The translations under genes and the position numbers were made by a program. The notes beneath the pieces were generated by a model, which ran no database searches, was not told the DNA's origin, and saw only the letters and a list, made by a program, of their open reading frames with translations. From Psilocybe cubensis (Eukaryota), in contig CM039003.1 in assembly GCA_017499595.2 (NCBI GenBank), forward strand, positions 3,100,001 through 3,164,000: 64,000 nucleotides of DNA, given 5' to 3'. This document shows, piece after piece, positions 1 through 64,000 of the stretch; the first letter of the stretch is position 1; every line of letters starts with the position of its first letter.

Positions 1-2744
1 TCAGAAATGGTGGAAATTAACCTCAATCCAGGGGCAGACGTTTGGTTATAGGATAGTTCCACGGCATAGTTCAATGCACCGCGCGTTATGGCTACTGCGT
101 TGTTAGTGCGCACTTCAACCACTAGAGGTGCATAAAGGGTCATTTCAATGGTGGTTGTTCCCGTAGAGACCTACTCCCATTGTATTAGTGTGATAATCAG
201 CCTCAAGGCTCATCTTTGAAAGCAGTTGCTGCTGACCTTCACGCTTTGCAAAGAAGTAGATGGATCTGGTTGGATAGCGGTTTGTTTCTTTCCGTTAACC
301 GCTATAGTACTCTGCTGGCTCTTGGCCCAGTCAGGGATACGAATCTGGAAGGTGAACGGGTGTGACGTTGTAACAGAATATTTAAACGTTAAACCGAAGG
401 GGTAGAGAGTATCGACAGAGACTACGATGTTTGTTAGTGCCCGCGGGACTTCGCTTGTTATTAAGAGACTGAAGCAATACCTTTGATGTCGTTCGCCTTC
501 CCAACGCTCCCAGAGAAGGTAGCAGGTCCCAACAAGGCATGTATAAGGCTCCCACTTTTCTCATCGGTCATGAACGAGTGCGACCAGAATTTCGGGTACG
601 CTTGAGGGTGATTGACAGTACAGCAAGGATAATTGCTGGACCGATAAAGAGTAGATCAGTATCAGATGCGTTGAGCGACAGGGGATACGCACGGTTCAAA
701 ACCAAAAACATTCGAGTTTGGTCCGTTATTCACCCAAGGGGAAGGGTTCATGTTCTTGGCCCATATCTGATTTACTGAGTCACCACACATAACATAAGCA
801 TACGAAGATAGTAAGAGAGAAGACACCATTACCCTCTTGATCGTATTGATGAGCTATGGTAGTGTAGAGAAGTCTGATAAGAAGAATAATATAGGAATTT
901 CTGTTCAGGGCACATACACCACCAATCATGCATAATTCCTGCAGGAAGAGCATTATACGCTAAAGCAAATAAATAAGAATAAGACTTGGTTGATCAATAG
1001 ATTGAAGAGAACTCGCCAATTTTTTCAACCCTGTCAGCGACGGTGTTGTTTCCGAGGATAGAGTAAATTGTAGCCAGGGAAAATATTTGTTCCCTGATAA
1101 AAAATATCAGAACGACTAACGATGCTTTGGTACAACGATATCTGCTCACACAACTGCGCACAACTCCGTACTACGTTTAAATCAGCACAGGGGGTGATTA
1201 TACAGTCACAATCAGAAGGCAAGCTCACCCCCTGGAAGGATTGAGTCCAGCCATATGCTCATCCGCGGAGAATGTGCCTTTACATTTTCAGTCTTTGTCA
1301 GAGTAACAAGGAACACATGGGCTCACCAGACGCTCTTCCATGGTATGTGTAAATCATGTCCAATCTATCAAACGTACTTTGAATATCCGAGTCATCACCA
1401 GTAAATCGCCAGGCCAGAGCCTCGGATTTGAGTGCTGAAGGAAGACGGTTAATGAAAAAAATATAATAAACTTGTCGAAAAATGGTAAAAAATGGTACCT
1501 TCAGCGGTGTTAACTCCATGGCTAAGAATGGGGAAGAAATCATTAGATGGTAGGTGAAGACAAATAATGAGAACTCACGTTTGCATCGTAAGTTGGTTTG
1601 AGGGAACAGCCTGCTTCGGGAAGATGGAATCTACAAACCAATCGTTCTTCCACGAGTATCCAGAGTCCCGGACAAGTTGCATAGTCTCAAGAAGTTCTGC
1701 TTCCTTGCCTTGAAAAGATCGTCATTGTAGTACAATTTTCTTTGCGCAAAGATTGGGAGTACCTCTCGGTTCAGTATCATAGAGCCATTGGAGCGAGTAG
1801 ACTAACTGGTGAGACATGTATCTTAGAACATTCGTATGCACGCGTCGCAAGAGCTACGCACCTCTTCCCATCTGACGTACTGGTAGTCAAATTGGAAACC
1901 CTGGTCGGGAGTTCCCTGTTGATTGGTCTTCCAGAGCGTGTTTGCGAGCGACATAAACTTGTGCATTGCATCTATGATGCGCTCTGACTGGGATGGATCT
2001 GCTTCTGCGTATTGCTGACCCATTTATGAACATACAGCCAAACTGCCATAAAAAGAGAAGCATACAATGAGACCCAAAAGGACCAGATATCGCGGCCATA
2101 CGAGCCTAGGAGTCGTAGAGTTCGCTATAAGCGGTTCAGGTCCGATCCAGCCGTCTTCACCCTGATGTTCCAACGTCCAGTCCAGAAAGTTCTTAACTTG
2201 GCCCATTAAGCGATCATCTTCGAGTTGGAACGCCAGGGAAACCATTCCATTGCTAGTCAAAAGGTTCGTCATGCGACCAGACTTTTTTTAGAAATAGATA
2301 AAGTACGTACAACCAGTATGGAGCAGCTTCATGCATTTCGCTGTACTCGATGGAACCTCCTTCGACCCAAATGGACCCGTTGACACTGCAGAGAAAGTGT
2401 CGGAAAAAGACAGATGAAGGAGAGCGGGGAACGCATACTAGCTATCGAAGTCGCGAAGGTGGCCAGCTAATCCATTTGCCTGCACATTGGCTTGATCGCG
2501 CGCCCACCCTGCAGGCTTGGCCGACCCAGTTGGCGCTCTTTTAAAAAGCGGTGCTCGTACTGAAATGACATTAACAAACACGAAACGTCAAAAAGGGGGA
2601 TGTAATTTATGTTTTGTCTGCGTACAAGTTGAAGCAGCAGTCGCTAGAGCGATATGTCCGCAAATAAAGGACTTCAGCAAGATTCGCTATAGCGATATTT
2701 CAGCTCCGAAAAAATGAAGTATCGATATGCTTACACACCATCAT
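1..2744 (-). CDS. GH127/DUF1680-type glycoside hydrolase (beta-L-arabinofuranosidase-like), multi-exon, 3' end runs out of the window
   Basis: Spliced minus-strand exons give PTGSAKPAGWARDQANVQANGLAGHLRDF, EAAPYW/FNGMVSLAFQL, LEHQGEDGWIGP, WPRYLVLLGL and NYPCCTVNHPQAYPKFW (the CC motif of GH127). A short hydrophobic N-terminus suggests secretion. Start is approximate. Confidence 0.8.
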
Positions 2745-3569
2745 CGGATTGTAGGTGACCGAGTGTCCACACGGAGCTCTTTGGATGTTACTGGATTTTA
2801 TAGGGTATAAGCGTCACTTGTTTCCAAACTTCTTGTGCCTACCTTCTACTTCTCGTACACCATAACGGTCCGTTTGGGTTCTCCAACACCACATGCACCA
2901 CTTTCTTTCTTTCGAAGTCGTTTTTGAAGACGGCCCGTATTAATGATATCTCATAGAATGATACGTCATTTGACACTCAATAGATAGTTGAATTTCGGAG
3001 TATTCGAATCCGACCGTCAGACGGGTGCAAAGTGATTGCCTCCCGAAGTCGTTTGTTTGGACCAGAATCAGACGTAGAAGTCTAAGCCTATATACTAGTA
3101 GAAGGTCAGGCGGTTATATGCAAACAAGGAACGTCAAACCTTGTAAGTATATCTAGTATAGTAGACATCAGGCCCGTGAATCCTGGCTTAATGTACACAT
3201 TGTTATCTACTTCATGTTGTGGATCAAAAAGACGAGAGTCAGGAGAAAATGTATAACTGGTCAATGTAGCCACTTTAGGGCCGGGTCACACGGTCTTTCG
3301 ACGTTAATTCATGCCCTTACTCAGTTCGGAAGACACACATCTTCTCAACTCCGTAGCTCTCATATGGCACTCGTTACTGTAGTAATGAACTGAATCCCGA
3401 ATGTTCGACGTGCATTTGACTACCCGACTACATAGTTGGCAGCGTCTGCAAGGCAGTGCTTTACTTTCGATTCTCATGGTCAGTGGAAGTACAGCCTTGA
3501 AACCCGGGCAGATGTAAATGGACTATGTACTGAACTCGTTGTAGGCCCTTTATTCCCTGTTCTTCATTA

Positions 3570-4887
3570 ATGGACATCGCTAGCACAGTCTACACTATCA
3601 CATCCGGGATCATCGATTTCGTCGCAGAGCACGGTGCCAAGGATTCATTGCAGGAGCAAATTTCAGACATTGTCCTTCAAATTCGAAACGTCGTTGGGCC
3701 CCTCATCATACGAGATGTTGACAACATTCCATTACAGCAAACACTCCAGGGAATGCAGAACGTGCTTTCAAATGTCGACAGTCATCTACGATCGTGGAAG
3801 GAGAGTCGCAGCCGCAGAATGCTAGCTCTCGTCAATCCATGGGCAGTCACACAAGAAATCAAAGAAGATCGTGTACAGCTCATGCACCAGTATATCTTAT
3901 TGATGGGGGCAATGCAAGTCGTTAATCATATCTTCGTCAGAGGATACAACTATCTACCTCCCCCTCCGCAATCTGCCGCCCCACTCACCCCACAATCGCT
4001 ACGTATCCAACAACTTCATCTTCCCGCTGCAGAGGAAGAGGTTTTACAATTCTGGCATTCTCGTATTGGAGGCGATGTGAGTATTTTGTGATTTCCAGTT
4101 GGGTGTCACCGTTCTTATTTTTGACAGTTTGAAGTCGTCAAGAGCCAGGATTTGTGCAACCATCTGGCGTCATGGCTCAATATCAAGTTGGGTCCTCTTT
4201 CTCGTCGGCGCCTTCTTCTGCGACTGGATGAGCACAATACTGGACATGTAACGCTCAAAACCCTTCAAGATCTGGTTCAGAACACCAAGATGAAAGATAC
4301 TATCAAATTGTATACGTCAAGTGTGTATTATATACATCGTTCGGTACATCCTTTGACATTTTTCGACACAGATCCTAAATTCCCCTTATTGATATGGATA
4401 TCCGACGACCTTGCATTGAATGCGCCTAAGGTTGCGTTCGCTCTGGAAAAGGGGGTTTCAGTTGTCCAGTTAGCCACAACGGCTACAGCCAAAGCCTGGA
4501 TAAATGCAAACCGAAGTAAATTCACTGCTTGTCGTCATGTAATGCGTCGGTATTGACTTCTATGTCATAGATTTTTTGTTGAAGCACGATAATGCTGGGG
4601 AAATTCGATTTATCTCAGATCAGTTTCGCAAAGAACTGAACGCAAAGGGTGAAGCTGTCCCTAATCGCAATGCAGGAAACCAAATTATCAAATTCATACG
4701 GGACAAGGGCTTCCAGGCTCCTATTTTGATCTATACCAACAAAAAGAGCCTTCACCTGACGCGTTATGTGGAGTCATATCCCAATGCGGGTTCCGCTGCA
4801 GGCCACCCGGAGGTGTATCAGGAATATATATCTGCTTTGGGTTCACGTCGGGTCGATGATAGAGAGTGGATGAAGTTCGGTGCATAA
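3570..4887 (+). CDS. 4-helix-bundle (MLKL/Cbl-N-like) + EF-hand-like + receiver-like domain protein, paralog 1 (4 exons)
   Basis: ORFs 3570-4091, 4152-4556 and 4576-4887 join through GT..AG introns at about 4077-4127, 4321-4370 and 4516-4570. Motifs: FWHSRIG, LLRLDEHNTGHVT, LLIWISDD, IRFISDQ, AGNQIIKFIR, PILIYT. Confidence 0.8.
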
Positions 4888-5443
4888 CACTTCCCGGTAG
4901 CATTGCACAATGTGTTTTGCTCGTCAAGCAATCTCTGGTTCGCTTGTTCTGACATCTTGTCGATGATAAAACACCCATTGGTCATCGTTTTGAATACGCT
5001 TCGCGTTAGGATGATCAATCGGCCTTTCTCACACTAACTCTCAGTTAGTCCTCAGGCCTCAAGTCCCATTTTCTGATGCAGTACTCTCGACACATTCCAT
5101 TACTTGTAACTCGGTCCAAAGTGAAAGAGTACCTTCCCGTATCAATACCGTGCAGCGTTACCGCGTGTTACATACATATGTATATGATTCAATATACTGG
5201 ATCCAGATTAATCCAATGTAGCATGATTTGCACATTTGTATGTCCCTTATCTGGAGTGATGTTACTACAATATTCTTCCGATCGTCTCCTTTACGATAGT
5301 ACCCCTAACGCGCCATGGCGGTGCGACAACGTTCATCAGCTGATCAATCACCTGATAGGTTTGCTGACAAAGAAAGCTTTCCAAGTTCCAGCACAGCATA
5401 CCTCTTCATCCCACCACTTTTGCTCCCAACAACAAACTTCTGT

Positions 5444-6810
5444 ATGTCAGGCTACCCTGAACAGACTATTCCGCTCCTCCCAACAGAAATTATTGAATAT
5501 GTGTTAGATTTTGTCGAGTCAGAAGTGGATCTGATGTCTTTGAAGGTTTGCTCTTTGGTGAACAACACTTTCCGCATGTTATCACAGAAACGTATCCTCA
5601 AGTCCATCGCATTTCACGAGTTCAATCAACTCTGCAACGAAGATCACTATAGCTCTGTGGCACGGCTCGCTGAAGACGTCGAGGGACTCCCCCAGTTTCG
5701 GTTGTATGTCCATAAACTCGTATTACCGTCCGTCTGGGTCCTTGAGTATGATAAATTCTGCTCCCCATCTGACTATCAGCTACTGGGGAATTTATTGTCA
5801 GATTTTCCCAATCTTTACTGCCTTTCTGTAACAAGCCGCCGATCATCATTTAAAAGCACCCGACAGCCTTACGAGTGGAACCGACAATCGAATTCTGGGA
5901 TCCAAGAAACCTTATCCCACTTCTTTCAACGTCAGAGTAGGCTAACGGAATTGGACCTCACTGGAATTCATTTTTTCCCCATAAAACTATTGCGACATGC
6001 TTTTCATTTAAAGCGACTGTCGATATCGTCCTTCCAACCACTGTTTTTGATGGACGATACTGAAATGCCGGTTTCTACTGCTGTGCGCCCGCAGCTGGAG
6101 TTTTTGCATATGGTATACCCAGCTGTCTTGGCGTTTGGAGATCCATCGTTTATCCATTCAACATATTTTTTGGATTTCAAGCAATTAAAGACACTTAAGA
6201 TCGCTTACACTGGCGGAGAGCGTCCCGGGGATGCTCAGGAATTATGTCTCGTGTGTCCAAATGTTCCTCATGTATACATTGATATATTGTGCAACTCCGG
6301 TACGCCATTGCACAAGTAAATCACGCGTCACTAGTCCTTAATGTTGGTTTTTCAGCATATTCATTGTACAACTCGGTTAATTACCTGCTTCGCGCACACG
6401 CTCGGGAATCTCTCCTAGATTTATCAAGATTTACAGCGTTGGAACATTTGACAGTCGAGGGAGTTCTCAAAGTACGCTCGTTTCACCAGCGGATTCTCAT
6501 CGACTACTTTCAGACTCCCATCCCTTGGGTCGTCGAAATATTGACCGTGATTTCCATTTCATCTCGCTCGGCTGAAACCTTGGCTAAATTAACGCTCAAA
6601 TTATCGTTTATCGACTTCCAGCTGTCGCTTATACCGCATCTTCACATTAACTGGGTTGCCCTTTGTTCAACTCTAGCCGTGCGTAACTTTCCGAATTTTG
6701 TAGTGCTCAATCTTCAGATTACCGGGTTGCCTCCTTCATTGTTGGCCAAGTTGAAAGAGGACGAGGTATTGGTAGAAATGCAGAAGGAGAGGAAACTTGT
6801 GTATATCTGA
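5444..6810 (+). CDS. F-box domain protein with LRR/RNI-like C-terminus (one intron about 6300-6356)
   Basis: N-terminal LLPTEIIEYVLDFV...LKVCSLVN..FR.LSQK is F-box-like. Leucine-spaced repeats follow (LTELDLTG, LKRLSIS, LKTLKI, LEHLTVEG). Confidence 0.7.
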
Positions 6811-6895
6811 AAAATATCCGTTGTAGAAGTTGGCATATCTTGATTTGTGAAACAGGTTTATCCTTTGATTTTTAAACGAATTCATCGAAAATTAT

Positions 6896-7159
6896 TTGAG
6901 TTTAATAGGAAGATTACAAAAATCCAATGAGAAGCTCTGGAGAAAACCGCGAGGAAATGTGAATAGCGCCTTATACATTGCCACCGTCAGCCTGAGAGCA
7001 CAAACGGTGTTGATCAAACCTCTGCTCGGCCCCAAGCGGCATGAGCTCACACATGAGGTTTCACATTCCAGTAAATGTCTAAACGGTGGGGGCAAAAACA
7101 TTGCTCTTCCAACCGCTCTATCACATTCCGAGCGAATCACCAAAACATTGTTTTCAAAA
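6896..7159 (+). repeat. Split direct repeat A1 (264 bp)
   Basis: Identical by eye to 11977-12240 (ttgagtttaatagg...gttttcaaaa). Confidence 0.95.
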
Positions 7160-7217
7160 GGATTTAAAAGCCTTGCTTTTCATCGATAACTTACAGCTAT
7201 CTCATCTTCACTGTATT

Positions 7218-8810
7218 ATGCATAATGTCCAACTTCAACATTCACCCACTCTTAACTCGAATGGCGATCAGGAACCGTTTGACGTGTCCCAATTCCCACG
7301 AAACGAAGGGTCCTCCAACACTTTATCTCCAGACCGCCATTCCTATCGACATAGAGAAAACTACGAACCATCCCAATCCAACGAGTGTCAGCTCGGCGGA
7401 CCGTCACGTTGTGTCAATCAACCTGAATACGTCACCCAATTTGAATTTGCGCAACGTCAGGGGCGATTTCGCCCCGCACAATTCACTCAATCGCAAAGTC
7501 AGAGGAGAGAAGAGGAAAGCGACTGCCGAATTGGAGCGCGAGACGTCTTTCATGACAGAGAATCAAACCGACCCGAAGTACAACATCTTGAGCAAAAACT
7601 CAGTCGAATCGTCCATCAATTCCAATCGCGACACTTGTCAAAGACCAAAGCACTATCCCAAGGACTCCAACTATTGGAATCCAACTCCTCAGTCGACAAC
7701 AGTCTCAAAGACAGTATCGTGTCCACCTTCTTACAAACAGTTGAATACAACGGTAAAGGAAAAGCCGTCGAAACCAATACATCACTCTTCCAACTTTCCC
7801 CACAACCTTCTTTCGCCTCGAGGCTCAACTCGCAACATATTTCGCATGTCCGACAGGAATCACACTCTCCCTCCATTCAAACACACAACTCCCGACACAC
7901 ACGCTCACCTTATTTACCACCGTACCCTGAACATTCCGTTGTACAAGAACAAGACTTGGACACGATTCTCGAAAGCCTTCAATCGTCAAACAAACATTCG
8001 CGTTCAGAATCCCCAGATTCACACTCCAGTTCAATTAAACGAACGAAACTCTACGAACACGACATGCCGTGGTTCGAAAGCAACCTTGAATGCACCACTA
8101 AAGACGACCCTCACATCACCAAAAACCTGCAACTCCTTCGACTCTACTCTACAGACATTGCAGCCGCCAAACGCTTCATTGCACTCTCCCCTAAAGCGCC
8201 CGCGAATTTCCCGATGTCTGAGTGGGAAAAAGTCTTCAGAGGCCAAAGTCTCAGCCTCGACCACTGCTTGTCATCACGATGTCGCGTGTCAATTGACACA
8301 GAGGCAACAACTCGCATCGGTAATGCCGAAATCCGCACAGGAGTCGTTGAACCGAAGCGAAAGGTTCACTCAGCACCAGATTGGTCGGCGGCATGGCGCA
8401 TTGCATCTCAGGCCACCGCGTTCGCATTCCCTCACCGAGCTGCGGAACTCAGAGAATACGGAGAATCAATCGAGGATGAATTCCTTGAGCGTGCCCCGTC
8501 TGAACACCCTCGAGTCATACTCTACGACATCGCCGTTCGGAACCAGGTTGCTGGTGGACAACACTACTCGCTTACAGACCATGGAAGATTCCTCCGACTC
8601 TACTCATCCATATTGCTCCCAGGCGGACGCGAGTACTCCGAACATAACTCACGACGTTCAGGCAACAACAATCGCAACGGACGCCGTCCCGATGTCTGCA
8701 ACAGGTTCAACTCTGAACGCGGATGTCCCCTTCCACAAAACGAGTGCCGATATCGACATGTGTGCAAACGTTGCCGAAAATCCGGCCACTCTGTCGAAAG
8801 CTGCAAGTAA
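7218..8810 (+). CDS. Retrotransposon ORF1 (gag-like) with C-terminal CCCH/CCHC zinc fingers
   Basis: C-terminus CNRFNSERGCPLPQNECRYRHVCKRCRKSGHSVESC. First ATG after repeat A1 is at 7218. Confidence 0.85.
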   Translation: MHNVQLQHSPTLNSNGDQEPFDVSQFPRNEGSSNTLSPDRHSYRHRENYEPSQSNECQLGGPSRCVNQPEYVTQFEFAQRQGRFRPAQFTQSQSQRREEESDCRIGARDVFHDRESNRPEVQHLEQKLSRIVHQFQSRHLSKTKALSQGLQLLESNSSVDNSLKDSIVSTFLQTVEYNGKGKAVETNTSLFQLSPQPSFASRLNSQHISHVRQESHSPSIQTHNSRHTRSPYLPPYPEHSVVQEQDLDTILESLQSSNKHSRSESPDSHSSSIKRTKLYEHDMPWFESNLECTTKDDPHITKNLQLLRLYSTDIAAAKRFIALSPKAPANFPMSEWEKVFRGQSLSLDHCLSSRCRVSIDTEATTRIGNAEIRTGVVEPKRKVHSAPDWSAAWRIASQATAFAFPHRAAELREYGESIEDEFLERAPSEHPRVILYDIAVRNQVAGGQHYSLTDHGRFLRLYSSILLPGGREYSEHNSRRSGNNNRNGRRPDVCNRFNSERGCPLPQNECRYRHVCKRCRKSGHSVESCK

Positions 8811-10647
8811 TCCATTTTCCGCTGCTTTAGGGTCACGGCCATCTTACTTGAGGCATAACCTATGGCCCGCTTATCCTAATTTATCCCCAACCGCCGCCGA
8901 TTGGACTGAAACTGCTATGCCTCTATCTCGCCCCTCTAATCTAGAATATCAGAATGTTCCCGCTATGCAAACTATTAGTAAAAATCCCGATTTGTTCAAG
9001 ATCATTACTCCCATTAATGTCGATGTCTTTGAAAGCCTATTAGTTGATCATCCAAACCAACCGTTTGTCAAATCGGTTTGCGATGGTTTTCGCTATGGTT
9101 TTTGGCCATGGGCTGATACTTCTTCATTCCCGTTAACTCATGACGAGTCTCGTCCTACACCAAGTGATCATGGTAAAGCTGAATTTCTTCGATCTCAGCT
9201 TAACGAAGAACAACAAAAGGACCGGTTCTCAACCTCTTTTGGTCCCGATCTACTTGACGGCATGTATTCTATGCCTGCGCACGCGGTTCCTAAACCCAAC
9301 GGCGTAGATTTGCGCCTTGTGACTGATCATAGTGCTGGAAAATTCTCACTCAACTCTATGATTGATCACGATAAGGTGACGGGGTATCCTCTTGATAATA
9401 TGAGTCACTTGGGCGAAATGTTATTACATTTTCGTGCCTTACACGGTGACGATAAGCTCGTAATGTGGAAATCTGATATTGCTGAAGCATATCGTCTTCT
9501 ACCTATGCATCCGCTGTGGCAATTAAAGCAAGTTAACACTGTTGACGGCCTGCGTTACATTGACAGATGCAACGCCTTTGGAAATTCGGCTTCTGGGTCT
9601 ATTTTTATTGCTTTTAATGCACTTGTTGCCTGGATAGCAACACGCAAACGCGGTATCGACTACCTCGCCAATTATGTTGATGACTCTTCGGGTTTTGATC
9701 TCGAAGGCAACACATCTTATTACGAACCTTACCAAAAACATCTTCCTTATCATCAAGCGATTTTACTCCGTCTCTGGGACGAACTAGGCATCCCCCACAA
9801 AGAGAAAAAACAACTTTCTGCAAACATTCTGCCCGTCATAGGTGTCGAAGTTGATCCTAATCATATGACTTTCGCTATGCCTTCTCATTCCAAAGAAGCA
9901 TTAATAGAAGCAATGAAAACGTGGGCAATTAAGCCTCCTAGTCGCAAAGCAACCAACTTCAAACTTAAATATTGGCAACAAATGGCCGGGTGGATAAACT
10001 GGGCACTGAACGTCTATCCCCTCTTGCGTCCCTGTCTGAATAATTTCTACCCAAAGACAGCTGGCTTATACAACCCTTTTCGCAATATTCGCGTCAATGA
10101 CCAAATTCGCAATGATTTTCTATGGGCTATCAAACATTTAGACAATTCGGACGGGGTACACTTGCTGCAATCTCGGGAATGGGATGTATCTCAATCCGAC
10201 TTTGTGATCTATTGCGATGCTTGCCCTGACGGAATGGGATTTTGGTTCCCATCATCCGCTCAAGCCTTTTATTCTTCAACTCCTCTTCAAAGCAATACAT
10301 CCATTATCTTTTATTATGAAGCGTTATGTGTTTACTGTGCCTTGGCAAACGTTGCCAAGATTGCTGGTTACGGAAACAAAGTTACCATATTCACCGACAA
10401 TTTGAATACGGTGGCAATATTTTCATCTCTGGCGTGTACACCTCAATTCAACGAGCTTTTAAAAGCCTCCGTTGACCTTGTTCTTGACAAGAACCTTAAA
10501 CTACGAATCTTACACGTGCCAGGTGACGAAAATACTGTGGCAGACGCTCTGTCACGCTCCCAGTTCTCGACTGCACTGACGATCGAACCGAGACTTGAAA
10601 TTTCACCTTTCCAACCTCCTCCATGGTCGTTGGAAAGAACACTGTAA
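7225..10647 (+). CDS. Retrotransposon reverse transcriptase / RNase H ORF; the recognisable part starts near 8800 and the 5' part overlaps gag
   Basis: LRLVTDHS, WKSDIAEAYRLLP, AFG and YVDD are RT motifs. CDAC, YYEAL, IFTDN and HVPGDENTVADALSR are DIRS-type RNase H motifs. Confidence 0.9.
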   Translation: MSNFNIHPLLTRMAIRNRLTCPNSHETKGPPTLYLQTAIPIDIEKTTNHPNPTSVSSADRHVVSINLNTSPNLNLRNVRGDFAPHNSLNRKVRGEKRKATAELERETSFMTENQTDPKYNILSKNSVESSINSNRDTCQRPKHYPKDSNYWNPTPQSTTVSKTVSCPPSYKQLNTTVKEKPSKPIHHSSNFPHNLLSPRGSTRNIFRMSDRNHTLPPFKHTTPDTHAHLIYHRTLNIPLYKNKTWTRFSKAFNRQTNIRVQNPQIHTPVQLNERNSTNTTCRGSKATLNAPLKTTLTSPKTCNSFDSTLQTLQPPNASLHSPLKRPRISRCLSGKKSSEAKVSASTTACHHDVACQLTQRQQLASVMPKSAQESLNRSERFTQHQIGRRHGALHLRPPRSHSLTELRNSENTENQSRMNSLSVPRLNTLESYSTTSPFGTRLLVDNTTRLQTMEDSSDSTHPYCSQADASTPNITHDVQATTIATDAVPMSATGSTLNADVPFHKTSADIDMCANVAENPATLSKAASNPFSAALGSRPSYLRHNLWPAYPNLSPTAADWTETAMPLSRPSNLEYQNVPAMQTISKNPDLFKIITPINVDVFESLLVDHPNQPFVKSVCDGFRYGFWPWADTSSFPLTHDESRPTPSDHGKAEFLRSQLNEEQQKDRFSTSFGPDLLDGMYSMPAHAVPKPNGVDLRLVTDHSAGKFSLNSMIDHDKVTGYPLDNMSHLGEMLLHFRALHGDDKLVMWKSDIAEAYRLLPMHPLWQLKQVNTVDGLRYIDRCNAFGNSASGSIFIAFNALVAWIATRKRGIDYLANYVDDSSGFDLEGNTSYYEPYQKHLPYHQAILLRLWDELGIPHKEKKQLSANILPVIGVEVDPNHMTFAMPSHSKEALIEAMKTWAIKPPSRKATNFKLKYWQQMAGWINWALNVYPLLRPCLNNFYPKTAGLYNPFRNIRVNDQIRNDFLWAIKHLDNSDGVHLLQSREWDVSQSDFVIYCDACPDGMGFWFPSSAQAFYSSTPLQSNTSIIFYYEALCVYCALANVAKIAGYGNKVTIFTDNLNTVAIFSSLACTPQFNELLKASVDLVLDKNLKLRILHVPGDENTVADALSRSQFSTALTIEPRLEISPFQPPPWSLERTL

Positions 10648-11654
10648 TCACCCGTGTTCGTCCCCCTCGTCAGCCACATCGCCCTGTGTGGTCCGCCGAA
10701 AAATTACAGCACGAACGTGCTTTGGCTCTGGGGGAAGCCATTGACATCTCCACTGAAAACGCCTACGGTTCCGCCCTTAACTCCTACCTGGCTTTTGTTC
10801 ATAACCACAACATTCCCGTAGAGCCAACACCCGACACCCTTTCGTTATACGTGACTTACCAATCATCATTTAACAAAATACACACCGTCGAAACTTATTT
10901 GTCTGGCATTGTACACCAACTAGAACCTCATTTCCCCAATGTCCGACAGGCCCGTACCTCTCCGTTGTTAAAACGAACTTTGGTTGGCTGCAAAAAACGG
11001 CATGGTACCCCTCAAACTCGCAAAGAAGCATTAACTCTCGACGATCTGCAATTACTGAAGCAACATTACACGACCTCCAATGACCACGACGACTCACTTT
11101 TTCTTTCTATGGTCATGACGGGTTTTTTCGCCCTATTACGTCTTGGCGAGATGACTCTACCCGACGAAAAACGTCTTCGTGACTGGCGCAAAATCACCAT
11201 GCGCAGCTCCGTACGCTTATCCACTTCCCAGTTTGAATTTTGGTTGCCATACCACAAGGCCGATCGGTTTTTTCAAGGAAACCACGTCATTGTCAAAGCT
11301 ACTCAATTCCAACATAACCCTGTGTCGCACTTCACCAACTACTTACGTTCGCGAGATCAACTTTTCGGTAACTCCAGCGGCCCTTTATGGCTCACGTCGA
11401 CAGGTGCCATTCCCACACGGCATTTCTTTATGACTAGGCTTCGACGTTTCTTTTCCAACTCCATCGCTGGCCAAAGTATGCGAGCAGGAGGTGCCACATC
11501 CCTAGCAGAACACGGTGTGCCTCCAACAATCATACAACAGATGGGCCGATGGTCTTCCCAGGCGTTTCTAATCTATATTCGAAGACATCCCGCAATCATA
11601 CAGGGTTTGCTCTACGCCAAATCCCGCGCACCAAATGTTACTACTCATACTTAA
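10623..11654 (+). CDS. Tyrosine recombinase (integrase) of the retrotransposon
   Basis: FFALLRLGE, HKAD, GQSMRAGGAT and MGRWSSQAFLIYIR give the catalytic set R-K-Q-R-W-Y. Confidence 0.92.
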   Translation: MVVGKNTVITRVRPPRQPHRPVWSAEKLQHERALALGEAIDISTENAYGSALNSYLAFVHNHNIPVEPTPDTLSLYVTYQSSFNKIHTVETYLSGIVHQLEPHFPNVRQARTSPLLKRTLVGCKKRHGTPQTRKEALTLDDLQLLKQHYTTSNDHDDSLFLSMVMTGFFALLRLGEMTLPDEKRLRDWRKITMRSSVRLSTSQFEFWLPYHKADRFFQGNHVIVKATQFQHNPVSHFTNYLRSRDQLFGNSSGPLWLTSTGAIPTRHFFMTRLRRFFSNSIAGQSMRAGGATSLAEHGVPPTIIQQMGRWSSQAFLIYIRRHPAIIQGLLYAKSRAPNVTTHT

Positions 11655-11840
11655 CCACTTTCCCGCTCCTCTATTGAAGTTTCTTTTTTGAAACTTCGCA
11701 TCATTCTAATCCAAAATCATAAAAAAAAAAAAAAAAATTCAATGGTTAGCCTTGACCTCGACAAAGTGGCCACGCATTCGTGCAATGTCACCCCATATGT
11801 AGCGTTTTCTCATTTCCTTGCTCACGAGCAGCCCCGCCTA

Positions 11841-11976
11841 TGCGCGATGCTGCTCCCCCACGTGTACTTAATCACTATAATATCTAATTTGTATTTTCGA
11901 GCACTCTGTACGCCCGAGCGCGAACAGAGTGCCTCCGTCGCTATTCCAAACCCGTGTGTTTCTCGCGAATCATTGG
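11841..11976 (+). repeat. Split direct repeat B1 (136 bp)
   Basis: Identical by eye to 12869-13004 (tgcgcgatgctg...gaatcattgg). Directly abuts A2. Confidence 0.95.
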
Positions 11977-12240
11977 TTGAGTTTAATAGGAAGATTACAA
12001 AAATCCAATGAGAAGCTCTGGAGAAAACCGCGAGGAAATGTGAATAGCGCCTTATACATTGCCACCGTCAGCCTGAGAGCACAAACGGTGTTGATCAAAC
12101 CTCTGCTCGGCCCCAAGCGGCATGAGCTCACACATGAGGTTTCACATTCCAGTAAATGTCTAAACGGTGGGGGCAAAAACATTGCTCTTCCAACCGCTCT
12201 ATCACATTCCGAGCGAATCACCAAAACATTGTTTTCAAAA
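11977..12240 (+). repeat. Split direct repeat A2 (264 bp)
   Basis: Copy of 6896-7159. Confidence 0.95.
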
Positions 12241-12257
12241 CCCACCCTTCTCCTCCC

Positions 12258-12899
12258 ATGGCACGTTCTTATAACACCCCTTCTACCACGTCCAACCACG
12301 AAAATTCTGATGCAACTTTAATGGAATTTTTCACCAACAATGCCGCAGCCATCAATGCCATTTTACACCAACACTCGTCCACAGAAACTTTCAACTCTTC
12401 CACTGACGACCTTGCTTGGAATAATGCTGTCGCTGCTTTACACAACATTACACACTCCCGTCCTGCTACCCCCGTCCTACTGCGACGGATGTACGCAACC
12501 TCCAATGCTTTTTCACCCCAACCCAGCGAGTCCTCCACTGTCGTTTCACCCGCTGTTTCACAACCCGCATCACCTCCTCCCCTCACTGTCATTTCACCCG
12601 CTGTTTCACAACCCGCATCACCTCCTCCCCTCAGCAACACCCTCTCACTTGCCCACAATGACAACAACTACTCTGATTATACACAATACGACGACTACTC
12701 ATCTTACAATAACCAACAATCTCAACCGAACGATTTCCGTCCCCGTTCTACTCTGATCCCACGCGTGTTGCCTCCCATCAATTGGCCGTCCGACTTGTAT
12801 CCACCCATCCAACCTACTGCAGAATTGCAAGCCCAAACTCCGTTCCCAAACATGGAATCGTCACCCGTTGCGCGATGCTGCTCCCCCACGTGTACTTAA
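12258..12899 (+). CDS. Putative extra ORF (213 aa, Ser/Pro/Asn-rich) between A2 and B2 of the retrotransposon
   Basis: ATG lies 18 nt after A2 and the frame stays open across the whole spacer, stopping inside B2. It contains an in-frame 48-bp tandem duplication. No recognisable domain. Confidence 0.5.
   Translation: MARSYNTPSTTSNHENSDATLMEFFTNNAAAINAILHQHSSTETFNSSTDDLAWNNAVAALHNITHSRPATPVLLRRMYATSNAFSPQPSESSTVVSPAVSQPASPPPLTVISPAVSQPASPPPLSNTLSLAHNDNNYSDYTQYDDYSSYNNQQSQPNDFRPRSTLIPRVLPPINWPSDLYPPIQPTAELQAQTPFPNMESSPVARCCSPTCT
12536..12633 (+). repeat. 48-bp tandem duplication (2 copies, 1 mismatch)
   Basis: cactgtc(g/a)tttcacccgctgtttcacaacccgcatcacctcctcccct occurs twice, encoding TV(V/I)SPAVSQPASPPPL twice. 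Confidence 0.9.
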
Positions 12900-13004
12900 T
12901 CACTATAATATCTAATTTGTATTTTCGAGCACTCTGTACGCCCGAGCGCGAACAGAGTGCCTCCGTCGCTATTCCAAACCCGTGTGTTTCTCGCGAATCA
13001 TTGG
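12869..13004 (+). repeat. Split direct repeat B2 (136 bp), right end of the element
   Basis: Copy of 11841-11976. Confidence 0.95.
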
Positions 13005-13017
13005 ATCACATAGTAAA

Positions 13018-14734
13018 AGTTCTCACGGTTAAGTATTAATGAAACGATCCATCGATAGAATCCATCTTTATCAAATGTATCCCTTCATCTTGCTTTGATC
13101 TGGAATTCACACAAAATCTTTCCAATTCCTCAAGCCAAAGGGAAGGTTTACTGTAAGTCACATATTTTGTGCAATTGAATGTATTCTAGCTAACTGCATT
13201 ATTCATATTACCAAATGTGTACGTAGTCCCTGCAATGATGCCCCTGAACCGGGCATCCTTGCCTGAAGACAGGGACTATCCCTCGTCGGAGTCCTCGGGC
13301 GCCAATTTGGGTCGATCTGGACGACGTCTTGAACGCGCCCTGAATACTGGTGCTTGGTTGATGTCCTCGCCACCATCCTTCCGCTTTCCCGTCCTGGGTC
13401 TTCGCTGGACTCCATGTGATGGTTTCCTAGGAATATAGGGAATGTCTGTCACATCCCTATGCATCACACCATCCATTAATCCCTGTTCAGAGGCGAGATA
13501 TGGACACTCACATCCAATGGTCCTGTTGAGGGCTGGGAAGCGCCTCATGCTCTACAATCGCTTGATTGGAGCTTGAGTGTCTTCGGTCTTCTGTATCGTT
13601 GGTATCGATTTGTGATACATATCTCGCCTCTTGCTCAGGGAGATAGTATGGACTGGATATTCGTTGCTCTTCCGGATGTTCTGAACCGTGGTCAACTGCC
13701 AGGCGCACAGGGCCGGCACGGCCTTGCCGGTTCTTTTGTTGCGGGAAAAAGATGGGAGATGGTGTGCGCCTCTCAAAGTCAGGCTTCTGAGTGGCGTCGT
13801 CGAGTGTGCAGAATTCTGCTGCTGCAAGGCTAGGAAGCCTCGGTATCTCCATCGGTGACAAGATCAATTTTGCCAGTGAGTAGATGTGCTTTTCTTCGAT
13901 GCGCCTTTTAATACTTGAAGTGATTTTAGGATCTTGCCCTGGTCTGAATCCCCATGGCAAAATATCGGAAAGGGATTGGAATGACGCATGTACGCCGGGG
14001 GTAGAATCAGAGCGCTCTAGAGGGCATGGCTCTCCACACGAACCAGGCGGCAGACGAGTAGGGGAGGATTGCTGCACGGGTACCTGATGAGGTAGATTGA
14101 CAGATTTTCTGCTTCCTCCTATGTCGCTGAATACACTGTCAAAGCCTACGTCCAAGCATTTGTAAATATTTCTCGTCTTCAGGCAATATTTTAGCAGGTC
14201 AAGTCTCACCGTGGATTCCTTCCGACTTAGCAAACGAGTCAGTTCCAGATATTTCTTCGAAAAGGTTGCCGGAGGGCACAGTCACGGTGGTCTGATTTTC
14301 GGCCGAGTAAGTAAGATTGGACATCGTGAACGTAGTTTAGGATAAGAAGTAACCTAACGCTCGGGGAAAATCATAGCTATGGATTCTTATATCTGCATCC
14401 ATGAGTATCATCCGTTTTGACAGATTTCTTCGTTCCCTCATTGTGTTCTCAACTAATTTCCATATTTGGAACAGAGGCCTCGGTCAAGCGACAGTCCCTG
14501 AATTGTCATTGGGTGGATTGCGTGTGTTCGGCAAAAATCGAAGTACAACGGTCTGATTGCCAGTGGAAATAAGGAGAGAATCGACAGCCATTTTCCCAGC
14601 AGCCTGGTCAACCTCCCGAGGTTATGGACCAGAAACCACGCTGCAAATCAGAACCGGGGAGAACCTTGGCTCCACTCGGGTTACCGGACCCGCCTCATTG
14701 TCTTCGTGTATGTGCCATTGTCTTTGTTCGTATT
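13018..14734 (-). repeat. ~1.7 kb duplicated unit, copy 1
   Basis: Reverse complement of about 27219-28948, with high identity in both coding and flanking DNA. A more diverged direct copy lies at about 36258-37962. Confidence 0.9.
13276..14324 (-). CDS. Orphan, probably disordered protein, paralog 1 (3 exons)
   Basis: MSNLTYSAENQ...SEGIH / GFDSVFSDIGG...HWM / DVTDIPYIPRKPSHGVQRR...EDSDEG*. The GT..AG introns sit at the same positions in all three copies. Confidence 0.7.
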
Positions 14735-15417
14735 CTAATGGTGGACGGTGTATACTGTTTATAAACGATAAAGAGTTCAAATGATTAGATCCCTAGTTTT
14801 CGGTCCTTAATCCACTATTTCCGACAGATCCCAATCCTGCCAATCCGTATCGAAGTTCAATGTGGCGAAGAGCTTAAATCATCAGATCTGTTTCTTGTTC
14901 CATTAGTTTAGGTTCAGTGCCCATGAGGATTCAACTGGGAGGATTCTTAACCTCCTACTTCAGTATCGGACTCAACCCAAAGTTGAACTAGTAAACCGAA
15001 TCCAAACGAATTAAATAAATATGTCGACAATTTAGCTTCAACAGTACAATGCCTTGATCGTTAGAAAACATTTGGTATCGTAGAAACATAAGAGAAAAAA
15101 CACAGCAAAAGATGAATGTGGAATAAGCTGTGTATGCATAGTATAGAAAGGAATCCGTGCATGTCGTGTCGTGTCGCGTCGTGATGGAAAATAACAAAGA
15201 AAACTCCTGTCCCTCCCCCCTTGGTTCCTTCCACTTTCATCCAATTTGAGGGTATCATACATCGCCAGCAAAGTCTCCAAAGTTCGTATGTGCAGGCAGG
15301 TGCATCGCCAGATGCAATATAAAACTGCACTAGAGAGAAAAAGTTTAGTGGATACAGCGCCACCCCCTGTCACGCGTCATACCACAGCGACGCGTTCATG
15401 GCTCTCGTCTGCTACAC

Positions 15418-18400
15418 TCAATTCCCCACCGCCTGCTGAACAACAACCAATCCCGAACCAACCCCAGCTACCACAAACGCAGCCGCCACATCCCCAATCG
15501 TCTTCCTCACCTCGCTACCCACTTTCTCGCGCTGCTCTTCCATAAGCTGCTTCAGCTCCTTCGTGTGGTTCTCCACCGCCAGGCGCCGCGACCGACCGGT
15601 TATAACAATCAGCTTCGCGTTGTGGTTGGCTGAAGAGAGTGCAATTTCTCGCGCCTCGTGTAATGCGGTATGTAAGGGTATAGGCGTGGATGCCGTGCGG
15701 AACTCGATCTGTGGGCGGGAGGAGGTTGTGGATGCGGAAGATGAGTGTGTGGATGTGCTGTCAGATACCGGCGCATTGTTAGCTGGTGTCCGTAAAGGCG
15801 CGTATCTCGCCCAAATGATGTTATCAGCCGTCTCCGATTGAAGCCTTGTCTCTGTATTATGCTGTCCATACACTGTATCAGGACCTGCAATTCTCTAAAA
15901 TTAAACCAGGCGAAAAGAAAAGTCAACAAGCCATCCATCGTAGAAGAAGAGTATATTGTTAAACTTACCGAACCAATAGTCAAAGCGTTAATTTCTTCCA
16001 TATTCCTACCCTCGTCCCCCGCCGGCCCCGGCTCTGCTGATAATATGTTTCCATCATGTCCAGCGCCTTCCTCGCTCTTGGTGATCCGCACCACCGTCCC
16101 CCTAATTCTTGGGTTCGAACAAATTTGAACCACAAACTCCAAAGCAAGCCGATCATCCGGTCCCCCGAAAAACGGCAAAAAGACATGCTGCTTCCCCCCT
16201 TCTGCTCCAACAACCGACGGAACGCCTACACCCGTGTACAAATCCAAAGTGCTCTGGTCAACAAACAGGGCCACATCCGTCTTCGCCTGTGCAAACACCC
16301 CGCGCACAAACTGCGAATGGATCACAGACATCGACGTGCTGACATCCTGCCCCCCAGATATATTTGACCCACGGAAGAAGTAGTCAAAGGGGTTTTGACC
16401 TAGCGGGCTGCGGAAATTGGATGTCGGTGCTGTGGCCGTATTAGCTGTGGGCGGTAGAGCGATTGGTTGCTGGGGTTCTCCGGAGGTCGGCGGATGGAGA
16501 GGGGTTGACGGCGGCTGGTGGTGGTGATCCGACCCATCAAATGCATTGTGTACAGGAGGCAGCCATGGGATCAAAATCATATCCGAATCATAGTTCCTCG
16601 CATGCTCCGCCACACTATACGCCAGCTCCTCAAATTTCACAACAGACAGCGTCGGGGACACGCTTATCCCATTAAGCTGTCCAAACATGCGGAATATAGA
16701 TAGCAGTGGATCAGTGTGCAAGAGAGACTCAGAGACGGAGGACTTCATAACTGCTGATACACGGTCAGAGAGCTCGATAAGACGCAATGCTTCGGCAGCA
16801 ATGAAATGGGGGAGAGTTTGGTTGCTCTGAGAAGGTGCTCGGGCGCCAAGGGCCAAAGACGCGCGCCTGTCATGTGTAGACGGTGGGGCAGGTTGGATGA
16901 GCTGCGTCAACGCCATCATCGCGGGTAGATGTTCCAATTTATCCAGCACTACCGTAAAGCGTGTTTTGAATGCTCCATCCAAGGAGGGTTGGGCTTTTTT
17001 GTGCACGACAGCCTCGTCATCAGCAACGTTGTCGAAGGTGGGGCCTGTAGTGTCAATTCGACGTCGAAATTGTGGCGGATAGAGCCACGTTACAAGCGGG
17101 GTCGTCATGAATGTCAAAACGAGTGCTTCGAGCACAAACATGGAGAAAACACGCTGTAGGCAGAGACACTCAGCTTTACAACTAAAAATATAATGAAGGG
17201 AAATAGACTCACGGGTGATAGAATTCCAGCTGACAAACCAACATTGAGGACAATCAACTCGACTAACCTATAGGAGGTATATATCGGTTAGGCGCTCGTG
17301 TTCAGCAAAAAATTACAGACCCTTTGCAACTCATGAGTGACCCAATGGTAGTAGACTCGCGCCAATTGAATCCAGCAGCATAATGGGCTGCAAGTGTGCA
17401 CCCTCCAAACTTTCCAGCAAATGCGGAAACAATAATCGCAATGGTGTATCCCCAAGTAATACCTACATTAATCAGGTCAGCAAACACACCGACGAAAAGA
17501 TAAAAATGTCCTAGTACCGTTATCCAAAAGCCCAAGATCGGTGGAAAGTCCTGAAAGTGTAAAATACTAGTGCAAATATTAGAGTTAAAAATTGAGCCAT
17601 TGAATTCAAACTCACCAGCGGCAAAAAGATAATTGACACCATATCCTCCAACTTCTCCGTGATAATGATCGCCAGGCCACCTTCGCGAGGAACAATGAGG
17701 CCCGCGATAAAGGCGCCAAAGATAGCGTGCACGCCGATGACGTCAGTGAAGAACGCCGAGCCGAAGAGGATGAGCATCGTCACTGTCATAAAGAACACCG
17801 TTGGACCGCTTTCGACTGTGTACGTGATGGTTAGATACGATCAGATCAGATGGAGGTGATGCAGACGCACTGGAGCCTGTTTTGCGCGCTATCCAACGAA
17901 GCACGAACTTGACGGGGAACATGAGGAATATAGTCCACCCGACGCAGACGAGGAGGATGTACAGCGCGGTAAGGCCTGTGCTCGCATTCACCAGCGCGAC
18001 ACTGAGTGCTAGCAAAATCCACCCCACTGATAAAAGGTGTATCAATAACGACAGGGCCATCACCCGAGTGAAACACAACACACCAATATCATTTCCTACC
18101 CCTGCAGACAGCACCACAATGCCTACCGTCGTATCTAACAGCTTCAGCTCCGTCAAGATACGGCACAGCACTGGAAACGCTGTGATAGAGTACGCAACGC
18201 CCGTGAATAGCATGAAATGCGTGAACTCGATGCCTGGATCAATGAACTTTTTGTACACCGCAGACGAGAGCCCCGCTCCAATTCCAAAAGGGAGTGCCAT
18301 ACCCGCGAGCGCGACGGTCGCTGACAAGCGCGCGTTGCGCTTTATCACCCCAGAGTCGATCTCGAGCCCCACAAGGAAGAGGAAAAGACAGAGCCCAATG

Positions 18401-18892
18401 TTGGCGACGAGGCTGAGGTAAGGGCGCGACTGTTGCGGAAAGATGTGCTCGGTGAAGCCGGGAATACGGCCCATGGCGGTGGGACCTGTTCGTCACCGTC
18501 AGTGGTGGCATCGACAAAATGATCTGCTGGCATTGCGCACCAAGAATGATACCCCCTAAAACCTCTGCTATGACCTTGGGTTGCCTCATCTTTCTAAGCC
18601 CCAACGACAGCAAATTCGCTGTACATATGATGATACCTATTTACAAACGTCGACGCGCATATATGAAGCACAGACCGTATTTTTCATTGGAAGCAAAGGC
18701 ACTCACCGACTTGGATAATCCACAACCTCAACGGGTCGTTTTCGTTGAACTTGGTCGGATCCGACCCGCTCAGCAAACCGCCCTACGCCAAACATTCAGA
18801 ACATCGTCGACATTATCAGGACATGGCCTCACCTGTTCCGGGGCCGCCCGTTTCTGAAAGAGACTGATGACATTCCTGGAGAACTCTGGCAT
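15418..18892 (-). CDS. KHA1: K+/H+ antiporter (Kha1-like, CPA2 family), multi-exon
   Basis: QPKVIAEVLGGIILGP, LFLFLVGLEID, ITAFPVLCRILTELKLL, GVHAIFGAFIAGL, LPFFGGPDDRLALEFV. Confidence 0.9.
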
Positions 18893-20430
18893 ATACGCCT
18901 TTGCAGTTATTTTATCAAGAGTGCAGTGAGCTGGGGAGGACGCGATGACCAAGGTGTCCGGTCTGGGGCTTGTCAACGACGTCTTCGGTTAATATAACGA
19001 TATGTCTTCGACTAATAACACCGCGCTTTCACTCTCAACTTTTGATCCGGCATTAACCTCTGCCGGCTTCGCCTCGCTCCCTCAGGCTGGCATCCCAAAT
19101 TTATGGCTACACCCACTTTGTACGTCGAATGGCCCACGTTCCGCTATGCAAAGTAACATTATTAGAATCTCTGACATGAATACAAACGATCTGGTGTTGC
19201 TTCTGTACCGTGCGTTAAGGTTCAAGCTGCACGATTTACGTCGACTTTTCAGAACGCAAGGTTGGAAATAGGCATGAAATGAAAATAACTGGCATCTCGG
19301 AGCATCTGGCCAAGGGTGCCGCGAGAGATAAGTATGGATAACCTTCAACCTTTTCTTACACCCAAAAGCTCAATGGGCAAGTCCAATTTTGCTATCAACA
19401 TCTCGCAGTCATCTTGGTAGGTCACAGAAAGGGTGGTTAGCGAAGGTTAACGAATGTCTAAAATACTATGTATTGGACCGCCAAAACGAACGAATCACCG
19501 TATCAAACGGATCTCCAATCTGCGATGATAGAAGGCCAAGCACAGTGCCGAGGCCAGTATGTGATCAATCAAATGACTTTGTGGAGTCTTGTGGACAAGG
19601 AAATCTTGGAAAGGCCCTGAGAGGCCTCGGTGATCCAGCCTACAGCGCTACATCGAATATAGGATCGTATAAAAAGTTGATAAAGGAATATACAGAAGAT
19701 TAAGCAGTCAAGTCAAAAGAATGTGATAAAATAACGAGATACATCTGTGGATGTTAGAGACATAAGTATGATAAAAGGTTATAGGAACCTGGATAAGAAG
19801 GTTAATAAGCAGAACAGCACGTCAGGAGTCAACGAACAGAATGTGGGACAACAGAAACAATCTGCACATTCTCTTTCAATACACCTGCCCAGGAAAAACG
19901 TGGACAGAGGAAGAAATAATCTGGAAAATCATCCAAACACGACGTACTGACGCCGGAAAAGTGAGTCACTGATGAAGACGAAGTTTAAGTGGGTATATGA
20001 TAAAAGACTTACTGGCATAATGCCAGCCGAGTCCCACACCGAGTGCATAATAGCATTTCTTCGCAGCGTTATTGGTGATCACTTCTGATAACAATCCGTA
20101 ACATAGCGAAAGGGCACTGAACTTCCCGAAAAAACCCAGTGGGATGAAAGAAAGACTAGTCGAAATGCTTCACCAAAGTTAAAAAAAAGTTGATAAACAG
20201 TTCGTTAATCCCAATCCGATAGGCCACAACAGTGTGAAACGTTGCAACTTGGCACATACAAAGTGTGTATCTGAATGAACACCGATATAGCGTGTGGGAT
20301 AGTTGGTCGTGAGTACAAATGAGCAATGAAACCCTGGTATAGAAGAAAATGGTCCAACGTGTCGAAACCTGGAGAGTAGAGCAAAATACAATGGAAGGTC
20401 GCAAAGAAGAGAGAAGCATGTCTGGAAATA

Positions 20431-21896
20431 TTAAACGAGTTTCAAATAGTTTGAAGGCGCAACTAGATGATATTCAGTAAAAAATAATCAAATTCTGAAA
20501 GATGCAATACGCACTTCCTTTACGTCCATCAGGAGTCTCCGCCTCCCACCATTTGCCTGACTTGTCATAAATTAAAAGTTTATCACCTTTCTTGAAAGCG
20601 AGTTCATTCGGGTCTTGCTCTGATCCTTTATCTTTATTGAACATGTATCAATATCGTACTGACATAAAGGGAAAGGAAACATACATTCAAAGAGCGCCTC
20701 TGCCCTCCACTTGGCAGGCGATTCACTGGCCGCCTCCTCTGGCACCGCACTCCCACTATCCGGGCGGGCGCTGCCTTCACGCGCCTCCAGCAGCGCACTC
20801 TTCTGGTGTTCCGACGACATGCTCGTCAGCGTCCCTCTCGCACCCACACCAACTCCGGCTGCCCCAGCTGCATGGCCACTCCGCCTCTTCGCGCGTAATT
20901 TACCACCCTCCGAGCGTGGTTTCGACGATGCACCCGACGAGTCTCGTGGATGGAATCCACGCGGGTACATACCCATTGCAGCCATCTTCTCATCCACCAT
21001 CCGCTCAACCTTCTCCCTTTCTTCCGGCGTCAGACCCTCAAGTTGATCTTCTTCCTCCTGCGCTGCGGTGAGCCCTGTAGCGCCGCTGTGCTGGAACGCT
21101 GTCCGATGGAACGCGTCTGTGCTGCGCGAGATCTTCTCCACCACATTCTGCGTTGGCCCTGAGGGCGTCCGCGGAGCATCCCGGTCGCGGTTATATACAC
21201 CCTTTGCCACACGCAGAATCGGTGACTGAGGCGGCGACGTAAAGAAAATGATCAGAAGAAGGTCGACAATGGCCGTGATTAGCCACCCGGCCCCCGTCGC
21301 TTGCTGAGCTGCCTGTGAAGAGTATATGTTCTGGTCGACGCCGAGCACCGCAAACGCGGTGGCGAGTGCCGCCAGGATCGAGATCTGCGTGCCGTACGCG
21401 TAAGCAGCGTTGTATATCGAGGCGTTGGATAGAACTTGTATCAGAAGGAGTAGGATGGCTGTTTGAAGCACGATCGCAAACCAGAGGATGCGCACTGGGG
21501 CGTTACTGACTGCACACTCTTATATGAACAATACGCACAGAAAGTGTTCTGTTATACGTACTAGTAGCTGCTACAACCGCCTGTCCAACGAGCGAAATGA
21601 TCCAACCAATCTGGTTGACATTAATTTAGGGTATAAAGACAGAACTGGACGAAACTCACGAGGGCAAGGACGAACATACCAACAAGGAACACTTCGCTCC
21701 CAGGCTTTCGCGGCCGCTCAGCACGGTGTGATATAGGCCCTGACGGTGCATTACCGCTCCCAGGTCCATTGGCTGCTACCTGCACGGGCACCTGTTCTTC
21801 ATCTCGTGGAATTGGAGCATCCACTACCACCACTTCAGAGTTCGAATTCGGCCTTTCCGACTCAGTTGCTGTCGCAGCGTAGCCGCGGCTTTCCAT
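20431..21896 (-). CDS. SHO1: Sho1-like four-TM osmosensor with C-terminal SH3 domain
   Basis: Four hydrophobic segments (e.g. LWFAIVLQ, GAGWLITAIVDLLLIIFFTS). The SH3 domain is split by introns: AEALFEY..DPNELAFKKGDKLLIYDKSGKWWEA...IAPSNYLKLV*. Confidence 0.85.
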
Positions 21897-33668: not shown

Positions 33669-35843
33669 ATGGCGACAATGGACTATATAGAGATTCCAGA
33701 GGGGGCGACGCGTCTGCGTGGCATGTCGGACCAGCAACATCAACGAGACGATGAGAAACAACACCACGATGTGAGGCCAGCAGCCAAAATAACCACGTCT
33801 ATCCCAAACCCATCCCCTCCGCACTCACCGACACCGCGTACGCGGCGGCAATCACTTTTGTCGACGACAGCAAACTCGCTGAATTCGCCAACGTCTGCGA
33901 TGTCGTTCATACCCCAGATGCTGCTCTCTGCGGCGCTTCCACCCGTTAGTCCCGGATCACCCACATCGACAACGCCGACACTACCGAATCTCAAAAGAAC
34001 GGGCCTGCCAGAGAGCTATACGTTGATGTCAACAAAGGACCCGCTGTCGTTGCCGATCATGTCAACCAACTTCAAGCGGTTTGTGACGATAATAGGGCCC
34101 GTCTTCTGGCTGCAAGACCGAATAGAGGAAATTATATTATGGAAAAGGGGTACTTTGAGGACAGCTGTCTGGATGGCTGCATATGCATTTATTTGTGAGT
34201 CACACAATTTTCTTTTTTGCGAGGAAACTTAATGAAAAGTCTAGGTTTTTATCCTCGACTTATATTGCTGCTTCCACACATAGTGTTGATTGGAGTTATT
34301 CTGGCGACATATCCTTATCCTGCATCGGCTTCTGCTGATCCTTTATACTCCTCCAGTGACGCCAACTCGGCTTCGCCACCCTCAACATCCCCTCCCATGG
34401 AAGGCATCGTGCCTTGGCAAGCCAACATCCAAGGCATCCAAAATCTCATGGGTGCAGTGTATCTATCGCTTCTGTCACGATCTTTTACTGGGTGCTCATG
34501 TTTAACCTAGTGCTGACCTGCACGCACTCGTCGAGCCGCACGTGTACCACCTCATCCTTACCCCTCAACATCTTGCAAAGTCGACCCCAAAATCAACTGC
34601 TCAGTCTACGCAAGACAGCAGTACCGGTACCACCACTTCCCAATTCCCCCGTTCACCATACACAACACACATCCTTACCCTCCTCGTCGTCACATTACCC
34701 CCTTTACTCCTGCTTATCCATCTACCTATATTCCCGATTAGGGAGGTTTGTCTCTTCGGTGGCCTGGCACCGTTTGTCTTGACACACCCATATGTACGGT
34801 TGCTGATACCTCTCCTCTGGGGCATGGCTATGGACACTATGCCTGTCTTGCTTGCACGGTGGCGGCGGGTGAGGAATCGCATAGTGAGTATGAATATGAA
34901 GGTTTTAGGGGTCGACATAGCAGGTTTGTTTGGGCTGCATCATCATAGCCAGACTGCCAAAGGTAGGCGAAATGGGGGTGGTGACGAAACCAAAGACGCT
35001 GTTCCAGAGAAGATGCTCCCCTTGTCGATGATTGTGCAAAGAATCATTGATGATGATCGTCTCACTGACGAGTGCTGGAATTCGGAGATGAGGGAGGTGC
35101 AGTTGTGGGAGAATGAGAGATACGGAGGTGCGTACGGCCTGCTTTGCACCCATTGTTTGGTTATCAATATTTTTTTGGACGTTTAGGCCCCTTACCATCA
35201 GATTCATCTATTCTTCTTGGTGCATCATCCTCTTCTTCGTCCAGTTCCATGTTCCTTCCCCCGCAAAAAGGATGGAGCAAGTTGAATTTGCGGCCAGGAG
35301 AACGAGGTGCATGGACGAGGGGTCAAGATGGCTGGAGTGGAAGCGGCGGGGGAGGAAGTGCGAATGCAGATGGAGGTACAGTTGAGGTCGGAGTCGGTGG
35401 GGAAGTCAGGTTCGTTATTTTTTTTGTAGCCCTGATCCCATTTCTGGTGCAACATTCCTCTCCATCTTTCTCTATTTATGATTTGTGGAAGCCAATAAAA
35501 GCAGAAACACAAGCTGACGCGCCTTTTTCATCGCTCCTTTTTCCTTTTTCCCTATTTGTGTTCGGTTCTGACATTCCATCCTCCGACTTTCGATTGCAGT
35601 AGCAATCTCACATTTTCGCTCGCTCCTGGCTGGCGGTTCGTCGAGACAGAGGACTGGAGGAAGGATCTCAAGTGCGAATGGTCGGGTTGTGGAGGGGACC
35701 CGGACGGCTGGGTGTATACGAACGATGCCTGGCTGGGCTCGCGGCCGGCACCATACACGTCTGGTGGGGGCAGCGTTACCAGGAGAAGGAGGTGGGTGAG
35801 GAGAGTATGGTTTGATTGGAAAAAAGCGAAAGAAGATTCGTAA
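33669..35843 (+). CDS. Pex24/Pex28/Pex29-type peroxin with C-terminal dysferlin (DysF) motifs, multi-exon
   Basis: LSLPIMSTNFKRFV..IGPVFWLQDRIEEIILWK, NIQGIQNLMG, LWENER, GWRFVETEDW, DPDGWVYT, VTRRRRWVR. Confidence 0.85.
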
Positions 35844-36257
35844 TGATTAGTTAGTCTATGTATTTAGATTTTTGTCTGACCTTGTGGTATTCAAGAGAAA
35901 GTATCGTTAGCGGTTTTAGATGTGCTTACGGGCTTGTCATTTAATGGTAAGATAAATCACCTTTAAGTAAATCACCTTTAAAATTTATATGATCCCAATG
36001 CCCTCATCGTTGCATCCGCCTTCTAAAAGGCCATTCGATCGAATACCTTTCTCAGTCATCTGTCGTTAAACTATTGCAGAAACCAGATACATCGCCAACT
36101 CCACTGATTTTTATTGAATTGGTGACCGGAGGGCATGACATACATACGGGCATTTTCCACAACGGTCAATTTTGAACATATGTTTGCAGTACATACTTCC
36201 CGACTTACCAGAACGCAATCAAGAGAACCGGGGGCGTGCCCTATTTCTTGAAGCAAG

Positions 36258-37962
36258 AGTTCTCACGGATAGTGCCAATGAAATGATCAGTTATCGATAG
36301 AACCCTTCTCATCCGTCACTGTTCGTGAAAAATCATGATCTATCTGAATTCCCCACCTTCTTCAAAACCAAAGGTCTGATTTACTCAGTAAGTTATATAC
36401 TCTGTGCAAATCATTGTGGTATTGCAAGTGATGACTAAACTAGGTATCAAGCTTCTATTGTATCACCAATCAGTGTTGTAGGACCTGCATCTTTGACAAT
36501 CAACGCAAATCCGTAGCGAGTGTCCTTCAGAGAAGGACTAGTCTTCATCAGGGTCTTGCGGCCCCAACATTGGTCGATTAGGATACAACCTCCGATACGC
36601 TGTGAACCTCAGCGGCTCATCGACTCGAAGGTCGCCTGTACGCTGTTGTTTTCCCCTTCCCCATCTCCGCTGGACTCCGTGCGATGGTTCCCTGGGGATA
36701 TAGGGAAGATCAGCTTCCCTCCTGAAATGGCATGTCATCCATTAATTCTTGTTGCTAAGAGGCGAGATAAATACCACTTACCTCCAATGATTTTGAGGGC
36801 TTTCAAGAGTCGTCTGCTCTACAATCACTTGATTGGAGCTCGATCCTCTTGTGTCTTCGGGATGGTTGGTATTGTGTGATACGTATCTCGCCTCTTGCGT
36901 GGGGAGATAGTATGGAATGTCTGTTTGCTGCTCTTCTAGATTTCCTGAATTATGGCCGGCTACTGTATTCAAATCCGAATGACCCATCAAACGAGATGGA
37001 CCGGCATTGCAAGAGCTCTCTTGGTCCAATAGATTGGCCGGAATCGGCGAGTGGAGATGCTTATCGAAATCTGGCCTCCGATTGACGTCTCCCTTGGTCC
37101 ATAATTCTGCTACTGCAAGGCCGGGAAGCCTCGCCACTGCCACCGGTGATAATATCAATTCTGCCAGACCAGGGAAGAGAATGTACTGTTGTTTTATCTT
37201 TTCTTGTACATCGAGTGGGACTTCAGGCGCCTCCTTTGGAGTACATGACAAAGACAGGATATCTGAGACGGCAGATGGAGTTGATTGAAATTCGACGTCG
37301 TCTGGTGGTGCAATTATGGGACCGTTGACAGTTTGATTGATAGACGAGGAGCCTGTGCTACTGGGCAAGGCATTAAGGAAGGAAGGGCGCCAAGGTGGGG
37401 AATCAGACAAGACGGCAGCCTCGTTAGATTCGTTGAAAGGTTCTGCAACCGTCCCGAATGCAGTGTCAACTTCTGATAGTACGACGATGATCAAGACACC
37501 AAAATCTTACCAAAAATATTGGTTAACGCCGATGCAGAGGAAGCATTATCATTCGAAGGTGGGAAGGCCCCTGTGGAATAGCCAGAACGATGCGCATTTT
37601 TCTGGTCTTTGGCACGGTAGGTAAGGTCAGTCATCATAGGGATGTCGATGGTGTTTCTGGTATGATATGATGTTAGGCAAGGTAATGAATGACAGTGATT
37701 GCTCTTATATCACTAGCCAAATGCCTTTGAGCGTTGATGTATCCAGGAGTGGCACATATTTCCCTGGTTCCTTCAATGTGTTTACAACTAATTTCCTTTT
37801 CTGGAACAGAAGCGTTGGACAATGGAGTGCCCTCGGAATGTCATTGTGTGTATTGTGCATGTTCGGCTAAAATCGAAGCTGAGCGGCCTGATGATCAGTG
37901 GAAATAAAGGGGGATTCGATCGATATTTTCCCAGAAACTTGAATCATTCCTCCCGAGGTTAT
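36258..37962 (-). repeat. ~1.7 kb duplicated unit, copy 3 (diverged)
   Basis: Begins agttctcacgga like 13018. Upstream blocks (ggaacaga, gttcggctaaaatcgaag, cagtggaaataa, ctcccgaggttat) match 14468-14625. Confidence 0.75.
36538..37637 (-). CDS. Orphan protein, paralog 3 (diverged)
   Basis: MMTDLTYRAKDQ..., LAELILSPVAVARLPGLAVAELWT, PYYLPTQEARYVS, ADLPYIPREPSHGVQRR...PQDPDED*. Confidence 0.7.
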
Positions 37963-39218
37963 AGTTCGTGAATTCCGAGTAGTGTGAATTCGTGCCTGAG
38001 AACCGGCCCTCCTGTTCATGTTTTTAAAACGCGTTGTCACATAAACGTTTTGTTCCAGCTTTTACTGCAGTTCCGCATTCGAACCAAACTGAAGTCAAAA
38101 TCGTTATACAACAGAGTATGTCATCACATTCTAGACAGGCAAATCCCAATCTCTACCAAATTACTGAATAAAATTCATTGGGCACAGGGAACTCACCTTG
38201 GAGGTGAAGCGAGGGACTTAGTGCAAGGGACGTGTAGTGATGGGACGTGCGGGCAATGGCGTGGACACGCGTGGTGAGGACGGGGGTACGAACCATGTTA
38301 AGCGAGGTCGTGGTGATGGAGCGAGGGGATAATTCACTTCTAGAAATTTTGTCATCTGTCTGGTAATATTTGCTCTATATTTCACGAGGTACCTATCTCC
38401 AATGCTTCTAAGGTCGTGGTCTTATAGATATTGTACTTTATAATATTGAATGATGGTTAAATGCAAGCACAGCTAAAGTTAACTGATGAAATACAATCCA
38501 TAATGACATTATACAGGATTGAAGGTAAGTATTTTATCTAAAACTAAATATTTCTATTTATTTAATTTGAAAAATACACTTGGTTCCGGTACAATTCTGG
38601 TATAGGTTGTCGACGTTGTGGAAAGGGGCTAAATACGCGACGCGACGCGCCCAATTTAGTGGCACGTGATTATTCTCCACACGGTGTTCAAATTTTTTGA
38701 ACACCGAAAAAGGATGTTCTTCGTTTTCCAAAGACTACCACGATACATCGACTCCTAGAAACTGAACTAGAAACTGAACTTGCAAGTAAACTGAACAAAC
38801 AATGACAAAATCCTAACATCCTTTCTCAACAATGGTTTCCTTCTCTTGGTGCGTGAAATTTTGAATTCCATGCTCCGTGGAATTAAAGGAATGCGGGTTT
38901 ACATTTTCTGTCACCAAAGATCGCAAGTTGTGGTCAAATATATTCCCACAACTAAAGTTCTTTATGGTTGTACAGGATCGACGTAGACGTCATTTTTGTG
39001 GGGCGTTGTTGTCGTTCGTGCCGGTAATCTCAGTTTCAGCCAAGTTCGTTAGCCGACGAACTTCGATCAAGTTAGTGTCCATTTCTCATGAAGATTAGAG
39101 CAGGGACAGTATAAAATGCTGGTTCGTAGGACGCTGGTTCAATTGCAAATTATCTAGACGATACTTCTCCTTTCTATTTTCCGTTCAGCGCTCACATCCA
39201 ACAAAGATAAATCTTGAG

Positions 39219-40385
39219 ATGTATTCACCTCCTTCAAAAACCTTTGTTGCTGATGCCGTGCTTTTTGACATGGTGAGGGATATAAACATCATATCTTGTG
39301 CATTCTTTAAGTCGTTTGGTCACCAGGACGGTACTCTTACAGATTCCATTGCGGCAGTGGAAGCTGCCTGGGCGAAGGTGGCTTCCGAAATTGGGCAGGA
39401 TCCCGAGCATGTTATCGCTGCCACTCATGGAAAGCGTGCCGTCGACAATCTCTCGCAGTTCAAGCCTCATCTAGCCGAAGAAGAGATGGAGAGAGAGGTC
39501 GAACGTTTCGAGAACACCATCCTTTATTATGCCGATGCTCATCATCTTCACGGCCCCAACTCTGGATCTGTCACTCCTCCTTCCGATGTTTCGTATGCTA
39601 GCTCTGCACACGATACCCCTGACCTTACACCTGGGCCATCTGCTCCTGCTTCTAGACGATCGTCTGTCTCTGCATTCGAGTCAAGGCGGCCTTCTTTTGG
39701 TAGTCGACTCCTCAATATGCTTAGCCAGGCTGCGAGATTGCGTGCGCATAATGAAGACGTTGTGGTCGTCGACGAGGATGGGTCCGAGAAAGACAACCTT
39801 ATTCAACCTGGTTATCCTGCTGTTGAGAAGAAAAATGCCTTGAACGCCACCCTAGAGGCATGGCAGATGGAGGCCGCCAGCGTCGATCGCTCCATTCGTA
39901 TTCTGCCCGGGGTCCGCAAGATGATAGATTCGCTTCCTGAAGGTCGCTATGCTGTTGCAACTTCAGGTGCTAAGACATATGGTCAGTACCTGTTTTGAAT
40001 CACCTCATTTTTAAGGGAGGTAATAATGAAACTCTCGTCTGCAGCTTATGGGTGTATGAAGCGTGTTGGGATTGTGCCTCCTCCAGTAACTATCACCGCC
40101 GACGACAAACGTCTCAAGGCGGGAAAGCCTGCCCCAGACCCTTTCCTGCTGGCTGCCGAATGCCTAGGGTATGACCCGAAACGCTGTGTTGTTTTTGAGG
40201 ATTCGCCTAGTGGCATCAAGGCTGGCGTCGCCAGTGGTGCGACAGTTGTTGCTGTGTGCACAAGTCATGAGCGTTCCAAAATTGAGAATTGCGGTGCCCA
40301 TTATATCATTGAAGACATGGAGAGCATATCATGCCACGTTGGCGATGACGATCGTTTGGTTTTTACCATTACTAGTAGTGGTTGA
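39219..40385 (+). CDS. HAD-family phosphatase (GPP/DOG-like: glycerol-3-phosphate or 2-deoxyglucose-6-phosphate phosphatase)
   Basis: LFDM/DGTL (split by an intron), THGKR, LPGV, AVATSG, GKPAPDPFL, VFEDSPSGIKAG. Confidence 0.88.
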
Positions 40386-41019
40386 TGCTCATCCCTACCT
40401 AATGTTATATTGTTGATGATACCATCATACCACGGCGGTTTATCCTTACCGTCTTGTGGTTTTCAATGCGACACCGATTCTGGGCATTCAACTGAAATCT
40501 TTGTCTTTCTGTTTCTTACAAATACGTTTTTCCGTGAGTTAGAAAGGCTGGGGCTAGATTAATGTTCCTAGGTTGCAGTGTAAAACCTAAGGCTGGAGGC
40601 CCGAGAATGTCGGCACGGCCTGAGCCGCACCTGGACATGTCGAGATTTAAGGAGGCTGTACAGATGGTTTTCTCGTTCTCCACAACTGTCTATCTCCATC
40701 CCCGATTATAAATCCCTCTCTTCGATGACTGCCATGGATGTCTATTTCTGCAGTAAACAGACGACAAATGCGATGTTTCCTATGGATCATACAAATTTTG
40801 CAACTTTCTAGAGCCTTCGCAGACGACTGCAATGTGATTGAATGCGGTTCCGGAACTTCAAGTTGCGTTTGACAGAACAGTTAATGTACCTGAACAAGTC
40901 TACTATGTTTGTGCCTTGACTATACAATTTCCAGGCCGTATATAATCTACAGAGCGCTCCGACGCTTGCAATGACACTACCCTACCTTAACAACCTTTTG
41001 CTCCCATTTTGTAACCCCA

Positions 41020-42360
41020 ATGGATGTGGCTAGCATCGTATATAGCCTCACCATTGGCATTGTCTCTTTTATCTCTGAACATGATGACCACAAGTCCCTG
41101 ACCAAGGACATAAACAAATCCGTCTTGCTGGTCCAAAAGAATATCAAACCTCTATTCGCCCACCCGAAGAGCCTCGAAGAGAACGAATCTCTCAACGAGA
41201 GTCTCCATGCACTGCAAGATGTTCTCTTGAATATTTATTACCACCTTCGTCTATGGAAGGAGAGTAAATCCCATCGCGCACTTGCCCACCTTTACCCATG
41301 GAAACCCACCCAGCAACTCCAGGATGACAGACAAATGTTGGTGGAGAAATATCTCTTGCTTATGGGTGCGACCCAGTTCGTCGACCGCCTGCAGGGGTTC
41401 CATGTCATTTCTCGTGCCCCTACCATGGACTCCATCGTCATTCCTCCTCCTTCGTTACCACAATCAGTACCATTCAAAATCGAGCCTAAAGACGATCCAG
41501 AGAATTTAGAAGTCACCAAATTCTGGTATCACTGTGTTGGTGATAAGGTGCGAAATTCAATTGCCCTAGTGTTCGCAACTGATGTTGCACATGTAGACAA
41601 CTCTGGCCGAATCGGAAACCTTTTGCGTGGACATTTCAGCATATCTTGCCCTGGATCTTTCTCCAGTGGCCTGTAAACGGCTCTTGTTGCGTCTCGACGA
41701 GCGTGGATCAGGAAACATATCCTTCTCTGCGCTTCAAGAACTCGTAAATCAGGGCCCATTCGCAGATGTAATTAAGACCTACACCCAAGGTTAGTCACCC
41801 CTCCAATGTATATAAGCAATTACAATCAATACGACGTGTTAGATCCTGCCTTACCCTTGTTGATCTGGATTGACGACGATGTGGTTGGGAATCAGCCAAA
41901 GGTGCTTGAAGCCTCCAAATCTGGTGTTACAGTGATCCAATTAGCGTCAACGGCTGCCGCAAAATCATGGATTACGATAAATGAAGGTATGCCTTATACT
42001 CATACTTGGTTATGCTTCATGACAATTAATAATGGAACCAAAGATTTTATCAAGGCTCATGACAATCCCGCTGAGATTCGCTTCATCTCCGACCAAGTCC
42101 GGTTCGATACCGACTCAAGTGGTACTCTTTTTGAGAACCATGAAGCTGGCACCCAAATCTATCACTTCATTCGTGGCCATGGCATCAAAGCACCTTTTCT
42201 CGTTTACACTGACCCCAAAAGTATCCTCGTAACTCATTACATTGATCATGACGATATGGCGGGGTCATTGAACTCCCATTACAAGGTATACAAAGAATAT
42301 GTCAATGCTTTGGGAGCCGGAAGGAAAGATGATAGAGGATGGGCGAAATTTAACGCTTAA
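41020..42360 (+). CDS. 4HB + EF-hand-like + receiver-like protein, paralog 4
   Basis: MDVASIVYSLTIGIVSFISEH, FWYHCVGDK, LLRLDERGSGNISF, LLIWIDDD, IRFISDQ, AGTQIYHFIR, PFLVYT. Same three introns as the other paralogs. Confidence 0.8.
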
Positions 42361-42566
42361 TAGTCAAAATCTCGTTTTTATGGCTTCAAATGCCCCATGG
42401 TTATACAATACAGTTTTTAACTTTCATAGTGCTTACTTACAAATTACGAACCAGACTTTCCTGCGATCATTTGAACGTCAAAAGGTTGAACGTTGAACGT
42501 TGAAGGTCCGATAGCCCCTGTGTTAACCCCTGATCAGGCCACTCAAACGCGCACTACTACTAGCTC

Positions 42567-43589
42567 ATGATCCCAATTCTAACAGACATAGAGGATCCTT
42601 TTAGCCCTCCTTGTGCTACAAGACTTGTCTCCCCGCAGCGGTCTAAACAGGGGGCAATCACTAGTGGAGCTGGCTTACTGGTTGTCGTCGAGACATCGCC
42701 GGGCGTCACTACCGCCACATCGACTAGAATTACGAGACCTAGTGATGGAGTCGTTATTTCATCTGGAACACCTATTCCTTTTTCAACAACCTCTTTCAGC
42801 CCCAACGTTTCCTTTTCTTCTGGTACAACGACCTTTTCATCTGCTTCCTCGTCAAGTGAAGGGCCCAGAATAACCGACGTTCTTCCAAGCGGTACATCAC
42901 ATCAACGATTACCGTTGGGAGCAATAGCGGGAATTGTAATTGCGTTGTTTATCTTGCTTGCAGGTATCGTCATCTTTATCTGTCGCAGGAGGAGGGCATA
43001 TCGCAGAGATCAGGCTGCTCTTGGATGGAGGACAAGCATATCGTCATACCAATACCAAGACGAATCGACCTCTCGGTTCCACGATGTATTCCGGAGATTT
43101 ACCATTGCTGTCCCTCAGCGTCGACCAACTGAATCCTTCAATGAAGATACAGCTATCTTGTCACCTCCTCCCATGTTGGAGTATGCTAGGTCCGAGAAAA
43201 GCTCCAGGAGTGCTGCTTCCTCCTTGCCGCATTCTCTGCAGACACATAGCTCTAATCCCGGACATCGCCATTCAGTTTCTGTAGGGTCCACTCATTCAAC
43301 AGGTACTGCGCGATCTTTATTGATAGACATACACGAATCGCCCTTTAAAGATCCTTCTCCGAAGTCTGCACCTCCATTCAGCTCGTCCACATCATTCACA
43401 CTTTCAAATCCTCCAATTCCAACCATCCAAATATCTCCGTCTCCATCGCCCAAAAATTTGTTCGTGCCTTCGTATCGCCCCATTACTGTTGATTTGCCCC
43501 CTATTCCTCCTCTACCCTCTTCCCCTCCGCCCATGCCACCCCGTAATCCATTCCGAGATATAAATCCTTTTGAAGATCCCCCAGGCTAA
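42567..43589 (+). CDS. Single-pass membrane protein with Ser/Thr-rich N-terminus and Pro-rich tail (Mid2-like architecture)
   Basis: TM segment GAIAGIVIALFILLAGIVIFIC followed by RRRR. The tail ends NPFRDINPFEDPPG. No obvious signal peptide, so the start is uncertain. Confidence 0.7.
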   Translation: MIPILTDIEDPFSPPCATRLVSPQRSKQGAITSGAGLLVVVETSPGVTTATSTRITRPSDGVVISSGTPIPFSTTSFSPNVSFSSGTTTFSSASSSSEGPRITDVLPSGTSHQRLPLGAIAGIVIALFILLAGIVIFICRRRRAYRRDQAALGWRTSISSYQYQDESTSRFHDVFRRFTIAVPQRRPTESFNEDTAILSPPPMLEYARSEKSSRSAASSLPHSLQTHSSNPGHRHSVSVGSTHSTGTARSLLIDIHESPFKDPSPKSAPPFSSSTSFTLSNPPIPTIQISPSPSPKNLFVPSYRPITVDLPPIPPLPSSPPPMPPRNPFRDINPFEDPPG

Positions 43590-45519
43590 CCTGAGCATCC
43601 TCCTTTTCTTGTTTTCAATACGCTATGTTAGTCTTCGAGCATTCATTCCAATTCATGCTAGAAGTAGTGAGTCAGAATGCATATGCAATTTTTTTGAATG
43701 CTGCGATTTACAAATCTGGTAAAAAAAAATGCGCCACAGTAACCTCGTGGGCGGTCTTCTAATTTATGACGGTGGCGTAACCGTTTGCAAATCCTTGAGG
43801 GTACCACAAAATTCCATTCTAGGAATACCAATTACTTTTTAGGCCGATTCAAGACCCGCAAATTTCTGATGACTATACATACCAGAATTTTTCAATTTTT
43901 GATACCACACCCCGATAATGTGACCGAGGTACGGTATTGGCCTATGTCCCGAGCTCTGTACGTACAGCAGAACACCAAACTTCCAAGCATACACAGTGTC
44001 AATGGTTAATACTACAACGATATCATTCCATAAAACGCCTGGAGCTACTAAAGGGAATAAACAAGAATACAATACGAATCTATTATACATAGACATGTTC
44101 AATCCCAAATAGTTGAAGAAGATTTCCTATTTATACTTGCCCGACATCGATTCTTGCAAGGTGCTCAGTAGTATTGGCGGCAATGTATACTTATTATATG
44201 CCCTCCAGTACCGAAGATCAGCTGTCCATCAACGCCCTTAATGAAAGCAAACTGGTTTGAGTGCGTGCCGCGGTACCTGCGTATGTCAAGAAGTGGACGC
44301 TGCACAGTGCACCGTGCATTTGCAATTTTTGTTATGCAAGAGGTATAATTCTTTACGTTATATTTGATCCCGCTTCTCGTCACCCAGCCTAGCCAGGCAC
44401 AAGTCGATGCAAACAACCATACTATCTGTCAGATAAAACACAAAGGCTATCGTCCTCTGTACTCATTCCTCCATGATCGTGCTCCTGCTCGTCTAGTATA
44501 CTATACTTGAATTTTCCGAACCTCGCACTGAGTGTATTCTGGAATTAGGGTTGGTCGTGGGATAGCTTTGCCTTTCACAATAAAAATGAAGCGATTTCTA
44601 TTTACACTGCAGCGCCAACCGTTGAAGCGTCTGAGAAGGTCTACTGCGGCCGCCGCTATTTCCGTCACAAATAACTATCTCACGCGACGTCATGAGGTAA
44701 AGGGAGGCCTGAATGTACGGAGTAATCGCGAAGAGGAGTGGGAGATGAATACCATGGGCCAAAACCCTTAAATATTCAGCATTTAGGTGGAACTCGTAGA
44801 CATTAGATATTGCCAATACATGGTCCGAGTCAAACGTTTGTGATTCTGCAGCGTATAGGAAATGTATAAACTAGGCTAGTAATCAGGACATATCAAAGGG
44901 AGTACGGCTAGTAGGTGGGTTCTCGATGGGGTTAGACCCGCTCTACCTATGAAAATATAGTTGATACACGCCTTGGTACTCGTTGAAAGTAAAGTACGTT
45001 CAGAGCACAAGGAAAGTGGGGCAAGGTTTATCACGCGGTTCTACTGACATGAAGGAATGTTAGAAACACCATATGCATTGAAAAAGGGTGCATAGCGACC
45101 TATAGCACCCAATCACTTCCTGGTATCAAAAATTGGAGTGGGAGCAAGAAATAAAAGCAACAATATTTTTGTACGCTTGTCGACCCGTCAAACTTTTGAG
45201 ATCTTCTTTCTCATCAGACTTCTCCTTTTGGAATAGTCTCGGATTTCCAACATTTGCCCTGGTTTCTTTCCGAACCGTGAGGGAGTTTCGTTGAACCTAT
45301 ATCATGAGAGCCCCATTTGCCGTTTTTAATTTTTCTCTATCCTACTACCCCGTATGCCAGCAAGTACTGCCGTTGGAGCGACGCTGTATTTCGATTCCTA
45401 ACATCTTCCAACCAAAAATACTCGACCTCAATAAGAGGCGACTCCACTCTCGTTAATTTCCAAGTCTTCTCTTTAGGTCACCTCATCACATCTATTTCAT
45501 ATTATCGACGCGCTCTCTT

Positions 45520-47469
45520 ATGCGCGTTATCCAGCGTCAAGCGAGCGCCGACCATGTCGTTATTGGACGCGCACTCGCGGATAAAACTACCGTCGAGGCG
45601 CGCGAGCCTCAGCTCCTAAAACTCCCCATTCCACTACCTTCAGTTCCTGTGCTCTCTCCCCTGTTGTCTCCAGTTGTAGGTGGTAGCAACAGCAACCAAA
45701 ACTCCGGTGGATCTGGTTCAGGGTCTGGATCTTCTCCGACAACCGCAACATCGCCACCCACTCAAACGACAAGCTCTGGAGGCAACTCTGGCGGGACTGG
45801 AGGTGGAAGTACGGGAGGAGGAAGCTCTTCAACCTCTAACCCGGGTGGTGGTGGATCCTCTGGAAGTGGAGGAAATGGAGGTAGTACATCTTCTGGAGGA
45901 TCATCGTCGTCGGGAGGTGGCTCGTCCAGCGATCCATCTTCAGGTGGTGGTGCTACTTCCAGCGGATCGACCTCTTCTGGCGGTTCAGGTTCATCAGGAT
46001 CGACGGGAGATACTTCGACTAGTGGCGATACATCATCCTCAACATCTTCATCTCAAGGAGACACTGCTGGTAACACAAGCACTCCTGGAGGCATAGCCTT
46101 GACGAGTGGAGGATCATCAAACGACACATCAACGTCTGACGGAGAAACCACCAACTCAAATGGCTCGGGGAGTACCCAAAATAACGATAGTGCAGACCAG
46201 ACCACTCCAGGAGCTGTTGCAAATGCCGGAGGCATTGTAGGAACCAATCAAGCCCCCGGCGCTCACTCCACAAACGGCAAAGGTATACCAAACGCTACTC
46301 TATCCGGTGGAAAAAGTACGTCTACTGGAATTGGAGGTATATCCTCGGGTCCAGATGGGAGTAACTCCAGTGGTGGAAATACCAGCAGCAAACACGGCCT
46401 TTCTGGGGGTGCCATTGCGGGCATCTCAATCTTGCTTCTGGCACTTCTCGTTGGCCTGGTAATTTTTGCCGTGAGACGCCGAACACGGTCGCAGCGTCAT
46501 GACCAGGCAAATAGGTGGTGGTTTACTGGCAAACGTAATTCACAGACGTACGGAGACAGGAACAGCAAGGAAATCATCGCTCCTGGTGTTCGCACCGCTC
46601 GCAGCAGCTTCGCCACTACAGTCGACCATTCCAATAGCTCCCATGGCCGCCAGTCCCCTGGACCCCTCTCACAAGATGATTTTATTATTCCACCTCTCCC
46701 ACCTATGGCTGAGATTGGGCGAGCTAACGGTAACGTCCCTGCCCTCACAATCGATGTCTCTCATTTTGCACCAACTCCGGCCATCTTTGAGAAGCGAGTC
46801 TCTACATGCAGTCAGGTTTCTGGTGAATCGACTTCAGAATATCTTGTTGTTCACCACCGCGACAGTTTAAACCCCGGAACTCCAATGTCTGTGCGTCCAT
46901 TCTCCCCATCTGAGTCTTTCTCTTTCCCAAGGCCCCCCGATCCGGTGGGAGACAGGAATTCGGCATATTCCCGTCCGTCCAGTAGCGGTACGTTGGCAAT
47001 GTTGCAAGCTGGCACGCACTTCTCGTTCCATTCTTCAAACGTTCCACCTACCCCTGGTCTACCAACTTTGATCGTCAGCCAGGATAATCCGATTAACAAC
47101 GTCACTGACCCATTCGCCGACAACAATCCATTTGAAGATCCGGGCCCTTCCGCTGCGGTACCAGAGCAGGCATTTGTATCTGGAAACAACGGAGGTTTTG
47201 CTGAGACAGAGTTTATTTGCCGTCCGTTCGTTCCTACTCTCTCAGACGAGCTTGCCGTGCGTCCAGATGATCCTGTTCGGATATTGACCACCTTCGATGA
47301 TGGATGGGCACTCGTCGAGAAGATTCGACTTGATACAAATGAAGTTTTAGAGCGTGGCTTAATTCCCATCGATTGCTTGCGAGCACCTGGGCAGCCGCTT
47401 CCTGCGTTCTTTGCTGCGAAGCGTGTAAGCAGCTACGCGGGCTCAGTAGCAGAGGTTCATGCTATGTAG
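45520..47469 (+). CDS. Single-pass membrane protein with Gly/Ser/Thr-rich ectodomain and C-terminal SH3 domain (Fus1-like architecture)
   Basis: 649-aa ORF. TM segment GAIAGISILLLALLVGLVIFAV followed by RRR. SH3-like RPFVPTLSDELAVRPDDPVRILTTFDDGWALV...GLIPIDCL. Confidence 0.8.
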   Translation: MRVIQRQASADHVVIGRALADKTTVEAREPQLLKLPIPLPSVPVLSPLLSPVVGGSNSNQNSGGSGSGSGSSPTTATSPPTQTTSSGGNSGGTGGGSTGGGSSSTSNPGGGGSSGSGGNGGSTSSGGSSSSGGGSSSDPSSGGGATSSGSTSSGGSGSSGSTGDTSTSGDTSSSTSSSQGDTAGNTSTPGGIALTSGGSSNDTSTSDGETTNSNGSGSTQNNDSADQTTPGAVANAGGIVGTNQAPGAHSTNGKGIPNATLSGGKSTSTGIGGISSGPDGSNSSGGNTSSKHGLSGGAIAGISILLLALLVGLVIFAVRRRTRSQRHDQANRWWFTGKRNSQTYGDRNSKEIIAPGVRTARSSFATTVDHSNSSHGRQSPGPLSQDDFIIPPLPPMAEIGRANGNVPALTIDVSHFAPTPAIFEKRVSTCSQVSGESTSEYLVVHHRDSLNPGTPMSVRPFSPSESFSFPRPPDPVGDRNSAYSRPSSSGTLAMLQAGTHFSFHSSNVPPTPGLPTLIVSQDNPINNVTDPFADNNPFEDPGPSAAVPEQAFVSGNNGGFAETEFICRPFVPTLSDELAVRPDDPVRILTTFDDGWALVEKIRLDTNEVLERGLIPIDCLRAPGQPLPAFFAAKRVSSYAGSVAEVHAM

Positions 47470-48084
47470 GGTGAGTATTTTCTCGTCTGAATAATGTGAT
47501 GCAACTGAATACTAAGTATCTTTATCTCGGTAAAGCCCTTCGACAACGCCTGCCGACGCTTCTTTTGCTCCTTGAAATGATTGTATCTGATATTTATATT
47601 TTAGAATGTCGTCATTCACAACGTCCTCTCGCTTTCAGATACGTGTATCTGTATTGCCTTTTTATTCTTTGAGCCGTAGACTCTTTACGGTTATACTTGT
47701 TGTTTTAAACTTCTCAGAACACATGCCTTTATACTGTTTATTGTTTATTCGTTTGTGTAAAGTGTGCAATATACCCTCGTACATCATCTCCTGTATTTCT
47801 AGACACTACTTGGAAATTACGTGACCTGTGATTACTCGTGGTTTTTAAATACTGAAGGATGCACGATCCTCAAGTTGTATTTTACCACACTTCTGGACAG
47901 CGCTTATATTTGGAATAGTTTATCCTAGCAACACACGTATTTTTACAATAAAATGCCCTTTCCCATGTTCTGCGCTTGAGGATCCACCTGTCTGATTATG
48001 TGTCTGCGAGTGTCAAGGAGCGGCGTAGACAAAAAATTTCTCATACAATAACTGATATGTCATTTAGCATAGTGAATCCCTGTC

Positions 48085-48954
48085 CACTGCTGGCGCCCAT
48101 CAATTTTTGGCTCATCAAAATGTGTTGCAAAAATGTCAACAATGAAAAACATGATTTTTACTGGATAAATACGGTATATCTTTGACAAAGTAAAAGAACG
48201 TAAAGACTTGAACTATTTGTCACATTTTTTAGTTACAAAAGGACTATATATCGCATCAAGCACCACAGTCCATATTGCCCACCGCAACATAGCGTATTCA
48301 GTTCAAACATTGTGGATTTTTCTGTTCGTGATGTTCTTGGAGGACGGAATATTCCAGTGATCAAAAATATTTGAATAGAGGTTCATTCCTTTCGTGTAAA
48401 AACTGTGCCATACACTTTTGGTGGCAAAAATGGGATTGATTATACCAACCTGTTCATCAACCGTGGCCATGACTGATGTTGGAAAAAGAGTTACTGGTTT
48501 GTAGTGGTTGGATAAGACCTGTTTATAGGAGACGCATATAAAAAAGGGTTTTGGGTCAGATGGCATTGTTATTTTCCGACCATGCCAGCTAACTGCGAAC
48601 GGAGTTCGCATTTGCCGAGTAAAAGAACGTAAAGACTTGAACTATTTGTCACATTTTTTAGTTACAAAAGGACTCATTTTTTATAAGCGAAAAAGGTTTC
48701 CTTTCATAAATTTCATGTAAAAAATAGGCTAGGCATTTTTAAAGCAAAAAACCATTTTTGTGTAAATATTCAGGCGATAAGTAACCATTTTTCTAATGAT
48801 GAAAATGCCGCAAATAGTTCGAAACTTTACATTTTTTTTATCTGTTAAAAAGTTTTTTCTATTTACGTAGTAAAAATCGCATTTTTCATTATTCATTATT
48901 GACATTTTTACAACCCATTTTTACGGAGTTAAATATCGATGGACGCCAGCAGTG
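48085..48954. mobile_element. Non-autonomous TIR DNA transposon, CACTA/EnSpm(CMC)-like
   Basis: Ends are CACTGCTGGCG...CGCCAGCAGTG, imperfect inverted repeats run about 160 bp, and GTC is duplicated on both flanks (48082-48084 and 48955-48957). Confidence 0.8.
48189..48674 (+). repeat. 57-bp exact direct repeat (48189-48245 and 48618-48674)
   Basis: agtaaaagaacgtaaagacttgaactatttgtcacattttttagttacaaaaggact occurs twice. Confidence 0.92.
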
Positions 48955-49191
48955 GTCTATACTGTGGCGCGCTACGCGTCATAGTCATGTGACATGTAGT
49001 GTCCATCATGTGACACGCCTACACAATGGGTCCTGAACCAACTTGATACGCGTCCATCTTTCTCTAATTGACCATACGCCACTTGTATTCAAATCTCGTT
49101 GAACGTCAGCATCCCTTCACCCATCTCTTGTCTTACAGATAGATTTGAACAAGGAGAAGGACGACAAACCCCACACGTCTGGAGTTAGATA

Positions 49192-52100
49192 ATGGCCACT
49201 GACGCGCTCCGGTCCCAAGTCGCGGCGAAATGGCAAGAATCATTTCATAGGCTAAACTCTGATGCCCCAGGAATATCAGGATTAATGAATTTTAGCGAAG
49301 TACGCGCCTTCCATCTTCAAGGCGTCTTTGGAATCTCGTTGATGCAGGCTTCGGTAGGCATGGGCGATCTCAACACAATACCTATACCCTTGGGATATCA
49401 ACAATGCCTCGCTTGATGGAGGGGGGAAACCGTTCGGTAAGTTGAACTTCGACTTGAAATACATGATAGATTGATACAACAATCTTGTCTAAGGTAGGAA
49501 AGGACTTAAATGTCGCTCGTCCAGCATTCAGCCTTGTCAATCATTCTCGGAGGCTGCCAGCTTTACTGGAGAATTTCCTAGGTAAAAAACTACAAATCAA
49601 ATGTTTTGTGGAGAATAACCCTGCCTTTGCGTAGATGATATGCGCCAGAATTTCTATTTGATCGAGAACGAGATCAACCAATTCATGGAACGATATGAGG
49701 TAGATTTCACTTGATCTTTAAATTGTTTCTATCTGACTGTTCTTTGCTCAAGGCTGACGAAGATACCGCAGAGATAGACCCGCTAATTACCAAACTCATG
49801 GAATGGTACAAATCTTGGGCACCACCTCAAGAGTGAGTGGCATCATTTCTAGTCTCTTTCTTTCTTAAAGCAACGACGTCACAGGCTTGGATCCACTTTT
49901 TTCTCCTCATACACTCTCAACTTTCAAACCCGCCTGTTCTCTGCACTCCCTCCATCCTTTGCCCATGGCTTCAAAAAGCTTTGTGCTCGCCTCCTGTCTC
50001 CACCTGATGACGACCACGCACAATGGGACCCTAACATCCACGCCGAAGTGTGGAAAAACTTCGAAATCCTAGGCCTCATCGACCGGTATGAGAGCATCAT
50101 CGCCAGCGTCGGATACGAGTTCATAGAGAACCACGTATTGAGTAAATGCACAGGTGAATGGGGGAAGCCGATGTTGGAGGAGCTGAGGGTGTGGATGTCG
50201 GAAAAGGTCGTTCCGTGGATGTTGCATGTGTACGCAAGAGGGGCATCCAATGGTGCGTCTGATTTCATCCATTCCTGAATTAACTCTGATGATGGTGTTC
50301 GGTGCAGCTGAGGAGGCCAGATCCATGCTCCAAGGCGTTGGGTCTCGGTTCGATTTCCATATCAACAAAACGCTTTGTGATCTAAGGTCAGTCGATGAAT
50401 GTCTCTCACAGATCAGAAAGTTGACGCTCCCGCAGGACCAGAGAAATCTTTGACATTATCATCGACTTTCCAGATTCAATGGGCGCGTTACAAGATTTGA
50501 AGGTTTGTCTGTTGACTGAGCGCATATATTCAGGTTCTTATCACTGCTACCTGCAGGACTGTCTGCAACGAGTTGATCAACGCGCCAACCTTGTACGAAG
50601 CCTACGAAAATCGTGTGTATAGTTATATTTGTCAATTCTTGTCGCTAAACGGGCATATTCGTAGGAACCAAAAGCGCCTCCTTCACCCTGGGGCTGACAC
50701 TAAACTCATCCTCCAACAATACGTCGCGACAATCAAGTGCCTTCGGATTGTGGATCCGCCTGGTGTATTGTTGTTCAAAGTGGCCGATCCTATCCGTCGC
50801 TACCTTCGGTATGTTTCACTCCTTGCCACCTTTTAAAACTCATCAATTGACTTTGTCGTTACTTTCCCCTCTCAATTGATGCTCCTATTCAGGGAACGAC
50901 CGGACACAATTCGAAGTATTGTAGCCAATCTAGTAGGCGATGATGACGGCGGCGACTCTCTGGTTGACGAGAACGAACCCATACAACCACTTCAACAGCC
51001 CGAGTTTGAAGATTACACTGATCCACAATGGGAGCCGGAACCTATTGATGCTGGCCCTGGTACGTCCATCTGTCAAACCTTCACGTCCCGCTTAGGCTAG
51101 TGTCATGTCATGGATTTTCCTTTCCCTCTTCTGATGGCGCTAAACAAATTTTGCAACTGACCAAATATTTCCACTCGCCTGCAGAATTCAGAACCAACAA
51201 ACCCGGTGATATTCTTAGCACACTTGTTAGCATATACGACTCGAAGGATCTGTTCGTCAAGGAGCTGCAGGTACTTCTCGCGCAGAGGTTATTGATGATT
51301 ACGAAAGATAATTCGGATCGGGTCGAGCGGGAGGTATGCTATAGTTTTCTTTGCTTCACAAGAGCCTCCTTCATGTTTCCTTTTTCTATCTAATGCTGAC
51401 GTCGTTATTCGAAGAGAAAAAATGTGGAGATTTTGAAGATCCGGTTTGGAGAGGCTGCTTTGCAGGTGTGCGAAGTTATGCTGAGGGATATGACGGATTC
51501 GAAGCGTATAGATGGCCATGTGCAATCGCAGAAAGAGGTAAGAACTATTACCCTTGGCGTGTTGTATGCTTTGCTCATGGTGGATTGCTCGACGCACAGT
51601 CTGTTGTGCACCCGACCATCATCTCGCGTCATTTCTGGCCCTCTCTTGAATCAAGTGATATGGTTATGCCTGGGCAGTTCAAACAGTGGGTTCTTGTGTT
51701 CCGCTTGCTCAAACCACGACTGATTTGCGCAACTCTCACAGATTGCAAGAAGACTATGCGCATGAATTCAATGTGTTCAAACCTGACAAAACATTAAAGT
51801 GGTTACCACACCTTGGCACCGTTCAGCTTGAACTTGAGCTAGAGGATCGGACGATCGAAGTGGATGTTCCTCCGCTCGAGGCGGCGTTCATAGAGCTCTT
51901 TGCTGATCAAGGTACGTTTTCACAACACCTTTATCCATGGGTTTAGACTGAAAATGCGCTTGAATTTGTGGTTGACACAGCAATTTGGACTTTGGACGAG
52001 CTCGTAAAAGCTGTTGGCGCTGTCGACCGAAGCGCAGCGATCAAGGCATTATCGACATGGGTCGACCACGGGGTGTTGAAGGAGGACCCTGAGAACACCT

Positions 52101-52543
52101 TCAGGCTGCTTGAGAGGGCTGAGGAACCCAGCGAAGCGGTTGTTCGGGAACGCGATTTAGCCGCATTGCGTAAGTATCTTGCTGATGATTTCTATTCAAC
52201 GACTAGTGGTTAATATTTTGTTCACTTCAGCGGTTGTTGAAGACACACCTGCTATTTCTGTCGCACAGCAGCAGCAAGCTGACCAAATGAGGGTCTATTG
52301 GAAGGTATTTACAGTTCTACCTTCGCTGAGTAACAGATCGCTGATCATTCGTTGCGTTTTATTCAGTTCATTGAGGGCATGCTTACGAACCTTGAAAAGT
52401 TGCCTCTAGATCGTATCCAATCAATGTTAAAGTTTGCGCCAGGGTATGACCGTTCGATCGAGCAGCTGGGTGACTTCATGGAGGCTGCTAGACGAGAAGG
52501 CCTAGTTGTCGTTCGTGATGGGATCTGGAAATTGAACAAATAA
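49192..52543 (+). CDS. APC2: Anaphase-promoting complex subunit 2 (cullin-like), many exons
   Basis: RLLHPGADTKLILQQYVATIKCLRIVDPPGVLL, ERPDTIRSIV, WEPEPIDAGP, LVSIYDSKDLFVKELQVLLAQRLL, CEVMLRDMTDSKRID, FIEGMLTNLEKLPLDRIQSMLK. Confidence 0.93.
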
Positions 52544-52659
52544 ATGGGTTTCTTTCTTTTTGTAATCTGCTGTGTATACTATCATTTATCGATTTTCTAT
52601 TGTATCTAGTATTTACTTGAACGGCCAATATTTCTCAGAGCTAGCGATGTGCGCACAAC

Positions 52660-53505
52660 TCACTTGATTTCTTCGTATTTCTTTAGCCCCTCCACAAACC
52701 TCTTCCAACGACCATCGTTCCAGGAAGCTATATCTTCCCACTCCTCGCTCTCCTCTCCCCATACCGCTCTCGCCCAAGACATATACCCGCCCACTACGAA
52801 ATCCGCCCAGCATGGCGTAGCACCCATAATAAACGGGCCATTATTTTCTTCCGCTTCTTTGAACCATTTATCTGTTTTGTCCAAGCCGAGCTTCACCTTC
52901 GCCCATTCTGTGACCCGCTTCTCTCCCTTCGGTATCAGGTCCTCAAGCCTCTCTACCCTAAATAATTCCTTCCGTGTCCTGCGGAAATATTCCTGGCTTC
53001 GCGGATTAAGAACAGCACATTCCTCTGGGATCAGGAAGTTGAAGATGGGCTCCATATTCAGTGCGAATGCGCGTGCAAAGGGCGCCTGAACACCGGCAGT
53101 GTTGTGCGGGAAGATGTGTGGTTTGTTTGGATAGGTCCTGTCGAGGTACCTCGCGATATCGAACGAGTTGGAGAGGTATGTGTTTGTGGCAGGGTCGTGA
53201 ATCGCTGGAAGGGTATATGCTGGTACTTTCTTCATGCCGCCCCTGCCATCAGGAATCTTCTTCGCCGACGTTGGAGGAATACCATGTGCTACGCAGTGCG
53301 CTTCGATGTCGGGGTACTCGATCCACTCTGTTCGATATGGGAGCCCTTTGAAATTGAGGCAGTACCTGCATAATGTACTCCTCCTGTGTACTCGTTTCCG
53401 CTGTAGATTTGTGCAGACTCACCTTGTTTTCCAGGTATTTGGGGACCATGCTTTTTGCGGGAGGCTCGAGGGGATGTCGAAGAATGCAATCCTCATATTC
53501 TTCAT
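52660..53505 (-). CDS. Glutathione transferase, fungal GSTFuA/etherase-like class, copy 1
   Basis: FDIPSSLPQKAWSPNTWKTR / YCLNFKGLPYRTEWIEYPDIE, YTLPAIHDP, SNSFDIARYLDRTYP, WNDGRW. Confidence 0.88.
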
Positions 53506-53781
53506 CGTCTACGTCAATGGTGGGTGTTGGATTAGATGAGTCAGGCTCGCGGGCTATTCGTGCCGGTATCCCGGTTGGTCACGCGTCACGGTAAGTCGGT
53601 TTGCCGAAAACCCAATGTGAACCGCTGCAGTGTTGAACTGGACGTTTCGTAGTGCTTTTTTACAAAAATCTCGTTACTATTGGATAACAGGATTTATCCT
53701 GGTACAAGATTAGGTTTTAACAGAATAGGTAACGGAGTGACGTAGTTCCCTGATCGACTGGACATTCATTTCCCTCGAAAC

Positions 53782-54550
53782 TTAGACAACGGTCTCAAAA
53801 TTTTGGAAATATTCACTATGAACTTTCCAACGACCACCATTCCACCATTCCACCTCTCTCCATTGATCACTCTCCTCTCCGCATATTTTCCTGACGTTGA
53901 CCAGGAAGCTGGCTAGAACTATATCGGCCCATGAAGGAACATCGCCCAACAGAAATATGCCTTTCTTTTCGTTTTTGGAATACCAAGCATCTACTTGATC
54001 CAACCCGTCCTTGAAGGCTTTCCAATTTTCTGCAAAAGAAGTGGGAAGGGAGGAGCCGTGTTTGTTGATCATATATGCTGAGCTTACAGGGTTCAGCTTG
54101 GTGAGCACGGTTGGAAGTATGGCAGGGAAAACGCTCTTAACGTTATGGTATATGGCGTCGTTGAGTGCGGATTGGATTGCCAATGTGCCATTTGGAAATA
54201 GCAGTGGCTTATCAGGGTAAGTTTTATCCAGATACTGTGCTATGAGGATTGAATCGGAAATGTAGACACCAGTGCTTGGGTCGTGAATTGCAGGAACCGT
54301 GTAACGGGGACTTCCATCTGGTTTCTTACTGGCTGGGGGAACTCCTAACTTCTCAAACAGTGGCTCAACGTCAGGTAGTTCGACCCACTCCGTCTTATAG
54401 GGAATGCCTTTGAAGTTGAGGCTGAGCCTGTAGGAATAATCAATCTTAACTTGGAAGCCATCGATGTAATACTAACCGAGCCTTCCAGACGTTGTACGTC
54501 CAGGCCTTGTCCGGTAGAGTGGAAGGTATGTCATATAGAATGATGGACAT
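53782..54550 (-). CDS. GSTFuA-like glutathione transferase, copy 2
   Basis: MSIILYDIPSTLPDKAWTYNVWKAR / LSLNFKGIPYKTEWVELPDVE, SDSILIAQYLDKTYP, WNGGRW. Confidence 0.88.
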
Positions 54551-56115
54551 CGTGTTCGTTTGTTGGTCAGGGCTTTTCAAAGGTGAGACGAGACGCTCTT
54601 ATAGCTTTGCCGTACAATAACGGCATTTTCATTGAAAGACTAACTAAAATCATTCAGTCAACTTTGCATCTTCACCATTCTCTGATAACATAACACAGGT
54701 GTGCGTGTGTATATTTCTCATCATCAATTTGAAATACGCACCGTCATTTGCTCACATTGCTATTAGGACGCTAGTGGCCATATATTCAGGGCAGCCATGA
54801 CAAGTGAGTCGCATTTCTCTGAATGTAGGCGAAAGAGGCAACTTGTGATCTGTGCCTGCTAGGCGGTCGTGTCTTTAATGCAATTGGAGAAATAACAGGC
54901 ATTCTTCTGACATATCCATGATGGGCTGTTATCACCTACAATTAGGTCGATGATTTCAAAAACGCTGACCGCTCAGTGAGGTGTTGACGTTCAACTGTCA
55001 GCCTTATCTTTTACCATTGCAGATGGCTTCCTTTGTCCCTGCACAGTGAGACTCGGATAATCCGGTGCAACAACAATACTATAGGAGAAAGCACATGCAC
55101 GAACCTATGTATCTGTTTTTTTCCGCTCAGGAAGCGCGAGTCTCGGTCTCGGTTTTCTATGGATGTAAAGTTCAGGGCATAAAGATCCTACAAGCTGGCG
55201 TCCGTCACCCATGAGGATTTTCTTTGGTATGTTTCACCAGTGTCTCCATGTCATAGTAGCATCTTGACTAAAGAACACCGTAAGCAAATAGAATAGTTAC
55301 AGACACCTGACGATTTCCCCGCTGATAATGATTACCGTCGGTGTTCGGTTTTGCCGTAACGCTCTCTGTGGAACTTGCGCAATGAAAAGTCATCCTCTGT
55401 ATCTCTACAACAGGCAAGCTCCATCCTGTATCAAAATAATTCTTGCTCATATTACACGCGGATAGTAACGACTACTCTTTTTCAGTCTTTAATGAATCAA
55501 ACGTGGCTAAAATCTCTGAAACCTGAGGCAGTTCAGAAAGGCGTCAAGTTCCGTGACCGACCGGCAATCGCTTAACTATACCACAACCAGATAGGCACGG
55601 ACTTCATCAATATGCAGAAGACGCCATGAATCTCGCTGGAGTCAATTGAGCAAACTTTCACATGCAAGACGGGACATGTGAGTTATTTTCGGGTTTTGAT
55701 TTAGCGACAACTTTAGCGACAACAAAGTGAAGAGTATTTCTTATATGGAGGCATGCTTTGTCCTCAAAAACGGATGATACGTAATAGGGATTTTATTAGG
55801 TAGGCATTGGACGAATGAAGCTTTTTGGCTGGGGTGATGTGAAGGTATGTTCCTTTGAATTAAAATGAGAGCATCCCTGGGTACTACTTCATACCGAAGC
55901 TGATAGGCGCCCATGCTCATATGACATCATTGTATGGTGGAACGCGTGTATTTCCGAGTCGTTAAAATGAAGATCAACTAAACTATACTGCATTTAACGA
56001 GATGGTGAATGAATTTCTCTATGCGGCCAACGATGAATGATTTCTGTTTTGACCGACAAGAATACCAAATAATAAACCGTCCTGTAGGTTCAGATCATTC
56101 AATGCTTCTACTTTT

Positions 56116-56891
56116 TCAAATGACGGTTTCGTAGGCGCTGAAGTAGCCACTGAGTTCCTTCCATCGGCCATTGTTCCATGATTCCACCTCTCGCCATTCG
56201 CGACTCGCTTCCCCGAAAACTATTTTTACGTATACAAGTACGCTGGCCACCACAATATCAGCCCAAGACGGAGAATCTCCAAATAAAAATGTGCCTTTAT
56301 CGCCATTTCTGGCGTACCATGTGTCGATTTGATCTAGTCCTTGCTTGAATGAATGCCAGTAGTCTTCAAAAGTTGGCTTTGGGGGTAAAGATCCATGCTT
56401 GTTGACCATATAAGTCGAACTGACATCATGTAGATTACTGAGAATAGTTGGGATCATCGCAGGTACGACTGCCTTAATGTGATAAAAGAAGCCATCGTTG
56501 AAGGCAGACTGGATTCCAAACGTTCCACTGGGGAATAGCAATGGTTTGTCTGGGTAGGTCTTATCGAGGTAGTCTGCAATGAGGATTGAGTCGGAAACGT
56601 ATACGCCGGTAGATGGGTCGTAAATCGTTGGAACGGTGTAATAAGGACTTCCATCTGGTTGTGTACTCGATGGCGGAACACCTAGTTTCTTGAAAGTGGG
56701 TTCGATGTCGGGAAATTCGATCCAGTGGGTGGTGTAAGGAATACCCTTATAATTCAGACTGAATCTATTTTGACAATGAGCACGATTACAGGATATCGAT
56801 TATTGCTAACAACTGACCTAGCTTTCCAAACATTATAGGTCCAAGCCTTCCGAGCTAGAGAAGAAGGTATATCATAGAGAATGATGGACAT
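56116..56891 (-). CDS. GSTFuA-like glutathione transferase, copy 3
   Basis: MSIILYDIPSSLARKAWTYNVWKAR / FSLNYKGIPYTTHWIEFPDIE, SDSILIADYLDKTYP, WNNGRW. Confidence 0.88.
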
Positions 56892-57532
56892 TGAATATTG
56901 AATATTGAAATCTGATAATCGATCCAATAGTGGCCAAGGAAATACTTGGTTTGTTTTTGGTATGCACGATATCTCGCATAACGCAAAGCTCTCTTATAGT
57001 CTGACTAAAAGTATCTGGCGCGTCATAGTTGTTCTCAAAGTAGTCAGCCGTCCCTGATAACACATCGAAATGCTAGTATGCGTGAGCTCTGATTCTCACA
57101 GTCAGGCATTGACGGATACAAGATTTCTATTCGCCCAGAACTTTTTCGTCATATCCTCGTTGTTGCTATGGAAATGCAGTCACACTGTCATGGAAACACT
57201 TGATATTTGGCCACGGGCGCTGTGTCGCAGGTAATTAAGGCATAGATATTGGATTCTTTGTACTCATTGATTACTTAGCTTGATTCCTTAGCATCACCAG
57301 TCCAAAACACGTCTACTATACTTATTTACCACCATATCAATCTTTTGGGGTCCGTATATCCGCCTCAAGTTCTGTCAAGGTTTGTCCCAGCCTGGGTCAT
57401 CATTCAAAAGTGGCTTAAACGTTCAACGGAGTGAGAATTGGGAGATGACAAGAGAAGAATATAGTTGAGTATAAATTGCAAAATGTGCTTGAGTACATAA
57501 CTGAACCATAACTTTGATTATTCTAATGGTCA

Positions 57533-58323
57533 TCAAACCGAAGTTTCCCAAGCTCGGTAGATTTCACTTCGACTTTTCCATCGTCCGTCATTCCAGCTTG
57601 TTATATCTTTCCATTCCTTGCTATCTTCTCTTACCACAATTCTGAGAAATGTTAGGACACTCGCCATCACTATATCTCCCCAAGACGGAATATCACCCAG
57701 CAGGTACGGCCCCTTTCCACCATCTCGCAGATACCAAGCGTCCATTTGGTTAAGTCCGTCTTCAAACGCTTTCCATTGCACATCTGTGTCTGGCTTTGGA
57801 CCTTGTGACTGCCCTGAGCTTCGTGCTAGCATATGATCTGCCGAAGGAGTGTTTAACTTTGGGATGAGGGATGGACCTATAACGGAAAAAACCGGTTGCA
57901 GGTGATGGAAAACCGTATCGCTGAAGGAAGACTGCACGTCTAATGTGCCTTCCGGAATAAGGCGAGGCTTATCAGGGTATGTCTTGTCGAGATAGTCCGC
58001 GATGACGACGGAGTCCGAAATATAAACACCGGTTGAGGGGTCGTATATAGATGGAATGGTATAGAAAGGACTACCGTCCGGCTTGTTTTTAGAGGGAGGA
58101 ATACCCAATTTTTTGTAGAGGGGCTCGATGTCAGGGAATTCGACCCAGTGAGTTGTGTACGGAATTCCCTTGAAGTTAAGAGTAAGCCTATTGTGTCAAT
58201 GGTCAGGTTGAATTTTTCTTCGTGTAAAAGAATTATAACTTGGATATACCTGGTCTTCCACGCACTGAAGTTCCATGCTTTCTCAGGGAATTTGGATGGC
58301 GTGTCGTATAGAACGATAGTCAT
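57533..58323 (-). CDS. GSTFuA-like glutathione transferase, copy 4
   Basis: MTIVLYDTPSKFPEKAWNFSAWKTR / LTLNFKGIPYTTHWVEFPDIE, SDSVVIADYLDKTYP, WNDGRW. Confidence 0.88.
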
Positions 58324-59078
58324 CGAATTAAGCTGGGAATGAGAGTTAACTATTCAATTCTCAGTTATGAAGTATTTAAATGATGAGGCCTTACGATATC
58401 CAGTGTTCTATAATTTCAATACGAGAGACTAATGACTCATACCACGGCTGATTATTAAGTAGAAGCTTTAGTACAGCCTTAGCTGGTTGACGTGAGACTG
58501 TTTTCCGGATAGCTTATCCAAAAAATTAACCTTTGACGTCTTCTTTGTTGCTGACTTTCTTCCCGCTCCATTGTATATTCTATATCTGAAAAACAAGCAA
58601 CATCAACCTTTGAGATCGATAGGTCAACTCTTTATCACAGAAAATACTGATTACGATATATTTACTCTGACGAATCTCAAGGATTCTCGCTACCAGAGGA
58701 TCAAAATTGAATAAAAGTCGAGGTGATTCAGGGTGATTTTAAGCGCCCAATGCAACATTCGTCACTCCATCAATTTCCTGCTATAGAATGATATCATCCA
58801 AACGCCGTTTGTGAAAATTAGGCCCAAATTTGAAATAAAATACCCTGTAAAAAATTAGGACGACTTCACGACTGCGAAGAGAAAAAGCAAACTACAGTCA
58901 GACTCACAGACATCACTGACGCACTCCAAATCTAACTCACTCGACAAATGAAACGACTTTTTCTGTTGATGTTGATTCTTTATGCGGGCTCTGTAGCTGA
59001 GTAAGGACTGGAATAAATTTCCAAGCAGTGACTAAGAACCTCTAATTTGTAGCAAATTTATAGACTAAGCAACGACCA

Positions 59079-59870
59079 TTAAGGGGAATTTTCCCAAGCA
59101 CGGTAGACATCAATTCGGCCTTTCCATCGACCGTCGTTAATCGCCATCAACTGCTTCCACTGAGTACTATTCTCTCCAAACGTAAGCCTGAGGCAAAGGA
59201 ACAAGCTCGCTACCACGATATCTGCCCAAGATGGGACATTACCAAGTAGATACAGACCCTTTCCTCCATTGCGCAAAAACCAGCCATCGACCTGTTGAAG
59301 CCCGAATAGAAGAGTGTTCCATTGCTCAAATGCATCGGATCCTGGTCCATCCAAAAGCCCGCGTCCTAGAGTGGCTAGCATGTAGTCTGCACTTCGGGGG
59401 CTGAGTTTGGTGATGAAAACAGGAAACACGACAGGAATAAGTGTTTTCAGGTTGTAGAAAACCCCGTCGTTGAATGCTGACTGAACTCCCAAGGTTCCAT
59501 CTGGAATGATGCGGGGTGAGTCGGGATATGTCTTATCGAGATATTCGGCGATGAGAATAGAATCTGTAATGTAAGCACCGGTTGAGGGGTCGTGTATCGC
59601 TGGGATAGTATAGAAGGGAGTGCCGTCAGCCTTGTTCTTTGAAGGGGGTATGCCCAATTTCTTGTAGAGGGGCTCGATGTCAGGAAATTCGACCCACTGA
59701 GTCGTGTAGGGAATTCGTTTGAAGTTAAGACTGAGTCTATCATGCGCAAAGTTAAATACAATATTCTGTACAAAATGAGTTTTTACTTGAACACACCTGG
59801 TCTTCCATGCGTTAAAATTCCATGCCCGTCCAGGAAAGGTAGATGGTACGTCGTAGAGAACAATAGTCAT
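59079..59870 (-). CDS. GSTFuA-like glutathione transferase, copy 5
   Basis: MTIVLYDVPSTFPGRAWNFNAWKTR / LSLNFKRIPYTTQWVEFPDIE, TDSILIAEYLDKTYP, INDGRW. Confidence 0.88.
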   Translation of the reverse strand: MTIVLYDVPSTFPGRAWNFNAWKTRCVQVKTHFVQNIVFNFAHDRLSLNFKRIPYTTQWVEFPDIEPLYKKLGIPPSKNKADGTPFYTIPAIHDPSTGAYITDSILIAEYLDKTYPDSPRIIPDGTLGVQSAFNDGVFYNLKTLIPVVFPVFITKLSPRSADYMLATLGRGLLDGPGSDAFEQWNTLLFGLQQVDGWFLRNGGKGLYLLGNVPSWADIVVASLFLCLRLTFGENSTQWKQLMAINDGRWKGRIDVYRAWENSP

Positions 59871-60606
59871 TTAAATTTTAGACGGTAATCGTATGAGTAA
59901 CGTTTAAACTATGTGGTATTTAAAGAGTAACCTGCCTTTACGATATCTGAATTTTCTTTAACAAAATTGACATATCGAAGCTATGACACATTTCGTGAGT
60001 GATTATGAAGGATCATTATAAACCACTGACATGTCACTTGGTTGGTTGGTAATTATAATGGTTTTAGAAAGGGGTTTATTAAGGATGACCAAGTTTCTTT
60101 CATCCCGAGCTTGCTGATTACCAGCTACCAGCGGGATGTGGTGGTTGGAGATGTAGTACCCACTGTCGTCAGAACTTCAGCTTAATAAACAAGTCATCCT
60201 ACAACGAGTCGATATTGGTATTCACGTATTCTAATAACCAGAAATGATCTTATTAATAGAAGCCAAGGTGTCCTACTGCGGGATCTTAGCAGATAAGTCT
60301 CTGGGTGATAAGCGCCCAACCATGGCAGAGTCGTCATCTTGGTGGATCAATTTGTTCATGGCCACATGTACCTTGACGGTATCCTATTCCTTTCATGATA
60401 CGGAAGTGAAGGTCGTTAAAGATGACCATAACTATCAATGCCATGAGTGTAAATTACTGGTTGGGTAAGCAGGACAGACGATGATCTAAAATAGTACAGG
60501 TAGAGTCAGATTCAATGCGACACAGCAGGTGTAAGTCAATAGATTCGTGTTCAGAGAATACAATTTATATGTACAAGTTAGATGTTAATTTTTTGAGCTT
60601 TTAAAT

Positions 60607-61785
60607 CTACACAGGCAAATCTCCCTGAGCGTCCTCGCCAGCCCAGAGGTCTTCTGCCTCCGTCACGGCGACCTCATCGAAAGTTGGGTTAGTGGCTGCT
60701 AGAATATCCTCGACATCATCCCAAATCAAGTCTCCAATTACATCTCCAAGCTCTACGCTGGCTCTGGCACCCACCGGAGATCCATCCTCTACTTCTTCGG
60801 CTACGATTATGGTCTTCCCCTCTAATTCGACGGAGAAGCTGACCTTGATAGTGGTGGCACCTTTTGCTCTGCTTTTTAGACCGCTTAGATTAATTTTGGC
60901 GATTGAGGTGTTGTCCTTGGCCACTGGGGAGGTACCGACGACGATATTGATCGTGGCAGAGGTCTGATTATCCTCGGAAGTGGTGAGAAGGACAGACTTT
61001 TCCTGAGGGAGGGTGGCATTTTGCGCTAAAGCGGTGACAACGTAGCCGTCTGCCTTCACAATGCCGACCCGGAGAGGTACAACGTTGAATACTAGCTTTT
61101 CTGCCATAGAATCGTGATAGCTGGAAAGGGCCTTCTTCGCAGTGTATTTGGCCAGATCGGACGCCGTGATGACCTCGACGCCTTCCAGCTTCGAGGTTAT
61201 TTTATCAGCCAATGGAGAGATGAGAGGAGATACGCCGACGATCACAACGCGTTTTAGCTCGGAGCCGGCGTCGGTGGGAGTCGTTTTAAGGGTTTCCAGG
61301 GCTGGTTCCACAAGTTCTGCCAGCAGATCTGCGTTCTCCGGATTTTCGATGACAATCTCCTTGGCCAGATCTGAAGAACGGATTCCTTCCTCGACCTCGG
61401 TGCTAACCAACCTGGAGATCGCGACATCGGGGGTGATTTCAAGGACTAATTCGTTTCGTAAGGGGGTTGGATCGACCTTGAGCTCGTTTTGCACAATCTG
61501 TATATTTTCCGAGTACCCAATGTATCGAAAGATGCGGACTGTGTGGGCGGCTCTAAGGATAGCCTTGCGCTCGGCGTCTCGAATGTTTGAGGGTAAGGAA
61601 AGGGTGAATTGCTCGCACTTCTCTGGTAGAGCGTTGGCAATGCTCTGGAACGTTGATTTCAGGTCGGAGTCCACGGACGCCTCGAATGTATGTGCATAGT
61701 TGTTGTCATCGCTAGAAAGAAGTTGAACAGCGACCTTGCTTCCGGGAGCGAGGCTATTGAAGGAGATTCCTGCAACATATGGCAT
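60607..61785 (-). CDS. Reduced, divergent Hsp70-like protein (392 aa, intronless)
   Basis: VFNVVPLRVGI, QNATLPQEKS..LTTSEDNQTSATINI and KINLSGLKSRAKGATTIKVSFSVELEG match the Hsp70 linker and substrate-binding beta domain. The N-terminal part keeps only degenerate ATPase-domain elements. Confidence 0.75.
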   Translation of the reverse strand: MPYVAGISFNSLAPGSKVAVQLLSSDDNNYAHTFEASVDSDLKSTFQSIANALPEKCEQFTLSLPSNIRDAERKAILRAAHTVRIFRYIGYSENIQIVQNELKVDPTPLRNELVLEITPDVAISRLVSTEVEEGIRSSDLAKEIVIENPENADLLAELVEPALETLKTTPTDAGSELKRVVIVGVSPLISPLADKITSKLEGVEVITASDLAKYTAKKALSSYHDSMAEKLVFNVVPLRVGIVKADGYVVTALAQNATLPQEKSVLLTTSEDNQTSATINIVVGTSPVAKDNTSIAKINLSGLKSRAKGATTIKVSFSVELEGKTIIVAEEVEDGSPVGARASVELGDVIGDLIWDDVEDILAATNPTFDEVAVTEAEDLWAGEDAQGDLPV

Positions 61786-62504
61786 GTTTGAGCTAGTGTG
61801 GAGGATAGTCGTGTAGAGGGTGATAGATGTAGGAGCGCGAAAGGCACGAAAGATAAATGAAACCAACCTTTCGATGCGTCCTGTTATATGATTGACAATG
61901 CGACATCTGGTTACCAACACAGCATTTTAGATGGACATCTTTGAAAATCAACAAAGCACAGGTGGTGGCAGATGTTGGCAACGCGTCTCCTGTTTGATCG
62001 CATTCAATGCTCCCGATGCAGTTTTTCCAACTTATTCCATACTTGATCGATTTGAATTATTTCATGCTTCGTACTGGAAGAGACTGGAAACCTCTCCAAC
62101 AGTGGGAAAATGGGAAAAGGATTCAACAAACAATTGGACTCACTAAACGAGAAGCAAACGTTGTCGCCAAGATATGCGTCGAAATCGATAGCGCAATATC
62201 ATCGATCAATCAATTGATCGGAGCGTGGATGATTGCGCGCATCAACGGAACGAAGATCCAAAACGGCGAGAACTTTTGAAACTTTAGAGAATTTTCCAGT
62301 AGGACGAAGAATGTATCAAAATGATATTTTAAGCCGGAAAGATACAATATGAAGGAGTTTGAAGCAATATAGATTCTGAAAGGGAAGTCTATGGAAGGCT
62401 TGGAAGCCAAACGGCAACTGTGCCGAATAAAGTTATAGCGGAGCGTGAAAGTAACTTGATGTCCAGGCTAGACGACTGCCACATTTTCAGTAATTAATAA
62501 CTAA

Positions 62505-63188
62505 CACGTCGGGATTTTCCGAATGTAAAACTAACTTGTACGGAAGACTCGTATCTTGCACAGATAGTCCAAGTAGAACTCCAAGTAGAAATTTCTCTTA
62601 CATTTTGAATAAAAGATGAACTTTAAAGTTGTCTTATACATTAAGTACCAGATCAAGGTGTCAGAATGAACTCCAGTTTGAGTGTAAATCAAACTGTAAG
62701 AAATGCTCGTATGTTAACTGGAAGAAAAAATACGAGAAGTTTTTCCAGTTAAACTGGAAGACACGCTGCAAAATTATTAGTCAGATGATGTAGCGTAATT
62801 ACCTACCCGATTTAGCTGGAAATCAGTCTTATATTTTGATTTTGGCCCTGATATTAACATATAAGATTAATTTCCAGCTAACCCGGGTAGATAATTACGT
62901 TACATTACCTGACTAATAACCTTGCAGCGTGTCTTCCAGTTTAACTGGAAAAACTTCTCGTATTTTTTCTTCCAGTTAACATACGAGCATTTCTTACAGT
63001 TTGATTTACACTCAAACTGGAGTTCATTCTGACACCTTGATCTGGTACTTAATGTATAAGACAACTTTAAAGTTCATCTTTTATTCAAAATGTAAGAGAA
63101 ATTTCTACTTGGAGTTCTACTTGGACTATCTGTGCAAGATACGAGTCTTCCGTACAAGTTAGTTTTACATTCGGAAAATCCCGACGTG
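62505..63188. mobile_element. Foldback/MITE-like element, 684 bp, almost entirely inverted repeat
   Basis: 62505-62771 is the exact reverse complement of 62922-63188, and imperfect pairing continues to about 62834/62859. Ends are CACGTCGG..CCGACGTG with TAA on both flanks (3-bp TSD). Confidence 0.88.
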
Positions 63189-63879
63189 TAAAGCAGGTAA
63201 TCATGTAACATAAAGGACTTCATAAACTGTAGTTTTATCCAACCAAAGAGTGTAAATCAAAGCTTTTAATCCTGATACACCAAGTCGTCGGAGTTTAGAT
63301 ACAGATCTTTCCCGATAATGCCGACGGGCGCTAAGCGAGCCATTGGGTAGTAAAGTATACCAAGTTTTCCACAGAGATGGCAGGTATGCTGAGTACCCAC
63401 TAAAACAGTATTTATTCACAATCATTCAGGAAATAGAGCTGAATGATTGTCATTAATGTCAGCAAAAAAACCGCCATTCAGGCTATGTTCGTACGACTGA
63501 TGACTCACTAAGTCGATTTTCGACCTGAAAAATACCAAAACAGGTAATATATGACAGTATTTCAGGCTGTATTTGAAGACACGGTCACCTTTGGGTAAAG
63601 GAAGAAGGGAAGGAGGGTGCTATTTTGAAATAATTTGAGTTGTTCATCGTGAAAAATGGGTTTTGCGTAGGCTGATTTACCCATGTGGGATGTCGTGCCC
63701 ACATAGATCTCATCAACAGTAAATTGTCAAATACAACCATCAATGAATCCGATTCTTAATGCATGACAAAGTTTCATGAGAATCCAAATGATTTATGTAC
63801 GAATCTCGAGGGTATATATGTAGCATGAATTCTGGCTGATGTTCAACACGAAAGCTGAGAAACAACAACTTCTATTGAC

Positions 63880-64000
63880 ATGACTATCATCCTTTACGAT
63901 ATCCCTTCTACATTGCCAGGGAAAATTTGGAATCCAACTGTTTTGAAGACAAGGCAAGTCTTTCAAATGTCAGAGTTTTGTTCAGCACTGTCTATTTACT
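63880..64000 (+). CDS. GSTFuA-like glutathione transferase, copy 6 (first exon only, truncated by the window)
   Basis: MTIILYDIPSTLPGKIWNPTVLKTR followed by a donor site at the conserved intron position. Confidence 0.75.
   Translation, partial: MTIILYDIPSTLPGKIWNPTVLKTRQVFQMSEFCSALSIY

Follow-up and report, generated by a model that had tools for sequence, protein, structure and literature searches.

A mushroom gene family that may be a new way of controlling MLKL-type killer domains

How could a killer domain of the MLKL type be held in check by the rest of its own chain? Four-helix bundles of this kind carry out necroptosis in animals, and in plants and ascomycete fungi they bring about immune cell death. 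The question is raised by four genes in a 64,000-nucleotide stretch of Psilocybe cubensis DNA (contig CM039003.1; the whole stretch is called the window here), the predicted products of which join an N-terminal bundle of this type to an EF-hand pair and a receiver fold. For the hundreds of stand-alone MLKL-type copies in basidiomycetes, a passage of one paper states control as an open question (PMC9815663); the same section gives about 500 stand-alone basidiomycete MLKL-like proteins, few of which carry amyloid motifs, and expects them to be controlled by other proteins (PMC9815663). Six accessions of the family described here are absent from the 10 supplementary files of that paper that were searched. 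The family may be a new way of controlling MLKL-type killer domains, and it offers a testable candidate answer for one large basidiomycete group, namely cis control by a module of EF-hand pair and receiver fold (residues D244/D245, D298 and R301). An earlier note on this DNA, made from the sequence alone, did not recognise the arrangement as one characterised in fungi, and no description of the combination of bundle, EF-hand pair and receiver fold was found in the full-text literature searched.

Four paralogous genes in the window

The four loci proposed in the earlier note were confirmed, with their coordinates and strands, by tblastn and by spliced models. With the spliced p1 as query, the window returned p4 at E 1e-71, p2 at E 3e-41 and 3e-22, and p3 at E 4e-27 and 4e-18, with 31-37% identity to p1, and the remaining window matches had an E of at least 3.8. 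All four paralogs are intact, with frames open throughout, and the four-exon structure that they had been said to share is present in each, down to the same lengths of exon 2 (193 nt) and exon 3 (144 nt). The genes and introns are as follows.

3570-4076, 4128-4320, 4372-4515 and 4571-4887, forward strand: coding exons of p1 (JR316_0007454), 386 aa, spliced model
30490-29957, 29889-29697, 29624-29481 and 29414-29086, reverse strand: coding exons of p2, gene 29086..30490, 399 aa
29415-29480, 29625-29696 and 29890-29956, reverse strand: introns of p2, from RNA contigs of X1 and X2
30560-30627, reverse strand: additional intron in the 5' leader of p2, from RNA contigs of X1 and X2
32536-31973, 31899-31707, 31650-31507 and 31444-31101, reverse strand: coding exons of p3, gene 31101..32536, 414 aa
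31445-31506, 31651-31706 and 31900-31972, reverse strand: introns of p3, from an RNA contig of X2
41020-41547, 41597-41789, 41843-41986 and 42044-42360, forward strand: coding exons of p4 (JR316_0007468), gene 41020..42360, 393 aa
41548-41596, 41790-41842 and 41987-42043, forward strand: introns of p4, from an RNA contig of X2

The introns of p1 (51, 51 and 55 nt) have GT..AG ends, the ortholog alignment of p1 is gap-free at the exon junctions, and the spliced translations of p1 and p4 are identical to P0001 (JR316_0007454) and P0027 (JR316_0007468), respectively. In the case of p3, Met16 may be an alternative start. A four-intron model of this gene, with an additional intron of 45 nt, was rejected; the RNA joints listed support three introns.

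Spliced transcripts exist for p2, p3 and p4: their nine predicted introns are left out exactly in contigs of X1 and X2 and are kept in the DNA run X3. X1 and X2 are presumed to be RNA and behave as RNA at p2-p4; their conditions are not on record. For p1, X1 and X2 contain 0.78 of the sampled words, close to the roughly 0.81 estimated for spliced mRNA, and none of the runs that contain p1 is recorded as RNA.

A profile search returned 375 relatives, and the family is widespread in Agaricomycotina. Each paralog groups with strong support with a protein from outside P. cubensis (from a named genus for p1-p3, from a metagenome for p4), so the duplications that produced the paralogs are old. The earlier note had read the locus as a local expansion of immune type. 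This is not borne out, given the old lineages, the 14 synonymous changes among the 20 listed p3 differences, and a search of the 23 largest window ORFs that revealed no gene of NLR, kinase or HET type.

The N-terminal bundle and the EF-hand pair

The full-length AlphaFold2 (AF2) model of p1 (pLDDT 90.2, pTM 0.78) has three domains, which lie along the gene as follows.

3570..3944, forward strand: residues 1-125, MLKL/HeLo-like four-helix bundle (AF2 model, structure matches)
3945..4025, forward strand: residues 126-152, Pro-rich linker, poorly conserved (pLDDT, paralog identity)
4026..4320, forward strand: residues 153-233, EF-hand pair (loop D203...G208 degenerate), split by intron 4077-4127
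4377..4884, forward strand: residues 236-386, CheY-like (beta-alpha)5 receiver-fold domain, interrupted by intron 4516-4570
4618-4620, forward strand: codon of Asp298

The whole-protein pTM of 0.78, against 0.52 for the bundle and EF-hand pair alone, fits a packed three-domain unit. The Pro-rich linker that had been noticed earlier corresponds to about residues 126-152 of p1, with an identity among paralogs of 0-22%, and has low pLDDT, with values below 50 at residues 142-150.

Modelling shows the N-terminal domain to have the predicted fold of the membrane-attack bundle of MLKL, HeLo-like and RPW8/CC-R proteins, with a first helix that opens the protein, as the earlier note had supposed in calling it an MLKL-type four-helix N-terminus. 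The AF2 helices of p1 span residues 3-20, 26-47, 53-78, 80-88 (a short one) and 90-121. Among 48,161 solved chains, the best match (rank 1) is the MLKL executioner domain 6ux8_A (Z 12.9, rmsd 2.7, 120 residues aligned, model 1-122 to chain 1-123), and with 6zz1_B at Z 13.6 the MLKL matches overall cover Z 12.9-13.6 and rmsd 2.5-2.9, values to be read with the tool's own note that helical bundles reach about 13 by chance in the aligner used. The superposition on MLKL was reproduced with a second model, and the CC-R domain of NRG1.1 matches the bundle at Z 11.0.

As regards sequence profiles, the yardstick for membership was the gathering score of Pfam PF22215 or PF17111. Of the 130 family proteins scanned, P0081 (38.4 bits, E 1e-9) exceeded the MLKL_N cut-off and four more matched MLKL_N below it, and PigL_N matched three below its cut-off, P0091 being counted for both. 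A Pfam scan of the window's own proteins gave no MLKL_N match for p1-p4, and the window pieces matched no Pfam family. By hhalign, the clade of the window aligns with the MLKL_N-positive clade at 96.2% (E 2e-9), and by way of a middle clade at 99.8% and 99.3%; a PDB profile search matched MLKL N-terminal domains to query residues 7-134 at E 0.05-0.1, and Atlas feature matches to MLKL_N clusters stand at 0.93. Of 104 instances, 82 have the bundle beginning at most 7 residues into the protein, and the first helix carries no charge across positions 3-18.

With MLKL, HET-S, HELLP, RPW8 and CC-R the family shares the four-helix bundle, the short helix between helices 3 and 4 and the N-terminal position; what differs is the gating. 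Known bundles are gated, according to a passage of PMC12881547, by a pseudokinase (MLKL), by an amyloid motif and an NLR (HET-S, HELLP) or by a NOD module (NLRs), whereas the P. cubensis family has an EF-hand pair and a receiver fold in the same chain. The extra N-terminal helix reported for NLR-borne BaMLKL is absent from the p1 model.

The middle domain, described earlier as EF-hand-like, is modelled as an EF-hand pair; of its multi-domain matches, the Cbl TKB domain comes closest. The two units of p1 consist of helix 153-166, strand 172-174 and helix 175-185, and of helix 192-202, strand 209-211 and helix 212-219, with the short strands paired (AF2). The pair matches the EF-hand of MINDY3 (8q06_B) at Z 8.7 with 75 of 75 residues aligned, 5cuu_A at Z 8.4 and 3mse_B at Z 7.6. 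The LLLRLD-x4-G-x-I module that had been ascribed to all four proteins was found, with the exceptions that p1 has G-H-V and p3 has S-T-I at its end. A canonical calcium loop has 12 residues, with Asp, Asn or Ser at positions 1, 3 and 5, Gly at 6 and Glu or Asp at 12, and a census of 104 instances shows by these residues that the usual calcium ligands are lost: position 1 is Asp throughout (104/104), 100 instances keep Gly6, position 3 is aromatic for the most part (Y in 26, F in 25), and position 12 is T, S or N in 78, with Glu and Asp not among the seven commonest residues listed there.

For the bundle and EF-hand pair together, the listed Foldseek ranks 1-33 are all Cbl TKB (E 4e-4 to 6e-2, 217-281 columns), the next match outside Cbl standing at E 0.23; the full model matches 8vw5_A at E 9.6e-4. 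VIA-align superposes the Cbl TKB domain 6xar_A at Z 11.0, with 189 residues aligned (model 1-226 to chain 53-264), but as two bodies, with an rmsd of 20.8, so the orientation of the bundle to the EF-hand pair either differs from that in Cbl or is not fixed. The order of bundle and EF-hand is the same in both, and Cbl TKB is the best multi-domain PDB match; its third domain, however, is a variant SH2, where the P. cubensis family has a CheY fold, and the family has no RING. Pfam Cbl_N2 came just below its cut-off in 3 of the 130 proteins scanned (19.7-21.2 bits against 22), and Cbl_N and Cbl_N3 gave zero matches among them.

The receiver fold and its pocket

The CheY-like C-terminus of the earlier note is confirmed as to its fold. 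The C-domain of p1 matches about 40 receiver entries at Z 10.5-12.1, among them 3kto_A (Z 12.1, 119 aligned), 3jte_A (Z 12.0) and the yeast SLN1 receiver 1oxb_B (Z 10.6), and the Atlas model has a TM of 0.81 to a response regulator of 126 aa. Two family members of the Cys type (P0062, P0064) carry the automatic UniRef name 'Rhodanese domain-containing'; a rhodanese identity was rejected, since there is no Pfam match to it and the listed structure matches of the C-domain are nearly all receiver domains.

With receivers and pseudo-receivers the domain shares the (beta-alpha)5 fold and an acidic pair after beta1, and, as in those, beta3 ends in Asp in most instances and beta4 in a small residue. 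After beta1, p1 has IWISDD, p2 IWIDSD, p3 IWIDED and p4 IWIDDD, so that at least two acidic residues are present in all four, and across the family D244 and D245 are each found in 89 of 106 instances. The REC motifs pointed out earlier are present, but the beta3 Asp is confined to p1 and p4, which read FISDQ, p2 having Asn (FISNQ) and p3 Ser (FIISQ); in the family this position is D in 87, N in 10, Q in 4, S in 3 and C in 2 (n=106). The end of beta4 is Thr in p1, p2 and p4 and Ser in p3 (family: C 52, T 40, A 12, S 1; n=106). The complete set of D/D/D and Thr/Ser occurs in 30 of 106 instances, and D298 with at least two acidic residues after beta1 in 82.

There are also differences from true receivers. 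The nine columns that follow beta5 show no conserved Lys (in none of them does it exceed 12 of 106), the Thr is often Cys or Ala, and of the 130 family proteins scanned none attained the cut-off of Pfam Response_reg (PF00072), the sole match being P0160 with 21 bits against 30.2; the window pieces gave no Response_reg match at E up to 10. Given these features, together with the Asn of p2 and the Ser of p3, the phospho-Asp switch of REC type that the earlier note had invoked is not established. The family has, moreover, a beta-hairpin insert of 10 residues that bears Arg301 and Glu303, placed after beta3 in the AF2 secondary structure of p1, and its near-invariant residues are instead R325, T345, Y347 and S356. 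R301 accompanies D298 in 85 of 87 instances and is found in 6 of the 19 without it (Fisher p 1.6e-10), a count inflated by shared ancestry, the 19 non-Asp instances representing roughly at least 8 lineages as judged by eye. This co-variation of Asp298 and Arg301 suggests a functional pocket. Judged by its residues, the pocket is kept in p1 and p4 and is lost in p2 and p3.

How the bundle may be controlled

We regard an MLKL-type executioner regulated in cis as the best reading of the family, one that on the present models may equally well prove right or wrong. Each gene would encode a soluble protein of three domains, with a flexible Pro-rich linker between the bundle and the EF-hand pair. The bundle would be a membrane-permeabilising executioner, and the module of EF-hand pair and receiver fold would be its restraint in cis, a role played in MLKL by the pseudokinase. 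The conserved pocket would be made up of the acidic residues that follow beta1, of Asp298, where beta3 ends, and of Arg301 on the next hairpin, and an input there would lead the module to free or cluster the bundle. That input would probably be a metal, a phosphoryl group or a ligand that carries phosphate; a classical His-Asp phosphorelay is probably not the input, since the receiver Lys is missing. The paralogs p2 and p3 may be pocket-dead partners, or may be regulated in another way. A receiver fold that truly accepts a phosphoryl group would mean that, in a eukaryote, a cell-death effector is coupled to chemistry of the two-component type.

Several observations speak against this reading. 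The window's own proteins lack a Pfam MLKL_N match, and the bundle Z values lie near the chance level noted for the aligner; the strong conservation among orthologs and the transcripts of p2-p4 are atypical for fast-evolving immune genes; in relatives with a TIR domain (see below) the TIR precedes an additional helical region and does not plainly replace the bundle; and the resemblance to Cbl TKB permits a non-lytic scaffold. Such a signalling scaffold would be a rigid recognition platform of all three domains, as in Cbl, rather than a killer; in it the bundle is structural and the pocket reads a phosphorylated or acidic partner. It would account for the Cbl TKB chains at all of the listed Foldseek ranks 1-33 (bundle and EF-hand pair) and for 8vw5_A at E 9.6e-4 (full model), for the VIA-align Z of 11.0 with 189 residues aligned across both domains, for Cbl_N2 just under its cut-off in three relatives, for a pTM of 0.78 compatible with a single packed unit, and for four paralogs that are old and conserved. 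We nevertheless think it unlikely: the bundle alone favours MLKL (Z 12.9-13.6, subject to the chance level of the aligner, and rmsd 2.5-2.9, against the two-body rmsd of 20.8 for Cbl), MLKL_N and PigL_N match relatives and Cbl_N never does, a free uncharged helix is retained at the protein start, and the third domain is not an SH2.

A true phosphorelay output, in line with the receiver gating proposed in the earlier note, in which a fungal HPt of the Ypd1 type phosphorylates Asp298 and the MLKL-like bundle opens or closes in response, is a decidedly unlikely explanation. The CheY geometry of p1 and p4 (acidic residues directly past beta1, with beta3 ending in Asp and beta4 in Thr), the alignment of the yeast SLN1 receiver at Z 10.6 and the 82 of 106 instances with D298 and at least two acidic residues after beta1 would suit it, and Arg301 could replace the absent Lys. 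It is opposed by the lack of a conserved Lys past beta5 (no more than 12/106 in any of nine columns), by a complete D/D/D and Thr/Ser set in only 30/106 with Cys for Thr in 52/106, by the Asn of p2 and the Ser of p3 at the acceptor position, by Response_reg being above cut-off in 0/130, and by the 23 largest window ORFs, none of which was seen to encode a histidine kinase or HPt protein. That the genes are functionless, as decaying copies or annotation artefacts, could be argued from window pieces that match no Pfam family and from the absence of p2 and p3 from the database proteins returned, but intact frames in 4/4, spliced RNA contigs for p2, p3 and p4, 375 relatives, an ortholog-like partner for each paralog and a confident AF2 model make this extremely improbable.

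The executioner reading can be widened by the TIR forms. TIR_2 is above its cut-off in the environmental protein P0123 and below it in P0118 from Physarum, and both carry the module of EF-hand pair and receiver fold. As in TIR-domain immune proteins, a TIR is present in these two, upstream of the same module, whereas p1-p4 have none. A helical region of about 100 residues separates TIR and EF-hand pair, and its hhalign probability against the bundle is below 2%; a metagenome scan for further TIR forms recovered P0123's own contig alone. By analogy, the module behind the TIR of Physarum fits a portable switch for induced-proximity effectors. It is conceivable, if doubtful, that an old portable switch of this kind, found in both Amoebozoa and Agaricomycotina, is the direct gate of proximity-activated death effectors by way of a D/D/D/R pocket that accepts a phosphoryl group or a signal bearing phosphate, that the bundle and EF-hand pair share ancestry with Cbl TKB, and that the pocket-intact p1 and p4 and the pocket-dead p2 and p3, linked for a long time, work as pairs. 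If so, the switch would gate an MLKL-type bundle in mushrooms and TIR in slime moulds, and would give four-helix-bundle executioners one more control logic in addition to those of pseudokinase, NLR and amyloid. The Physarum TIR module and the Cbl-TKB-like bundle and EF-hand pair would link fungal, amoebozoan and animal signalling architectures.

Among 168 proteins of the family, 61 have the bundle, the EF-hand pair and the C-domain and 22 have the EF-hand pair and the C-domain. A further 29 consist of the C-domain alone, many with inserts at the position of intron 3; they are taken to be fragments of intron-blind gene calling and are therefore not counted as an architecture. A search with the C-domain for longer proteins gave 16 matches and no new effector domain. 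Fusions to DUF4238 (P0040) and to a P450 (P0182) are probably merged gene models.

Paralogs, transcripts and predicted folds

Where the earlier note had placed four paralogs of common 4-exon structure, tblastn of the window with the p1 protein indeed found three more copies (31-37% identity to p1; remaining matches at E >= 3.8), and each of the four has four coding exons:

p1, 3570-4887, + strand: eukaryotic gene interrupted by three short introns of GT..AG type (51, 51 and 55 nt), spliced product 386 aa
p2, 29086-30490, - strand: paralog
p3, 31101-32536, - strand: paralog
p4, 41020-42360, + strand: paralog

The spliced p1 product is identical to the database protein P0001 ('hypothetical protein JR316_0007454 [Psilocybe cubensis]'), and the annotated protein JR316_0007468 (P0027) is the p4 product. 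Gene models came from intron enumeration, corrected by RNA evidence, and exons 2 and 3 are 193 and 144 nt in all four copies. Contigs of X1 and X2, runs of one study presumed to be RNA, are spliced at precisely the nine introns predicted for p2, p3 and p4 and at one more in the p2 5' leader, while contigs of X3, a DNA run from another study, retain the p2, p3 and p4 introns. For p1, 0.78 of sampled words were present in X1 and X2, our estimate for a spliced transcript being 0.81. Identity among the paralogs is 27-41% in the bundle, 30-45% in the EF part, 40-51% in the C-domain and 0-22% in the linker. An AlphaFold2 model of P0001 from a 36-sequence alignment (mean pLDDT 90.2, pTM 0.78) is composed as follows:

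Bundle: helices 3-20, 26-47, 53-78, a short one at 80-88, and 90-121
Linker: low confidence, pLDDT <50 at 142-150
EF pair: 153-232, two helix-loop-helix units with short paired strands in the loops
C-domain: (beta-alpha)5 at 239-372, beta-hairpin inserted after beta3 (301-304, 310-313)

In an all-against-all search of this model against 48,161 solved chains, rank 1 was the MLKL N-terminal domain 6ux8_A (Z 12.9, rmsd 2.7, 120 aligned, model 1-122 on chain 1-123) and rank 2 mouse MLKL (4btf_A, Z 12.2), with the CC-R domain of Arabidopsis NRG1.1 at Z 11.0; about 40 receiver domains scored Z 10.5-12.1, including 3kto_A (Z 12.1, 119 aligned) and the yeast SLN1 receiver (1oxb_B, Z 10.6). Among the Foldseek top 1000 chains, re-scored, the MLKL executioner domains 6zz1_B and 6zvo_C reached Z 13.6 and 13.3. 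Since helical bundles may score Z of about 13 without kinship, the bundle assignment rests on structure together with sequence links. The ESM Atlas agrees independently on both folds: residues 1-140 gave feature matches to MLKL_N-bearing clusters (0.93 and 0.92) and structural matches at TM 0.70-0.75 to the N-termini of fungal NLR-like proteins (PigL_N) and plant CC-NLRs (Rx_N), and the C-terminus matched a 126-aa response regulator at TM 0.81. HeLo-type and CC-type bundles are known for their N-terminal position and an uncharged first helix, and the family bundle likewise begins no more than 7 residues into the protein in 82/104 instances and has a first helix that carries no charge at positions 3-18.

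The window pieces matched no Pfam family at E up to 10 except a stray HPAT (0.16), and 11 close orthologs matched no relevant one at E up to 5. A profile of those orthologs, run against 1.84 billion representative proteins, collected 375 relatives at E <= 1e-3, 197 at <= 1e-10 and 86 at <= 1e-30; named members come from many Agaricales, from Jaapiales, Gloeophyllales, Polyporales and Russulales, from one dacrymycete (Calocera) and from one Physarum polycephalum transcript. When 130 distinct family proteins (11 + 30 + 90, one twice) were scanned with Pfam, MLKL_N was above cut-off in one, P0081 of Coprinopsis marcescibilis (38.4 bits, residues 8-136), and below it in four (P0077, P0036, P0073, P0091), as were PigL_N, the HeLo-like model, in three and Cbl_N2 in three (19.7-21.2 bits vs 22); Response_reg was above cut-off in none, with one sub-threshold match (P0160, 21 bits vs 30.2). 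Profile-profile comparison gave 96.2% (E 2e-9, 124 columns) between the bundles of the window clade and the MLKL_N-positive clade, and 99.8% and 99.3% via an intermediate clade. Against PDB sequences, the 36-sequence profile matched a de novo bundle best (0.006), and also EFCAB6 (0.011), centrin (0.06) and MLKL N-terminal domains (E 0.05-0.1, query 7-134), with no receiver domain among 40 matches.

Cbl-like order, the putative receiver-fold pocket and what the protein may do

Foldseek with the full model put Cbl and Cbl-b TKB entries on top (8vw5_A, E 9.6e-4, 355 columns). The comparison was repeated without the receiver fold on a model of P0038, a natural bundle-plus-EF fragment of 251 aa (pLDDT 87.1, pTM 0.52), for which the listed ranks 1-33 were all Cbl TKB (E 4.4e-4 to 6e-2), the next non-Cbl match lying at E 0.23. 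VIA-align placed 6xar_A on this model at Z 11.0, with 189 residues aligned over bundle and EF-hand (model 1-226, chain 53-264); its rmsd of 20.8 makes it a two-body match. The middle domain also matched the MINDY3 EF-hand 8q06_B (Z 8.7, 75/75 aligned), and from the Cbl and MINDY3 matches the models indicate an EF-hand pair, preceded by the bundle in Cbl-like order. The three folds named in the earlier note (MLKL-like bundle, EF-hand-like, receiver), its hint of Cbl included, were all right. The EF loop has Asp at position 1 in 104 of 104 distinct instances and Gly at position 6 in 100, yet position 3 is mostly aromatic and position 12 has Thr, Ser or Asn in place of Glu or Asp; as canonical calcium ligands are absent, we read the EF-hand as structural rather than as a calcium site.

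The C-domain has the receiver fold and only part of the receiver signature. In 106 distinct instances, Asp occupies each of the two positions after beta1 89 times and the end of beta3 87 times, the latter otherwise holding Asn (10), Gln (4), Ser (3) or Cys (2); beta4 ends in Cys (52), Thr (40), Ala (12) or Ser (1), and Lys does not exceed 12 in any column after beta5. Asp298 with at least two acidic residues after beta1 and Thr/Ser at beta4 occurs in 30/106, and Asp298 with the acidic residues in 82/106. Near-invariant instead are R325 (105), G317 (104), T345 (101), A316 (100), V348 (100), S356 (99) and Y347 (92), which map to helices 3 and 4 and strand 5. Within the inserted hairpin, Arg301 accompanies Asp298 in 85/87 instances and occurs in 6/19 without it (Fisher p 1.6e-10, a value inflated by relatedness, the 19 representing by eye roughly eight or more lineages).

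Pocket residues of the window copies (three acidic-cluster residues / residue 298 / residue 301)
p1: SDD / D298 / R301
p4: DDD / D / R
p2: DSD / N / L
p3: DED / S / C

The losses in p2 and p3 are common to their orthologs, and we infer an acid-base pocket that works in the p1 and p4 lineages and was given up in those of p2 and p3. The Cys-type members P0062 (Jaapia) and P0064 (Calocera) carry the UniRef automatic name 'Rhodanese domain-containing protein' and the motif YCG-x-S-x3-T after beta4; a thiol at the pocket might matter there, the window copies having Thr or Ser.

The observation behind the earlier note is confirmed, and its functional reading as a putative effector is plausible. We give about even odds to an MLKL-type executioner under control in cis: the EF-hand plus receiver-fold module would hold the bundle, and input at the D/D/D/R pocket would make the module trigger it. 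That the C-domain is a true phosphorelay receiver agrees with its fold and its frequent beta3 Asp; the 'phospho-Asp switch' is nevertheless not supported as stated, because the Lys is not conserved, the Thr is often Cys, and p2 and p3 have Asn and Ser at beta3, and we consider a true receiver improbable. A Cbl-like, non-lytic scaffold would account for the domain order and is unlikely: the third domain of the Cbl TKB is SH2, whereas this family has a CheY fold in that place, and the bundle alone of the P0038 model still finds MLKL first (Z 12.9).

Full-text literature searches found no paper joining an MLKL/HeLo bundle to an EF-hand or receiver fold, none for 'CheY-like' with 'MLKL', and none for 'MLKL', 'four-helix bundle', 'receiver domain' and 'fungal' together. 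According to PMC9815663, basidiomycetes have about 500 stand-alone MLKL-like proteins no longer than 400 aa, few with amyloid motifs, for which control by other proteins is expected; 'EF-hand', 'receiver' and 'flavodoxin' do not occur in its main text, nor six family accessions in the 10 supplementary files searched. The passages of PMC12881547 that review HeLo and MLKL bundles leave CheY unmentioned.

Domain combinations in the family

Our own domain HMMs, run on 168 proteins of which many short ones are fragments, gave bundle-EF-C in 61, C alone in 29, EF-C in 22, bundle alone in 18, C-C in 13, bundle-EF in 8 and bundle-EF-C-C in 4; EF and receiver fold go together. In three proteins the EF-C module stands behind non-bundle sequence: in P0118 (Physarum) and P0123 (environmental), TIR precedes EF-C with about 100 helical residues between them (TIR_2 above cut-off in P0123 and below in P0118, among the 130 scanned), and P0129 is of the same type without the TIR part. 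No alignment of this helical region to the bundle was obtained. Tandem receiver-fold domains (bundle-EF-C-C) were seen in P0048, P0060, P0061, P0065 and P0056; in P0065 and P0048, the single copy with another residue in place of Asp298 (Gln, Cys) has at most one acidic residue after beta1 as well.

Age of the duplications and the surrounding locus

Our selection of 25 full-length members out of about 190 gave a maximum-likelihood tree (ultrafast bootstrap/SH-aLRT) that groups p1 with Psilocybe cyanescens (100/98) within a Galerina/Gymnopilus group (100/99), p2 with Agrocybe pediades (100/99), p3 with Flammula alnicola (100/100) and p4 with a metagenome protein (100/99), all inside one clade of 17 rows (100/100). 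Each paralog pairs outside P. cubensis, and therefore the duplications are older than the split of several genera. Between window and X2, 14 of the 20 p3 differences listed are synonymous and 6 are not (107 more lie on the stretch compared). With duplications this old and listed differences mostly synonymous, the 'immune-type local expansion' is not supported as stated, and the locus does not resemble a rapidly diversifying immune one.

Pfam on the 23 largest window ORFs identified a Na/H exchanger, a 2EXR protein, five GSTs and an Hsp70-like ORF, and no NLR, kinase or HET gene among them. The neighbours are:

7083-12900, + strand: candidate retroelement between p1 and the other paralogs
17743-18492, - strand: Na/H-exchanger exon (Pfam), ordinary neighbour
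24241-24975, + strand: 2EXR-family ORF (Pfam), ordinary neighbour
33558-35914, + strand: gene between p3 and p4, with 2-kb X1/X2 RNA contigs at word depth ~70
52660-59870, - strand: five tandem glutathione S-transferase genes (GST_C_7 and GST_N domains)
60607-61926, - strand: Hsp70-like ORF (Pfam), ordinary neighbour

The candidate retroelement looks like a DIRS type from its sequence: ORF 7168-10647 (1159 aa) shows a YVDD motif resembling that of reverse transcriptases and a weak match of RNase H-like type (E 0.1), ORF 10599-11654 a weak tyrosine-recombinase match (Phage_integrase, E 0.043), and a 48-bp tandem repeat lies at 12536-12633. The two largest exons of the 33558-35914 gene have no Pfam match, and its four GT..AG introns are at 34195-34244, 34459-34510, ~35126-35186 and ~35408-35602 (+ strand).

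In p3 exon 1 (32042-32473), an X2 RNA contig differs at no fewer than 16 places in 432 bp (of those listed, 6 in 5 codons change the protein and 10 are synonymous) and X3 DNA equals the window; the X2 sequence is probably an allele of another strain. The 110 bp at 36142-36251 (ends AC..GA) are missing from an X3 DNA contig, a length polymorphism between assemblies, with several small indels nearby at 35885-35991. Paralogs seem linked in Agrocybe pediades (P0017 and P0169; locus tags D9613_006305 and D9613_006313), and P0014 and P0028 of Cyclocybe aegerita are both reported on one contig of 131,114 bp.
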